Assembly: GCA_965219575.1 (NCBI GenBank)
Contig: OZ244779.1
Span: 1,228,769-1,292,768 of the forward strand
Length of the DNA stretch: 64,000 bases
DNA from: Candidatus Oxydemutatoraceae bacterium
Lineage (GTDB): Bacteria > Pseudomonadota > Gammaproteobacteria > Poriferisulfidales > Oxydemutatoraceae
Direction of reading: 5' to 3'
Shown here piece after piece: positions 1 to 64,000 of this stretch. How positions within the stretch are numbered: the stretch's first letter is position 1; the number at the start of each line of letters is the position of its first letter. Below the pieces are notes generated by a model. It did no database searches and had not been told where the DNA came from. It was given only the letters and a program-made list of their open reading frames with translations. The translations under genes and the position numbers were made by a program.

Positions 1-14
1 CACCGATTCGGAGA

Positions 15-896
15 ATGAGTAAACGCTACCCGACGGCGTTGGATATTAATTCCAGCTTGAGTGAAAGATTGGAGGCACTGCGTTTTAATCCCGTCGTCGT
101 TGCGGTGATACGCGCCGGCGAACAGAGCGGGGAAATCGCTACGGTTATAAAGCAAGCCGTTTCCAATTTACAAAAAGAAATAGAAATGAATAAAAAAGCG
201 CACAAAGGAATCGTCGGTGGTTTGCTGCTATTTGCCGCGTCGGTGGTGATCTTGTTGGGTGTATCGGCAACGACCTCGGGTGCTTTGGATTCGGTTATCG
301 AAGCCGGCATTATAAAACAACATAATTTCGCCGGACTGATCTTGAATGCTCTGGGAGACTACGCCCGCAATTACCTGTGGAGTTTGCCCTTAATTGTGGT
401 ATCGGCAACGGGTATGGTCTTTAAGTACGGCGATTATTTGAAGAAGCTATGGCCGATATCGGTTTTTGATACTTATCTGAGGACATTACGCTCGATTCGT
501 CTGGTCTTGGTATGGCTTATTTTGGAACGCGCCGGTCTGAACATAGAACACGACGAGCAGTTGCTTGCAACCGCCATCGGCACATCGCTCGCGACACGCA
601 TTTCGGCGCAGAGAAAAAGCGGAGAGACATTCGGCGATTTACTGAGTAGCCGATATTTCTCCTCGAGCTTGGAAGAGTGTTGTGCGGGTATTTCGGCACT
701 CGGTGTTTCGGACAAAATACACTTACTGGAACAGATCGAACAGATGTTGGATATAGAAAGCGCACAGCTTGCAACGACTATCTCGCGTACTTTTTATATT
801 ATCGGGATGGTCGTTGCGATGACCGCCATCGCGCTCATTTTATACGGTATCTTATTGCCGATTTATGCTTCGGGTTTGGACGGTGTGCGGTTATGA
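15..896 (+). CDS. Type II secretion system F family / PilC-like inner-membrane platform protein, probably 5'-truncated by the window edge
   Basis: Contains 'VIRAGEQSGEI' (resembles the GE.SG.L motif of GspF/PilC), three hydrophobic segments and a C-terminal 'ILLPIY' typical of the family. The frame is open back to base 3 and 293 aa is short for the family, so the true start is likely upstream. It lies immediately before two prepilin genes. Confidence 0.8.
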   Translation: MSKRYPTALDINSSLSERLEALRFNPVVVAVIRAGEQSGEIATVIKQAVSNLQKEIEMNKKAHKGIVGGLLLFAASVVILLGVSATTSGALDSVIEAGIIKQHNFAGLILNALGDYARNYLWSLPLIVVSATGMVFKYGDYLKKLWPISVFDTYLRTLRSIRLVLVWLILERAGLNIEHDEQLLATAIGTSLATRISAQRKSGETFGDLLSSRYFSSSLEECCAGISALGVSDKIHLLEQIEQMLDIESAQLATTISRTFYIIGMVVAMTAIALILYGILLPIYASGLDGVRL

Positions 897-1390
897 AATC
901 GGAGATATTCGGTTATACGCTGATAGAAGTGCTAGTCGTGGTTGCGATGCTTGCCGTTTTGACCGGTATGACGATAGTCCATACGATGCGCGATGTAGAT
1001 TTGCAGCTCGCCGAACTGGAGTTCCGCGAGCATTACCGCAAAGCCGAGAGTATATCGGTGTATGCGCGTAATTTACACACCGCAGGCTTTCGTTCGAGCG
1101 GCGACTTGAATATCGAGCAGCTACAAACTGCGACACGGGGCGGCGACCACGAGGTGCTTGCAAATGAGATTGCGCAAATAACCGCCGACCATGCAAGCGA
1201 TGATTTTAAGGTACGCTTTGCCGAAAAATATATACAAGTTAAATTTCTCGTTGCCGACGAAGTCGCGTCCGCCGGCTATCCGCTGCAAAGACGAAGCCTC
1301 AACGGAGACAAAGACGAAGTCTCGTTAAGAAGAATGATACAAGCCGAGCGCAGCCGCACCCTGAAGTTAAACGATTATTTGATGAATTGA
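893..1390 (+). CDS. Prepilin-type N-terminal cleavage/methylation domain protein (pilin/pseudopilin), 165 aa
   Basis: ATG at 893 overlaps the upstream stop (ATGA). MKSEIFG|YTLIEVLVVVAMLAVLTGM is a class III signal peptide with Gly at -1, Glu at +5 and a hydrophobic helix. The ORF-track start at 677 is over-extended. Confidence 0.85.
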   Translation: MKSEIFGYTLIEVLVVVAMLAVLTGMTIVHTMRDVDLQLAELEFREHYRKAESISVYARNLHTAGFRSSGDLNIEQLQTATRGGDHEVLANEIAQITADHASDDFKVRFAEKYIQVKFLVADEVASAGYPLQRRSLNGDKDEVSLRRMIQAERSRTLKLNDYLMN

Positions 1391-1393
1391 GGT

Positions 1394-2290
1394 ATGGCGG
1401 GAATCGTGCGACACGACGATACGATAAAAAGGCAATGTGGTTTTACATTGATAGAAACCCTGATCACGGTGGCTATTTTGTCAATTTTGGTTTCCGGTTA
1501 TGCGGCATTCAAGTTGGAAGCCGATATTAGCGAATTAAACCAAAAGCTGTCGGATGCGCTGGTCGAAGAGTTCACATTGCTCGGTAATCAAGCGCAAACG
1601 GTTTATGCGCAGACCGGTTCGTGGCCGGGCTATGCGAACCGATGTGTGCGCGCACTCGACGATGTTACGATGCAGGAGTTGAGCGTAGATCAAAACTCGC
1701 CGTTTCCTGCGCTACCTTATACGACGGGTTGCACCGATAGAATATTCACGATTAGTATCGAGATGCCCGCGAGCTTAGCGGCATGGGCGTACTATATCGG
1801 AGCTAGAACGCCGAGCATCGATAGTCCGTTGCTTTTATCGAACGATAATCTAGGGCTGACATCCAACTGGCCGCTGCCGGCGGATATCACCGTGTTCAAA
1901 CAACTACTGAACGATTATTATAAGCTCGACGGTTCGCAGGCGATGACCGGCGATATGAACCTAGACGGGCATAATATCGTCGGCATCGCCAAGGCGCAGG
2001 GGAACGATTTCGAGCTGAGCCGCAAACACAGCTTGAGTAAAACGGTGCAGAATATTCAACTCGTTCGCGCCGGCGACACGATTGCCAAACCCGATTGTGC
2101 CTTGCCGAAAATTTATATAACATCCGCCAATATAGGGAACCCGTCCGGGCGACCGGTGACCTCTATACAATGGACGGCATCCGCCGGTGCCAACACATGG
2201 ACTATAGAAAACACGCTGTCCGACGACAGAAGTTTTAATAGCAACGATAAAAGTTTTTTAAGGGGTATTGCGATCGTTAAATGTTCCTAG
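1394..2290 (+). CDS. Large prepilin-type protein (minor pilin / putative pilus tip protein, PilV-like), 298 aa
   Basis: KRQCG|FTLIETLITVAILSILV class III signal. Several Cys residues. The C-terminal half has 'YYKLDGSQAMTGDMNLDGHNI' and 'IAKPDC...PKIYI' and ends in 'KCS'. Starts 3 nt after the previous stop. Confidence 0.85.
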   Translation: MAGIVRHDDTIKRQCGFTLIETLITVAILSILVSGYAAFKLEADISELNQKLSDALVEEFTLLGNQAQTVYAQTGSWPGYANRCVRALDDVTMQELSVDQNSPFPALPYTTGCTDRIFTISIEMPASLAAWAYYIGARTPSIDSPLLLSNDNLGLTSNWPLPADITVFKQLLNDYYKLDGSQAMTGDMNLDGHNIVGIAKAQGNDFELSRKHSLSKTVQNIQLVRAGDTIAKPDCALPKIYITSANIGNPSGRPVTSIQWTASAGANTWTIENTLSDDRSFNSNDKSFLRGIAIVKCS

Positions 2291-2398
2291 CCCTAAACGC
2301 TAAGCTGTGTTAAGATGTGGCATTGATATGAAATTTTCGGTTGCCGACAACACCCGATGAAGGGCCGGAAAAAGCTACAATCAATGGAGAGAAAATAA

Positions 2399-2620
2399 AT
2401 GCCAAAAGCGGAAAATATACAAGAACCTTTTTTGAATGCGCTTCGAAAAGAAGGAACTCCTGTTTCAATCTATTTGGTTAACGGCATTAAGTTGCAAGGC
2501 AAAATAGAATCTTACGACTCGTTCATTATTTTGCTGAAAAACGGCAGTTCGCAAATAGTATATAAGCACGCTATTTCGACAATTGTTTCGGAACAGTCGT
2601 TTAAGATAGACAGAACATAA
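2399..2620 (+). CDS. hfq: RNA chaperone Hfq
   Basis: Q.PFLNALR..., [21 protein letters not shown] and YKHAIST Sm1/Sm2 motifs; GGAGAG Shine-Dalgarno upstream. Confidence 0.97.
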
Positions 2621-2648
2621 GTCGTTCTACATAGAAGGCGCGACGGCT

Positions 2649-3446
2649 ATGTGGCATGTGCAGGCGATACCGGCATTTGCGGATAACTATCTATGGCTGT
2701 TGAGCGGAGACGACGATAACCGTGCGGCAATCGTCGACCCCGGCGATGCCGTACCAATATTGGAAGTACTGCAAAAGAATGCACTCGAATTATCTGCGAT
2801 TTTGATTACCCACCACCATGCCGACCATATCGGCGGCGTGCAGCGGTTGACGGAGTGTTATTCCGGAGTACAAGTTTACGGCCCCGAAGATCCGCGTATT
2901 CCGATGGTTCGGCATGTGATGCGCGAACGGTCTCGTTTGACGCTTGATTTTTTGCAAGCCTCTTTCGAGGTGATGGAGGTGCCCGGTCATACGGCAACGC
3001 ATATTGCATACTACGCCGACGCATCCGATTCGACCGTGTCGCGACTATTTTGCGGCGACACCGTCTTTGCGTGCGGTTGCGGACGTCTGTTCGAAGGCAC
3101 ACCGGCACAGATGCACACATCGCTGAGTAAAATAAAAGCGTTGCCGCCTACAACCGAAATCTATTGTGCGCACGAATACACGCTCGATAATATTGAATTT
3201 GCAAAGTGGGTCGAACCCGACAATGCGAATTTATTAGCACGCGAACGAGAAGCGAAAGCACTGCGCAAAGTGGGCAGATATACGGTACCGTCGCAATTAG
3301 CCGATGAATGCGAAACCAATCCTTTTTTGCGTTTCGATCAACCCGATGTAATAAAAGCGGCGGAACGCTACGCCGGTCATGCCTTGAATACCGAGGCCGA
3401 AGTTTTCGCCGCGGTGCGTCATTGGAAAGATAACGAATTCGATTAA
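2649..3446 (+). CDS. gloB: Hydroxyacylglutathione hydrolase (glyoxalase II)
   Basis: IPAF.DNY.W, VDPGDA, THHHADHIGG metallo-beta-lactamase motif, VPGHT..HI, LFCGDT.F..GCGRLFEG, CAHEYT..N and ETNPFLR are all present. Confidence 0.96.
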   Translation: MWHVQAIPAFADNYLWLLSGDDDNRAAIVDPGDAVPILEVLQKNALELSAILITHHHADHIGGVQRLTECYSGVQVYGPEDPRIPMVRHVMRERSRLTLDFLQASFEVMEVPGHTATHIAYYADASDSTVSRLFCGDTVFACGCGRLFEGTPAQMHTSLSKIKALPPTTEIYCAHEYTLDNIEFAKWVEPDNANLLAREREAKALRKVGRYTVPSQLADECETNPFLRFDQPDVIKAAERYAGHALNTEAEVFAAVRHWKDNEFD

Positions 3447-3460
3447 ACCCGAAATAATTT

Positions 3461-3526
3461 TATAGAGTTTATAAAAGATTACGGTAGAAATTATAAAATA
3501 CTACCGTCTATTTACATCGGTATAAT
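3461..3526 (+). promoter_or_regulatory. Putative promoter of giant gene 1: 22-bp direct repeat followed by a -10 box
   Basis: TATAGAGTTTATAAAAGATTAC (3461-3482) and GGTAGAAATTATAAAATACTAC (3483-3504), then TATAAT at 3521-3526. The same arrangement recurs upstream of gene 2. Confidence 0.5.
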
Positions 3527-3556
3527 AGCCACTCGATCAAGGATGATTTAAATGAA

Positions 3557-3604
3557 ATGGAGTTCATCAAATTGGAAAACAAATATTTCATAAGTAGCTT
3601 CTAA
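3557..3604 (+). other. Candidate leader uORF MEFIKLENKYFISSF upstream of giant gene 1
   Basis: ATG at 3557 to TAA at 3604. The last seven codons (KYFISSF*) are shared with the uORF upstream of gene 2. Confidence 0.35.
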
Positions 3605-3645
3605 GTCCGTTACTATCTCACCTTACTCACCACGGACGAAAGAAA

Positions 3646-6600
3646 ATGAAGTTGCTCTTCATATCTACTTTTATTGTAGTTACAGGATTATTACAGCCCG
3701 TATCGGCTCAAGATACTTTTGAATGCAATTACACAACCGATATAGATCAAGACAAAGACGGCTTGATAGAACTATGCGATCTGGATGCACTCGATGCGGT
3801 TCGCTATCAGCTCGACGGCAGCGGTTATAGAGAAAGTTTCGATGCGGTCAAGATAACCGCCGGGTGTCCCCCGAGCGGTTGCAACGGCTACGAGTTGCGT
3901 AGAGACTTGGATTTCAACATCGAGGATAGCTATCGCGATCTCGCCAACAAAGCAGCATGGACGAGCGGTTCGGGTTGGTTGCCTATAGGCGATCGGCTCA
4001 ACTTCTTTGCCGCGAGGTTCGAAGGCAACGGTCATACGATAGCCAATCTTTATATCGATAGACCGTCGGATTATGTCGGTTTATTCAGGGCGACTTCGAC
4101 GCCGGCTAAAATAAGCGACCTGATATTGTCGCAAATAAACATCAAAGGAAACTCGTATGTCGGTGGTTTAGCGGGTCATAACGCCGGTAGCGTCGCTTAT
4201 GTCGGTGTCGAAGGCGGTCGCCTAATCGCTACGGGCAACACCGTAGGCGGGTTGTTCGGTGCCAACGCCGGGACAATACTCAACGGCGATGTCATGCTCG
4301 AGCGTTTAGAGAGTCGCGGGCATAGTCTCGGCGGTCTGGTCGGTCATAACGAGGGGCATGTTACTTATAGTGTTGCCGATACCGGTTTATTCGGTGTCAG
4401 CCAAGTCGGAGGCTTGGTCGGTCTCAATGCTCGCGGTGTATTGACCGACAGTCGCTCCGACGGGACTGCGAATGGGAGCGATTATATCGGTGGTTTGGTC
4501 GGTCTCAATCATGCTCGGATTAGTGCGAGCTATGCGATCGGCAAAGTGATAAGCGAGGGTTCGTATAGCGGTGGCTTGGTCGGTGCCAACGACCGTGGCG
4601 GTAGAATTGCCGATAGTCGGGCGAGCGGTACGGTTTCCGGCAATCTCTATGCGGGCGGTCTGGTCGGTTGGAATAGGGACAGTGAGATCACCAATAGTTT
4701 TGCGCTTAATCGTGTAGACGGCAATAGCGATGTAGGCGGTCTGGTTGGCTGGAACGAGGGCGGTCGAATAAGCAATACCTATTCAAGCGGTTCTGTCAAC
4801 GGGATGCATAGAGTCGGTGGTTTGGTCGGCAGTAATAAAGGCATCGTTTCCGACAGTTTTGCAAACGGACGCGTTGTCGCAAGCGGTGTAAATACAGGTG
4901 GTTTGATCGGCTGGAATTATGCCCATCAGACCAGAGATGCCACCACGGTGCGTGTGATACACAGCTATTGGAATAGCAACACTGTCGGGATATCGCTCAG
5001 TGCCGGTGGAAGTCCTCGGACTACCGAACAGCTACAATCACCGACTGCGCCCGGTCTACTCGGTGAGACTTTCGAGAGATGGGATGTTGCCGATTGGGAT
5101 TTCGGCACCGACGAACAATACCCGATACTCAAACACAGCGAAGGTTCTAATACGGGACACCTATTGTCGGGTCAATACATTATGCTGTCGGGTCTGCTGG
5201 TATTGGACGGGTTAACTTTATCTCCGGCGTTTGATCCGCAAACCTTCGACTATCGCGTACACCTAAGCGACGATAACTTAAGACAAATAAGGTTCAGTCC
5301 TACGATAGCGAATAGCACGCAAACGATTAGTGTTCTCAAAGACGAGAAAACCGGTTTGCCGTCGGTGAACAACGGCGAGACGGTGACGGTCGATTTGAAT
5401 GGTGTTCCCGAGCCGACCTTGGTGACGATAGCGAGGCACTATCGGATCCGAGTGGTGCATCAATCCGCCTTGCAAGTAAAGATCGGTAGCAATCGCTCGG
5501 ATTACAGGGTGAGCGAAGGACAAGATATTGTATTCGATGTTTCAACCTCCGAGCCGGACTTGCGGCGAGTGCGCTATCGCTGGAGTCAGGTTTCACCGCT
5601 GCAACCCGATTTATTAACGGACTCGGACACCGGCTTAGCCGAGTTGAACATCGATATACCCGACGATTTTGTAGCTCGAGATAACGACGAAAGCCCTGTT
5701 GTATTGCGAGTGGAAGTACGCGTCGATGAGACAACCGTAGTTCGCAATACGACGATGACGGTCGTCAAAACGAATAACGGCGGTATAAGCACCTTAGCTG
5801 CCCCGACCTATCGCGAAGGCACCCTGACGGTGGCGGATATAAGCGAAGCCGATTTATCTATGGAGCCCGACGGCGGTGTCGATCCGAGCAGCTTGAGCTA
5901 CCGGTGGCAGTACAAGCTACCGTCGGCTTCCGCATCATGGCACGATATTGAAGATGCGACGCAAATACACTATCAGATACCTTTTGTATTATCGGCAATC
6001 GATAATGTCGGCTATCGTGTATGGCTGGATTATGATGATAATCAGGGTTACTATCACCGCATCGTATCCGAACCACGATCGGCTATGCGTGTTGTAGCAG
6101 ATGACGGTTTTAGCGACATCTATTATCTGGAGGATTTGAATGCGATACGCAATCAACCGAACGGCAAATACGAGTTGGTCCGAGATTTGGATTTTAACTC
6201 GGATGCGAGCTACCGAGACCCAATCAATAAAGCGAAGTGGACGGTAGCCGATTACGAGAACGATGCGGACGCCGGCTGGTTGCCGATAGGTACGATTGCA
6301 AATCGTTTCACAGGTACTTTCGAGGGTCACGGTCATGCGATATTCAATTTGCAGATAAATAGAGACACCGCCGACTATCAGGGTTTATTCGGTGTTTCGG
6401 GATCTGCTGCGACCGTAAGAAATGTCGGTTTGCCGAATGTCAAGATAGAAGGAAATAGATATATAGGCGGCGTCGTGGGTTCCAGCGGAGGTACTATTGT
6501 CGGCAGCTACATCCTCGGCAAGGTATCGGCGAATAGTTTTTTAGGCGGACTGGTAGGGGAAAACGACGGCAGAATTATTAATAGCTACGCCGGTGTCGTT

Positions 6601-9600
6601 GCTTCGGCGTTAAACCGACAATTAGGTGATTTGGTCGGCATCAACAGAGGGTCTATAACAAACAGCTATGCGACGGGAAATGTCGAAGGAGTTTCGGCGG
6701 GTAGTCTGGTGGGTCAAAATTTCTCTGCCGGTTCAATCACTAATAGTTATGCTATCGGTAGGGTGCAAGGAAGCGGCGGTGGTTTGGCTGCGACCAATGA
6801 AGGAGTCATTAGAGCAAGCTATTGGAATACCGAGACCGGCGGTTTACAAGGTCGTAATGGAAGCGGTCGGACTACGCAGCAAATGCAGTTGCCTACTGCG
6901 GCGATCGGGATATACGAATCGTGGGACAATGCCGATTGGGACTTCGGCAACAGCGCACAGTATCCGATCCTCAAATACGCACCGGGACCCGACGGCGATG
7001 CGTGCGGTGTGTCGGGATTGCCGCAGTGCGGTGCGTTGATATCGCCGCGCCTGCGCTACGGTTTGCGTAGCTTGGCAACGGCGGGCGGTGTTGCTTTAGC
7101 TCCCGAGTTCGATATCGAGGTACAAAACCGAAGCGGTATTTATATCGGTAGTCTGCGCAGTACCGATAACACGATACGGTTGATTCCGACGACGATAGAA
7201 CCGACTGCGGATATTCGTTTCTACATCGGCGACGATAACACCGTCTATGACCACATCCGAAGCGGCGAGACGAGTAAAGCGATTTCGTTGAAAACAAACT
7301 TTACAACCCGTATTCATATTGAAGTGCAAGGAATGCTAACTGTCGGCTATACGCTGTATATCGATCATCGAAACACCGCCGAGTTTACGGCGATCAACTA
7401 TTTGGAAGATTTGCGTGCGATACATCGGCAGCCTGGAGGTTCCTATAAGTTGGCTAGGAACTTGGATTTTGAAGACAGCAAAAGTTATCTGGATCCGTTG
7501 AACAGGATTCTTTGGACGGTAGACGACTACAACGATGCCGGCGATACAGGTTGGGTGCCCATAGGCAACGAGTCAAAGCCTTTCGCCGGTCGCTTCGACG
7601 GCAACGGCTATACGATATCGGGTTTGCAGATCAATAGAGACGATGCCGACAATCAAAGTTTATTCGGCGTTGCGGCATCTAGTGCCGTTATAAGCAATAT
7701 CGGCTTGTTGAATGTCAAGATAGAGGGTGGCACCCAAGCTGCCGGATTGGTCGGCACCAACCGTGGACGAGTGGTTCACAGTCATGTCGGAGGTAGTGTC
7801 CGATCGAAAAATATGGCGGGTGTGATCGGCGGTCTCGTTGCAAACAACGACGGCGGAGATATTATCGGTAGTTATGCGCTAGGTCGAGTTTCGGGGATTT
7901 CATCGGTCGGTGGTTTGGTCGGAGATAACAACGGCAGGGTTATCAATAGTCGCACCGATAGTATCGTAACACCGGATTCGGGAGGCTCTCGGTTCGGTGG
8001 TTTGGTGGGGCGTAATCGGAGTCTAATTGCCAATAGTTATGCAAGCGGCAAAATTTTGACAAAAAGTTCCATCAAAGGGGGTCTGGTCGGTTGGAATGAC
8101 TCGCAAGCACGGATCGTTAACGGTTATGCGGCGGTTGATATTGTCGGTGCCGTAGCGGGCGGTCTGGTTGGATATAACCGTGGTGCTATAAAAAATAGTT
8201 ATGCGATCGGTGAATTGAGAAGCACCGGCAATGCAATAGGTAGTTTGATCGGAGCCAACGATGGCGGCACATCCGTCGCAAGCTATTGGAATAGCGATAC
8301 GATTGTTGCCGGAAGTCGCAACGGCATCGGGCAGACCACGACACAGCTAAAATCACCGACCGCCCCCGGTTTACCGGGTGAGACTTTCGAGAGTTGGGAT
8401 GTTGCCGATTGGGATTTCGGCACATTCGAGCAATATCCGACACTTAAATATGCACCGGGGTCGGACGGAACCGCATGTGGTTTATCGGGGTTGCCGCAAT
8501 GCGGCGATCTAATATCGCCGGGATTACGCTACGGTTTGCATAGTTTAAGCACGGCGGGCAATGCGAGGTTTTTTACACCGATCGACATCGAAAAGCTCAA
8601 CCAAAACAATGTTTATTCTATTACCATCCTCAACGATCGTCCGAGTGTACGGTTGACCCCGGTTGCGATCGAGTCAACTGCGCGTATTAGCATTATAGGG
8701 TCTGTGCGAGAAACCCTAGACAGCCACGATACGAGTTTGCCGATTTCGTTAAAAAACGACGAAGTAAAGAAAGTGATTATCGAAGTGGAAGGCACACGGA
8801 CGGTTAGGTATACGCTTTATCTGAGCTATGCGAACTATAAGCTCATCGACGAAGACGGCGACAGTCTCGTCGATATCGATTATTTGGAAGATTTGGATGC
8901 GATACGTTATCAGTTGGACGGTAGCGGTTATAGAGCAAGCATCGGGTCGGCCAAGATTACATCGGGCTGCCCGAGGCAAGGCTGTCGCGGTTATGAATTG
9001 TCGAGAGATTTGGATTTTAACGATGCCGGTAGCTATCGCAACGCCGAGGAGAATATGGGTCGCTGGACCGGCGCAGGTACTTGGTTTCCTATAGGAGGGA
9101 CTTTCACCGCTACATTCAAGGGCAATAATAAAACGATTGCCAATTTAAGCATGGGTGTAAACGGCGGTCTTTTTAGCGCAATAGGTAGCGATAGTCGTGT
9201 TGCCCGTATAGACGGTATCGGATTAACGGGTGTCGATATTAAAGGGAATGCAGTTGCCGGCATCGCTGCGTCGTGTAAGCGGTGTACGATAAGCAATAGC
9301 TATGTGATAGGAGATATACAAGGAACCGCCGCTGCCGCCGGTTTGGTGAATACTATCGGCGCAACGAGCGGTGGGCGCGCCCGAATTAGCAATAGTTATT
9401 TCGTCGGCAATATTGCCGTCGACGGTCGATCGTCGGTTGCCGGAGGGTTGGTCGGCGATGTAGACTCCGATCTAACCATTACCGACAGCTATGTGGTAGG
9501 CGAGATTAGCGGAGAACACAATGGCGGATTTATAGGTGGTTTGGTCGGGGTACGCTCGTCGTCGGTTATTGAAATCGGCAACAGCTATGCGAGTGTTTCG

Positions 9601-12600
9601 GCAACCAAAGCCGGTGTACCGCAGGGTTTGTTCGGAGGCAATAGAGATCCGAACGATCAGCTCGCACCGACTGCCAAGGCAATTTATTTGGACAAAGATA
9701 TCTCTAGAATCGATGTGACTTTGGGAGAGAGTGAGCGCACCGTTGTGCTTCAATCACCGACGAGTGCCACCGGCATCTATAAAAACTGGGATAGCGATAG
9801 CTGGGATTTCGGCACCGCCGAGCAATATCCGGCGATCAAGTATAATTTGGATGCCGCTTCTACCGATGGTGACGCATATTGTGATGCGGTAAACATTCAA
9901 AAACGTCCCGATGCGTGCCGCACCGTGCTTCGTCATCAGGGTAGCCTGCTACAAGACTTAAAGTTATCCGAGGGCGCAGGTTTATCCGGTCCTTTTAGGT
10001 TCACATCGTTCGATTACGGTATATCGGTCAATGCCGATCGGAGTACTATTCGTATGTTGCCGACTGCGTTTAACGGAGTAGCGACGATTGAGGTTGTTAA
10101 GGATGGCAACATAATAGGAGAAACCGATAGCGGTGAATGGACGGCACCGATACCGTTGAACGACAGCGGCGATACGGTCGTCGGTTTGGTCGTAAAAGAC
10201 GGCAAACGACATTCGTACCGATACCGATTCGTTGTCAATCGCCTCGATATAGTAACTCAAAGTGTAGACGGCGACGGCGACGGACTCATAGATATTAGCG
10301 ATGCGACACATTTGAATGCCATCCGTCATCGCATCGACGGCAGTGCCTATCGAGAGAGCGAAACCGCCGAGGTGATCTACTGTTCCGGCAGTTGCACGGG
10401 GTATGAGCTGACTGCCGATATAGACCTTGCCGGCATCGAGTGGCAACCGATAGGTAGTCCGAATGAACCTTTTAGCGGTGTATTCAAAGGCAACGGCTAT
10501 ACGATTTCTAATTTGACCATAAAAGCAAATAACACCGACAATATAGGTCTATTCGCAGCGATCGGTGTCGGCGGCAGAGTCGAAAATCTCGGTTTGGTGA
10601 ATGTGGATATTGCCGGGCAGGGTCGTCGTATCGGTAGTATAGCCGCCTTCAACTCCGGCACGATTATCAATAGCTATGCCGACGGCAAGCTCGTAGATAG
10701 CGGCGGGAGCATCAATGTCGTCGGTGGTTTGGTCGGTAGAAACGAGCGCGGTGAAATCGTCAATAGCTATGCGCATGTCAACATAGAGGCAGCGACCGGT
10801 TTTGCGGGCGGTTTGGTCGGTGAGATTCAGGGGGGGTCCGTTGTTAATGGTTATGCCGGCGGCGATGTGCGAGTCGATAGCGGTATCGCGGGCGGTTTGG
10901 TGGGAACAAACGGCAGTCGAAGTTCAACTGTTAACGATAGCTATGCAGTCGGTGATGTGCAGGTCGGTAGCGGTAGAGCGGGAGGTTTGGTTGCGGCAAG
11001 CTCCGGCAGACAAACATTGAATAATAGTTACTATAGAAAGGGTGCGGTTATCTCCGGCACCGATTCACTGGTCGGCACCGATAAAACTGTAGCGGCACTT
11101 AAAGCCGGTGTGCCGTCGGATGATGTCTACACCGGCTGGAACACAACCGATTGGCACTTCGGCAATGCAGAGCAATATCCGGTCTTGCTTTATGTGGCAG
11201 GCGATGACAACGATCATCGTGCGTGCGCAACATCACCGACCGATACGGAATTGCCGACCTGCGGAACCTTGCTGCCCGGGCAGCGTGTCGGGCTGGCTCA
11301 AATGGAACTTTCAAAGAATGCCCGCTTGCTTCCGGCATTTAATCCCGAGATATACGATTATAATCTGGTCGTTCATTCGGGCACCACATTTCGTACCATA
11401 CCGATCGCCTATTACGACACCGATACGATTACCGTAGACGCTGCCGGCTTGCGCTCATCCACAACCGGTGGGCAAAGTTTGTTGTTCAAGCTAAACGACG
11501 ATTTGAACGGTATCGTAATCACGGTGAGATCCGCAAGTCATAATGTGCCGACACGCTATACGATTAAAGTACTGCACAGTATTGCGGTAGTAGATGGTTT
11601 GATATCGATCGATTATCTGGAAGACTTGAACCTGATGCGTAATCCTATAGAGCGGGTATCCGATATTCTGGAGGATTGCCCCATAGATACCGAAGACAAT
11701 GCGAGGCGGTGCAGGGGTTATGAATTGAGCAGAGACTTGGACTTTGAGGATCCTATGAGCTATCGCTCGGGTCGGGTCAACCCGATGTGGACGACCGGTG
11801 TCGGGTGGCAACCGATAGGAGACAGCAACAATCCCTTCGAATATTCGTTTAACGGCAATTCACACACGATATCGAATCTGAGGATCAACGATGTTGCCGT
11901 CGATAACATCGGTTTATTCGGTGTCTCGGCGGACGCTGCGAGAATTGAGAACATCGGCTTAGTCGCTGTGGATATCGATATCAACGGTCAATCCGGCATC
12001 GGTGCTTTGGTAGGTGAGAATCGCGGCACCGTCGTCAACAGCCATGTGGTAGGTGGTGATGTTCGTGGCAATTCTTCTGTAGGTGGATTGACCGGTAGGA
12101 ATTCGGGAGTAATCGTTAATAGCTACACGAATGTTGCGGTCGCCGGAACTAATTTTGTCGGCGGTCTAGCCGGTAGTAGCCAATCGGGTTCAAGAATCCA
12201 CAATAGCTATGCGAGTGGTACGGTCACCGGGAATGACTTCGTAGGAGGTTTGGTCGGCTTATTACAAGCAGGTATCTCGAATAGTTATGCAAATGTTGCG
12301 GTTATCGGAAATAAGTTTGTAGGGGGCTTGGTCGGTGGAGCGAGCAATAGTGTCATCAACAGTTATGCAATCGGCAAAATATCGGGTGATGGTGAGGGAT
12401 TAATAGGCGTTGTTTTGATCGATTTTTCCGCCATTCAAAGTTATTGGGATGTCGCTACGAGTACGGTGGGAGACGATAATAACGATCTCAACGGTATCGG
12501 CAAGACGACTTCGGATCTCCGAACAGCTGCGATCGGAGAGGGTATCTATAGCGGTTGGGGTAGCGACGATTGGTATTCCGAGACCGGTCGATATCCGCTA

Positions 12601-15600
12601 TTGAGATATACCGGTGCCACCGATATCATTGCTCGCCCGGCGTGTCGAGTCGCCGAAAATGTCGATAGCGAACTGCCGGTGTGTGGAACTTTGTTGCCAA
12701 ATCAGCGTATAGGCTTACGCAATCTAGCGCGCTCGAATAGGGTGGGTCAGGTTTTGCTATTAAGACCCGGCTTTGATTCCGGGATATACGATTACGAGTT
12801 GATATTAAAAAGCGATGCGCGTGAGTTCAGTATTATTCCGTATACGTTTAACCCGAATGCGGTCATCGTAGTCGACGACGATAGCGAAACGAATCCACAA
12901 CAAGAATTACGAAGTGGTAAAACGCTTAGCTTAATAATAGACAATCTCAACAATTCCTCGCTGACACTCACGGTGGAGGATCCTTTGGTATCCGGAGCGA
13001 CGCAAACGACGATCTATCGTTTTGAAGTAAGCAAACATCCTTTTATCACCACCGGCGATATAGACGACGACGACGACGGCTTGATCGAGATACGCAGCGT
13101 AGACGATCTGAATGCGATTCGTTATCAACCGGACGGTAGCGGTTATAAAGCGAGTCGCAACGATACTAAAATCACCGTAGGGTGTCCCGAGACCGGCTGC
13201 ATAGGTTATGAATTGGTGCAAGATCTGGATGTCGACGACGCAATGCGTTTTGCCGACTGGCAGCCGATAGGATATATCGCACCGAGCGGCGATGCCGATG
13301 AATGTAATCATCCGAGTAATCGGTGCTTTAGCGGGATATTCGACGGCAACAATCATACCATTTCAAATCTGCGTATCGATAAGAGCGATACCGACAATGT
13401 CGGCTTGTTTGCGGCATTAGCCGACGGTGCGCAAGTCAAAAATGTCAATCTGGCGAATGTGTCGGTCGAGGGTCGCTTCGGTGTCGGGAGTCTGGTCGCC
13501 TATAACGCCGGAGAGATAGACAACAGTTATGCCGACGGCACGATAACGGGAGAACGCGATGTCGGGGGATTGGTTGCCTACAATGTCGGTCGGATTTCCG
13601 ATAGTTATGCTTACGGTGCGGTATCGGGCGGTTCTTCGGTCGGCGGTTTGGTGGCTCGTAACGAAAGTGCCGGGGCGATTGCCAACAGCTATAGCTTGAG
13701 TCGTGTATCGGGCAATACCGGCATCGGCGGTTTGGTCGGTTTGAATCTCGGTTCTATTACAAACACTCATGCCAGCGGTGTTGTCGAGGGAAGCATGCGC
13801 ATCGGTGGTTTGGTCGGTGCCAACGGCGGTTCGGTCGCCGACAGTTATGCGACGGCGGATATACTATGCACCGGTGTGCCTATGTGTACTTCGTATACGG
13901 TTGCTACGGGCGGGCTGATCGGTAGCGATGTCGGTGGTGTTGTAGCAAATAGCTATTGGGATACCGGTGTGAGTAAGCTACGAGTATCCGCCGGCGGTGT
14001 CGGCAAAACTACCCTGCAACTGCAATCGGGCAGCGGTCAATCGTCGGATGCAAGCGGCGCGTATTACCGGTGGCGCGATAGCGACTGGTACTTCGGCACT
14101 GTAGATCAATATCCTATTCTTAAATATGCCGACAGTACCGAAAGCACGCTTGTCGGTTTGCAGTCTTATGGTTTGACAAGTTTGGCAATCGCAGAGATTG
14201 TGACGCTGTCTCCTAACTTTGACACGACTAAATTGTATTATCGTGTCGGCGTAGAATTGGATACCGATATAAGGAAATTACATTTGACACCGAATGCACT
14301 GGATGAGGATGCAACCATTCGCATCTTCAGCGATAACGGTTTCGACGAGACGGTTGCAAGCGGCACCGACAGTTCGGCGATTGTGTTGCGCTCGACCGGC
14401 ACAACGGTGATTAACATCGAAGTCTCGGGGGCACGGCGCGTCCTATATCGGTTTGAAGCAGATTATTTCTCTTCCGGTTTTGAAGACGATGTCGATACCG
14501 ACAAAGACGGATTGATAGATATTCTAAGCCTCGAGGATTTGGATGCGATACGCAATGCGCTCGACGGCAGACGGTTGAGATATCAAAATGCCGACGGCGT
14601 ATCGATAGAAAGTGCCAAAGGTTGTCCGATTAGCGGCTGCAAGGGCTATGAGTTGATGCGAGACTTGGACTTCGATAACCCGACACATTACCGAACGGGT
14701 CGCGTGAATACGGCATGGACCGGCGGGGCAGGCTGGCAGCCGATAGGCACCTCGCTATATCCGTTCACGGCAACATTCAAAGGCAACGGCTATACGATTT
14801 CTAATTTGAGGGTGAATAGACCGGATAGAGACGGCGGTTTATTCGGTGTGATAGACGGTAGCGAAAGCGATGTGGTAATAGAGGGTCTCGGTTTAATCGA
14901 TGTAGATATAGTCGGAGGTACGCATGTCGGCGGTTTGGTCGGCACCAACCGAGCGGGCGACATTCGCCGGAGCTATGTCACCGGTTATGTGGTGGCAAGA
15001 GGTGACGGCACATCGGCAATCGTCGGCGGTCTGGTCGGTAGAAATGTTGCCGGCTCGATCACCGAATCATACTCGCAGACACAGGTGAAAGGCAATCTAT
15101 CGGCCGGATTGTCGGTGGCATCGGCAGGTGGTTTGGTTGCTCTGAACGACAGTCGCGGTCGCATCGAGAATAGCTATGCGGTGGGGTCGGTGATCGGTCG
15201 CAACACCGTCGGCGGTTTGGTTGCTCTCAACCGAGACTCGAGCGAAATCATCGATAGCTACGCAATAAGCAGAACGATAGGCATCGGAGCGATATCTAAA
15301 GTAGGTGGCTTGGTTGCCGTCAACGATGCGGTGGTCGACGACAGTTACTGGGATATAGAGGTGAGTGGTATCGCATCGAGTGCCGGCGGCACTTCTGCGA
15401 CCACGGCAGTACTCCGATCGTCCACACCGATTTCACCGATCAATAGTATTTATAAAGACTGGGATACCGATGTATGGGAGTTCGCAGATACGAATCGTTA
15501 TCCCGAACTGAAAGCGATTGCCGATGTGCCGCTACTCGCTCCCGAAGGAAAAAGTCTGTTGCAAAGTCTGACCCTATCGGACAATGTCCGGTTATTCCCG

Positions 15601-18600
15601 TCTTTTCATCCGCTCGTTTTCGACTACGACCTGATAGCCGAGGCCGATCGAATGACCGAAGTACGGCTCGATACCACCTCGACGCGGATAGGCACGACAA
15701 TCGATATTACTTGTCGCAACGGCTTGATATGTTCGCCGGGTATTCCGACATCGTTTGTATTGGACGGTAGCGATACAGCGAAAATTACGATAACCACGCA
15801 TAATTCCGATGCCGGCGAATTATCGTATAGCTTCTCGGTGCGTTACCACGAACTAAAAATCGAACGAATGACGGCAACGACAACGACGATCGTGCCGTTG
15901 TCGTTGTCGGTAGCCGAAGGCGAGCGTGTTCGCTTAATGGCTTCGTATCATTTTAGTTTGGATGAAAATTTATATCGCTACCGCTGGCGACAATCGTCGG
16001 GCGATGTGCTGAAGTTCGACGATAAGCAATCGCCGGTTGATATGCAAAATGCGATGTTGGATTTTATGATACCCGACGATGTCGTGTCTAAGCAAGACGA
16101 TAGCCGTGTCGTGCAGTTGACAGCGGAAGTCAATGTGAACGACGACATCTATTTAAGCAAAATGTTATCGTTGATAATTTCCAAACGAAATAACGATACC
16201 GCCGATCGTATTCGCTTACTCGAAGATAGCGATCAACCGGATACTTATGCCGTTCGATTTGAAAGAGACGACGGTAGCGAGTTTGTAGACCGCGACGGCG
16301 GTTTTGCCGAAACCCGTATACACTGGCAGCGTCGTCGTAGCGATGCCGAAGATTGGGTTGATGTCGGGAACGGGTCTCCGTATACCATTCCCGACGAGGG
16401 TGCTTATCAATATCGCGCACTCGCTACATACAAGGATAATCAGGGTTATCGCGAACAATTTGAGTCCGGAGTCATAAACTATTTAGACCTAGACGACGAC
16501 GGCGACGGTCTGATAGAGATTCGTTATTTGGAAGAGTTGGATGCGATACGCCATCAGCCGGACGGTAGCGGCTATAAAGCGACTGCGAGTGCGGATAAGA
16601 TTACTGCGGGGTGTCCGTTGGTCAACGGTATCGAGCAATGCCGAGGCTACGAATTGATGAACGATTTGGATTTCAACGACGACCAAAGCTATCGTACGCT
16701 TGATCCGTCGCGACTCAAGAACAGCTGGACGGTGAGCGATTTCAGTGCTGCAAGCGATGCCGGTTGGCAACCTATCGGTAGGTTTAATGCCGTATTCGAC
16801 GGCAACGGTTATACGATATCGAATATACAGATAAACCGTAGTGTCGGCAATACAAGCAATATAGGCCTATTCTCCGATATGGGTTCGGGTGGAAAGGTTA
16901 AAAACTTGGGGCTTATAGACCCGGCGATCAAAGGTTTAGTCGGGATTAAAAATGTAGGCGGTATCGCCGGCAGAATAGAACGCGGCGGTGTCATCATCAA
17001 TAGCTATGTGGTCGGCGATGTCGGCGCGGGAAACACCGATAAAATAATAACCGGGGATGTCGGATCCGGTAGCAATAGAGGATTCATCGGCGGGCTGGTC
17101 GGCTGGAACAAAGGTTTCGTACTCAATAGTTATGCAAAGATCAATGTGACTGCCGAAGATTCCGGAACACAAGGAAACAAGCGGGTCGGCGTGGGCGGTT
17201 TGGTCGGTAGGAACATAGACGGCGGCAAGGTGTATAACAGCTATGCTACCGGTGAGGTGAAAGGACCCTGCATCGTCGGGGGTTTGGTAGGCAATCAGTA
17301 TTCCACCAACTCGAATCAGTTATTGACCCGCAGCGAGATCAAAAACAGTTATGCGACCGGCAATGTAGAGACCGGGTTCGGGACTTGCAGTAATTCGAAC
17401 AACAAAGTTGCCGCTGCTTTAGTCGGTGTTAATACTAATTCAAGAGTTGAAAATAGTTATACCCTAGGCAAAGTTTCCGGTAGTGGCACATTGTCCAATT
17501 TAATTGCCGGAGGGTCTGCCCCGATAAATAGTTATTGGGATAGCGGAACGACTAATGTAGGCGGTGATGTTAGCGACAGGACTACTGCGAAAATGATATC
17601 GACACTCAGACCGGGCACGGCGGAAACCGACATTTATTATCGATGGAGTACCGATGACTGGGATTTCGGTACTACAAAACAATATCCGGCACTCAAATAC
17701 GGGGTCGGATTGGATAAAGATGACCCGGGTTGCGACACCGATCCCGAGACGGCGTTGCCGAGCTGTGACTCCTTATTGCACGGTCAGATTGCCGATACGC
17801 TTTTGTTGGATCGGCTGAGTGTGTCCGCCAATTCGAGGGCTGTGCGGCTGACCCCGAACTTCATGCCGAGTAGATTTAACTACGAAGCGGTGATTGATGC
17901 CGAGACCGCACCGGTGCTTATAAAAATTGCCACCGGTGCCGGCGAAGATACCGCAATCACGATTCGTAAAGACGGCGGTTCACCTTTGACCAAGCAATCG
18001 GACGGCACCGTGCAGATTAGTACGAACGACTCGTTCAATCTCGGGATTAAGACCGCAAGCGGAGATGAAAGAGCGGCAAACTATCGAATACAAGTGCATC
18101 TGAGTTATTTGCCGCAACCGAGAATACTCGAAGTAACCAACGGGAGTAACCCTGCCGAATTAGTCAAAGGAAATATCCTTAGCTTAAACGAGGGGGATGT
18201 CGTCCGCCTCGATGCCTCGAAGAGTTTCGGGCCGAACAATTCACGGTTGGATTACCGATGGAGTCAAGTATCGGGGAAACCGTTACTGCCGGAAGTACAA
18301 ACCACATCTACAGTAGAGTTTACGGTGCCTGCCGATTTTGTCGCCGCAGACGAGAACGATAGCACGGTGATCCTACAACTAGAGCTGAGCGAAAACAATA
18401 ATCCGACATCTGCGGTGAGCAGAGAAATACGGCTATCGGTGAGGAAAATAAATAACGGCAATGCCGAGAGTAATGCGAAATGGATCAGTAGCGATACGCT
18501 TTCGGCAGGCGATCTATCAAACGATATAGACGGAGGTCCTCTAAGCGATATTGATTATCAATGGTCGTCGGAACAAAACGGTAGATTTGTCGCAATACTC

Positions 18601-20964
18601 GGTGCGACTCGAAAAAGCTATACGCCTCCCGAAAATGCCCGCAACGCACGATACAGAGTCTCTATAAGCTACACCGACGGACAAGGTTACCGAACGAACA
18701 CTCACTACGATGCACCGAGATTTACGACGATTGCCGACTTCGTCGATAAAGATAACGACGGTTTGATAGAGATCGAGACACTCGAGATGTTCGATGCGAT
18801 TCGTTATCAATTGGACGGTAGCGGTTATCGTGCAAACGCTATGGCGGGTAAGATTACTACGGGTTGCCCTTTGGTCAACGGTGTGGAGAAATGCCGAGGC
18901 TACGAATTAGTCCGAGACTTGGATTTTCTGGACGATGCCGGCTACGGTTCGACCGCCAATAAAGTGGTTTGGACGAGCGGCGCAGGTTGGCAACCGATCG
19001 GTAGTGTTGCCGACAATAACAATGGATGTAGTGACTCGGCTAGCGGCTGTTTTGCCGCTATTTTGGAAGGCAACGGATATCGCATTTCCAATTTGTGGAT
19101 CGATAGAGAGCGTAGCGATAATGTAGGCATGTTTGCCGGAAATACCGGCACCATTCGTAATCTCGGGTTATCGATGATAGAAGTAACAGGCAATTCGAGG
19201 GTCGGTGGTTTGGTCGGTCGCAACGAAGGTGAACTAATGAGTATTCATATAGTCGAAGGCAAGGTTGCCGGGCAAAACAACATTATCGGTCTGTTAACCG
19301 GCATCGGCGTGTCGGGGTCGTCGATTACCGATAGTTATGTAAACGGCACCGTTGTAGGTTCTCGTTTTGTCGGTGGCCTCTGTGGCATAAATTACGGTGG
19401 CATTATCGGTGGCTATGCGGTTGCCGATGTTTCGGCACGGCGCGATGCAGGCGGTTTGGTCGGCGAGAATCAAGGAACTATCGGCAACAGCTATGCGGCG
19501 GGTTCGGTCGGCATCGGTGAGAAAAAACGAGCTGTCGGAGGTTTAGTCGGCACATTATGGTGGGGCGGTCGTGTCGTTGACAGCTACTCGACTGCCGAGG
19601 TAAGAACGACCTTTGTTGCGACAGCCGCCGACGATGCACAATATGTAGGTGGTTTAATCGGCAACCGGGCGTCACCCGGCCTGCAAGTCAATAATAGTTA
19701 TTGGGATACCAATGCGAGTGGGCGGACGGACTCTCCCGGAGGCGGTGTCGGCAAGACCCGGGCTGAATTGCAAATGCCGACGGTAGCCGGGACAAGGGTC
19801 GATGCTATTTATTACAACTGGGATAACTACAGATGGGATTTCGGCACTTCGGAGGAGTATCCGGTTCTCAAATATCACGATAACTCGTGTGGCACTTCGA
19901 CACCGTCACCGGATTGCGGTAAATTATTGCTGCATCAACGCGTTGGCTTGAGGGCTTTAGCGTTGGAGCAGAATGTGGAAGGAGAGCGGTTGTATCTTGC
20001 TCCCGATTTTGACTCTGCGATTACGACTTATACGGTGTCGGTGCACGCCGATGCGAGCGAGTTGAGAATCACCCCGACAGCGGCTAATCCCGATGCCGAT
20101 ATCGTAGCCGACGGCAAGGTTTTATCGGGAGACCACAGCGGCTATACCATTGCGATAGACACTTCCAAGCCTATGTCCACGGTCATCAAAGTTGCGGCGA
20201 GCAATTCGATGGGAACGGAGCATCCCATCGCCTACAAATTGACGGTGGGCAATCGTTTACCTACGATAGATATTAACGCGCCTGCTTCGATAAGCGAAGG
20301 CGGAACCCTTGTATTAAATACTTCTATAACCGATGCCGACGGAGACGAGTTGCGTTACAGTCTGAGTGCGATTACCGACTTATTGCCGAATTCAAAGGAG
20401 ATGACCGGCACTGCGGTAGGTGGTGCCGATCTAGTGTACGAGCTTGATATACCGAGTGATTTGCTCGGTGACAGGCAAAGCAGCGATGATATAGACATCG
20501 TGTTGACGGTTGAGGATGGCATGAGCGTTATCAATGAAACGGTGTCGATAACGATAATCAAAAAGGACAACGGTATGGTATCGGTTGCTACGCCGACGCT
20601 GGATGGTTTCACATACACCGTCGGAGATATAGATTTATCGTCGGATGGCGACGGAATAAATCCTGTTCCCGAGATAGCCTACCAATGGCAAAAGGAACTG
20701 TTGGGTGGCTGGTCGGATATCGACGGTGCCACCGATCGGAGTCATACCGCGGAGGGTATTATAGGTGACCGCTACCGCGTATTGGTCGACTATATCGATA
20801 AGCAGGGCTATAGATATCGGCGCGTTGCATCGCCGTCGGTATCGGCACCGCAGCAATTTATATATAATGCCGTGAGATCTAGGAGTGCGGTAAGAGCTTT
20901 GACGGATCGGGCACCGGGTATTTTCATACACATCAGAGTATTCCCCGAAGGACTGTTACTTTAA
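3646..20964 (+). CDS. Giant secreted repetitive surface protein 1 (5772 aa): GLUG-type beta-helix modules with cadherin-like beta-sandwich and Ig/PKD-like domains; putative adhesin
   Basis: Uninterrupted 17.3-kb ORF. Signal peptide MKLLFISTFIVVTGLLQPVSA|QD. Ten modules begin near 3739, 6100, 7381, 8848, 10267, 11593, 13057, 14488, 16486 and 18745, with the pattern DxDxDGL(I/V)(E/D)I..L.AIR...YEL..DLDF...W.PIG...F.GNG.TI.NL, VGGLVG.N..I.NSYA rungs, SYW, WDFG...YP.LKY, then an L.P.F....Y beta-sandwich. Adhesin function is inferred. Confidence 0.9.
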   Translation: MKLLFISTFIVVTGLLQPVSAQDTFECNYTTDIDQDKDGLIELCDLDALDAVRYQLDGSGYRESFDAVKITAGCPPSGCNGYELRRDLDFNIEDSYRDLANKAAWTSGSGWLPIGDRLNFFAARFEGNGHTIANLYIDRPSDYVGLFRATSTPAKISDLILSQINIKGNSYVGGLAGHNAGSVAYVGVEGGRLIATGNTVGGLFGANAGTILNGDVMLERLESRGHSLGGLVGHNEGHVTYSVADTGLFGVSQVGGLVGLNARGVLTDSRSDGTANGSDYIGGLVGLNHARISASYAIGKVISEGSYSGGLVGANDRGGRIADSRASGTVSGNLYAGGLVGWNRDSEITNSFALNRVDGNSDVGGLVGWNEGGRISNTYSSGSVNGMHRVGGLVGSNKGIVSDSFANGRVVASGVNTGGLIGWNYAHQTRDATTVRVIHSYWNSNTVGISLSAGGSPRTTEQLQSPTAPGLLGETFERWDVADWDFGTDEQYPILKHSEGSNTGHLLSGQYIMLSGLLVLDGLTLSPAFDPQTFDYRVHLSDDNLRQIRFSPTIANSTQTISVLKDEKTGLPSVNNGETVTVDLNGVPEPTLVTIARHYRIRVVHQSALQVKIGSNRSDYRVSEGQDIVFDVSTSEPDLRRVRYRWSQVSPLQPDLLTDSDTGLAELNIDIPDDFVARDNDESPVVLRVEVRVDETTVVRNTTMTVVKTNNGGISTLAAPTYREGTLTVADISEADLSMEPDGGVDPSSLSYRWQYKLPSASASWHDIEDATQIHYQIPFVLSAIDNVGYRVWLDYDDNQGYYHRIVSEPRSAMRVVADDGFSDIYYLEDLNAIRNQPNGKYELVRDLDFNSDASYRDPINKAKWTVADYENDADAGWLPIGTIANRFTGTFEGHGHAIFNLQINRDTADYQGLFGVSGSAATVRNVGLPNVKIEGNRYIGGVVGSSGGTIVGSYILGKVSANSFLGGLVGENDGRIINSYAGVVASALNRQLGDLVGINRGSITNSYATGNVEGVSAGSLVGQNFSAGSITNSYAIGRVQGSGGGLAATNEGVIRASYWNTETGGLQGRNGSGRTTQQMQLPTAAIGIYESWDNADWDFGNSAQYPILKYAPGPDGDACGVSGLPQCGALISPRLRYGLRSLATAGGVALAPEFDIEVQNRSGIYIGSLRSTDNTIRLIPTTIEPTADIRFYIGDDNTVYDHIRSGETSKAISLKTNFTTRIHIEVQGMLTVGYTLYIDHRNTAEFTAINYLEDLRAIHRQPGGSYKLARNLDFEDSKSYLDPLNRILWTVDDYNDAGDTGWVPIGNESKPFAGRFDGNGYTISGLQINRDDADNQSLFGVAASSAVISNIGLLNVKIEGGTQAAGLVGTNRGRVVHSHVGGSVRSKNMAGVIGGLVANNDGGDIIGSYALGRVSGISSVGGLVGDNNGRVINSRTDSIVTPDSGGSRFGGLVGRNRSLIANSYASGKILTKSSIKGGLVGWNDSQARIVNGYAAVDIVGAVAGGLVGYNRGAIKNSYAIGELRSTGNAIGSLIGANDGGTSVASYWNSDTIVAGSRNGIGQTTTQLKSPTAPGLPGETFESWDVADWDFGTFEQYPTLKYAPGSDGTACGLSGLPQCGDLISPGLRYGLHSLSTAGNARFFTPIDIEKLNQNNVYSITILNDRPSVRLTPVAIESTARISIIGSVRETLDSHDTSLPISLKNDEVKKVIIEVEGTRTVRYTLYLSYANYKLIDEDGDSLVDIDYLEDLDAIRYQLDGSGYRASIGSAKITSGCPRQGCRGYELSRDLDFNDAGSYRNAEENMGRWTGAGTWFPIGGTFTATFKGNNKTIANLSMGVNGGLFSAIGSDSRVARIDGIGLTGVDIKGNAVAGIAASCKRCTISNSYVIGDIQGTAAAAGLVNTIGATSGGRARISNSYFVGNIAVDGRSSVAGGLVGDVDSDLTITDSYVVGEISGEHNGGFIGGLVGVRSSSVIEIGNSYASVSATKAGVPQGLFGGNRDPNDQLAPTAKAIYLDKDISRIDVTLGESERTVVLQSPTSATGIYKNWDSDSWDFGTAEQYPAIKYNLDAASTDGDAYCDAVNIQKRPDACRTVLRHQGSLLQDLKLSEGAGLSGPFRFTSFDYGISVNADRSTIRMLPTAFNGVATIEVVKDGNIIGETDSGEWTAPIPLNDSGDTVVGLVVKDGKRHSYRYRFVVNRLDIVTQSVDGDGDGLIDISDATHLNAIRHRIDGSAYRESETAEVIYCSGSCTGYELTADIDLAGIEWQPIGSPNEPFSGVFKGNGYTISNLTIKANNTDNIGLFAAIGVGGRVENLGLVNVDIAGQGRRIGSIAAFNSGTIINSYADGKLVDSGGSINVVGGLVGRNERGEIVNSYAHVNIEAATGFAGGLVGEIQGGSVVNGYAGGDVRVDSGIAGGLVGTNGSRSSTVNDSYAVGDVQVGSGRAGGLVAASSGRQTLNNSYYRKGAVISGTDSLVGTDKTVAALKAGVPSDDVYTGWNTTDWHFGNAEQYPVLLYVAGDDNDHRACATSPTDTELPTCGTLLPGQRVGLAQMELSKNARLLPAFNPEIYDYNLVVHSGTTFRTIPIAYYDTDTITVDAAGLRSSTTGGQSLLFKLNDDLNGIVITVRSASHNVPTRYTIKVLHSIAVVDGLISIDYLEDLNLMRNPIERVSDILEDCPIDTEDNARRCRGYELSRDLDFEDPMSYRSGRVNPMWTTGVGWQPIGDSNNPFEYSFNGNSHTISNLRINDVAVDNIGLFGVSADAARIENIGLVAVDIDINGQSGIGALVGENRGTVVNSHVVGGDVRGNSSVGGLTGRNSGVIVNSYTNVAVAGTNFVGGLAGSSQSGSRIHNSYASGTVTGNDFVGGLVGLLQAGISNSYANVAVIGNKFVGGLVGGASNSVINSYAIGKISGDGEGLIGVVLIDFSAIQSYWDVATSTVGDDNNDLNGIGKTTSDLRTAAIGEGIYSGWGSDDWYSETGRYPLLRYTGATDIIARPACRVAENVDSELPVCGTLLPNQRIGLRNLARSNRVGQVLLLRPGFDSGIYDYELILKSDAREFSIIPYTFNPNAVIVVDDDSETNPQQELRSGKTLSLIIDNLNNSSLTLTVEDPLVSGATQTTIYRFEVSKHPFITTGDIDDDDDGLIEIRSVDDLNAIRYQPDGSGYKASRNDTKITVGCPETGCIGYELVQDLDVDDAMRFADWQPIGYIAPSGDADECNHPSNRCFSGIFDGNNHTISNLRIDKSDTDNVGLFAALADGAQVKNVNLANVSVEGRFGVGSLVAYNAGEIDNSYADGTITGERDVGGLVAYNVGRISDSYAYGAVSGGSSVGGLVARNESAGAIANSYSLSRVSGNTGIGGLVGLNLGSITNTHASGVVEGSMRIGGLVGANGGSVADSYATADILCTGVPMCTSYTVATGGLIGSDVGGVVANSYWDTGVSKLRVSAGGVGKTTLQLQSGSGQSSDASGAYYRWRDSDWYFGTVDQYPILKYADSTESTLVGLQSYGLTSLAIAEIVTLSPNFDTTKLYYRVGVELDTDIRKLHLTPNALDEDATIRIFSDNGFDETVASGTDSSAIVLRSTGTTVINIEVSGARRVLYRFEADYFSSGFEDDVDTDKDGLIDILSLEDLDAIRNALDGRRLRYQNADGVSIESAKGCPISGCKGYELMRDLDFDNPTHYRTGRVNTAWTGGAGWQPIGTSLYPFTATFKGNGYTISNLRVNRPDRDGGLFGVIDGSESDVVIEGLGLIDVDIVGGTHVGGLVGTNRAGDIRRSYVTGYVVARGDGTSAIVGGLVGRNVAGSITESYSQTQVKGNLSAGLSVASAGGLVALNDSRGRIENSYAVGSVIGRNTVGGLVALNRDSSEIIDSYAISRTIGIGAISKVGGLVAVNDAVVDDSYWDIEVSGIASSAGGTSATTAVLRSSTPISPINSIYKDWDTDVWEFADTNRYPELKAIADVPLLAPEGKSLLQSLTLSDNVRLFPSFHPLVFDYDLIAEADRMTEVRLDTTSTRIGTTIDITCRNGLICSPGIPTSFVLDGSDTAKITITTHNSDAGELSYSFSVRYHELKIERMTATTTTIVPLSLSVAEGERVRLMASYHFSLDENLYRYRWRQSSGDVLKFDDKQSPVDMQNAMLDFMIPDDVVSKQDDSRVVQLTAEVNVNDDIYLSKMLSLIISKRNNDTADRIRLLEDSDQPDTYAVRFERDDGSEFVDRDGGFAETRIHWQRRRSDAEDWVDVGNGSPYTIPDEGAYQYRALATYKDNQGYREQFESGVINYLDLDDDGDGLIEIRYLEELDAIRHQPDGSGYKATASADKITAGCPLVNGIEQCRGYELMNDLDFNDDQSYRTLDPSRLKNSWTVSDFSAASDAGWQPIGRFNAVFDGNGYTISNIQINRSVGNTSNIGLFSDMGSGGKVKNLGLIDPAIKGLVGIKNVGGIAGRIERGGVIINSYVVGDVGAGNTDKIITGDVGSGSNRGFIGGLVGWNKGFVLNSYAKINVTAEDSGTQGNKRVGVGGLVGRNIDGGKVYNSYATGEVKGPCIVGGLVGNQYSTNSNQLLTRSEIKNSYATGNVETGFGTCSNSNNKVAAALVGVNTNSRVENSYTLGKVSGSGTLSNLIAGGSAPINSYWDSGTTNVGGDVSDRTTAKMISTLRPGTAETDIYYRWSTDDWDFGTTKQYPALKYGVGLDKDDPGCDTDPETALPSCDSLLHGQIADTLLLDRLSVSANSRAVRLTPNFMPSRFNYEAVIDAETAPVLIKIATGAGEDTAITIRKDGGSPLTKQSDGTVQISTNDSFNLGIKTASGDERAANYRIQVHLSYLPQPRILEVTNGSNPAELVKGNILSLNEGDVVRLDASKSFGPNNSRLDYRWSQVSGKPLLPEVQTTSTVEFTVPADFVAADENDSTVILQLELSENNNPTSAVSREIRLSVRKINNGNAESNAKWISSDTLSAGDLSNDIDGGPLSDIDYQWSSEQNGRFVAILGATRKSYTPPENARNARYRVSISYTDGQGYRTNTHYDAPRFTTIADFVDKDNDGLIEIETLEMFDAIRYQLDGSGYRANAMAGKITTGCPLVNGVEKCRGYELVRDLDFLDDAGYGSTANKVVWTSGAGWQPIGSVADNNNGCSDSASGCFAAILEGNGYRISNLWIDRERSDNVGMFAGNTGTIRNLGLSMIEVTGNSRVGGLVGRNEGELMSIHIVEGKVAGQNNIIGLLTGIGVSGSSITDSYVNGTVVGSRFVGGLCGINYGGIIGGYAVADVSARRDAGGLVGENQGTIGNSYAAGSVGIGEKKRAVGGLVGTLWWGGRVVDSYSTAEVRTTFVATAADDAQYVGGLIGNRASPGLQVNNSYWDTNASGRTDSPGGGVGKTRAELQMPTVAGTRVDAIYYNWDNYRWDFGTSEEYPVLKYHDNSCGTSTPSPDCGKLLLHQRVGLRALALEQNVEGERLYLAPDFDSAITTYTVSVHADASELRITPTAANPDADIVADGKVLSGDHSGYTIAIDTSKPMSTVIKVAASNSMGTEHPIAYKLTVGNRLPTIDINAPASISEGGTLVLNTSITDADGDELRYSLSAITDLLPNSKEMTGTAVGGADLVYELDIPSDLLGDRQSSDDIDIVLTVEDGMSVINETVSITIIKKDNGMVSVATPTLDGFTYTVGDIDLSSDGDGINPVPEIAYQWQKELLGGWSDIDGATDRSHTAEGIIGDRYRVLVDYIDKQGYRYRRVASPSVSAPQQFIYNAVRSRSAVRALTDRAPGIFIHIRVFPEGLLL

Positions 20965-21140
20965 TCTCATTCCTCGGCGATGACTATTGAAAAAGTGCCG
21001 TTGTGCACAAAGTCACGCCGATTGCTTTTGCTGTTCGTGTTATTTCTAATAGCCATAGACAGCTGAGTCTTGTATAACATGGTATTCCTTATGCTACTGT
21101 AAAAAGGAACGGTTATTTGCAGTAAACGGCAACCCTAATG

Positions 21141-21205
21141 TATAGAATTTACAAAAGATTACTATAGAATCTATAAAAGATTATTGTACATTTATATGGT
21201 AGAAT
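21141..21205 (+). promoter_or_regulatory. Putative promoter of giant gene 2: 22-bp direct repeat followed by an extended -10 box
   Basis: TATAGAATTTACAAAAGATTAC (21141-21162) and TATAGAATCTATAAAAGATTAT (21163-21184), then TGgTAGAAT at 21197-21205. Homologous to 3461-3526. Confidence 0.5.
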
Positions 21206-21236
21206 CCGCCCTTGAACAAAAATCAAGGAGAACCTA

Positions 21237-21290
21237 ATGAAAAAGGAGGCACTAAATTGGGGAACAAAATACTTTATAAGTAGCTTCTAA
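21237..21290 (+). other. Candidate leader uORF MKKEALNWGTKYFISSF upstream of giant gene 2
   Basis: AAGGAG Shine-Dalgarno 6 nt before the ATG at 21237; stop at 21290; KYFISSF* shared with the gene 1 leader. Confidence 0.4.
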
Positions 21291-21332
21291 GTCCGCTACT
21301 AGCTCCCCCATTAGTTATCGGACTCAAGTAAA

Positions 21333-24300
21333 GTGAAGCCACTTCCTTTATCTACTATTGTTGTAGTTATAGGGTTCTTGCAGTCCGTATCGGCTCAAGA
21401 TGTGTTTGAGTGCGATTACACAACCGATATAGATCAAGACAAAGACGGCTTGATAGAGCTATGCGATTTGGATGCACTCGATGCGGTTCGCTATCAGCTC
21501 GACGGCAGCGGTTATAGAGAAAGTTTCGATGCGGTCAAGATAACCGCCGGGTGTCCCCCGAGCGGTTGCAACGGCTACGAGTTGCGTAAAGATTTGGATT
21601 TCAATGCCGATGATAGCTATCGCGATCTCGCCAACAAAGCAGCATGGACGAGCGGTCTAGGTTGGTTGCCGATAGGCACTCGGCTCAACTTCTTTACTGC
21701 GAGGTTCGAAGGCAACGGTCATACGATAGCCAATCTTTATATCGATAGACCGTCGGATTATGTCGGTTTATTCAGGGCGACTTCGACGCCGGCTAAAATA
21801 AGCGACCTGATATTGTCGCAAATAAACATCAAAGGAAACTCGTATGTCGGTGGTTTAGCGGGTCATAACGCCGGTAGCGTCGCTTATGTCGGTGTCGAAG
21901 GCGGTCGCCTAATCGCTACGGGCAACACCGTAGGCGGGTTGTTCGGTGCCAACGCCGGGACAATACTCAACGGCGATGTCATGCTCGAGCGTTTAGAGAG
22001 TCGCGGGCATAGTCTCGGCGGTCTGGTCGGTCATAACGAGGGGCATGTTACTTATAGTGTTGCCGATACCGGTTTATTCGGTGTCAGCCAAGTCGGAGGC
22101 TTGGTCGGTCTCAATGCTCGCGGTGTATTGACCGACAGTCGCTCCGACGGGACTGCGAATGGGAGCGATTATATCGGTGGTTTGGTCGGTCTCAATCATG
22201 CTCGGATTAGTGCGAGCTATGCGATCGGCAAAGTGATAAGCGAGGGTTCGTATAGCGGTGGCTTGGTCGGTGCCAACGACCGTGGCGGTAGAATTGCCGA
22301 TAGTCGGGCGAGCGGTACGGTTTCCGGCAATCTCTATGCGGGCGGTCTGGTCGGTTGGAATAGGGACAGTGAGATCACCAATAGTTTTGCGCTTAATCGT
22401 GTAGACGGCAATAGCGATGTAGGCGGTCTGGTTGGCTGGAACGAGGGCGGTCGAATAAGCAATACCTATTCAAGCGGTTCTGTCAACGGGATGCATAGAG
22501 TCGGTGGTTTGGTCGGCAGTAATAAAGGCATCGTTTCCGACAGTTTTGCAAACGGACGCGTTGTCGCAAGCGGTGTAAATACAGGTGGTTTGATCGGCTG
22601 GAATTATGCCCATCAGACCAGAGATGCCACCACGGTGCGTGTGATACACAGCTATTGGAATAGCAACACTGTCGGGATATCGCTCAGTGCCGGTGGAAGT
22701 CCTCGGACTACCGAACAGCTACAATCACCGACTGCGCCCGGTCTACTCGGTGAGACTTTCGAGAGATGGGATGTTGCCGATTGGGATTTCGGCACCGACG
22801 AACAATACCCGATACTCAAACACAGCGAAGGTTCTAATACGGGACACCTATTGTCGGGTCAATACATTATGCTGTCGGGTCTGCTGGTATTGGACGGGTT
22901 AACTTTATCTCCGGCGTTTGATCCGCAAACCTTCGACTATCGCGTACACCTAAGCGACGATAACTTAAGACAAATAAGGTTCAGTCCTACGATAGCGAAT
23001 AGCACGCAAACGATTAGTGTTCTCAAAGACGAGAAAACCGGTTTGCCGTCGGTGAACAACGGCGAGACGGTGACGGTCGATTTGAATGGTGTTCCCGAGC
23101 CGACCTTGGTGACGATAGCGAGGCACTATCGGATCCGAGTGGTGCATCAATCCGCCTTGCAAGTAAAGATCGGTAGCAATCGCTCGGATTACAGGGTGAG
23201 CGAAGGACAAGATATTGTATTCGATGTTTCAACCTCCGAGCCGGACTTGCGGCGAGTGCGCTATCGCTGGAGTCAGGTTTCACCGCTGCAACCCGATTTA
23301 TTAACGGACTCGGACACCGGCTTAGCCGAGTTGAACATCGATATACCCGACGATTTTGTAGCTCGAGATAACGACGAAAGCCCTGTTGTATTGCGAGTGG
23401 AAGTACGCGTCGATGAGACAACCGTAGTTCGCAATACGACGATGACGGTCGTCAAAACGAATAACGGCGGTATAAGCACCTTAGCTGCCCCGACCTATCG
23501 CGAAGGCACCCTGACGGTGGCGGATATAAGCGAAGCCGATTTATCTATGGAGCCCGACGGCGGTGTCGATCCGAGCAGCTTGAGCTACCGGTGGCAGTAC
23601 AAGCTACCGTCGGCTTCCGCATCATGGCACGATATTGAAGATGCGACGCAAATACACTATCAGATACCTTTTGTATTATCGGCAATCGATAATGTCGGCT
23701 ATCGTGTATGGCTGGATTATGATGATAATCAGGGTTACTATCACCGCATCGTATCCGAACCACGATCGGCTATGCGTGTTGTAGCAGATGACGGTTTTAG
23801 CGACATCTATTATCTGGAGGATTTGAATGCGATACGCAATCAACCGAACGGCAAATACAAATTAGTCCGAGATTTGGATTTCAATTCGGATGCGAGCTAC
23901 CGCGACCCGATCAATAAAGCGAAGTGGACGGTAGCCGATTACGGCAACGATGCGGACACCGGCTGGTTGCCCATAGGCACGATCGTAAATCGTTTCACGG
24001 GCACTTTCGACGGCAACGGTCATACGATATCCAATTTGCAAATTAATAGAGATACTGCCGACTATCAAGGTTTATTCGGTGCTGTGGGATCTGCGGCTAG
24101 CCTAAGAAATGTAGGCTTGTCTAATGCAAGGATAGAAGGGAAGCAAAATATCGGTGGGCTCGCCGGAGGCAACTTCGGCACGATTATCAATAGTTATGCA
24201 AATGATAGTGATATGTCGGCAACATCTATTGTCGGTGGGCTTGTAGGCTGGAACGGTATTCCTGCGCGTATCATCAATAGCTATGCCGGTGGTGATGTCG

Positions 24301-27300
24301 GAGGTATTAGCATCGGTGGTTTGGTCGGCTTTAACGAAGGGTCTATAACCAACAGCTATGCAATGACAAATGTTGAAGGAAGTTTGGCGGGTAGTTTGGT
24401 GGGTCCGATGCCTACCGGCTCAATCACCGATAGTTATGCTATCGGTCGGGTGCAAGGAAGCGGCGGTGGTTTAGCTGCAACCAATGGAGGAGTCATCAGC
24501 GCAAGCTATTGGAACACCGAGACCGGCGGTTTACAAGGTCGTCATGGCAGCGGTCGAACTACGCAACAAATGCAATTGCCTACTGCGGCGATCGGGATAT
24601 ACGAAACGTGGGACGATGCCGATTGGGATTTCGGCAACAGCGTGCAGTATCCGATCCTCAAATACGCACCGGGACCCGACGGCGATGCGTGCAGTGTGTC
24701 GGGATTGCCGCAGTGCGGTGCGTTGATATCGCCGCGCCTGCGCTACGGTTTGCGTAGCTTGGCAACGGCGGGCGGTGTTGCCTTAGCTCCCGAGTTCGAT
24801 ATCGAAGTACAAAACCGAAGCGGTATTTATATCGGTAGTCTGCGCAGTACCGATAACACGATACGGTTGATTCCGACGACGATAGAACCGACTGCGGATA
24901 TTCGTTTCTATATCGGCGACGATGAGACCGCGTACGACACTATCCGAAGCGGCGAGACGAGTAAGGCAATTTCTTTGAAAGCAGTCGGTACGACACGTAT
25001 TCGCATCGAGGTACGAGGAACGGTAACCGTCGGTTATACGCTGTACATCGATCATCGAAACGCTGCCGGGTTCACGTCGATCAATTATCTGGAAGACTTG
25101 CGTGCGATACATCGGCATCCGAAAGGTGCTTATAAGTTGGCTAGGGACTTGGATTTTGAAGATAGCGAAAGTTATCTGGATCCGCTGAACAGGATTTTTT
25201 GGACGGTAGACGACTACGAGGATGCCGGCGATACAGGTTGGGTGCCCGTAGGCAGCGAGTCGATACCTTTCGCCGGTCGCTTCGACGGCAACGGTTATAC
25301 GATATCGGGTTTGCAGATCAATAGAGACGATGCCGACAATCAAAGTTTATTCGGTGTTGCGGCATCTAGTGCCGTTATAAGCAACATCGGCTTGTTGAAC
25401 CTAAAAATAGAGGGTGGCACCAAAGTTGCCGGACTGGTCGGCACCAACCGAGGGCAAGTCGGCTACAGCTATGTCGGTGGCAGTATTGAATCGGAAAGTA
25501 TCGAGGGCATAGCCGGCGGTTTGGTCGCAAACAACGACGGCGGAGACATTATCGGCAGTTATGCGCTAAGTCAAGTTTCCGGGATTGCATCGCTCGGTGG
25601 TCTGGTCGGAGATAACAACGGCAGGATTATCAATAGTCATGCCGATAGTATCGTGATGCCGAGTTCGGCAGGCTCGCGTTTCGGTGGTTTGGTGGGCAGT
25701 AATCGGAGTCTAATTGTCAATAGTTATGCAAGCGGTAAGATTTTGCAAGGAAGGAGTAGTTCTATTAAAGGAGGTCTGGTCGGCTGGAATGACTCACAAG
25801 CACGGATCATTAACGGTTATGCGGCGGTCGGTATTGCCGGTGCTTTAGCAGGCGGACTGGTTGGATATAACCTGGGTGCTATAAAAAATAGTTATGCGAT
25901 CGGTGAACTGAGCGGTGGCAGCGACACAAGAGGTAGTCTGGTCGGCATCAACGATGGCGGCACATTTGTCGCAAGCTACTGGAATAGCGATACCATCGCA
26001 AGCGGAGGCAACAACGGTATCGGGCAGACTTCGGCACAGCTTCAATCGCAGACCCCGACGATGCCGGCGAATAGCATTTATAAAGACTGGGATACCGGCG
26101 ATTGGGATTTCGGGACACCGCAACAATACCCGATACTCAAATATACCACTGCAACCGAAAGTGTTTTTGAGTGTGGTTCATCGGGAATGCCGCAATGTGG
26201 CGATTTAATATCACCGGGTTTTCGCTACGGCTTGCGTAGCTTGACATCGACGAACGATGCGACATTGTCTCCACCGATCGATATTGAAAGGCTCAACCAA
26301 AGCGGTATTTATTTAGGCACGGTGATCGCAGAACATCCGAGTGTACGCTTGACCCCGGTTGCAATCGAATCAACTGCGCGTATTCGCATTATAGGAGATA
26401 GACGAGAAACCCTAGATAGCAACAATACGAGTTTCCCGACTTTGCTGAAAAATGACGAAGTAAAAAAAGTGATTATCGAAGTAGCAGGCACACGGACGGT
26501 CGGATATACGCTTTATTTGAGCTACTCCGGTCATAGGGTCATCGATGAAGACGGCGACGGTCTCGTCGATATCGATTATCTGGAGGATTTGGATGCGATC
26601 CGCCATCGGTTGGACGGTAGCGGCTATAGAGCGAATGTCGAGGCGGTCAAGATCACATCGGGCTGTCCTAGGCAAGGATGTCGCGGTTATGAATTGTCGA
26701 GAGACTTGGACTTTAACGATGCCGACAGCTATCGCAACGCCGAAGAGAATATGGGTCGCTGGACGGGTTCAGGTGCTTGGCAACCTATAGCAGGAACCTT
26801 CACCGGCACATTCAAGGGCAATAATAAAACGATTGCCAATTTAAGGGTGAGGTCCAGCGGTGGTTTGTTTACTGCGATAGGTAGCGATAGTCGTGTTGCC
26901 TATATAGACGGTATCGGATTATTGGCGGTGGATATCAAAGGGGATACGGTTGCCGGGATTACCGCATCGTGTAAGCGGTGTACGATAAGCAATAGTTATG
27001 TGATAGGAAATATAGAGGGAACCGCCGCTGCCGCCGGTTTGGTAAATACTATTAGTGCAACGAGTGGCGGGAATGCACGAATTAGCAACAGTTATTTCGT
27101 CGGTGATATTGCCGTCAACGGTGAATCGGCGGTTGCCGGCGGTTTGGTCGGCGATGTAGATTCCGCTTTGAGCATCACCGACAGCTATGCGTTCGGTGAT
27201 GTTATCGGAAAGCAGAATAGCGGATTTATAGGCGGCTTGGTCGGGGTGCGTTCATCGTCTGTTATTGAAATCGGCAACAGCTATGCGGGTATTTCGGCAA

Positions 27301-30300
27301 CCAAAGCCGGTGTGCCGCAAGGCTTATTCGGCGGCAATAGGAATCCGAAAGACCAGCTTGCGCCGACTGTCTACACAATTTATTTAAACGAAGACATCGC
27401 CGCAACCAATGTGACTTTGGGAGAGAGTAAGCGCACCGCCGAACTTCAATCACCGACGAGTGCCACCGGCATCTATACGAGTTGGAGTAGCGATAGCTGG
27501 GATTTCGGCACTGCCGAGCACTATCCGGCGATCAAGTATAATTTGCGTGCCGACTCTACCGATGGTGATGCACATTGTGATGCGGCGGACATTCAAAAAC
27601 GTCCCGGTGCGTGTCGCACTTTGCTTCGTCATCAGGGCAGCCTGTTGCGAGACTTAAAATTATCCGAAGGCGCAGGTTTGTCTAGTCCTTTTGTGTATAC
27701 ATCGTTTGATTACGGTATATCGGTCAATGCCGATCTGAGTACCATTCGTATGTTGCCGACCGCATTTAATAGGGCAGCGACGATCGAGGTCTTTAAGGAT
27801 GACAACGCAATAGGAGAAACCGACGGTGGTGAATGGACGGTGCCGATACCGTTGAACGGCTTTGGCGATACGGTCGTCGGTTTGGTCGTAAAAAACGGCA
27901 AACGGCATTCGTACCGATATCGATTCGTCGTCAATCGACTCGACATCGTGGCTCAAAGCATAGACGAAGACGACGACGGATTAATAGATATTAGCAACGC
28001 AACACATTTGAATGCCATCCGTCACCGCCTGGACGGCAGTGCCTATCAACAAAGCGGAACCGCCGATGCGATCTATTGTTCCGGCGGCTGCACGGGGTAT
28101 GAATTGACCGCCGACATAGACCTTGCCGGGATTTCTTGGCAGCCCGTAGGTACTTTTAATAAACGGTTCAACGGTGTATTCAAAGGCAACGGCCATACGA
28201 TTTCCAATTTGACCATAAAGGCAGGCAATACCAATCAGGTAGGTTTATTCGGAGCAATCGGAAAGCATGGCAGAGTTGAGAATCTCGGTCTGGTGAATGT
28301 CGATATCATCGGACAGAGTAATGTCGGCACCGTCGTCGGCTACAACTTCGGTACGATCATCAATAGCTATGCAGCGGGTAAGCTCTTAGCTACGGTCAAC
28401 GACGGTGGTGGTTTGGTCGGTAGAAACAAAAGCGGCACGATCGTCAACAGCTATGCGAATGTTGGCGTACAAGTGAATAATGATCGCGCCGGCGGTTTGG
28501 TCGGTTGGAATGAAATAGGTGGCTCTATCGTTAATAGTTATGCAGTCGGTGATGTGCAGGCAAGTAATAGAATTGCCGGCGGTTTGGTCGGTAATAATAG
28601 TGCAAGAATTCACACGAGCTATGCAGTCGGTGATGTACGGGCAAGTAATGGCAGTGCCGGAGGTTTGGTAGCATCATCCATAGCCGAACATACGGTTGCC
28701 GATAGTTATTACAGAGAAAGTGCGGTTATCTCCGGGACCGATTCACTGATCGGCACCGATAAAACTATGATGGAACTTGAAGCCGGTGTGCCGTCGAATG
28801 ATATCTATACCGGGTGGGATAGAGCCGATTGGCACTTCGGTAATGCAAATCAATATCCGGTCTTGCTTTATGTGGCAGGCGACGATAAGAATAATCGTTC
28901 TTGCGCAACATCACCGACCGATATGAAATTACCGACCTGCGGAACCTTGCTACCCGAACAACGCACCGGGCTGGTTCAAATGGAACTTTCAAAGAGTGTC
29001 CGCTTGCTTCCGGCATTTAATCCCGAGATATACGACTATTATGTGGTCGTCGATTCGGATTATGAGTTTCGTACCACACCGACCACCTATTACGATACCG
29101 ACACGATTACCGTAGACGCAGCCGGTTCGAGTTTATCGACAAGTAGCGGGCAAGGCTTATTGTTCACTCCGGACGACAATTTAGACGGCATTGTAATTAC
29201 GGTGAGATCCGTAAATCGTAATGTGCCGACACGCTATACGATTAGAGTATTGCGCAATATTGCGGTAGCGGACGGTTTGATACTGATCGATTATCTGGAC
29301 GACTTGAACCTAATGCGTAATCCTTTAGAGCAGATATCCGCTGTCTTAAAGGACTGTCCTATAGATACCGTAGACAATGTGAGGCGATGCGGAGGCTATA
29401 AACTGACCGGAGATTTGGACTTTAACAACCCCGCCAGTTACCGTGCCGGTGTGATCAGCCCGATATGGACGATCGGTGCAGGTTGGCAACCGATAGGAGA
29501 CAGCAACAGTCCTTTCGGTGATTTATTCATCGGAGATTCATACACGATATCAAATCTTAGATATCGCGGTAATGCTTCCGGCGATGTCGGTTTATTCGGT
29601 ACTGTGGCGAAAAGTGCGAGAATTGAGAACATCGGCTTACTCGCCGTGGATATCGATGTTAGGAGTAGGAAAGATGCCGGTGCGTTGGTGGGTAGCAACC
29701 TAGGTGTAATCGTCAATAGCTATGTGATAGGGGGTTCGGTACGAAGTACTAAGAGTGCCGGTTTAATAGGCGGTCTAGTCGGTAGGAATCTAGGTGCAAT
29801 CGTCAATAGTTATGCGTATGTTGATGTGAGAGCCGATAGTGTCGGTGGTGGTTTGACCGGTAGTAGCGAATCGGGTTCGAGGATCTACAACAGTTATGCA
29901 AGCGGTACGGTTAGCGGACTGATTTATGCGGGCGGTTTAGTAGGAAGTGCAGCTGCCGATATTCGCAATAGCTATGCGAATAGTCGGGTTAGCGGAAATA
30001 TATATATAGGTGGTTTAGTCGGTAATAGTAACCGAGCGATTATCACCAATAGTTATGCCGTCGGTACCGTATCGGGTCCGCTTACCGGTGGATTAATGGG
30101 TCGAGGTGATAGCAGATTTAATATGAGTTATTGGGATACTGTCACGAGTGGCGTGCCGGACGACGGAGACGATGCTACCGGTATCGGCAAGACGACCTCG
30201 GAGCTTCAAACACCGGCGATCGGAGAGGGAATTTATCGCAACTGGAACAGCGACGATTGGTATTCCGAGGTCGGTCAATATCCGATTGTCAGATTTACCA

Positions 30301-33300
30301 GTGCGACCGATATAATCACTCGTCCGGCGTGCCGAACAACCGCAGATGCCGATAGCAAACTGCCGGTGTGTGGAACTTTGTTGCCGGTACAACGTCGCAT
30401 CGGTTTAAGAAGTTTGGCACTTTCAAATAACGCCGGTCAGGTTTTTCTATTGAGCCCCGACTTTCATTCCGGGGTATATCGTTACGAGTTGATAGTAAAA
30501 AGCGATGCGCGCGAGTTCAGTGTTATTCCGCATACATTTAACTCGGAAGCGATGATCGTGATCAGCGATAAAAGTGGAACCAAAAAACTACGGAGCGGTA
30601 ATACGCTTAGTATAATAATAGACAATCTCGACAATTCCTTGTTGACACTGATAGTAGATGAACCTCCGACATCTATGACTACGCAAACGACGACCTATCG
30701 TTTCGAAGTCATCAGACATCCCCTTATTACCGTCAACGATATAGACGAAGACGACGACGGTTTGATCGAGATTCGTAGCGTAGACGATTTGAATGTAATG
30801 CGTTATCAGCTGGACGGTAGCGGTTATAAGACGAGCCGCGACGATATCAAAATCACCGAAGGGTGTCCCGAGACCGGTTGTATAGGTTATGAATTGGCGC
30901 AAGATATAGATGTTAGCGACGCAATGCGTTTTGCCGACTGGCAGCCGATAGGATATATCGCACCGAGCGGCGATGCCGATGAATGTAATCATCCGAGTAA
31001 TCGGTGCTTTAGCGGGATATTCGACGGCAACAATCATACCATTTCAAATCTGCGCATCGATAAGAGCGATACCGACAATGTCGGTTTGTTTGCGGCATTA
31101 GCCGACGGTGCGCAGATCAGAAATGTTAATCTGGCGAATGTGTCGGTCGAGGGTCGCTTCGGTGTCGGAAGTCTGGTCGCCTATAATGCCGGGGAGATAG
31201 ACAACAGTTATGCCGATGCTATGGTGGTCGGAGAACATGATGTCGGGGGATTGGTTGCCTACAATGTCGGTCGGATTTCCGATAGTTATGCTTACGGTGC
31301 GGTATCGGGCGGTTCTTCGGTCGGCGGTTTGGTAGCTCGTAACAAAAACGATGGGGTGATTGCAAACAGCTACAGCTTGAATCGTGTATCGGGCAGTGAT
31401 AGTATCGGCGGGTTGGTCGGTTTGAATCTCGGTTCTATTGCGAACACTTATGCCAGCGGTGTTGTCGAGGGAAACACGCGCATCGGTGGTTTGGCCGGTG
31501 ACAACGGCGGTGCGGTCGGCAATAGTTATGCGACGGCGAATATCGTATGTACGGGCGTGCCTGTATGTGCTTCGTATACGATTGCTACGGGAGGGCTAAT
31601 CGGTCGCAATGTCGGTGGTCATGTAGCAAATAGCTATTGGGATACCGGTGTGAGTAAGCTACGAATATCGGCCGGCGGTGTCGGCAAGACTACCTTGCAA
31701 CTACAATCGGGCACAACTCAATCGTCGGATGCAAGCGGAGCGTATTACCGGTGGGGCGATAGCGACTGGCATTTCGGCAATGCATATCAATATCCTATTC
31801 TCAAATATACCGATAGCACCGAAAGCATGCTTGTCGGTTTGCAGTCTTATGGTTTGACAAGTTTGGCAATCGCAGAGGTTGTAAAGCTATCCCCGAACTT
31901 CGATACGACTAAATTGTATTATCGCGTCGGCGTAGAATTGGATACCGATATAAGGAAATTACATTTGATACCGGATGCATCGGATAAAGATGCAACCATT
32001 CGTATCTTCAGCGATAACGGTTTTGACGAGACGGTTGAAACCGGCACCGGCAGTTCGGCGATTGTGTTGCGCTCGACCGGCACAACGGTGATTAACATCG
32101 AAGTCTCGGGAGCACGGCGCGTCCTATATCGCTTTGAGGTAGATTATTTCTCTTCCGGTCTCGAAAAGGATGTCGATACCGACAAAGACGGATTGGTAGA
32201 TGTTCTAACATTGGAAGATTTGGATGCGATACGCAATGCGCTCGACGGCAGACGATTGAGATATCAAAACGCCGACGGTGTATCGATAGAAAGTGCCAAA
32301 GGCTGTCCGGTTGCCGGTTGCAAGGGCTATGAGTTGATGCGAGACTTGGACTTCGATAATCCGGCACATTACCGAGCGGGTCGTGTCAACACGGCATGGA
32401 CCGGCGGGGCAGGCTGGCAGCCGATAGGTACATCGCGACATCCGTTCACGGCAACATTCAAAGGCAACGGCTATACGATTTCTAATTTGAGAGTGAATAG
32501 ACCGAATAGCGACTATATCGGGCTGTTCGGTGTCATAGACGGTAGCGAAAGCGATGTCGTAATAGAGGGTCTCGGTTTAACCGATATCGATATAGTCGGA
32601 GGCGCGCATGTCGGCGGTCTGGTCGCTACTAACCGAGCGGGCGACATTCGCCGAAGTTATGTCACCGGTTATGTGGTGGCAAGAGGCAACGGCACCTCGG
32701 CAATCGTCGGCGGTCTGGTCGGTAGTAATGTTGCCGGTTCCATCACCGAATCATACTCGGAGACACAAGTGAAAGGCAGTCTATCGGTCGGGTTATCGGT
32801 GGCACCGGCAGGTGGTTTGGTTGCCCTAAACGATAATCGTGGTCGCATCGAGAATAGCTATGCGGTGGGGTCGGTAATCGGTTGGGACACTATCGGTGGT
32901 TTAGTTGCCGTTAATCAAGGTTCCGGCGAAATCATCAACAGCTATGCGGTGAATAGGGCTATAGCCATCGGAGCGAGGTCTAAAGTAGGTGGCTTGGTTG
33001 CCGTCAACGATGCGGTGGTCGACGATAGTTATTGGGATGTAGAAGTCAGCGACATCGCAGCGAGTGCCGGCGGCACTTCTGCGACCACGGCAGTACTCCG
33101 ATCATCGACACCAACCTCGCCGATCAATAGTATCTATAAAGACTGGGATGCCGATGTATGGGAGTTTGCAGATGCGAGTCGTTATCCCGAACTGAAAGCC
33201 ATTGCCGATGTGCCGCTACTTGCTCCCGAAGGAAAGAGTCTGCTGCAAAGTCTGACCCTATCGAACAATGTTCGGTTATTCCCGTCTTTTCATCCGCTCG

Positions 33301-36300
33301 TTTTCGACTACGACCTTATAGCCGAGTCCAGCCGAATAACCGAAGTACAAGCCGATACCACATCGACACGGGTAGGCACGACTATAAATATTGCTTGTCG
33401 CGATGGTTTGATATGTTCGTCGGGTATCCCGACATCGTTCGTATTAAACGGTAGCGACACACCGCAAATTACGATAACAACGCATAATCCCGATGCCGGC
33501 GAATTGTCGTATAACTTCTCGGTACGTTACCACGAACTAACAATTGAACGAATGACGGCAATGAAAACGACAATCGTGCCACTATCGTTGTCGGTAGCCG
33601 AGGGCGAGCGTGTTCGTTTGATAGCTTCTTATGATTTCGGTTTGAGTGCGGATTTGTATCACTATAGGTGGCGACAATCGGCAGGTGATGCGTTAAGGTT
33701 TGACGATACGCGATCGCCGGTTGACACGCAAAATGCAATGTTGGATTTTACGGTACCCGACGATGTAGTGTCTAAGCAGGATGATAGCCGCGTCGTTCAG
33801 TTGACGGCAGAAATCGGTGTCGGCGACATGTATATAAGCAGAGCGATATCACTGATAATTTCCAAAGCGAACAACGACACTGCCGATCGTATTCGCTTGC
33901 TCAAAGATAACGATAAACCATACACTTATACCGTTCGATTTGAAAGAAGAGACGGTAGCGAGTTTGTAGACCGCGACGGAGGTTTTGCCGAAACCCGTAT
34001 ACACTGGCAACGTCGTCGTAGCGAGACAAAAGATTGGGTCGATGTCGGGAGCGGATCTCCGTATACCATTCCCGACCAAGGTGCTTATCAATATCGCGCA
34101 CTTGCTCTATACGAAGACAATCAAGGTTATCGTGAGCAACTGGCATCCGGAGTCATAAACTATTTAGACATAGACGACGACGGCGACGGTTTGATAGAGA
34201 TTCGTTATTTGGAAGAGTTGAATGCGATACGTTATCAGCCGGACGGCAGCGGCTATAAAGCAACCGCAACTGTGGATAAGATCACTACGGGTTGTCCTTT
34301 GGTCAACGGTATCGAACAATGCCGAGGCTATGAATTGATGAACGACTTGGATTTCAACGACAATGCAAGCTATCGGAATCCAATTACCCGCACCGCACTC
34401 AAGAACAGTTGGACGGTGAGCTATTTCACCGATGCAAGCGATTCGGGTTGGCAGCCTATAGGTGGGTTTGATGCCTTATTTAACGGCAACGGTTATACGA
34501 TATCGAATATGCAGATAAACCGTAGCGTCGGCAATACAAACAGTATAGGTCTATTTTCCCAAATAGGCGTAGTCGGAAAGGTTAAGAACTTGGGATTGAT
34601 AGATCCGGCGATCAAAGGCTTGGTCGGTATCAAAAATGTAGGCGGCATCGCCGGCAGAATTGAACGCGGCGGGATCATCATGAATAGCTATGTGGTCGGA
34701 GATGTCGGAGCGGGGAACACCGATAAAATAATAAGGGGTGATGTCGGATTCGGTAGCGGTATAGGCTTCATAGGCGGGATGGTCGGCTGGAATAAAGGTC
34801 TTATACTCAATAGTTATGCAAAGATCAATGTGATTGCCGAAGACTCCGGAACACTTGCAAACAAGCGTGTCGGAATAGGTGGTTTGGTCGGTAGGAACAT
34901 AGACGGCGGCAAGGTGTATAGCAGCTATGCGACCGGTGAGGTGAAAGGTCCTTGCATCGTCGGTGGTTTGGTGGGCAATCAGTTTTCCACCAACCCAAAT
35001 GAATTATTGACCCGCAGCGAAATCAAAAACAGCTATGCGACCGGCAATGTAGAGACCGGGTTCGGGACGTGCGTAAACTCAAACAACAAATTTGCCGGTG
35101 GTTTAGTCGGCTTTAATAATAGTTCAAGGATTGAAAAGAGTTATACACTAGGTGAAGTTCTCGGTAGCGGCACACGCGCCGGTTTGGTTGCCGGCAGGTT
35201 TCCCGGCGGCAACACTTCTATTGCAAACCCGGACAATAGTTATTGGAACTTTGATGCCAATTCCAATTGTATGAATACTTCTGACGGTCTATTTTGTTAT
35301 GATTTGGGGGTTACTACAAATTATCCGGATGCAAGACTTGAGGATAAGCTCAGATCTGCCACCGGGCCGAATATTAACGATTTGTCATGTATAGATAGTA
35401 GCAATGGCATCTATACTTGTGAGACCTATACGAGTTGGAATACTGCCGATTGGGATTTCGGTACCGGTTTGCAATATCCGGCACTCAAATACGGGGTCGG
35501 ATTGGATAAAGATGACCCGGGTTGCGACACCGATCCCGAGACCGAGTTGCCGGGTTGTAATGCTTTATTGAGCGGTCAGATTGCCGATACGCTTTTGTTG
35601 GATCGGCTGAGTATATCCGCCAATTCGAGGGCTGTGCGGTTGACCCCGAACTTCATGCCGAGTAGGTTTAACTACGAAGCGGTGATTGAAGCCGAGACCG
35701 CACCGGTGCTTATAAAAATTGCCGGCCGTGTCGACAAAGATACCGCAATAACGCTTCGTAGAGACGGTGGTGAACCTTTGATTAAACAATCGGACGGCAC
35801 CGTGCAGATTAGTACGAATGATTCATTCAATCTCGGTATTAAGACCGCAAGCGGAGATGAGCGGACGGCACACTATCGAATACAAGTACATTTAAGTTAT
35901 TTGCCGCAACCGAGAATACTCAATGTAATCGACGGGAGTACCCCTGCCGAATTAGTCAAAGGAAATATCCTTAGCTTAAACGAGGGGGATGTCGTCCGCC
36001 TCGATGCCTCGGAGAGTTTCGGGTCGAACAATTCGCGGTTGGATTACCGATGGAGTCAAGTATCGGGGAAACCGTTGCTGCCGAGGATACAAACCACATC
36101 TACCGTAAAGTTTACGGTGCCCACCGATTTTGTCGCCGCAGACGAGGACGATAGCACGGTGATCCTACAACTGGAGCTGAGCGAAAACAACAATCCACTA
36201 ACTGCCGTAAGTAGAGAAGTATTGTTGCTGGTGAGAAAAATCAATAACGGCAATGCCGAGAGTAATGCGAAATGGATCAGTAGCGATATGCTTTCGGCAG

Positions 36301-38750
36301 GCAATCTGTCGGACGATATAGACGGAGGTCCTCTAAGCGATATTGATTATCAATGGTCGTCGGAACAAAACGGTAGATTTGTCGCAATACTCGGTGCGAC
36401 TCGAAAAAGCTATACGCTTCCCGAAAATGCCCGCAACGCACGATACAGAGTCTCTATAAGCTACACCGACGGACAAGGTTACCGAACGAACACTCACTAC
36501 GATGCACCGCGATTTACGACGATTGCCGACTTCGTCGATAAAGACAACGACGGTTTGATAGAGATCGAGACACTCGAGGTGCTCGATGCGATTCGTTATC
36601 AGACGGACGGTAGCGGTTACCGTGCGAGCTCTACGACGATGATGATTACTACAGGTTGTCCTTTGGTCAACGGTGTAGAGAAATGCCGGGGCTACGAATT
36701 AGTCAAGGATTTGGATTTTCTAGACGATGCAGGCTATAGTTCAACCGCCAATAAAGTGGCTTGGACGACCGGCGCAGGTTGGCAACCGATCGGTATTGTC
36801 GCTAATAATGACTGTAGTGATGCGGGTAGCGACTGTTTTGCCGCTATTTTAGAAGGCAACGGATATAGCATTTCCAATTTGCGGATCAATAGAGACACCA
36901 CCGATGAAATAGGTTTATTTGCCGGAAATACCGGCACCATTCGCAATCTTGGGCTATCGGAAATAGAAGTAAAAGGCAATTCTAGGGTCGGTGGTCTCGT
37001 CGGTCGCAACGAAGGTGGACTAATGAATGTTTATGTAGTCGAAGGCAAGGTTGAAGGTCAAAATAACCATATCGGTCTGTTAACCGGCATCAGCGTGTCG
37101 GGTGCGTCGATCATCAATAGTTATGTAATCGGCACTGTGATAGGTTCTCGTTTTGTCGGTGGTATCTGTGGCATAAACTATGGTGACATGATCGGTAGTT
37201 ATACGGTTGCCGATGTTTCGGCACAGCGGGAGGCAGGTGGTCTGGTCGGCGAGAATCAAGGCACTATCAGCAACAGCTATACATCAGGCTCGGTTAGTAT
37301 CAATGAGAAAGAACGAGCTGTCGGAGGTCTAGTCGGTGTATTATGGTCGGGCGGTCGTATTGATAACAGTTACTCGACTGCCGAGGTAAAAACAGACTTT
37401 GTTGCAACAGCCAATAGCGATGTGCAGTATGTAGGTGGTTTAATCGGCAACCGAGAATCACCCAGCCTACAAGTCAATAATAGTTATTGGGATACCGATG
37501 CGAGTGGGCGGACGAACTCTCCGGGAGGCGGTATCGCCAAGACCAAGGCTGAATTACAAATGCCGACGGTAGCCGGGACAAGGGTCAATGCTGTTTATTA
37601 CAACTGGGATGCCGACAGATGGGATTTCGGCACTGCCGAGGAGTATCCGGTGCTCAAATATCACGATAACTCGTGTGGCACTTCGACACCGTCGCCGGAT
37701 TGCGGTAGATTATTGCTTCATCAACGTATCGGTTTGAGAGCTATCGTGTTGGAGCAGAATGTGGAGGGAGAGCAGTTGTATCTTTCTCCCGACTTTGATA
37801 CTGCGGTTACGACTTATACGGTATCGGTGCATGCCGATGCGAGCGAATTGAGAATCACCCCGCTAGCGGCTAATCCCGATGCCGGTATCGTAGCCGACGG
37901 CAAGGTCTTATCGGCAAACCACAGCGGCTATACCATTGCGATAGATACTTCCGAGCCTACATCGACAGTTATGCGAGTTTCGGCGAGCACTTCGATGGGA
38001 ACCGAGGATCCCGTTATATGTAGACTGACGGTGGGCAATCGTTTACCTACAATAGATATTAACGCGCCTGTTTCGATAAGCGAAGGCGGAACCCTTGTAT
38101 TAAATGCTTCTATAACCGATGCCGACGGAGACGAGTTGCGTTACAGTCTGAGTGCGATTACCGACTTATTGCCGGATTTAGAGGAGACCACCGGCACCGC
38201 GGTAGGCCGTGCCGATCTAATGTATGAGCTTAATATACCCAGTGATTTGCTCGGCGAGAGGCAAAGCAGCGATGATATAGAGATCGTGTTGACGGTTGAG
38301 GATGGCATGAGCGTTATCGGTGAAACGATGTCGATCGCAATAGTCAAAGAAAATAACGGTGTGGTATCGGTTGCTATACCGACGCTAAATGGTTTCACAT
38401 ACACCGTCGGAGATATAGATCTATCGTCGGATGTCGACGGAATAAATCCTGTTCCCGAGATAGCCTACCGATGGCAAGAAGAGTTGCTGGGTAGCTGGTC
38501 GGATATCGACGGTGCCACCGATCGGAGTCATACCGTGGAGGGTATTATAGGTGACCGTTACCGCGTATTGGTCGACTATACCGATAAGCAGGGCTATAGA
38601 CATCGCAGCGTTGCATCGCCGTCGGTATCGGCACCGCAGCAATTTATATATAATGTCGTGAGAACTAGAAGTGTCGTAAGAAGTTCGTCGGATCTGGAAC
38701 CGGCTAGTTTCATACACATCAGAGTATTTCCCGAAGGACTTTTACGATAA
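21333..38750 (+). CDS. Giant secreted repetitive surface protein 2 (5805 aa), paralogue of gene 1
   Basis: GTG start at the position equivalent to the gene 1 ATG. Signal peptide ...IGFLQSVSA|QD. Same ten-module order. C-terminus FIHIRVFPEGLLR. Confidence 0.9.
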   Translation: MKPLPLSTIVVVIGFLQSVSAQDVFECDYTTDIDQDKDGLIELCDLDALDAVRYQLDGSGYRESFDAVKITAGCPPSGCNGYELRKDLDFNADDSYRDLANKAAWTSGLGWLPIGTRLNFFTARFEGNGHTIANLYIDRPSDYVGLFRATSTPAKISDLILSQINIKGNSYVGGLAGHNAGSVAYVGVEGGRLIATGNTVGGLFGANAGTILNGDVMLERLESRGHSLGGLVGHNEGHVTYSVADTGLFGVSQVGGLVGLNARGVLTDSRSDGTANGSDYIGGLVGLNHARISASYAIGKVISEGSYSGGLVGANDRGGRIADSRASGTVSGNLYAGGLVGWNRDSEITNSFALNRVDGNSDVGGLVGWNEGGRISNTYSSGSVNGMHRVGGLVGSNKGIVSDSFANGRVVASGVNTGGLIGWNYAHQTRDATTVRVIHSYWNSNTVGISLSAGGSPRTTEQLQSPTAPGLLGETFERWDVADWDFGTDEQYPILKHSEGSNTGHLLSGQYIMLSGLLVLDGLTLSPAFDPQTFDYRVHLSDDNLRQIRFSPTIANSTQTISVLKDEKTGLPSVNNGETVTVDLNGVPEPTLVTIARHYRIRVVHQSALQVKIGSNRSDYRVSEGQDIVFDVSTSEPDLRRVRYRWSQVSPLQPDLLTDSDTGLAELNIDIPDDFVARDNDESPVVLRVEVRVDETTVVRNTTMTVVKTNNGGISTLAAPTYREGTLTVADISEADLSMEPDGGVDPSSLSYRWQYKLPSASASWHDIEDATQIHYQIPFVLSAIDNVGYRVWLDYDDNQGYYHRIVSEPRSAMRVVADDGFSDIYYLEDLNAIRNQPNGKYKLVRDLDFNSDASYRDPINKAKWTVADYGNDADTGWLPIGTIVNRFTGTFDGNGHTISNLQINRDTADYQGLFGAVGSAASLRNVGLSNARIEGKQNIGGLAGGNFGTIINSYANDSDMSATSIVGGLVGWNGIPARIINSYAGGDVGGISIGGLVGFNEGSITNSYAMTNVEGSLAGSLVGPMPTGSITDSYAIGRVQGSGGGLAATNGGVISASYWNTETGGLQGRHGSGRTTQQMQLPTAAIGIYETWDDADWDFGNSVQYPILKYAPGPDGDACSVSGLPQCGALISPRLRYGLRSLATAGGVALAPEFDIEVQNRSGIYIGSLRSTDNTIRLIPTTIEPTADIRFYIGDDETAYDTIRSGETSKAISLKAVGTTRIRIEVRGTVTVGYTLYIDHRNAAGFTSINYLEDLRAIHRHPKGAYKLARDLDFEDSESYLDPLNRIFWTVDDYEDAGDTGWVPVGSESIPFAGRFDGNGYTISGLQINRDDADNQSLFGVAASSAVISNIGLLNLKIEGGTKVAGLVGTNRGQVGYSYVGGSIESESIEGIAGGLVANNDGGDIIGSYALSQVSGIASLGGLVGDNNGRIINSHADSIVMPSSAGSRFGGLVGSNRSLIVNSYASGKILQGRSSSIKGGLVGWNDSQARIINGYAAVGIAGALAGGLVGYNLGAIKNSYAIGELSGGSDTRGSLVGINDGGTFVASYWNSDTIASGGNNGIGQTSAQLQSQTPTMPANSIYKDWDTGDWDFGTPQQYPILKYTTATESVFECGSSGMPQCGDLISPGFRYGLRSLTSTNDATLSPPIDIERLNQSGIYLGTVIAEHPSVRLTPVAIESTARIRIIGDRRETLDSNNTSFPTLLKNDEVKKVIIEVAGTRTVGYTLYLSYSGHRVIDEDGDGLVDIDYLEDLDAIRHRLDGSGYRANVEAVKITSGCPRQGCRGYELSRDLDFNDADSYRNAEENMGRWTGSGAWQPIAGTFTGTFKGNNKTIANLRVRSSGGLFTAIGSDSRVAYIDGIGLLAVDIKGDTVAGITASCKRCTISNSYVIGNIEGTAAAAGLVNTISATSGGNARISNSYFVGDIAVNGESAVAGGLVGDVDSALSITDSYAFGDVIGKQNSGFIGGLVGVRSSSVIEIGNSYAGISATKAGVPQGLFGGNRNPKDQLAPTVYTIYLNEDIAATNVTLGESKRTAELQSPTSATGIYTSWSSDSWDFGTAEHYPAIKYNLRADSTDGDAHCDAADIQKRPGACRTLLRHQGSLLRDLKLSEGAGLSSPFVYTSFDYGISVNADLSTIRMLPTAFNRAATIEVFKDDNAIGETDGGEWTVPIPLNGFGDTVVGLVVKNGKRHSYRYRFVVNRLDIVAQSIDEDDDGLIDISNATHLNAIRHRLDGSAYQQSGTADAIYCSGGCTGYELTADIDLAGISWQPVGTFNKRFNGVFKGNGHTISNLTIKAGNTNQVGLFGAIGKHGRVENLGLVNVDIIGQSNVGTVVGYNFGTIINSYAAGKLLATVNDGGGLVGRNKSGTIVNSYANVGVQVNNDRAGGLVGWNEIGGSIVNSYAVGDVQASNRIAGGLVGNNSARIHTSYAVGDVRASNGSAGGLVASSIAEHTVADSYYRESAVISGTDSLIGTDKTMMELEAGVPSNDIYTGWDRADWHFGNANQYPVLLYVAGDDKNNRSCATSPTDMKLPTCGTLLPEQRTGLVQMELSKSVRLLPAFNPEIYDYYVVVDSDYEFRTTPTTYYDTDTITVDAAGSSLSTSSGQGLLFTPDDNLDGIVITVRSVNRNVPTRYTIRVLRNIAVADGLILIDYLDDLNLMRNPLEQISAVLKDCPIDTVDNVRRCGGYKLTGDLDFNNPASYRAGVISPIWTIGAGWQPIGDSNSPFGDLFIGDSYTISNLRYRGNASGDVGLFGTVAKSARIENIGLLAVDIDVRSRKDAGALVGSNLGVIVNSYVIGGSVRSTKSAGLIGGLVGRNLGAIVNSYAYVDVRADSVGGGLTGSSESGSRIYNSYASGTVSGLIYAGGLVGSAAADIRNSYANSRVSGNIYIGGLVGNSNRAIITNSYAVGTVSGPLTGGLMGRGDSRFNMSYWDTVTSGVPDDGDDATGIGKTTSELQTPAIGEGIYRNWNSDDWYSEVGQYPIVRFTSATDIITRPACRTTADADSKLPVCGTLLPVQRRIGLRSLALSNNAGQVFLLSPDFHSGVYRYELIVKSDAREFSVIPHTFNSEAMIVISDKSGTKKLRSGNTLSIIIDNLDNSLLTLIVDEPPTSMTTQTTTYRFEVIRHPLITVNDIDEDDDGLIEIRSVDDLNVMRYQLDGSGYKTSRDDIKITEGCPETGCIGYELAQDIDVSDAMRFADWQPIGYIAPSGDADECNHPSNRCFSGIFDGNNHTISNLRIDKSDTDNVGLFAALADGAQIRNVNLANVSVEGRFGVGSLVAYNAGEIDNSYADAMVVGEHDVGGLVAYNVGRISDSYAYGAVSGGSSVGGLVARNKNDGVIANSYSLNRVSGSDSIGGLVGLNLGSIANTYASGVVEGNTRIGGLAGDNGGAVGNSYATANIVCTGVPVCASYTIATGGLIGRNVGGHVANSYWDTGVSKLRISAGGVGKTTLQLQSGTTQSSDASGAYYRWGDSDWHFGNAYQYPILKYTDSTESMLVGLQSYGLTSLAIAEVVKLSPNFDTTKLYYRVGVELDTDIRKLHLIPDASDKDATIRIFSDNGFDETVETGTGSSAIVLRSTGTTVINIEVSGARRVLYRFEVDYFSSGLEKDVDTDKDGLVDVLTLEDLDAIRNALDGRRLRYQNADGVSIESAKGCPVAGCKGYELMRDLDFDNPAHYRAGRVNTAWTGGAGWQPIGTSRHPFTATFKGNGYTISNLRVNRPNSDYIGLFGVIDGSESDVVIEGLGLTDIDIVGGAHVGGLVATNRAGDIRRSYVTGYVVARGNGTSAIVGGLVGSNVAGSITESYSETQVKGSLSVGLSVAPAGGLVALNDNRGRIENSYAVGSVIGWDTIGGLVAVNQGSGEIINSYAVNRAIAIGARSKVGGLVAVNDAVVDDSYWDVEVSDIAASAGGTSATTAVLRSSTPTSPINSIYKDWDADVWEFADASRYPELKAIADVPLLAPEGKSLLQSLTLSNNVRLFPSFHPLVFDYDLIAESSRITEVQADTTSTRVGTTINIACRDGLICSSGIPTSFVLNGSDTPQITITTHNPDAGELSYNFSVRYHELTIERMTAMKTTIVPLSLSVAEGERVRLIASYDFGLSADLYHYRWRQSAGDALRFDDTRSPVDTQNAMLDFTVPDDVVSKQDDSRVVQLTAEIGVGDMYISRAISLIISKANNDTADRIRLLKDNDKPYTYTVRFERRDGSEFVDRDGGFAETRIHWQRRRSETKDWVDVGSGSPYTIPDQGAYQYRALALYEDNQGYREQLASGVINYLDIDDDGDGLIEIRYLEELNAIRYQPDGSGYKATATVDKITTGCPLVNGIEQCRGYELMNDLDFNDNASYRNPITRTALKNSWTVSYFTDASDSGWQPIGGFDALFNGNGYTISNMQINRSVGNTNSIGLFSQIGVVGKVKNLGLIDPAIKGLVGIKNVGGIAGRIERGGIIMNSYVVGDVGAGNTDKIIRGDVGFGSGIGFIGGMVGWNKGLILNSYAKINVIAEDSGTLANKRVGIGGLVGRNIDGGKVYSSYATGEVKGPCIVGGLVGNQFSTNPNELLTRSEIKNSYATGNVETGFGTCVNSNNKFAGGLVGFNNSSRIEKSYTLGEVLGSGTRAGLVAGRFPGGNTSIANPDNSYWNFDANSNCMNTSDGLFCYDLGVTTNYPDARLEDKLRSATGPNINDLSCIDSSNGIYTCETYTSWNTADWDFGTGLQYPALKYGVGLDKDDPGCDTDPETELPGCNALLSGQIADTLLLDRLSISANSRAVRLTPNFMPSRFNYEAVIEAETAPVLIKIAGRVDKDTAITLRRDGGEPLIKQSDGTVQISTNDSFNLGIKTASGDERTAHYRIQVHLSYLPQPRILNVIDGSTPAELVKGNILSLNEGDVVRLDASESFGSNNSRLDYRWSQVSGKPLLPRIQTTSTVKFTVPTDFVAADEDDSTVILQLELSENNNPLTAVSREVLLLVRKINNGNAESNAKWISSDMLSAGNLSDDIDGGPLSDIDYQWSSEQNGRFVAILGATRKSYTLPENARNARYRVSISYTDGQGYRTNTHYDAPRFTTIADFVDKDNDGLIEIETLEVLDAIRYQTDGSGYRASSTTMMITTGCPLVNGVEKCRGYELVKDLDFLDDAGYSSTANKVAWTTGAGWQPIGIVANNDCSDAGSDCFAAILEGNGYSISNLRINRDTTDEIGLFAGNTGTIRNLGLSEIEVKGNSRVGGLVGRNEGGLMNVYVVEGKVEGQNNHIGLLTGISVSGASIINSYVIGTVIGSRFVGGICGINYGDMIGSYTVADVSAQREAGGLVGENQGTISNSYTSGSVSINEKERAVGGLVGVLWSGGRIDNSYSTAEVKTDFVATANSDVQYVGGLIGNRESPSLQVNNSYWDTDASGRTNSPGGGIAKTKAELQMPTVAGTRVNAVYYNWDADRWDFGTAEEYPVLKYHDNSCGTSTPSPDCGRLLLHQRIGLRAIVLEQNVEGEQLYLSPDFDTAVTTYTVSVHADASELRITPLAANPDAGIVADGKVLSANHSGYTIAIDTSEPTSTVMRVSASTSMGTEDPVICRLTVGNRLPTIDINAPVSISEGGTLVLNASITDADGDELRYSLSAITDLLPDLEETTGTAVGRADLMYELNIPSDLLGERQSSDDIEIVLTVEDGMSVIGETMSIAIVKENNGVVSVAIPTLNGFTYTVGDIDLSSDVDGINPVPEIAYRWQEELLGSWSDIDGATDRSHTVEGIIGDRYRVLVDYTDKQGYRHRSVASPSVSAPQQFIYNVVRTRSVVRSSSDLEPASFIHIRVFPEGLLR

Positions 38751-38821
38751 TCTCATCTTTTCGGGAGTACTATTGAAAAAGTTTTATAAATTATTGAGGA
38801 TTAAAATAAATTCGTAATAGG

Positions 38822-38851
38822 TTGATATATCTGCATATATGTGCATATAAT
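38822..38851 (+). promoter_or_regulatory. Putative sigma70 promoter of giant gene 3
   Basis: TTGATA (38822-38827), 18-bp spacer, TATAAT (38846-38851), in an AT-rich intergenic region about 90 bp upstream of the start codon. Confidence 0.5.
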
Positions 38852-38941
38852 TAAAGGTTGCCGATAGTGGTATAGATAGTTATAAGAACGAATTATTCTT
38901 GTAGCTGTGTGAGGGAAATACTATGTGGGAGGAAGCGTAGT

Positions 38942-41900
38942 ATGAATATATCCGCAAGGTTTTTATTACTGTTAATCACGGTATTATGGACATCTGTATC
39001 GGCACAAGATAGTTTTGAATGCAATTACACAACCGATATAGATCAAGACGAAGACGGGTTGATAGAGCTATGCGATTTGGATGCACTCGATGCGGTTCGC
39101 TATCAGCTCGACGGCAGCGGTTATAGAGAAAGTTTCGATGCGGTCAAGATAACCGCCGGGTGTCCCCCAAGCGGTTGCAACGGCTACGAGTTGCGTAGAG
39201 ACTTGGATTTCAACATCGAGGATAGCTATCGCAATCTCGCCAACAAAGCAGCATGGACGAGCGGTTTAGGTTGGTTGCCTATAGGCGATCGACTCAACTT
39301 CTTTACTGCGAGGTTCGAAGGCAACGGTCATACGATAGCCAATCTTTATATCGATAGACCGTCGGATTATGTCGGTTTATTCAGGGCGACTTCGACGCCG
39401 GCTAAAATAAGCGACCTGATATTATCGCAAATAAACATCGAAGGGAACTCGTATGTCGGTGGTTTAGCGGGTCATAACGCCGGTAGCGTCGCTTATGTCG
39501 GTGTCGAAGGCGGTCGCCTAATCGCTACGGGCAACACCGTAGGCGGGTTGTTCGGTGCCAACGCCGGGACAATACTCAACGGCGATGTCATGCTCGAGCG
39601 TTTAGAGAGTCGCCGGCATAGCCTCGGCGGTCTGGTCGGTCATAACGAAGGGCATATCAGACATAGTGTTGCCGACACCGGTTTATTCGGTGTCAGCCAA
39701 GTCGGAGGCTTGGTCGGTCTCAATGCTCGCGGTGTGTTAGCGAACAGTCGCGCCGACGGGACTGCGAATGGGAGCGATTATATCGGTGGCTTGGTCGGTC
39801 TCAATCATGCTCGGATTAGTGCGAGCTATTCGATCGGCAAAGTGATAAGCGACGGTTCGTATAGCGGTGGTTTGGTCGGTGCCAACGACCGTGGCGGTAG
39901 AATTGCCGATAGTCGGGCGAGCGGTGCGATTTCCGGCAATCTTTATGCGGGCGGTCTGGTCGGTTGGAATAAAGACAGTGAAATCACCAATAGTTTTGCG
40001 CTTGGCCGTGTAGAAGGCAATAGCGATGTAGGGGGTTTGGTCGGTTGGAACGAGGGTGGTCGAATAAGCAATACCTATGCGAGCGGTTCTGCAACTGGTG
40101 TGGATAGAATCGGTGGTTTGGTCGGCAGTAATAAAGGTATCGTTTCCGACAGTTTTGCAAACGGACGCGTTGTTGCAAGCGGTGTACATGCGGGTGGTTT
40201 GATCGGCTGGAATTATGCCCATCAGACCAGAGATGCCACCACGGTGCGTGTGATACACAGCTATTGGAATAGCAACACTGTCGGGATATCGCTCAGTGCC
40301 GGTGGAAGTCCTCGGACTACCGAACAGCTACAATCACCGACTGCGCCCGGTCTACTCGGTGAGACTTTCGAGAGATGGGATGTTGCCGATTGGGATTTCG
40401 GCACCGACGAACAATACCCGATACTCAAACACAGCGAAGGTTCTAATACGGGACACCTATTGTCGGGTCAATACATTATGCTGTCGGGTCTGCTGGTATT
40501 AGACGGGTTGACTTTATCTCCGGCGTTCGATCCGCAAACCTTCGACTATCGCGTACACCTAAGCGACGACAGTTTAAGACAGATAAGGTTCAGTCCTACG
40601 ATAGCGAATAGCACGCAAACGATTAGTGTTCTCAAAGACGAGGAAACCGGTTTGCCGTCGGTGAACAACGGCGAGACGGTGACGGTCGATTTGAATATCG
40701 CTCCCGAGCCGACCTTGGTGACGATAGCGAGGCACTATCGGATCCGAGTGGTGCATCAATCCGCCTTGCAAGTAAAGATCGGTAGCGACCGCTCGGATCA
40801 TACGGTGAGCGAGGGACAAGACATCACATTCGATGTTTCAACCTCCGAACCGGACTTGCGGCGAGTGCGCTATCACTGGAGTCAGGTTTCACCGGCGAAA
40901 CCCGATTTATTGAAAGACTTAAATACTCGGAAAGCCGAACTGAACATCGACATACCCGACGATTTTGTAGCTCGAGATAACGACGAGAGCCCTGTTGTAT
41001 TGCGAGTGGAAGTGCGTGTCGGTGGGACAACCATAGTTCGCAATACGACGATGACGGTCGTCAAAATGAATAACGGCGGTATAAGCACCTTAGCTGCCCC
41101 GACCTATCGCGAAGGCACCTTGACGGTGGCGGATATAAGCGAAGCCGATTTATCTATGGAGCCCGACGGCGGTGTCGATCCGAGCAGCTTGAGCTACCGG
41201 TGGCAGTACAAGCTACCGTCGGCTTCCGCACCATGGCGAGATATTGAAGATGCGACGCAGATACACTATCAGATACCTTTTGTATTATCGGCAATCGATA
41301 ACATCGGCTATCGTGTATGGCTGGATTATGATGATAATCAGGGTTACTATCACCGCATCGTATCCGAACCACGATCGGTTATGCGTGTTGTAGCAGATGA
41401 CGGTTTTAGCGACATCTATTATCTGGAGGATTTGAATGCGATACGCAATCAACCGAACGGCAAATACGAGTTGGTCCGAGATTTGGATTTTAACTCGGAT
41501 GCAAGCTATCGCGATCCGATCAATAAAGCGAAGTGGACGGTAGCCGATTACGAGAACGATGCGGATGCCGGCTGGTTGCCGATAGGCACGATTGCAGATC
41601 GTTTCACAGGTACTTTCGAGGGTCACGGTCATGCGATATTCAATTTGCAGATCAATAGAGACACCGCCGACTATCAGGGTTTATTCGGTGTTTCGGGATC
41701 TGCTGCGACCGTAAGAAATGTCGGTTTGCCGGATGTCAAGATAGAGGGAAATCTATATATCGGTGGTCTCGTCGGTTCCAGCGGAGGCACTATCATCGGC
41801 AGTTATATTCTCGGCAAGGTATCGGCGAATAGTTTTTTAGGCGGACTGGTAGGGGAAAACGACGGCAGAATTATTAATAGCTACGCCGGTGTCGTTGTTT

Positions 41901-44900
41901 CGGCACTAAACCAACAATTAGGTGGTTTGGTCGGCATTAACAGAGGGTCTATAACGAACAGCTATGCGACGGGGAATGTCGAAGGAGGGTTGGCAGGTAG
42001 TCTGGTGGGTTGGAATTTCTCTGCCGATTCAACGATCATCGATAGTTATGCTATCGGTAGAGTGCGAGGAAGCGGCGGTGGTTTAGCTGCGATTAATAGA
42101 GGGGTCATCAGAGCGAGCTACTGGAACACCGAGACCGGCGGTTTACAAGGTCGTAACGGAAGCGGTCGGACCACGCAACAAATGCAATTACCCACTGCGG
42201 CGATCGGGATATACGAATCGTGGGACGGTGCCGATTGGGATTTCGGCAACAACGCACAGTATCCGATCCTCAAATACGCACCGGGACCCGACGGCGATGC
42301 GTGCAGTGTGTCGGGATTGCCGCAGTGCGGTGCGTTGATATCGCCGCGCCTGCGCTACGGTTTGCGTAGCTTGGCAACGGCGGGCGGTGTTGCCTTAGCT
42401 CCCGAGTTCGATATCGAGGTACAAAACCGAAGCGGTATTTATATCGGTAGTCTGCGCAGTACCGATAACACGATACGGTTGATTCCGACGACGATAGAAC
42501 CGACTGCGGATATTCGTTTCTATATCGGCGACGATAACACCGTCTACGACCGCATCCGAAGCGGCGAAACGAGTAGAGCGATTTCTTTGAAATCGGTCGG
42601 TATAACCCGTATTCGCATCGAAGTACGAGGAACGGTGACCGTGAGTTATACGCTGTATATCGATCATCGAAACACTGTCGAGTTTACGCCGATCAACTAT
42701 TTGGAAGATTTGCGTGCGATACATCGGCAGCTTGGAGGTTCTTATAAGCTAGCTAGGAACTTGGACTTCGAAGACCACGGGAGTTATCTGGATCCGTTGA
42801 ACAGGGTTCTTTGGACGGTAGACGACTACGAGGATGTTACCGATGTCGGTTGGGTGCCCATAGGCAACGAGGCAAAGCCTTTTGCCGGTCGCTTCGACGG
42901 CAACGGCTATACGATATCGGGTTTGCAGATCAATAGAGATACTGCCGACAATCAAAGTTTATTCGGTGTTGCGGCATCTAGTGCCGTTATAAGCAATATC
43001 GGCTTGTTGAATGTCAAGATAGAGGGTGGCACCCAAGCTGCCGGATTGGTCGGCACCAACCGTGGACGAGTGGTTCACAGTCATGTCGGAGGTAGTGTCC
43101 GATCGAAAAATATGGCGGGTGTGATCGGCGGTCTCGTTGCAAACAACGACGGCGGAGATATTATCGGTAGTTATGCGCTAGGCCGGGTTTCGGGGATTTC
43201 ATCGGTCGGTGGTTTGGTCGGAGATAACAACGGCAAGGTTATCAATAGTCATGCCGATAGTATCGTAACACCGGATTCGGGAGGCTCTCGGTTCGGTGGT
43301 TTGGTGGGTCGTAATCGGAGTCTAATTGCCAATAGTTATGCGAGCGGCAAAATTTTGACAAAAAGTTCCATCAAAGGAGGTCTGGTCGGTTGGAATGACT
43401 CGCAAGCACGGATCGTTAACGGTTATGCTGCGGTTGATATTGTCGGTGCCGTAGCGGGCGGTCTGGTTGGATATAACCGTGGTGCTATAAAAAATAGTTA
43501 TGCGATCGGTGAATTGAGAAGCACCGGCAATGCAATAGGTAGTTTGATCGGAAGCAACGACGGCGGCACACCCGTCGCAAGCTATTGGAATAGCGATACG
43601 ATTGTTGCCGGAAGTCGCAACGGCATCGGGCAGACTACGACACAACTAAAATCACCGACCGCCCCCGGTTTACCGGGTGAGACTTTCGAGGGATGGGATG
43701 TTGCCGATTGGGATTTCGGCACATCCGAACAATATCCGATACTTAAATATGCATCGGGGTCGGACGGAACCGCATGTGGTCTATCGGGGTTGCCGCAATG
43801 CGGCGATCTAATATCGCCGGGATTACGCTACGGTTTGCGTGGTTTAAGCGCGGCGGACAATGCGAGATTCCTCACACCGATCGACATCGAAAAGCTCAAC
43901 CAAAACAATGTTTATTCTATTACCATCCTCAACGATCGTCCGAGTGTACGGTTGACCCCGGTTGCGATCGAATCAACCGCGCGTATCGGCATTATAGGGT
44001 CTGTGCGAGAAACCCTAGACAGCCACGATACGAGTTTGCCGATTTCGTTAAAAAACGACGAAGTAAAGAAAGTGATTATTGAAGTAGAAGGCACAGAGAC
44101 GGTCGGATATACGCTTTATTTGAGCTACTCGGCTCATAGGGTGATCGACGAGGACGGCGACGGCCTAGTCGATATCGATTATTTGGAAGATTTGGATGCG
44201 ATACGTTATCAGTTGGACGGTAGCGGTTATAGAGCAAGCATCGGGTCGGCCAAGATTACATCGGGCTGCCCGAGGCAAGGCTGTCGCGGTTATGAATTGT
44301 TGAGAGACTTGGATTTTAACGATGCCGGTAGTTATCGCAACGCCGAGGAGAATATGGGTCGCTGGACCGGCGCAGGTACTTGGTTTCCTATAGGAGGGAC
44401 TTTCACCGCTACATTCAAGGGCAATAATAAAACGATTGCCAATTTAAGCATGGGTGTAAACGGCGGTCTTTTTAGCGCAATAGGTAGCGATAGTCGTGTT
44501 GCTTATATAGACGGTATCGGATTGACGGGTGTCGATATTAAAGGGAATGCAGTTGCCGGCATCGCTGCGTCGTGTAAGCGGTGTACGATAAGCAATAGCT
44601 ATGTGATAGGAGATATACAAGGAACCGCCGCTGCCGCCGGTTTGGTGAATACTATCGGCGCAACGAGCGGTGGGCGCGCCCGAATTAGTAATAGTTATTT
44701 CGTCGGCAATATTGCCGTCGACGGTCGATCGTCGGTTGCCGGAGGGTTGGTCGGCGATGTAGACTCCGATCTAACCATTACCGACAGCTATGTGGTCGGC
44801 GAGATCGGCGGAGCACACGATGGCGGATTTATAGGTGGCTTGGTCGGGGTACGCTCGTCGTCGGTTATCGAAATCGGCAACAGCTATGCGAGTGTTTCGG

Positions 44901-47900
44901 CAACCAAAGCCGGTGTACCGCAGGGTTTGTTCGGAGGCAATAGAGATCCGAACGATCAGCTCGCACCGACTGCCAAGGCAATTTATTTGGACAAAGATAT
45001 CTCTAGAATCGATGTGACTTTGGGAGAGAGTAAGCGCACCGTTGTGCTTCAATCACCGACGAGTGCCACCGGCATCTATAAAAACTGGGATAGCGATAGC
45101 TGGGATTTCGGCACCGCCGAGCAATATCCGGCGATCAAGTATAATTTGGATGCCGCTTCTACCGATGGTGACGCATATTGTGATGCGGTAAACATTCAAA
45201 AACGTCCCGATGCGTGCCGCACTGTGCTTCGTCATCAGGGTAGCCTGCTACAAGACTTAAAATTATCCGAGGGCGCAGGTTTATCCGGTCCTTTTAGGTT
45301 CACATCGTTCGATTACGGTATATCGGTCAATGCCGATCGGAGTACTATTCGTATGTTGCCGACTGCGTCCAATGGAATAGCGACGATCGAGGTTGTTAAG
45401 GATGGCAACGCAATAGGAGAAACCGACAGCGGTGAATGGACGGCACCGATACCGTTGAACGACAGCGGCGATACGGTCGTCGGTTTGGTCGTAAAAGACG
45501 GCAAACGACATTCGTACCGATACCGATTCGTTGTCAATCGCCTCGATATAGTAACTCAAAGCGTAGACGGCGACGGCGACGGACTCATAGATATTAGCAA
45601 TGCGACACATTTGAATGCCATCCGTCATCGCATCGACGGTAGGACCTATAATGAAAGTGAAAACACTGTTACAATTTATTGTTCGGGTGGTTGCACGGGG
45701 TATGAATTGACTGCCGACATAGACCTTGCCGGCATCGAGTGGCAACCGATAGGTAGTCCGAATGAACCTTTTAGCGGTGTATTCAAAGGCAACGGCTATA
45801 CGATTTCTAATTTGACCATAAAAGCAAATAACACCGACAATATCGGTCTATTCGCAGCGATCGGAGCCGGCGGCAGAGTTGAGAATCTCGGTTTGGTGAA
45901 TGTAGATATTGCCGGGCAGGGTCGTCGTATCGGTAGTATAGCCGCCTTGAACTCCGGCACGATTATCAATAGCTATGCCGACGGCAGGCTCGTAGATAGC
46001 GGCGGGAGCATCAATGTCGTCGGTGGTTTGGTCGCTAGAAACGAGCGCGGTGAAATCGTCAATAGCTATGCGCGTGTCAACATAGAGGCAGCGACCAGTT
46101 TTGCGGGCGGTTTGGTCGGTGAGAACCGAGGGGGTTCCGTCGTTAATGGTTATGCCGGCGGCGATGTGCGAGTCGATAGCGGTATCGCGGGCGGTTTGGT
46201 GGGAACAAACGGCAGTGGGGGTTCGATTGTTAATAGTTATGCTACCGGCGATGTGCAGGTCGGTAGCGGTAGATCGGGAGGTCTGGTTGCGGCAAGCTCC
46301 GGCGGAGGAACATTGAATAATAGCTACTATAGAAAGGGTGCGGTTATCTCCGGCACCGACTCACTCGTCGGCATCGATAAAACTGCGGTGGAACTCAAGG
46401 CCGGTGTGCCGTCGGATGATGTTTACACCGGCTGGAACACAACCGATTGGCACTTCGGCAATGCAGAGCAATATCCGGTCTTGTTTTATGTGACAGGCGA
46501 TGACAACGATCATCGTGCGTGCGCAACATCACCGACCGATACAGAATTGCCGACCTGCGGAACCTTGCTACCCGGGCAGCGTGCCGGGCTGGCTAGGATG
46601 GAACTTTCAAAAAATGCACACTTAACTCCGTCATTTAATTCCGAGATATACGACTACGATCTAGTCGTCGATTCGGGCACCACATTTCGTATCACACCGA
46701 CCGCCTATTACGACACCGATACGATTACCGTAGACGCCGCCGGCTTGCGCTCATCCACAACCGGTGGGCAGAGCCTGTTGTTCACGCTAAACGACGATTT
46801 AGACGGTATCGTAATCACGGTGAGATCCGCAAGTCATAATGTGCCGACACGCTATACGATTAAAGTACTGCACAGCATTGCGGTAGAGGATGGTTTGATA
46901 ACGATCGATTATCTGGAAGACTTGAACTTGATGCGTAATCCCATAGAGCGGGTATCCGCTGTCTTAAAGGATTGCCCCATAGACACCGAAGACAATGCAA
47001 GGCGATGCAGGGGTTATGAATTGAGCAGAGATTTGGACTTTGAGGATCCTACAAGCTATCGTTCGGGTAGGGTCAACTCGGTATGGACGACCGGTGCCGG
47101 ATGGCAACCGATAGGAGACAGCAACAACCCTTTCGGCAGTTTATTTAACGGTAATGCACACACGATCTCAAATCTTAGATATTCGGGTACTGCTTCCGGT
47201 CCTGTTGGTTTATTCGGTGTTTCGGCGGACGCTGCGAGAATCGAGAACATCGGCTTAGTCAATGTAGATATCGATGTCAACGGTCAATCCGGTATCGGTG
47301 CTTTGGTAGGCGAGAATCGTGGCGACATCGTCAATAGCTATGTGGTAGGCGGTGATGTTCGTGGCGGTTCTTATGTCGGTGGATTGACCGGCAGGAATTC
47401 GGGTGTGATCGTTAATAGCTATACGGATGTTGCGGTCGCCGGGACTAACTTTGTCGGTGGTCTAGCCGGTGGTAGCCAATCGTTCTCAAGAATCGACAAT
47501 AGTTATGCGAGTGGTACGGTCACCGGGAATGACTTCGTAGGAGGGTTGGTCGGCTTATCACAAATAAGCATCTTGAATAGTTATGCAAATGTTGCGGTTA
47601 TCGGAAGTCGGTCGGTGGGGGGCTTGGTCGGTGAAGCGAGCAATAGCATTATCAACAGCTATGCAATCGGCAAAATATCGGGTGGTAGTGAGGGATTAAT
47701 AGGTAGTAGTGATTTCGGCAGTTTTTTCTCTATTCAGAGTTATTGGGATGTCGCTACGAGTACGGTGGGAGACGATAATAACGATCTCAACGGTGTCGGC
47801 AAGACGACCTCGCAGCTTCAAACACCTGCGATCGGAGAGGGAATTTATAGCGGTTGGAGTAGCGACGATTGGTATTCCGAGACCGGTCGATATCCGCTAT

Positions 47901-50900
47901 TGAGATATACCGGTGCTAACGATATAATCACTCGCCCGGCGTGCCGAACAACCGAAGATGTCGATAGCGAACTGCCGGTGTGTGGAACTTTGTTGCCAAA
48001 TCAGCGTATAGGCTTACGCAATCTAGCGCGCTCGAATAGTGTGGGTCAGGTTTTGTTGTTAAGACCCGGCTTTGATTCCGGGATATACGATTACGAGTTG
48101 GTATTGAAAAGCGATGCGCGTGAGTTCAGTATTATTCCGTATACCTTTAACCCGAATGCGGTCATCGTAGTCGACGACAATAGTGAGATCAATCCACAGG
48201 AAAAGTTACGAAGCAGTCAAGTCACCACCCTTCAAATGGACAATATTAATAGTTTTTTGTTGACGCTGACAGTGGATGATCCTTTGGTATCCGAAGCGAC
48301 GCAAACGACGGTCTATCGTTTTGAGGTAATCAGACATCCTCTTATTACCGTCAACGATATAGACGACGACGACGACGGCTTGATCGAGATACGCAGCGTA
48401 GAGGATCTGAATGCGATTCGTTATCAACCGGACGGTAGCGGTTATAAAGCGAGTCGCAACGATATCAAAATCACCGTGGGGTGTCCCGAGACCGGCTGCA
48501 TAGGTTATGAATTGGTGCAAGATCTGGATGTCGACGACGCAATGCGTTTTGCCGACTGGCAGCCGATAGGATATATCGCACCGAGCGGCGATGCCGATGA
48601 ATGCAATCATCCGAGTAATCGGTGTTTTAGCGGGATATTCGACGGCAACAATCATACCATTTCAAATCTGCGTATCGATAAAACCGGCACCGACAATGTC
48701 GGCTTGTTTGCGGCATTAGCCGACGGTGCGCAAGTCAGAAATGTCAATCTGGCGAATGTGTCGGTCGAGGGTCGCTTCGGTGTCGGAAGTCTGGTCGCCT
48801 ATAATGCCGGAGAGATAGACAACAGTTATGCCGACGGTACGATAACGGGAGAACGCGATGTCGGGGGATTGGTTGCCTACAATGTCGGTCGGATTTCCGA
48901 TAGTTATGCTTACGGTGCGGTATCGGGCGGTTCTTCGGTCGGTGGTTTGGTAGCTCGTAACAAAAACGGTGGGGCGATTGCAAACAGCTATAGCTTGAAC
49001 CGTGTATCGGGCGACGATAACATCGGCGGGTTGGTCGGTTTGAATCTCGGTTCTATTGTAAATACTCATGCCAGCGGTGTTGTTCAGGGAGGCACACTTG
49101 TCGGTGGTTTGGTCGCTAACAACGGCGGTTCGGTCGCCGACAGTTATGCGACGGCAGAGATACTATGCTCCGGCGTGCCGGCGTGTGCTTCGTATACGGT
49201 TGCTACGGGCGGGCTGATCGGTAGCGATGTCGGTGGTGTTGTAGCAAATAGCTATTGGGATACCGGTGTGAGTAAGCTACGAGTATCCGCCGGCGGTGTC
49301 GGCAAAACTACCCTGCAACTGCAATCGGGTAGCGGTCAATCGTCGGATGCAAGCGGCGCGTATTACCGGTGGCGCGATAGCGACTGGTACTTCGGCACTG
49401 TAGATCAATATCCTATTCTTAAATATGCCGACAGTACCGAAAGCACGCTTGTCGGTTTGCAGTCTTATGGTTTGACAAGTTTAACGATCGCAGAGATTGT
49501 GACGCTGTCTCCTAACTTTGACACGACTAAATTGTATTATCGTGTCGGCGTAGAATTGGATACCGATATAAGGAAATTACATTTGACACCGAATGCACTG
49601 GATGAGGATGCAACCATTGGTATCTTCAGCGATAACGGTTTTGACGAGACGGTTGCAAGCGGCACCGACAGTTCGGCGATTGTGTTGCGCTCGACCGGCA
49701 CAACGGTGATTAACATCGAAGTCTCGGGATCACGGCGCGTCCTATATCGGTTTGAAGTCGATTATTTCTCTTCCGGTTTTGAAGACGATGTCGATACCGA
49801 CAAAGACGGATTGATAGATATTCTAAGCCTCGAGGATTTGGATGCGATACGCAATGCGCTCGACGGCAGACGGTTGAGATATCAAAATGCCGACGGCGTA
49901 TCGATAGAAAGTGCCAAAGGTTGTCCGATTAGCGGCTGCAAGGGCTATGAGTTGATGCGAGACTTGGACTTCGATAATCCGACACATTACCGAACGGGTC
50001 GCGTGAATACGGCATGGACCGGCGGGGCAGGCTGGCAGCCGATAGGCACCTCGCTATATCCGTTCACGGCAACATTCAAAGGCAACGGCTATACGATTTC
50101 TAATTTGAGAGTAAATAGAGCGGATAACGACGGCGGTTTATTCGGTGTGATAGACGGCAGCGAAAGCGATGTGGTAATAGAGGGTCTCGGTTTAATCGAT
50201 GTAGATATAGTCGGAGGTACGCATGTCGGCGGTTTGGTCGGCACCAACCGAGCGGGCGACATTCGCCGGAGCTATGTCACCGGTTATGTGGTGGCAAGAG
50301 GTGACGGCACATCGGCAATCGTCGGCGGTCTGGTCGGTAGAAATGTTGCCGGCTCGATCACCGAATCATACTCGGAGACACAGGTGAAAGGCAATCTATC
50401 GGCCGGATTATCGGTGGCATTGGCAGGTGGTTTGGTTGCTCTGAACGACGGTCGCGGTCGTATCGAGAATAGCTGTACGGCGGGGTCGGTGATCGGGTCG
50501 GTGGGTGTCGGTGGCATGGTCGGTGAGAACAACGGTTCGGTTCATAATAGCTATGCGGTGAGTAGGGTTATAGGCATCGGTGCATTGTCCACGGTGGGTG
50601 GCTTGGTTGCCGTCAACGATGCAGTGGTCGACGACAGTTACTGGGATATAGAGGTGAGTGGTATCGCATCGAGTGCCGGCGGCACTTCTGCGACCACGGC
50701 AGTACTCCGATCGTCGACACCGACTTCACCGATCAATAGCATCTATAAAGACTGGGATACCGATGTCTGGGAGTTCGCAGATACGAATCGTTATCCCGAA
50801 CTGAAAGCGATTGCCGATGTGCCGCTACTTGCCCCCGAAGGAAAAAGTCTGTTGCAAAGTCTGACCCTATCGGACAATGTCCGGTTATTCCCGTCTTTTC

Positions 50901-53900
50901 ATCCGCTCGTTTTCGACTACGAGCTGATAGCCGAGGCCGATCGAATGACCGAAGTACGGCTCGATACCACCTCAACGCGGATAGGCACGACAATCGATAT
51001 TACTTGTCGCAACGGCTTGATATGTTCGCCGGGTATTCCGACATCGTTTGCATTGGACGGTAGCGATACACCGAAAATTACGATAACCACGCATAACCTC
51101 GATGCCGGCGAATTATCGTATAGCTTCTCGGTGCGTTACCACGAACTAAAAATCGAACGAATGACGGCAACGACAACGACGATCGTGCCGTTATCGTTGT
51201 CGGTAGCCGAAGGCGAGCGTGTTCGCTTAATGGTTTCGTATCATTTTAGTTTGGATGAAGATTTATATCGCTACCGCTGGCGACAATCGTCGGGCGATGT
51301 GCTGAAGTTCAACGATAAGCAATCGCCGGTTGATATGCAAAATGCGATGTTGAATTTTATGATACCCGACGATGTCGTGTCTAAGCAAGACGACAGCCGT
51401 GTCGTTCGGTTGATAGCGGAAGTCAATGCGAACGACGACATCTATTTAAGCAAAATGTTATCGTTGATAATTTCCAAACGAAATAACGATACCGCCGATC
51501 GTATTCACTTACTCGGAGATAGCGATCAACCGGATACTTATGCCGTTCGATTTGAAAGAGACGACGGTAGCGAGTTTGTAGACCGCGACGGCGGTTTTGC
51601 CGAAACCCGTATACACTGGCAGCGTCGTCGTAGCGATACCGAAGATTGGGTCGATGTCGGGAACGGGTCTCCGTATACCATTCCCGACGAGGGTGCTTAT
51701 CAATATCGCGCACTCGCTACATACGAGGATAATCAGGGTTATCGCGAACAATTTGAGTCCGGAGTCATAAACTATTTAGACCTAGACGACGACGGTGACG
51801 GTCTGATAGAGATTCGTTATTTGGAAGAGTTGGATGCGATACGTCATCAGCCGGACGGCAGCGGCTATAAAGCGACTGCGAGTGCGGATAAGATTACTGC
51901 GGGGTGTCCGTTGGTCAACGGTATCGAGCAATGCCGAGGCTACGAATTGATGAACGACTTGGATTTCAACGACGACCAAAGCTATCGTACGCTTGATCCG
52001 TCGCGACTCAAGAACAGCTGGACGGTGAGCGATTTCAGTGCTGCAAGCGATTCGGGTTGGCAGCCTATCGGTGGGTTTAATGCCGTATTCGACGGCAACG
52101 GTTATACGATATCGAATATACAGATAAACCGTAGTGTCGGCAATACAAGCAATATAGGCCTATTCTCCGATATGGGTTCGGGTGGAAAGGTTAAAAACTT
52201 GGGGCTTATAGATCCGGCGATCAAAGGTCTGGTCGGGATTAAAAATGTAGGCGGTATCGCCGGCAGAATAGAACGCGGCGGTGTCATCATGAACAGCCAT
52301 GTGATCGGCGATGTCGGTGCAGGAAAAACCGATAAAATAATAAGAGGCGGTAGCGGATTGATAGGCGGGATGGTCGGCAGGAATAAAGGGCTTATACTCA
52401 ATAGTTATGCAAAGATCAATGTGATTGCCGAAGATTCCGGAACAATTGAAAACAGAGTAGGCGGTTTGGTCGGTAGGAACATAGACGGTGGCAAGGTGTA
52501 TAACAGCTATGCGACCGGTGAGGTGAAAGGACCTTGCATCGTCGGTGGTTTGGTAGGCAATCAGTTTTCCACCAACTCGAATCAGTTATTGACCCGCAGC
52601 GAGATCAAAAACAGCTATGCGACCGGTAATGTAGAGACCGGGTTCGGGACTTGCAGTAATTCGAACAACAAAGTTGCCGCTGCTTTAGTCGGTGTTAATA
52701 CTAATTCAAAGGTTGAAAATAGTTATACGCTAGGCAAAGTTTCCGGTAGTGGCACATTGTCCAATTTAATTGCTCGAGGGTCTGCCCCGATAAATAGTTA
52801 TTGGGATAGCGGAACGACTAATGTAGGCGGTGATGCTAGCGACAGGACTACTGTTAAAATGATATCGACACTCGGACCGGGCACGGCGGAAACCGACATT
52901 TATTATCGATGGAGTACCGATGACTGGGATTTCGGTACTATAAAACAATATCCGGCACTCAAATACGGGGTCGGATTGGATAAAGATGACCCGGGTTGCG
53001 ACACCGATCCCGAGACGGCGTTGCCGAGCTGTGACTCCTTATTGCACGGTCAGATTGCCGATATGCTTTTGTTGGATAGTCTGAGTGTATCCGCCAATTC
53101 GAGGGCTGTGCGGCTGACCCCGAACTTCATGCCGAGTAGATTTAACTACGAAGCGGTGATTGATGCCGAGACCGCACCGGTGTTTATAAGAATTGTCGCT
53201 GCTGCCGATGCAAATAGTGAGATAACATTTCGTAGAGACGGCGGCGCACCTTTGACCAAGCAATCGGACGGCACCGTGCAGATTAGTGAGAGTCATCCAT
53301 TCAATCTCGGAATTGAGATTGCAAGCGGAAACGAGAGAGCGGCAAACTATAAAATACAAGTGCATTTGAGTTATTTGCCGCAACCGAGAATACTCAAAGT
53401 AATCAACACCGGTATTTCCACCGAATTAGTCAAAGGAAATATCCTTAGCTTAAACGAGGGGGATGTCGTCCGCCTCGATGCCTCGGAAAGTTTCGGGCAG
53501 AACTATTCGCGGTTGGATTACCGATGGAGTCAGGTATCGGGGAAACCGTTACTGCCGGGGATACAAACCACATCTACCGTAAAGTTTACGGTACCTACCG
53601 ATTTTGTCGCCGCAGACGACGACGATAGCACGGTGATCCTAAAACTAAAGCTGAGCGAAAACAATAATCCACTAATTACCGTAAGTGAAAAAGTAGCGTT
53701 GCTGGTTAGAAAAATTAATAACGGCAATGCCGAGAGTGATGCGAAATGGATCAGTAGCGATACGCTTTCGGCAAGCGACCTGTTGGACGATATAGACGGA
53801 GGTCCATTGATCGATGTGGTTTATCTATGGTCGTTGGAACAGAACGGTAAATTTATCGCGATACCCGGTGCGACCCGAAAAAGCTATACGCCTCCCGAAA

Positions 53901-56218
53901 ATGCTCGCTACGCACGATACAGAGTCTCTATAAGCTACACCGACGGACAAGGTTACCGAACCAATACTCACCACGATGCACTGCGATTCACGACGATTGC
54001 CGACTTCGTCGATAAAGACAACGACGGTTTGATAGAGATTGAAACCCTTGATGCGCTCGATGCGATCCGTTATCAACCGGACGGTAGCGGTTATCGTGCA
54101 AACGCTATGGCGAGTAAAATTACTACGGGTTGCCCTTTGGTCAACGGTGCAGAGAAATGCCGAGGCTACGAATTAGTCGGGGATTTAGATTTTCTAGGCG
54201 ATGCCGGCTATAGTTCAACCGCCAATAAAGTGGCTTGGACGAGCGGCGCAGGTTGGCAACCTATAGGTGACCCTATTAAGCCTTTTACCGGTATTTTCGA
54301 CGGCAACGGTTTTACGATTGCCAACTTGACGATAGATAGGGCGGACAGCGACTATATCGGGCTGTTCGGTGTTGTCACAGGGGCAAATGCCCGGATTAAA
54401 AGCGTAGGTCTAATCGATGTATCCGTTGTGGGAAATGAGTACGTAGGTGGCTTGATCGGTTTTATGGAGAGAGGGAAAGTCGCCGGCAGTTATGTGAAGG
54501 GCACGGTTGCCGGATCCTCTCTCAACATAGGTGGTTTAGTCGGCTCGGTTATTTCTTCGCTTGCTATCGAGCACAGTTATACGATGGCTAATGTGATGGC
54601 AAAAAGGGCGGATAATGTAGGTGGTTTGGTCGGTTTTTGTCAGGGCGATATTCGTAATAGTTATGCGGCGAGCAATGTGACGGCAAGCGGATTTATCTTT
54701 GGAAATATAGGTGGCTTAGTCGGTTTGGGTACGGGAAATATAGATAACGGTTATACATTCGGCGATGTGACGGTGACCGCAAGTATTCGTGTTCAAAGTG
54801 TAGGTGGCTTGGTCGGTTTTCACGCCGGCAATATTCGTAATAGTTATGCGGCGAGCAATGTGACGGTAAGCGGATTTATCGTCGGAAATACGGGTGGCTT
54901 AGTCGGCGGCGGATCGACCAACCCGATGCGAAGTTATTGGAAGATGGATGCCGATAACCCCATAGGTAGTGCCAATAGTATCGCAACGAACTTAAACTAT
55001 AAGGGTTTCACATCGGACAATTTGAAGGCACCGGTTGCGGCGGGTACCATCGACGGAGATGCCTATTACGATTGGAATACGGATCAATGGGATTTCGGCA
55101 CTTTTGAGGAGTATCCGGTTCTCAAATACCACGATAATAGTTGTGCTACTGCCACACCGTCGCCCGATTGCGGTAAATTATTGCTTCATCAACGTATCGG
55201 TCTGAGAGACATAAAGTTGGAGCAGAATGTCGAGGGAGCACAGTTGTATCTCTCCCCCGATTTTGATTCTGCGGTTAAGACTTATACGGTATCGATTCAT
55301 GCCGATGCGAGCGAGTTGAGAGTCACCCCGATAGCGGCTAATCCCGATGCCGGTATCGTAGCCGACGGCAAGGTCTTATCGGCAAAGCACAGCGGCTATA
55401 CTATTGCGATAGACACTTCCGAGCCTACATCGACGGTCATCGTCGTTGCGGCGAGTAATTCGATGGGAACGGAGGATGCCATTGCCTACAAATTGACGGT
55501 GAACAATCGTCTGCCCACGATAGATATTAACGCGCCCACTTCGATAAGCGAAGGCGAAACGCTTAGATTAAATGTTTCTATAACCGATACCGACGGAGAC
55601 GAGTTGCATTACAACCTGACCGTGATTACGGATTTATTACCGGATTTAGAGGAGATCACCGGCAATGTGATAGGCGATACCGATTTTGTGTATGCACTTA
55701 ATATACCCAGTAATCTGCTCGGTGATAAGCAAAGCACCGACGATCTAGAGATCGTGCTGACGGTTGAGGACGGCATGAGCGTTATCGGTGAAACGGTGCG
55801 ATTCCGCGTAATCAGGGAGAATAACGGTGTTATGTCCGTTCCTATACCTACATTACGAGACGATACGTATACCCTCGGCGATATAGATCTATCGTCGGAT
55901 GCGGACGGAATAAATCCTGCTCCCGAGATAGTCTACCGGTGGCAGAAAGAGTTATTCGGCAACTGGTTGGATATCGATGGTGCTACCCATAGAAGCTATA
56001 CTACCGAGGGCATTATAGGTGACCGCTATCGCATATTGGTCGACTATACCGATAAGCAAGGCTATAGACATCGGAGTGTCGCATCGCCGTCGATATCGGC
56101 ACCGCAACAATTTGTATACGATGCCTTGAAATCTAGGAGTGCCGTAAGGGATTTAGTGGGTCGGCAACCGGGTATTTTCATACACGTCAGAGTATTCCCC
56201 GAAGGCCTATTACGCTAG
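38942..56218 (+). CDS. Giant secreted repetitive surface protein 3 (5758 aa from the ATG at 38942), paralogue of genes 1 and 2
   Basis: The ATG at 38942 has GGAGG upstream and gives the signal peptide MNISARFLLLLITVLWTSVSA|QD, matching the start context of gene 4, so it is preferred over the GTG at 38909. Same ten modules. C-terminus IFIHVRVFPEGLLR. Confidence 0.9.
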   Translation: MNISARFLLLLITVLWTSVSAQDSFECNYTTDIDQDEDGLIELCDLDALDAVRYQLDGSGYRESFDAVKITAGCPPSGCNGYELRRDLDFNIEDSYRNLANKAAWTSGLGWLPIGDRLNFFTARFEGNGHTIANLYIDRPSDYVGLFRATSTPAKISDLILSQINIEGNSYVGGLAGHNAGSVAYVGVEGGRLIATGNTVGGLFGANAGTILNGDVMLERLESRRHSLGGLVGHNEGHIRHSVADTGLFGVSQVGGLVGLNARGVLANSRADGTANGSDYIGGLVGLNHARISASYSIGKVISDGSYSGGLVGANDRGGRIADSRASGAISGNLYAGGLVGWNKDSEITNSFALGRVEGNSDVGGLVGWNEGGRISNTYASGSATGVDRIGGLVGSNKGIVSDSFANGRVVASGVHAGGLIGWNYAHQTRDATTVRVIHSYWNSNTVGISLSAGGSPRTTEQLQSPTAPGLLGETFERWDVADWDFGTDEQYPILKHSEGSNTGHLLSGQYIMLSGLLVLDGLTLSPAFDPQTFDYRVHLSDDSLRQIRFSPTIANSTQTISVLKDEETGLPSVNNGETVTVDLNIAPEPTLVTIARHYRIRVVHQSALQVKIGSDRSDHTVSEGQDITFDVSTSEPDLRRVRYHWSQVSPAKPDLLKDLNTRKAELNIDIPDDFVARDNDESPVVLRVEVRVGGTTIVRNTTMTVVKMNNGGISTLAAPTYREGTLTVADISEADLSMEPDGGVDPSSLSYRWQYKLPSASAPWRDIEDATQIHYQIPFVLSAIDNIGYRVWLDYDDNQGYYHRIVSEPRSVMRVVADDGFSDIYYLEDLNAIRNQPNGKYELVRDLDFNSDASYRDPINKAKWTVADYENDADAGWLPIGTIADRFTGTFEGHGHAIFNLQINRDTADYQGLFGVSGSAATVRNVGLPDVKIEGNLYIGGLVGSSGGTIIGSYILGKVSANSFLGGLVGENDGRIINSYAGVVVSALNQQLGGLVGINRGSITNSYATGNVEGGLAGSLVGWNFSADSTIIDSYAIGRVRGSGGGLAAINRGVIRASYWNTETGGLQGRNGSGRTTQQMQLPTAAIGIYESWDGADWDFGNNAQYPILKYAPGPDGDACSVSGLPQCGALISPRLRYGLRSLATAGGVALAPEFDIEVQNRSGIYIGSLRSTDNTIRLIPTTIEPTADIRFYIGDDNTVYDRIRSGETSRAISLKSVGITRIRIEVRGTVTVSYTLYIDHRNTVEFTPINYLEDLRAIHRQLGGSYKLARNLDFEDHGSYLDPLNRVLWTVDDYEDVTDVGWVPIGNEAKPFAGRFDGNGYTISGLQINRDTADNQSLFGVAASSAVISNIGLLNVKIEGGTQAAGLVGTNRGRVVHSHVGGSVRSKNMAGVIGGLVANNDGGDIIGSYALGRVSGISSVGGLVGDNNGKVINSHADSIVTPDSGGSRFGGLVGRNRSLIANSYASGKILTKSSIKGGLVGWNDSQARIVNGYAAVDIVGAVAGGLVGYNRGAIKNSYAIGELRSTGNAIGSLIGSNDGGTPVASYWNSDTIVAGSRNGIGQTTTQLKSPTAPGLPGETFEGWDVADWDFGTSEQYPILKYASGSDGTACGLSGLPQCGDLISPGLRYGLRGLSAADNARFLTPIDIEKLNQNNVYSITILNDRPSVRLTPVAIESTARIGIIGSVRETLDSHDTSLPISLKNDEVKKVIIEVEGTETVGYTLYLSYSAHRVIDEDGDGLVDIDYLEDLDAIRYQLDGSGYRASIGSAKITSGCPRQGCRGYELLRDLDFNDAGSYRNAEENMGRWTGAGTWFPIGGTFTATFKGNNKTIANLSMGVNGGLFSAIGSDSRVAYIDGIGLTGVDIKGNAVAGIAASCKRCTISNSYVIGDIQGTAAAAGLVNTIGATSGGRARISNSYFVGNIAVDGRSSVAGGLVGDVDSDLTITDSYVVGEIGGAHDGGFIGGLVGVRSSSVIEIGNSYASVSATKAGVPQGLFGGNRDPNDQLAPTAKAIYLDKDISRIDVTLGESKRTVVLQSPTSATGIYKNWDSDSWDFGTAEQYPAIKYNLDAASTDGDAYCDAVNIQKRPDACRTVLRHQGSLLQDLKLSEGAGLSGPFRFTSFDYGISVNADRSTIRMLPTASNGIATIEVVKDGNAIGETDSGEWTAPIPLNDSGDTVVGLVVKDGKRHSYRYRFVVNRLDIVTQSVDGDGDGLIDISNATHLNAIRHRIDGRTYNESENTVTIYCSGGCTGYELTADIDLAGIEWQPIGSPNEPFSGVFKGNGYTISNLTIKANNTDNIGLFAAIGAGGRVENLGLVNVDIAGQGRRIGSIAALNSGTIINSYADGRLVDSGGSINVVGGLVARNERGEIVNSYARVNIEAATSFAGGLVGENRGGSVVNGYAGGDVRVDSGIAGGLVGTNGSGGSIVNSYATGDVQVGSGRSGGLVAASSGGGTLNNSYYRKGAVISGTDSLVGIDKTAVELKAGVPSDDVYTGWNTTDWHFGNAEQYPVLFYVTGDDNDHRACATSPTDTELPTCGTLLPGQRAGLARMELSKNAHLTPSFNSEIYDYDLVVDSGTTFRITPTAYYDTDTITVDAAGLRSSTTGGQSLLFTLNDDLDGIVITVRSASHNVPTRYTIKVLHSIAVEDGLITIDYLEDLNLMRNPIERVSAVLKDCPIDTEDNARRCRGYELSRDLDFEDPTSYRSGRVNSVWTTGAGWQPIGDSNNPFGSLFNGNAHTISNLRYSGTASGPVGLFGVSADAARIENIGLVNVDIDVNGQSGIGALVGENRGDIVNSYVVGGDVRGGSYVGGLTGRNSGVIVNSYTDVAVAGTNFVGGLAGGSQSFSRIDNSYASGTVTGNDFVGGLVGLSQISILNSYANVAVIGSRSVGGLVGEASNSIINSYAIGKISGGSEGLIGSSDFGSFFSIQSYWDVATSTVGDDNNDLNGVGKTTSQLQTPAIGEGIYSGWSSDDWYSETGRYPLLRYTGANDIITRPACRTTEDVDSELPVCGTLLPNQRIGLRNLARSNSVGQVLLLRPGFDSGIYDYELVLKSDAREFSIIPYTFNPNAVIVVDDNSEINPQEKLRSSQVTTLQMDNINSFLLTLTVDDPLVSEATQTTVYRFEVIRHPLITVNDIDDDDDGLIEIRSVEDLNAIRYQPDGSGYKASRNDIKITVGCPETGCIGYELVQDLDVDDAMRFADWQPIGYIAPSGDADECNHPSNRCFSGIFDGNNHTISNLRIDKTGTDNVGLFAALADGAQVRNVNLANVSVEGRFGVGSLVAYNAGEIDNSYADGTITGERDVGGLVAYNVGRISDSYAYGAVSGGSSVGGLVARNKNGGAIANSYSLNRVSGDDNIGGLVGLNLGSIVNTHASGVVQGGTLVGGLVANNGGSVADSYATAEILCSGVPACASYTVATGGLIGSDVGGVVANSYWDTGVSKLRVSAGGVGKTTLQLQSGSGQSSDASGAYYRWRDSDWYFGTVDQYPILKYADSTESTLVGLQSYGLTSLTIAEIVTLSPNFDTTKLYYRVGVELDTDIRKLHLTPNALDEDATIGIFSDNGFDETVASGTDSSAIVLRSTGTTVINIEVSGSRRVLYRFEVDYFSSGFEDDVDTDKDGLIDILSLEDLDAIRNALDGRRLRYQNADGVSIESAKGCPISGCKGYELMRDLDFDNPTHYRTGRVNTAWTGGAGWQPIGTSLYPFTATFKGNGYTISNLRVNRADNDGGLFGVIDGSESDVVIEGLGLIDVDIVGGTHVGGLVGTNRAGDIRRSYVTGYVVARGDGTSAIVGGLVGRNVAGSITESYSETQVKGNLSAGLSVALAGGLVALNDGRGRIENSCTAGSVIGSVGVGGMVGENNGSVHNSYAVSRVIGIGALSTVGGLVAVNDAVVDDSYWDIEVSGIASSAGGTSATTAVLRSSTPTSPINSIYKDWDTDVWEFADTNRYPELKAIADVPLLAPEGKSLLQSLTLSDNVRLFPSFHPLVFDYELIAEADRMTEVRLDTTSTRIGTTIDITCRNGLICSPGIPTSFALDGSDTPKITITTHNLDAGELSYSFSVRYHELKIERMTATTTTIVPLSLSVAEGERVRLMVSYHFSLDEDLYRYRWRQSSGDVLKFNDKQSPVDMQNAMLNFMIPDDVVSKQDDSRVVRLIAEVNANDDIYLSKMLSLIISKRNNDTADRIHLLGDSDQPDTYAVRFERDDGSEFVDRDGGFAETRIHWQRRRSDTEDWVDVGNGSPYTIPDEGAYQYRALATYEDNQGYREQFESGVINYLDLDDDGDGLIEIRYLEELDAIRHQPDGSGYKATASADKITAGCPLVNGIEQCRGYELMNDLDFNDDQSYRTLDPSRLKNSWTVSDFSAASDSGWQPIGGFNAVFDGNGYTISNIQINRSVGNTSNIGLFSDMGSGGKVKNLGLIDPAIKGLVGIKNVGGIAGRIERGGVIMNSHVIGDVGAGKTDKIIRGGSGLIGGMVGRNKGLILNSYAKINVIAEDSGTIENRVGGLVGRNIDGGKVYNSYATGEVKGPCIVGGLVGNQFSTNSNQLLTRSEIKNSYATGNVETGFGTCSNSNNKVAAALVGVNTNSKVENSYTLGKVSGSGTLSNLIARGSAPINSYWDSGTTNVGGDASDRTTVKMISTLGPGTAETDIYYRWSTDDWDFGTIKQYPALKYGVGLDKDDPGCDTDPETALPSCDSLLHGQIADMLLLDSLSVSANSRAVRLTPNFMPSRFNYEAVIDAETAPVFIRIVAAADANSEITFRRDGGAPLTKQSDGTVQISESHPFNLGIEIASGNERAANYKIQVHLSYLPQPRILKVINTGISTELVKGNILSLNEGDVVRLDASESFGQNYSRLDYRWSQVSGKPLLPGIQTTSTVKFTVPTDFVAADDDDSTVILKLKLSENNNPLITVSEKVALLVRKINNGNAESDAKWISSDTLSASDLLDDIDGGPLIDVVYLWSLEQNGKFIAIPGATRKSYTPPENARYARYRVSISYTDGQGYRTNTHHDALRFTTIADFVDKDNDGLIEIETLDALDAIRYQPDGSGYRANAMASKITTGCPLVNGAEKCRGYELVGDLDFLGDAGYSSTANKVAWTSGAGWQPIGDPIKPFTGIFDGNGFTIANLTIDRADSDYIGLFGVVTGANARIKSVGLIDVSVVGNEYVGGLIGFMERGKVAGSYVKGTVAGSSLNIGGLVGSVISSLAIEHSYTMANVMAKRADNVGGLVGFCQGDIRNSYAASNVTASGFIFGNIGGLVGLGTGNIDNGYTFGDVTVTASIRVQSVGGLVGFHAGNIRNSYAASNVTVSGFIVGNTGGLVGGGSTNPMRSYWKMDADNPIGSANSIATNLNYKGFTSDNLKAPVAAGTIDGDAYYDWNTDQWDFGTFEEYPVLKYHDNSCATATPSPDCGKLLLHQRIGLRDIKLEQNVEGAQLYLSPDFDSAVKTYTVSIHADASELRVTPIAANPDAGIVADGKVLSAKHSGYTIAIDTSEPTSTVIVVAASNSMGTEDAIAYKLTVNNRLPTIDINAPTSISEGETLRLNVSITDTDGDELHYNLTVITDLLPDLEEITGNVIGDTDFVYALNIPSNLLGDKQSTDDLEIVLTVEDGMSVIGETVRFRVIRENNGVMSVPIPTLRDDTYTLGDIDLSSDADGINPAPEIVYRWQKELFGNWLDIDGATHRSYTTEGIIGDRYRILVDYTDKQGYRHRSVASPSISAPQQFVYDALKSRSAVRDLVGRQPGIFIHVRVFPEGLLR

Positions 56219-56277
56219 TCTATTTCCCTCCTTTATCCAGATATTAATTCTCTGATTAAAAAGAAAATCATCCACGA

Positions 56278-56316
56278 TATAAGGCTTTTATACCTTATAA
56301 GGCTTTTATACCTTAT
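56278..56316. repeat. 18-bp perfect tandem duplication (TATAAGGCTTTTATACCT x2)
   Basis: Read directly from the sequence; lies 15 bp left of the IS end. Confidence 0.9.
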
Positions 56317-56451
56317 TTTAGAATCAGAAAGTGTCAACCCAAAGTAGAAATGTCACCCTTGATGCCGATAAAACCTTCAGGAAACTAGATATCTAAGATT
56401 ACTTTATGTCCGTTAGTTGATTATTCGACTAGGTGATAAATTGGCTAATAC

Positions 56452-56719
56452 TGCTTGTTTTTGCCTAAATCAGGCTTGCCGACTAAAAAACAAGCCCCAT
56501 AGCGTGCCGTTAAGAGACGATCTCTAGTTGAGATGAACTCTACTACCTTCCAATTTCCAAGCATTTTAGAGCGTATGCGGTGCCAGTGCTTGTTTTTGCC
56601 TAAATCAGGCTTGCCGACTAAAAAACAAGCTCCATAGCGTGCCGTTAAGAGACGATCTCTAGTTGAGATGAACTCTACTACCTTCCAATTCCCAAGCATT
56701 TTAGAGCGTGTGTGGTGCC
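56452..56719. repeat. Two-copy tandem repeat, 135-bp period, inside the IS downstream of the transposase
   Basis: Units 56452-56584 and 56587-56719 differ at four positions. Each unit starts with GCTTGTTTTT...AAAAACAAGC enclosing GCCT-aaatc-AGGC. Confidence 0.92.
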
Positions 56720-56814
56720 CGGTTGCTATCTCGTGGTTTGACGAATGATGCGTTTGCAGTGGCACAGGTATGTTAGACAGCCTGTGCGTAAGTCTGGGAA
56801 AACACCGGTTCTGA

Positions 56815-58125
56815 TTACTTCTGCTTGGCACTGAGATAATCCTTATTGTAGCGTCTCCACGGGTGGGTCGGCTTCGGCTTATGACCGCGACGGTGTTTTG
56901 CCACAATCTCATCTACCGCTAGATTGATTGTTTTGTCGTTGTACGGTTGAGACAGTGGGGGGTGTTCGCAGTAGATATCATACGCCAACTCCCGCCCTTT
57001 GTAGAGTATGACAATCTCGCCATTGAGTAGCTCGCACACGGTGACCGATGCGCCACGCATCGCATAACCGGGTTTCTTGGTTTTGATAAGATACTGTATA
57101 TTATGATGCTGACAGATGAGGTTTTTCGATAACTTTCTAGTACTCTGTTTAGACAAAGCCAGTGCTAATTCTCGCTGGGTGAGAGGCATTTTGCGATGAT
57201 AGTCGTGGCTGTCTAGAGGCTTCGTGGCGAACTGCTGATTGTGTTTTGGGAGATACCATTGAGCAAACTGGTTAGCTTCCTCAATAGAGCAGATGTTGTG
57301 AAGCCTCATGAGTTTGACCCATCGGTCTTGCAGGGTTTTGAATGCGCGTTCAACGCGTCCTTTAGCTTGCGGTGTGCGTGCCAGGCATAGTTCAATTTCC
57401 ATTTGTTGCAAAGCACTTTGGAACTGGGTCGGTTGTTGAAAGATGTGTTGCTCTTTGGCATTGTTGCTAAAGATGCTATGGCGGTCGGAATACAGGCACA
57501 ACGGGCAGCCATGGCGTTGGATATGCTGTTTGAGTGTTCGCATATAATCAAAGGTGGTCTCGGCAGCACAGAAATGCAATGCGGTAATCTGTGAGGTGGC
57601 ATCGTCAATAAATATAATGAGCGTGCAGGGGTCGCCTCGCCCTTCAAACCAATCGTGGGTCGAACCGTCAATCTGTATGAGTTTGCCGAAGCCAGTTTGT
57701 CTGGGACGGCTTTGATGCGTTTTGATTGCATTGCGTCGCTTACCCTGGTGTAGCCCCTCTGCAATCATCCACTTGCGCAAGGTTTCAACGCTGAATGAGC
57801 GGTCAAATAAATGCCCATGACATTCAAACAACTGCTCATGTGCAAAAGTCGGTCCGGAATCGTGATAGTTCTCACGAATGAGCTTAACGGCTAGTTGTTT
57901 GATTGTCTCCAGTATTTTATTGTTTGAAGGCTTACCGCGTCGTTTAGATATCAGTGCCTTGATATCCTGCTTGCGATAGGCACTTAATAATCGCTTCACA
58001 TGGCGGACGCTGATGTTGAGCATCTGTGCGGCCTTGGCTCTCGGTAATTTTTCCTCCAAGCATCGCTTGAGGACATGGTGGCGTTCTATTTCTTTGTCTG
58101 ACATAGAGTAAGTTCCTTCGTTCAT
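56815..58125 (-). CDS. DDE transposase, IS1202/ISNCY family (436 aa)
   Basis: N-terminal HTH (AAQMLNISVRHVKRL); LIQIDGS.HDWFEGRG, FIDDATS, YSDRHSIF and PQAKGRVER.F.TLQDR (DDE triad intact); C-terminal KP...HPWR; AGGAG Shine-Dalgarno 8 nt upstream. Confidence 0.93.
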   Translation of the reverse strand: MNEGTYSMSDKEIERHHVLKRCLEEKLPRAKAAQMLNISVRHVKRLLSAYRKQDIKALISKRRGKPSNNKILETIKQLAVKLIRENYHDSGPTFAHEQLFECHGHLFDRSFSVETLRKWMIAEGLHQGKRRNAIKTHQSRPRQTGFGKLIQIDGSTHDWFEGRGDPCTLIIFIDDATSQITALHFCAAETTFDYMRTLKQHIQRHGCPLCLYSDRHSIFSNNAKEQHIFQQPTQFQSALQQMEIELCLARTPQAKGRVERAFKTLQDRWVKLMRLHNICSIEEANQFAQWYLPKHNQQFATKPLDSHDYHRKMPLTQRELALALSKQSTRKLSKNLICQHHNIQYLIKTKKPGYAMRGASVTVCELLNGEIVILYKGRELAYDIYCEHPPLSQPYNDKTINLAVDEIVAKHRRGHKPKPTHPWRRYNKDYLSAKQK

Positions 58126-58180
58126 TGCATCTTCTCCTAAGCTGGGTTAAAAATGCTTTATTGTCCCCTAAAGGTGACAT

Positions 58181-58433
58181 GGGGCTGTTGAAAAATACCG
58201 TTTTGCACGATCGTAACCGCTTGCGCCACATAATTATGATAACCACAAAGTCGTAGGGGCAGACCTGTGTGTCTGCCCTAAAGTATCGTTCTGCACAGCC
58301 GTAATCGCTTGCGCCGTATGGTTTTGGTTTCCATAAATCGGGTGAATGAATGTATAAATCGTGCCGACCAACGCGTCACGGGCGGACATGCAAGTCCGCC
58401 CCTACGGTTCGTGGATACTTTTTCAACAGCCCC
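58181..58433. mobile_element. Non-autonomous MITE (253 bp) nested in the IS end upstream of the transposase
   Basis: Perfect 15-bp TIRs GGGGCTGTTGAAAAA (58181-58195) and TTTTTCAACAGCCCC (58419-58433). ACAT is duplicated at 58177-58180 and 58434-58437. Removing the element restores GGTGACATTTCTACTTTG, a second copy of the IS terminal motif. Confidence 0.88.
58253..58405. repeat. Inverted pair of GTAG-type REP-like palindromes (REPIN-like)
   Basis: GTAGGGGCAGACCTGTGTGTCTGCCC (58253-58278, + strand) and GTAGGGGCGGACTTGCATGTCCGCCC (58405-58380, - strand). Each is GTAG plus an 8-bp stem, with a compensatory A-T/G-C change between the two. Confidence 0.8.
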
Positions 58434-58514
58434 ACATTTCTACTTTGGCGAAAGGTGACATTACTACTTTGTGCTTACAATTGAGAAACGGTGCTTTTTC
58501 AACAGTGCCGAATG

Positions 58515-58523
58515 TGCTAAAAT
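58515..58523 (+). promoter_or_regulatory. Possible extended -10 promoter of giant gene 4
   Basis: TGcTAAAAT about 45 bp upstream of the ATG at 58569; no good -35 box. Confidence 0.3.
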
Positions 58524-58568
58524 AAAAACATCATTTAGAAAAATGCTATGTAAGGGGGGAAGCGTAGT

Positions 58569-61500
58569 ATGGGGGGATCCACAAAATTTTTGCTACTGCT
58601 AATCGCAGTATCATGGGTATCGGTATCGGCACAAGATGTCTTTGAATGCGATTACGCAGCCGATGTAGATCAAGATAAAGACGGGTTGATAGAAATATGC
58701 GATGTGGACGCACTAGATGCGATTCGTTATCAGCTCGACGGCAGCGGTTATAGAGAAAGTTTCGATACGGTCAAAGTCACTGCCGGGTGTCCTCGAAGCG
58801 GCTGCAACGGCTACGAGTTGCGTAAAGATTTGGATTTCGATGCCGACGATAGCTATCGCGATCTCGGCAACAAAGCAGCATGGACGAGCGGTTTAGGTTG
58901 GTTGCCTATAGGCACTCGACTGAACTTCTTTACTGCAAGGTTTGAAGGCAACGGTCATACGATAGCCAATCTTTATATCGATAGACCGTCGGATTATGTC
59001 GGTTTATTCAAGGCGACGATGAGGCGAGCTAAAATAAGCGACCTAGTATTGTCGCAAATAAACATCAAAGGGAATTCGTATGTCGGCGGTTTAGCGGGTC
59101 ATAACGCCGGCAGTGTCGTTTATGTCGGTGTCGAGAACGGTCGCCTAATCGGTATGGGCAACACCGTAGGCGGGTTGTTCGGTGCCAACGCCGGGACGAT
59201 ACTCAACGGCGATGTCATACTCCGGCGTGTAGAGGGCAACGGGCATAGTCTCGGCGGTTTGGTCGGTCATAACGAGGGGCATATTACGCATAGCGTCGCC
59301 GATACCGGTTTATTCGGTGTTAGCCAAGTCGGTGGTTTGGTCGGTCTTAATTTTGGTGGTGTGCTGACAAACAGTCGCTCCGACGGGACTGCGAATGGGA
59401 GCGATTATATCGGTGGTTTGGTCGGTCTCAATCGTGCCCGAATTAGTGCGAGCTATGCCGAAGGCAAAGTGATAAGCGACGGCTCGTATAGCGGTGGCTT
59501 GGTCGGTGCGAATAACCGTGGCGGTAGAATTGCCGATAGTCGGGCGAGTGGTGCGGTTTCGGGTAATCTCTATGCAGGCGGTCTGGTCGGTTGGAATAAG
59601 GACAGTGAAATCACCAATAGTTTTGCGGTTAGTCGTGTAGACGGCAATAGCGATGTAGGCGGTCTGGTCGGTTGGAACGAGAGTGGTCGAATAAGCAATA
59701 CTTATGCGAACGGTTTTGTAACCGGTGTAGATAGAGTCGGTGGTTTGGTCGGCAGTAATAGGGGCATCGTCTCCGACAGTTTTGCAAACGGGCAAGTTGT
59801 CGCAAGCGGTATGCATGCGGGTGGTTTGATCGGTTGGAATCATGCGTATCAGACCAGAGATGCCGTAGCAGTGCGTGTGACACACAGCTATTGGGATAGC
59901 GAGGCTGCAGAGATTTCGCTCAGTGCCGGTGGCAGTCCTCGAACTACTCAACAGCTAAGATCGCCGACCGCCCCCGGTCTACCGGGCGAGACCTTCGAGA
60001 GATGGGATGTTGCGGATTGGGATTTCGGCACCGACGAACAATACCCGATACTCAGACACAGCGAAGGTTCTAATGAAGGACACCTATTACCGGGTCAATA
60101 CATTATGCTGTCGGGTCTGCTTGTATTGGACGGTTTGACTTTATCTCCGGCGTTCGATCCGCAAACCTTCGACTATCGTGTGTACTTAAGCGACGACAGC
60201 TTAAGACAAATAAGGTTCAGTCCTACGATAGCGAATAGCACGCAAACGATTAGTGTTCTCAAGGATGAAAAAACCGGGTTGCCGTCGGTGATTAACGGCG
60301 AGACGGTACCAATCAATTTGAATGGTGTTCCCGAACCGACCTTGGTGACGATAGCGAGGCACTATCGGATTTGGGTGCTACGTCAAACCGGTTTACAAGC
60401 GACGATTAGTAGCGATCGTTCGGATTATAGGGTGAGCGAAGGACAAAATATTGTGTTGAATGTGTTAACTTCCGAGCCGGATGTGCGACGAGTGCGTTAT
60501 CGCTGGAGTCAAGTCTCACCGATGCAACCCGATTTATTAAAAGACCTAAATACTCGGCAAGCCGAGCTGAACATAAACATACCTGACGATTTTGTAGCGC
60601 AAGATAACGACGAGAGCCCCGTTGTGCTGCAAGTGGAAGTGCGTGTCGGTGGGACAACCGTGGTTCGCAATACGACGATCACGGTCGTCAGAACGAATAA
60701 CGGTAGCATAAATACCTTAGCTGCTCCGACCTATCGCGAGGGTACGCTCGCGGTGGCAGATATCAGCGAAGCCGATTTATCTGTGGATCCCGACGGTGGT
60801 GTGGATATTAACAGTTTTCGTTATCGGTGGCAGTACAAGTTGCCGTCGGCTACGCGATGGCACGATATCAAAGATGCGACGCAGACGCGCTATGAGATAC
60901 CTGCAGTGTTGTCGGCAATCGATAACATCGGTTATCGTGTAGGGCTGGATTATCGCGACAATCAAGGTCATCGTCATCGCATCGTATCCGAGCCGGTATC
61001 GGTTGTGCAGGTCGTAGAAGATGACGGTTTTGCCGATATTTATTATTTGGAAGATTTGAATGCGATACGCAATCAATTAGACGGTCGATACGAATTAGCC
61101 CGAGATTTGGATTTCAACTCGGATGCGAGCTACCGCGACCCGATCAATAAAGCAAAATGGACAGTCGCCGATTACGGTAATGATGCAGACACCGGCTGGT
61201 TGCCCGTAGGCACGATCGTAAATCGTTTCACGGGTATTTTTGACGGCAACGGTCATACAATATTCAATTTACAGATTAATAGAGATGCTGCCGACGATCA
61301 AGGTTTGTTCGGTGCTTTGGGATCCGCGGCGATCGTAAAAAATATAGGCTTGTTGAATGTAAAGATAGAAGGAACGCAACATATCGGTGGCATGGTGGGT
61401 ATTAATGCCGGTACTATCGTCGGCAGTTATGCGGTCGGCGAGTTTTCAGCAAATAGTTTAGTAGGTGGTATCGTCGGAGTGAACCACGGTAAAATTATCA

Positions 61501-64000
61501 ATAGTTATGCCGGTTCGGTTATTTCGAGGCGAAGTTCGGTTCCGAGTCATCTGGGCGGTTTAGTCGGCACCAATGAAGGTATAGTCATCAATAGTCATGC
61601 GACGGTTCAGATTTTAGAGAGACGATCCAACAATGTGGGGGGGCTCATAGGTTGGAATGCTGTCGATGCACGGGTGATCAATAGCTATGCCGGCGGTGAT
61701 GTAGGCGGGGATGTGCATGTAGGGGGTTTAACCGGTATCAACAGAGGGTCTATAACGAATAGTTATGCAGACGGCGAAGTCTCGGGAAACGGTAGTTTAG
61801 GTGGCCTGGTCGGTGCTAATCAAATAGCTGCGGCGATGATTACCAACAGTTATGCCGTCGGTAGGGTGCAAGGAAGCGGTAGTGGTTTAGTTGCGACCAA
61901 TGAAGGAGTCATTAGGGCAAGTTACTGGAATATTGAGACCGGCGGTTCACAAGGTCGTTATGGAAGCGGTCGGACCATGCAACAGATGCAATTACCTACT
62001 GCGGCAATCGGGATATACGAAGCGTGGGACGATGCCGATTGGGATTTCGGCAACAGCGCACAGTATCCGATACTCAAGTATGCACCGGGACCCGACGGCG
62101 ATGCCTGCGGTGTGCCGGGATTGCCGCAGTGCGGCGAGTTGATATCACCGCACCTACGCCACGGTTTGCACAGTTTGGCAACGGCGGGCGGTATTGTTCT
62201 ATCTCCCGAGTTCGATACCGAGGTACAAAACCGAAGCGGTATTTATATCGGCACTCTGAGTAGTACCGATAATACGATACGGTTGATTCCGACGACGATA
62301 GAACCGACCGCACATATCGGTTTCTACATCGGCGACGATGAGATCGCGTACGACACTATCCGAAGCGGTGAGACGAGTAAAGCGATTTCTTTGAAAGCAA
62401 TCGGCATGACCCGTATTCGCATTGAAGTGCAGGGAACGGTAACCGTCGATTATACGCTGTATATCGATTATCGAAACATTGCCGAGTTTAGGTCGATCAA
62501 CTATCTGGAAGACTTGCGTGCGATACATCGGCGTCCGCAAGGTTCTTATAAGTTAGCTAGAGATTTGGATTTTGCAGACAGCGGTAGTTATCTGGATCCG
62601 TTGAATAGGATTTCTTGGACGGTAGAGGATTACAACGATGCCGGCGATGTGGGTTGGGTGCCTATCGGCAGCGAGTCAAAGCCTTTTGCCGGTCGCTTCG
62701 ACGGCAACGGTCATACGATATCGGGTTTGCAGATAAACAGAGACGATGCCGATAATCAAAGTTTACTCGGTGTTACAGCATCCAGCGCCGTTATAAGCAA
62801 TATCGGTTTGTTGAATGTAAAAATAGAAGGTGGAGCTAAAGTTGCCGGGCTGGTCGGCACGAACCGAGGGCAAGTCGGCTATAGCTATGTCGGTGGCAGT
62901 ATTGAATCAAAGAGTATAGAGGGTGTAGGCGGCGGTCTGGTTGCAAACAACGACGGCGGAGATATTATCGGCAGTCGTGCACTAAGTCAAGTTTCCGGAA
63001 CTCAATTTATCGGCGGTTTGGTCGGAGATAACAACGGCAGGATTATCAATAGTCATGCCGATAGTATCGTAATGCCGGGTTCGGGCGGCTCGCGTTTCGG
63101 TGGTTTGGTCGGTCGTAATCGGAGTCTAATTGCCAATAGTTATGCAAGCGGTGAGATTCTGTTTGGAGGAACTAGTTCTATTAAAGGGGGTCTGGTCGGT
63201 TGGAATGACTTGCAAGCACGGATCGTTAACGGTTATGCAGCGGTCGGTATTGTTGGTGCTATAGCAGGCGGGTTGGTTGGATATAATCTGGGTGCTATAG
63301 AAAATAGTTATGCGATCGGCGAGCTGAGCGGTGGCAACAGCACACGAGGCAGTTTAGTCGGTAACAACGCCGGCGGCACAATCGTCGTCAGCTATTGGAA
63401 TAGCGATACCATTGCAAGCGGAGGCAACAACGGGATCGGGCAGACCTCGGCACAGCTTCGGTCCGCAACCCCTACGGTACCGATGAATAGCATTTATAAA
63501 GATTGGGATACCGACGATTGGGATTTCGGCACATCCGAACAATATCCGATACTTAAATACACCACTGCAACCGAAAGTATTTTTGAGTGTGATTCATCGG
63601 GAATGCCGCAATGTGGCAATTTAGTATCGCCGGGTTTGCGCTACGGTTTGCGTGACTTAACGGCGGCAGACGATGTTACATTCTCTCCACCGCTTGATGT
63701 TGACAGGCTCAACCAAAGCGGCGTTTATTCCGCTACGGTGTTCGGTGAACATCCGAGTATACGTTTGATTCCGGTTGCAATCGAATCGACTGCGCGCATT
63801 AGTTTTATAGGAGATAAACATGAAATCCTGGACAGTCACGATACAAGTTCGCCGATTTCGTTAAAAAATGAAGTGATAAAAAAAGTTGTCGTTGAAGTAA
63901 AAGGCACGAAGACGGTTAGGTATACGCTTTATCTGAGTTACATGCATCATAGGGTCATAGACGAAGACGGCGACGGTCTCGTCGATATCGATTATTTGGA
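58569..64000 (+). CDS. Giant secreted repetitive surface protein 4 (partial, >1810 aa, runs off the window)
   Basis: Absent from the ORF track because no stop lies in the window. ATG at 58569 after GGGGGAAGCGTAGT. Translates MGGSTKFLLLLIAVSWVSVSA|QDVFECDYAADVDQDKDGLIEICD and is collinear with genes 1-3. It is still in frame at the window end (DEDGDGLVDIDYL, start of module 4). Confidence 0.9.
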   Translation, partial: MGGSTKFLLLLIAVSWVSVSAQDVFECDYAADVDQDKDGLIEICDVDALDAIRYQLDGSGYRESFDTVKVTAGCPRSGCNGYELRKDLDFDADDSYRDLGNKAAWTSGLGWLPIGTRLNFFTARFEGNGHTIANLYIDRPSDYVGLFKATMRRAKISDLVLSQINIKGNSYVGGLAGHNAGSVVYVGVENGRLIGMGNTVGGLFGANAGTILNGDVILRRVEGNGHSLGGLVGHNEGHITHSVADTGLFGVSQVGGLVGLNFGGVLTNSRSDGTANGSDYIGGLVGLNRARISASYAEGKVISDGSYSGGLVGANNRGGRIADSRASGAVSGNLYAGGLVGWNKDSEITNSFAVSRVDGNSDVGGLVGWNESGRISNTYANGFVTGVDRVGGLVGSNRGIVSDSFANGQVVASGMHAGGLIGWNHAYQTRDAVAVRVTHSYWDSEAAEISLSAGGSPRTTQQLRSPTAPGLPGETFERWDVADWDFGTDEQYPILRHSEGSNEGHLLPGQYIMLSGLLVLDGLTLSPAFDPQTFDYRVYLSDDSLRQIRFSPTIANSTQTISVLKDEKTGLPSVINGETVPINLNGVPEPTLVTIARHYRIWVLRQTGLQATISSDRSDYRVSEGQNIVLNVLTSEPDVRRVRYRWSQVSPMQPDLLKDLNTRQAELNINIPDDFVAQDNDESPVVLQVEVRVGGTTVVRNTTITVVRTNNGSINTLAAPTYREGTLAVADISEADLSVDPDGGVDINSFRYRWQYKLPSATRWHDIKDATQTRYEIPAVLSAIDNIGYRVGLDYRDNQGHRHRIVSEPVSVVQVVEDDGFADIYYLEDLNAIRNQLDGRYELARDLDFNSDASYRDPINKAKWTVADYGNDADTGWLPVGTIVNRFTGIFDGNGHTIFNLQINRDAADDQGLFGALGSAAIVKNIGLLNVKIEGTQHIGGMVGINAGTIVGSYAVGEFSANSLVGGIVGVNHGKIINSYAGSVISRRSSVPSHLGGLVGTNEGIVINSHATVQILERRSNNVGGLIGWNAVDARVINSYAGGDVGGDVHVGGLTGINRGSITNSYADGEVSGNGSLGGLVGANQIAAAMITNSYAVGRVQGSGSGLVATNEGVIRASYWNIETGGSQGRYGSGRTMQQMQLPTAAIGIYEAWDDADWDFGNSAQYPILKYAPGPDGDACGVPGLPQCGELISPHLRHGLHSLATAGGIVLSPEFDTEVQNRSGIYIGTLSSTDNTIRLIPTTIEPTAHIGFYIGDDEIAYDTIRSGETSKAISLKAIGMTRIRIEVQGTVTVDYTLYIDYRNIAEFRSINYLEDLRAIHRRPQGSYKLARDLDFADSGSYLDPLNRISWTVEDYNDAGDVGWVPIGSESKPFAGRFDGNGHTISGLQINRDDADNQSLLGVTASSAVISNIGLLNVKIEGGAKVAGLVGTNRGQVGYSYVGGSIESKSIEGVGGGLVANNDGGDIIGSRALSQVSGTQFIGGLVGDNNGRIINSHADSIVMPGSGGSRFGGLVGRNRSLIANSYASGEILFGGTSSIKGGLVGWNDLQARIVNGYAAVGIVGAIAGGLVGYNLGAIENSYAIGELSGGNSTRGSLVGNNAGGTIVVSYWNSDTIASGGNNGIGQTSAQLRSATPTVPMNSIYKDWDTDDWDFGTSEQYPILKYTTATESIFECDSSGMPQCGNLVSPGLRYGLRDLTAADDVTFSPPLDVDRLNQSGVYSATVFGEHPSIRLIPVAIESTARISFIGDKHEILDSHDTSSPISLKNEVIKKVVVEVKGTKTVRYTLYLSYMHHRVIDEDGDGLVDIDYL

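What the first reader, a model, noticed from the sequence alone, without database searches (positions are those of the whole stretch)
20920..20964. Conserved C-terminal tail FIH(I/V)RVFPEGLL(L/R): candidate novel protein-sorting signal
Seen: all three complete proteins end in this 13-residue motif (also about 38709-38750 and 56174-56218). It follows a more variable, Arg-rich linker (AVRSRSAVRALTDRAPG / VVRTRSVVRSSSDLEPAS / ALKSRSAVRDLVGRQPG) that separates it from the last folded domain. It looks like a single beta-strand plus a PEG turn, too short for a TM helix or barrel. Known: it matches none of PEP-CTERM, GlyGly-CTERM, LPXTG, the T9SS CTD or the terminal-Phe BAM signal. From unverified recall, a similar K/R-V-F-L-E-G strand occurs in other large secreted bacterial proteins. 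Inference: a strand-donation tag recognised by an unknown outer-membrane anchor or translocator.
Basis: partly seen in the sequence, partly recalled or inferred. Interest (0 to 1): 0.78.

Follow-up and report, generated by a model that had tools for sequence, protein, structure and literature searches.

The report
Shared C-terminal tag on secreted proteins
A 14-residue tail that ends the giant surface proteins of this sponge-symbiont-like bacterium also ends unrelated secreted proteases in related genomes, so it looks like a new, unusually short address label for exported proteins, although its reader is still unknown.

Summary
All three complete giant genes in the window end in (I/S)FIH(I/V)RVFPEGLL(L/R). 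The fourth gene runs off the window. Its full-length database copy ends FIHIRVLPEGLLR.

The tail is not confined to these paralogues. In MAGs titled Candidatus Porisulfidus and in related metagenomic proteins, it also ends two other protein types:
- S8 subtilases with a P-domain and a He_PIG Ig domain;
- a 419-aa protein type with no Pfam or NCBIfam match.

Intact members of all three types have Sec signal peptides. Profile-profile comparison of the three types aligns only the tail.

The core [RK]V[FYL][LP]EG[LF]L-x-COOH never occurs internally. Its codons differ mostly synonymously, and the DNA after the stop codon is unrelated between copies. AlphaFold2 leaves the tail out of the confidently folded Ig domain before it.

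No Pfam or NCBIfam sorting-domain model matches, and there is no TM helix, basic cluster or terminal aromatic residue.

Across one genome for each of 185,579 species, the strict motif ends long genuine ORFs only in Ca. Porisulfidus.

Best reading: a lineage-restricted, TM-less C-terminal sorting or anchoring tag acting after Sec export. The partner and the mechanism are inferred, not shown.

The parts
3646..20964 (+). Giant gene g1 (5772 aa): Sec signal peptide, GLUG-motif arrays, cadherin-like and PKD-like domains, C-terminal tag
3646..3708 (+). g1 signal peptide MKLLFISTFIVVTGLLQPVSA|QD
   Evidence: read by eye; no predictor run
20869..20919 (+). g1 Arg-rich linker AVRSRSAVRALTDRAPG between the last folded domain and the tag
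   Evidence: across 13 giants the linker shows nonsynonymous/synonymous codon differences of 3.2
20920..20961 (+). g1 C-terminal tag IFIHIRVFPEGLLL (stop codon at 20962-20964)
21333..38750 (+). Giant gene g2 (5805 aa), same architecture as g1
38706..38747 (+). g2 C-terminal tag SFIHIRVFPEGLLR
38909..56218 (+). Giant gene g3 (5769 aa from the GTG; the likely start is the ATG at 38942, followed by signal peptide MNISARFLLLLITVLWTSVSA)
56174..56215 (+). g3 C-terminal tag IFIHVRVFPEGLLR
58569..64000 (+). Giant gene g4, cut by the window end. It is identical over 1810 of 1810 residues to the start of P0015 (5916 aa), which ends FIHIRVLPEGLLR

Best explanation
The tail is a self-contained C-terminal recognition tag of about 14 residues. 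It is most likely a sorting or surface-anchoring signal that acts after Sec export.

Anatomy:
- An amphipathic beta-strand-like stretch, with I/V at positions -14, -12, -10 and -8 and Q/H/N and R/K in between.
- Then an aromatic or Leu residue, L/P, an invariant E-G, L-L, and one free residue before the carboxyl end.

Proposed course:
1. The cargo crosses the inner membrane by its N-terminal signal peptide. Cargo includes giant GLUG/cadherin-like adhesin-type proteins, S8 subtilases and a third protein type.
2. In the periplasm or at the outer membrane, a factor specific to this lineage binds the exposed tag. Binding is probably edge-to-edge (beta-augmentation).
3. That factor directs the cargo out of the cell or holds it on the surface.

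Shown here: the tag is modular, strictly C-terminal, under purifying selection as a peptide, shared by otherwise unrelated Sec-type proteins, and restricted to one lineage.

Inferred only: that its role is sorting or anchoring, that it binds as a strand, and that a dedicated partner exists.
For: 1. Modularity.
- A DNA scan of one genome for each of 185,579 species, using xRVF[PL]EG[LF][LF]x-stop, gave 21 loci.
- 12 of the 21 lie in three MAG records titled Candidatus Porisulfidus. 10 of those 12 are giant genes; 2 are other genes, L010 and L019.
- A profile search of 5.77 billion proteins listed 18 hits with E<=10 among 5,934 candidates: 8 giant fragments, 6 subtilase-type and 4 P0029-type.
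- P0034 has Peptidase_S8 at 119-412, P_proprotein at 462-550 and He_PIG at 671-751 of 769 residues. The tag lies after the last domain.

2. Only the tail is shared.
- hhalign between the three family profiles returns one hit per pair, and each is the C-terminal stretch: E 4.7e-5, 1.4e-4 and 6.4e-4.
- The best BLASTP segment between P0029 and P0034 is the tail, 10 of 15 identical.

3. Strict position. [RK]V[FYL][LP]EG occurs 30 times in 58,326 stored residues. All 30 are at a C-terminus with exactly three residues after the Gly, and none is internal.

4. Selection acts on the peptide, not the DNA.
- Among 13 giant tails, core codon pairs differ synonymously in 28.4% and nonsynonymously in 8.3%. 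The nonsynonymous/synonymous ratio is 0.29 for the core, 3.2 for the linker and 0.75 for the preceding domain.
- Between families, codon positions 1+2 are 64-86% identical and position 3 only 21-50%. The 40 bases after the stop are 17-35% identical.

5. Sec export. Signal peptides are present in g1-g4, P0014, P0016, P0018, P0034 and P0029 (read by eye).

6. The tag is not part of the preceding domain. In the AlphaFold2 model of P0031 the He_PIG Ig domain has pLDDT of about 77-81 and ends with strand 285-295. The tag, 299-312, is coil with pLDDT 27-29. The spacer before the tag varies from about 3 residues (subtilases) to about 10 (P0029 type) and 17-18 (giants).

7. The cargo mix of proteases plus giant adhesin-like proteins matches what known C-terminal sorting systems carry (established knowledge of PEP-CTERM, GlyGly-CTERM and T9SS cargo; recalled).
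Against: - No partner was found. Genes next to tagged genes differ between loci: porin O/P, ThrRS, an S41 protease, MltF-like, and IS elements.
- The whole proteomes could not be scanned, so enrichment among exported proteins is not measured.
- Only three protein types are known to carry the tag. The P0029 type may be a distant S8-like peptidase: Atlas score 0.92 with 150 shared features, which is weak, plus a GTSLA motif. The number of independent contexts could therefore be counted as two and a half.
- The L010 and L019 copies are degraded. In L010 the signal peptide is in another frame; L019 is N-terminally truncated.
- The loci used for codon counts were chosen by a pattern that fixes the core, which inflates its conservation. 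Protein searches not fixed on the core still found it in every relative.
- The profile contained one member of each family, so retrieving those families is partly by construction.
- The AlphaFold2 model of the giants' C-terminus is uninformative: pLDDT is below 50 for residues 113-243.
- The alignment behind the P0031 model has only 6 sequences.
Confidence: 0.55

Rival explanations
1. The tail is a common C-terminal tag with a role other than sorting. It could be a recognition or removal site for a periplasmic C-terminal processing protease (S41/PDZ), giving maturation or turnover control. Or it could be a shared 'zipper' strand that lets different exoproteins co-assemble into one surface matrix or bind one host ligand.
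For: - The strictly C-terminal, fixed register suits readers of free C-termini such as PDZ domains.
- An S41 C-terminal processing peptidase with a PDZ domain lies next to, and convergent with, the tagged gene in L010.
- The alternating I/V-Q pattern is of the kind that forms intermolecular sheets (inference).
Against: - The last residue is R, P, D, N or L. PDZ domains and tail-specific proteases as a rule want a hydrophobic last residue (established knowledge; recalled).
- S41 proteases are housekeeping genes, and this adjacency is seen at only one locus.
- Nothing shows that the tag is cleaved or that the proteins co-assemble.
Confidence: 0.25
2. The tail is a structural element: a capping or integral strand that completes the last folded domain of each protein, with no signalling role.
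For: - The tail has a beta-strand-like alternation.
- In two of the three families it follows an Ig-like or beta-rich domain.
- The AlphaFold2 model of the giants' end is too poor to exclude packing.
Against: - The preceding domains are unrelated; hhalign aligns only the tail.
- The spacer length varies from about 3 to 18 residues.
- The same giant domain occurs internally near residue 5009, where it is followed by the next module and not by the tail.
- In P0031 the Ig domain is modelled as complete, with the tail as low-confidence coil.
- He_PIG profile coverage ends before the tail.
Confidence: 0.08
3. The shared tail is a by-product of DNA exchange: a 3'-end cassette, repeat or terminator-linked element copied between genes, with no function as a peptide.
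For: - The giants lie in tandem arrays prone to gene conversion.
- IS elements lie nearby.
- Some copies have a stem-loop directly after the stop codon.
Against: - Between families the third codon positions are near random (21-50% identity) while positions 1+2 are 64-86% identical.
- Downstream DNA is unrelated, 17-35% identical.
- In the window, DNA similarity ends a few bases after the stop codon.
- Synonymous differences outnumber nonsynonymous ones in the core.
Confidence: 0.04

Closest known systems
PEP-CTERM/exosortase, GlyGly-CTERM/rhombosortase and related tripartite C-terminal sorting signals
   Same: A C-terminal, lineage-restricted tag on heterogeneous Sec-exported cargo that includes proteases and very large adhesin-like proteins. 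The tag follows a variable spacer.
   Different: There is no transmembrane helix and no basic cluster after the motif; only three residues follow E-G. No NCBIfam sorting-domain model matches at E<=1. No sortase-like enzyme was identified.
Type IX secretion C-terminal domains (type A and type B CTD)
   Same: A C-terminal signal used after Sec export, carried by proteases and giant surface proteins, and of beta-type structure.
   Different: T9SS CTDs are folded domains of about 70-100 residues and are confined to Bacteroidota and their kin (recalled). Here the tag is 14 residues and the host records are titled as a gammaproteobacterial genus (PMC12988363 abstract). No CTD model matches.
Outer-membrane-protein beta-signal read by BAM
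   Same: A C-terminal amphipathic beta-strand-like peptide that would be read by strand pairing.
   Different: The beta-signal ends in an aromatic residue and belongs to a beta-barrel. Here the last residue is R, P, D, N or L, and the cargo is soluble-domain protein.
C-terminal peptide ligands of PDZ domains (tail-specific/Ctp proteases, DegS, the PDZ domain of T2SS GspC)
   Same: The extreme C-terminal position with a fixed register. Binding by beta-augmentation is plausible.
   Different: The last residue is not conserved and is often charged. No binding was tested.
Type I secretion C-terminal signals of giant RTX adhesins
   Same: An uncleaved C-terminal signal on proteins of thousands of residues.
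   Different: T1SS cargo lacks Sec signal peptides, whereas these proteins have them. The only T1SS-related hit is sub-threshold: 12.9 bits against a cut-off of 66. No RTX repeats were reported by Pfam.

Membership tests
PEP-CTERM (exosortase) sorting signal | PEP motif followed by a hydrophobic transmembrane helix of about 20 residues and a basic cluster at the C-terminus | tested here: not met
   Only L-L-x follows [LP]EG. No NCBIfam model of this kind matched at E<=1. That the library holds such models is recalled.
GlyGly-CTERM (rhombosortase) sorting signal | Gly-Gly motif, transmembrane helix, basic tail | tested here: not met
   There is no GG and no helix-length hydrophobic run in the last 35 residues. 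NCBIfam hits to rhombosortase- and myxosortase-dependent M36 models are far below cut-off (17-20 bits against 1500-1700) and map to internal Ig-like regions at residues 242-411 of the 500-residue pieces, not the tail.
LPXTG/sortase signal | LPXTG-like motif, transmembrane helix, basic tail | tested here: not met
   The sequence lacks the motif and the helix. No model hit covers the tail.
T9SS C-terminal domain | Folded beta-sandwich domain of about 70-100 residues at the C-terminus that matches the type A or type B CTD models | tested here: not met
   No such NCBIfam or Pfam hit. The element shared between families is only 14-27 columns long.
BAM beta-signal | Terminal aromatic residue (usually Phe) as the last residue of a beta-barrel protein | tested here: not met
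   In 27 distinct tails the last residue is R in 20, P in 3, D in 2, L in 1 and N in 1. No barrel or porin domains were found in the cargo.
T1SS C-terminal secretion signal | Cargo lacks an N-terminal Sec signal peptide and is exported in one step by an ABC/MFP/TolC system, usually with RTX repeats | tested here: not met
   N-terminal signal peptides are present in g1-g4, P0034 and P0029 (by eye). No RTX repeats were found in Pfam. Whether a T1SS lies nearby could not be tested beyond the window and loci.
PDZ/tail-specific-protease ligand | Conserved hydrophobic last residue bound through the free carboxylate | tested here: inconclusive
   The last residue is variable and often charged, which speaks against this. 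The fixed distance to the C-terminus speaks for a reader of the terminus. Binding was not tested.
New C-terminal sorting tag (operational definition: a short C-terminal motif shared by unrelated signal-peptide proteins within one lineage) | Presence on unrelated exported proteins, strict C-terminal position, peptide-level selection | tested here: met
New C-terminal sorting tag | A dedicated partner whose presence tracks the tag, and tag-dependent localisation | not testable with these tools
   Whole genomes could not be fetched.

The most novel reading that the evidence does not exclude
Gammaproteobacterial sponge symbionts of the Ca. Porisulfidus lineage have a previously unrecognised post-Sec export or surface-anchoring pathway. 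Its address label is a 14-residue, TM-less C-terminal beta-strand tag, x-[IV]-x-[IVT]-[QHN]-[IVL]-[RK]-V-[FYL]-[LP]-E-G-L-L-x-COOH. The tag is read by strand pairing, either by a dedicated outer-membrane or periplasmic receptor (for example an Omp85-type or PDZ-bearing secretion component) or by the type IV-filament-like machine encoded just upstream of the array. This would be a new class of bacterial sorting signal, and the first linear signal for moving folded giant adhesins and proteases across a proteobacterial outer membrane.
Probability: 0.35. Interest if true: 0.85.

Novelty: new variant of a known kind. Interest (0 to 1): 0.68.

Why it matters
C-terminal sorting tags such as LPXTG, PEP-CTERM, GlyGly-CTERM and the T9SS CTD have each led to the discovery of a dedicated export or anchoring machine. 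All known ones are either tripartite with a membrane helix or whole folded domains.

A 14-residue tag with neither feature, shared by giant adhesin-like proteins and proteases, would point to an unknown way of addressing Sec-exported proteins to the surface in Gram-negative bacteria.

It would also give a handle on how an uncultured sponge symbiont displays proteins of about 5,800 residues. The tandem array of these genes fills most of this 64-kb window.

In practice, the motif is a ready search key for listing the surface and secreted proteins of this lineage, and for finding the partner by phylogenetic profiling.

Tried and rejected
- Tail-only HMMER search of 1.84 billion representatives with a 35-column profile. 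It gave 3 hits at E<=0.001. Two are the same giant family with variant tails. One is spurious: a T/S-rich 6888-aa protein matching only linker columns 8-23. A 14-residue match alone cannot reach that threshold, so this search could not see the tag on unrelated proteins.
- Word-based searches with the 49-aa end. They found 3 hits among 40 candidates in proteins of 87-2000 aa and 6 among 8 candidates in proteins of 3174-10101 aa. All are the giant family. Proteins of 2000-3174 aa were not covered.
- A 20-column tail alignment was too short for the search for homologous proteins.
- Hits to the DNA pattern outside Ca. Porisulfidus: 9 of 21 loci. Their open frames are 0-100 codons long, two end in TGG rather than a stop, and the two long frames (L016 with 339 codons, L018 with 125) lie antisense to real genes with Pfam domains and have no domain themselves. 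I rejected them as chance.
- The idea that the tail is a decayed start of another repeat module (DKDNDGLIEI...), raised. The resemblance is loose, it was not tested statistically, and the subtilases lack such modules. Dropped.
- AlphaFold2 model of the last 243 residues of g1: pLDDT below 50 for residues 113-243, so it says nothing about the tail.
- PDB sequence search with the tail profile: only a repeated 9-residue chance match (AIHIRV) in a fucose-binding lectin. P0029 has no PDB relative at E<=1.
- Full-text search for VFLEG, VFPEG, RVFLEGLL and KVFLEG: 12 papers. Judging from the listing (titles and abstract starts only), none concerns a bacterial sorting motif.
- Neighbour genes as partner candidates: nothing is conserved across loci.
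- Complex prediction was not run because there was no motivated partner.

Full report
**What is in the window.** The + strand carries four tandem giant genes:
- g1: 3646-20964, 5772 aa
- g2: 21333-38750, 5805 aa
- g3: 38909-56218, 5769 aa
- g4: from 58569, cut by the window end

g1-g3 are 78-88% identical over their length. Pfam finds many GLUG motifs, cadherin-like beta-sandwich domains, and weak PKD-like and Peptidase_M26_N-like stretches. Each giant starts with a Sec-type signal peptide ending VSA|QD (read by eye, no predictor run).

Upstream of the array lie the end of a type IV-filament-like operon and gloB. An ISNCY transposase gene sits between g3 and g4 on the other strand.

**Checking the observation.**
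- g1: ...AVRSRSAVRALTDRAPG-IFIHIRVFPEGLLL
- g2: ...VVRTRSVVRSSSDLEPA-SFIHIRVFPEGLLR
- g3: ...ALKSRSAVRDLVGRQPG-IFIHVRVFPEGLLR

The coordinates are right. g4 is identical over 1810 of 1810 residues to the start of database protein P0015 (5916 aa), which ends FIHIRVLPEGLLR. A back-translated pattern for the core hits the window three times, only at these ends, and none of 100 shuffles gave a match. Because the genes are close paralogues, conservation within the window carries little weight by itself.

**Is the tail confined to the paralogues?**

*Protein searches seeded with the giants' own end.*
- The word-based searches found only the same family: 3 hits of 40 candidates among proteins of 87-2000 aa and 6 of 8 among proteins of 3174-10101 aa.
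- The exhaustive HMMER search of 1.84 billion representatives gave 3 hits at E<=0.001. Two are giants with variant tails IFVNIRVLLEGLLP and ISVQVRVFLEGLLR. One is a spurious T/S-rich protein.
- A 14-residue match cannot reach significance in such libraries, so these searches could not answer the question.

*Exact DNA scan.* I scanned one genome for each of 185,579 species for x-R-V-F-[PL]-E-G-[LF]-[LF]-x-stop. It gave 21 loci.
- 12 of the 21 lie in three MAG records titled 'uncultured candidatus Porisulfidus' (OZ244052.1, CBDAVG010000002.1, OZ241323.1).
- 10 of those 12 are ends of giant genes whose frame stays open to the locus edge (at least 3343 codons).
- The other two are different genes. 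L010 ends ...FAFAVDPYTIQTQLRVFLEGFLP and L019 ends ...ASASNGVTIQVQVRVFLEGLLD.
- The nine hits in other taxa are frames of 0-100 codons, two of which end in TGG rather than a stop, or antisense shadows of real genes: L016 opposite a ferredoxin/FAD oxidoreductase gene and L018 opposite a TPR gene. I count them as chance.

By my own rough estimate, fewer than one real protein in that whole collection would end in this motif by chance. This is inference, not a tool result.

*Profile search of the tails.* A profile of 40-residue ends (A4) searched against 5.77 billion proteins listed 18 hits at E<=10 among 5,934 candidates:
- 8 giant fragments;
- 6 subtilase-type proteins (P0026, P0030, P0031, P0033-35);
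- 4 proteins of a third type (P0027-29, P0032).

The profile contained L010 and L019, so the retrieval of these two families is partly by construction. What matters is what the hits are.

**The three cargo types.**
- *Subtilase type.* P0034 (769 aa) has a signal peptide, then Peptidase_S8 (119-412), the proprotein-convertase P-domain (462-550) and a He_PIG Ig domain (671-751). It then ends GPL-IIYTQVRVYLEGLLR.
- *P0029 type.* P0029 (419 aa) has a signal peptide and no Pfam, NCBIfam or PDB relative. The protein atlas puts it weakly near S8 peptidases (0.92, 150 shared features), and it has a GTSLA stretch. It ends ...RPQLASASNGVTIQVQVRVLLEGLLD.
- *Degraded copies.* In L010 the signal peptide is in another frame. 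L019 lacks the N-terminal half.
P0031 shares a 323,079-base contig with giant fragment P0023.

**Only the tail is shared.** Profile-profile comparison of the three family alignments gives one hit per pair, and each is the C-terminal stretch:
- giants vs subtilases: 27 columns, E 4.7e-5;
- P0029 type vs giants: E 1.4e-4;
- P0029 type vs subtilases: 23 columns, E 6.4e-4.

BLASTP of P0029 against P0034 has the tail as its best segment, 10 of 15 identical.

**Anatomy of the tag.** This table comes from 36 sequences giving 27 distinct tails.

| Position from C-terminus | Residues (count of 27) |
|---|---|
| -14 | I 23, V 3, S 1 |
| -13 | F, Q, S, Y or A |
| -12 | I 13, V 9, T 5 |
| -11 | Q 14, H 7, N 6 |
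| -10 | I 13, V 11, L 3 |
| -9 | R 25, K 2 |
| -8 | V 27 |
| -7 | F 19, L 5, Y 3 |
| -6 | L 14, P 13 |
| -5 | E 27 |
| -4 | G 27 |
| -3 | L 25, F 2 |
| -2 | L 27 |
| -1 | R 20, P 3, D 2, L 1, N 1 |

The alternation of beta-branched hydrophobic and polar residues is what an amphipathic beta-strand looks like. This is inference; no confident structure was obtained.

The core [RK]V[FYL][LP]EG occurs 30 times in 58,326 stored residues. It is always at the C-terminus with exactly three residues after Gly, and never internal.

**Selection acts on the peptide.**
- Among 13 giant tails, core codon pairs differ synonymously in 28.4% and nonsynonymously in 8.3% (ratio 0.29). The ratio is 3.2 in the linker and 0.75 in the preceding domain. 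One caveat: the ten loci were picked by a pattern that fixes the core.
- Between families, codon positions 1+2 are 64-86% identical and position 3 only 21-50%. The 40 bases after the stop are 17-35% identical.
- In the window, DNA similarity ends a few bases after the stop codon.

A DNA cassette, repeat or recent gene conversion therefore does not explain the shared tail.

**Is the tail part of the preceding domain?**
- The spacer differs in length: about 3 residues in subtilases, about 10 in the P0029 type and 17-18 in giants.
- The preceding domains are unrelated.
- The giants' last domain also occurs internally near residue 5009. There it is followed by the next module (DKDNDGLIEI...) and not by the tail.
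- In the AlphaFold2 model of P0031 (6-row alignment, mean pLDDT 57.6), the He_PIG domain has pLDDT of about 77-81 with its last strand at 285-295. Residues 299-312, the tag, are coil with pLDDT 27-29.
- The model of the giants' last 243 residues is below pLDDT 50 from residue 113 onward and says nothing about the tail.

**Known signals.**
- No Pfam or NCBIfam model for a C-terminal sorting domain matches any tagged protein at E<=1.
- The tail has no membrane helix or basic cluster, which rules out the PEP-CTERM, GlyGly-CTERM and LPXTG types.
- It is far shorter than a T9SS CTD.
- It does not end in an aromatic residue, which rules out the BAM beta-signal.
- The cargo has Sec signal peptides, which argues against type I secretion.
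- A full-text search for the motif strings found 12 papers. Judging by their titles and abstract starts, none is about a bacterial sorting motif.

**The organism.** The record titles name Ca. Porisulfidus. One paper's abstract lists Porisulfidus among known gammaproteobacterial sponge symbionts (PMC12988363; passage seen). Another used it as outgroup to SUP05 (PMC9123188; figure legend seen). The window's own tails (FIHIRVFPEGLL) do not occur in the scanned genomes, so its species is a relative, not one of those three.

**How it most likely works.** I commit to a post-Sec sorting or surface-anchoring tag read by a lineage-specific envelope factor, probably by edge-strand pairing (confidence 0.55).
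- *Shown:* modularity, strict C-terminal register, peptide-level selection, Sec-type cargo, lineage restriction, and no membership in known classes.
- *Inferred:* the sorting role, the strand-pairing mode, and the existence of a partner.

Rivals:
- the same tag used for C-terminal processing or co-assembly (0.25);
- a structural cap (0.08);
- a DNA-level by-product (0.04).

No partner candidate emerged. Genes beside tagged genes differ between loci: porin O/P and a coiled-coil membrane protein after one array, an S41/PDZ protease beside L010, and an MltF-like gene and IS110 beside L019.

**What stayed unchecked.**
- Proteins of 2000-3174 aa in the word-based searches.
- The closed collections metagenome contigs and viral contigs.
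- Source names of the hit proteins; the listing of cluster members was off.
- Any protein-protein prediction.

**Verdict.** The tag is a new variant of the known kind 'C-terminal sorting signal', outside every family tested. Its machinery is unknown.

Noticed in passing
window 3-2290 (+): The end of a type IV-filament-like operon lies just upstream of the giant array, with gloB (2649-3446) in between. It has a PilC/GspF/ComGB-like platform protein (3-896; weak hits far below cut-offs) and two prepilin-like ORFs. One starts near 890 with MKSEIFGYTLIEVLVVVA. The other is at 1394-2290 with QCGFTLIETLITVA and matches the N_methyl/TIGR02532 model.
   Followed up: partly
window 56815-58125 (-): An ISNCY-family transposase gene (399 bits against a cut-off of 250) sits between g3 and g4. 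An unassigned 155-aa ORF at 56445-56912 (-) lies beside it.
   Followed up: partly
window 3646-64000 (+): Four tandem paralogous genes of about 17.4 kb fill about 60 of the 64 kb. g1-g3 are 78-88% identical. GC skew is positive in every 2-kb bin (0.04-0.19). Related MAGs carry arrays of at least 3 and 5 such genes spaced about 18 kb apart.
   Followed up: partly
L010 10004-10810 (-): The tagged subtilase-type gene in OZ244052.1 looks degraded. A good signal peptide (MKNYITILFVLLGTHLYA) is read from an ATG behind an AGGAGG, but that frame stops after about 41 codons. The tag-bearing frame continues in another frame and lacks the S8 domain.
   Followed up: partly
L019 8259-12048: The tagged P0029-type copy in CBDAVG010000002.1 is N-terminally truncated (179 aa against 419). 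It lies directly after an MltF-like lytic transglycosylase gene and near an IS110 transposase gene.
   Followed up: partly
L010 7955-9220 (+): A C-terminal processing peptidase (S41 with a PDZ domain; TIGR00225 at 310 bits) lies convergent to the tagged gene. It is a possible reader of C-termini, but the adjacency is seen at one locus only.
   Followed up: no
L009, L017 and L003, first 40 bases after the stop codon: A short GC-rich stem-loop (CCCCTCC-TTTG-GAGGGG, and a similar one in L003) follows the stop codon of some giant genes directly. It is absent after g1 and g2 in the window.
   Followed up: no
window 20935, 38721 and 56189, and the 10 locus tails: The invariant Arg of the tag is encoded by AGA in 13 of 13 DNA copies examined, although neighbouring codons vary synonymously.
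   Followed up: no
g1 about residue 5009; g2 about 5044; g3 about 5010: The last domain (Y-x-W...GAT...YRV...YTDxQGY) has one internal copy. It is followed by a DKDNDGLIEIETL... module start that resembles an EF-hand or dockerin-type Ca-binding loop. The same motif follows the signal peptide.
   Followed up: no
L009 3-9641 (-) and L017 10921-20031 (+): Further giant genes lie downstream of the tagged ones, but their ends were not caught by the strict DNA pattern. Some giants must therefore carry variant tails (such as RVLLEGLL or RVLPEGLL, seen in P0015, P0017 and P0025) or be truncated.
   Followed up: no
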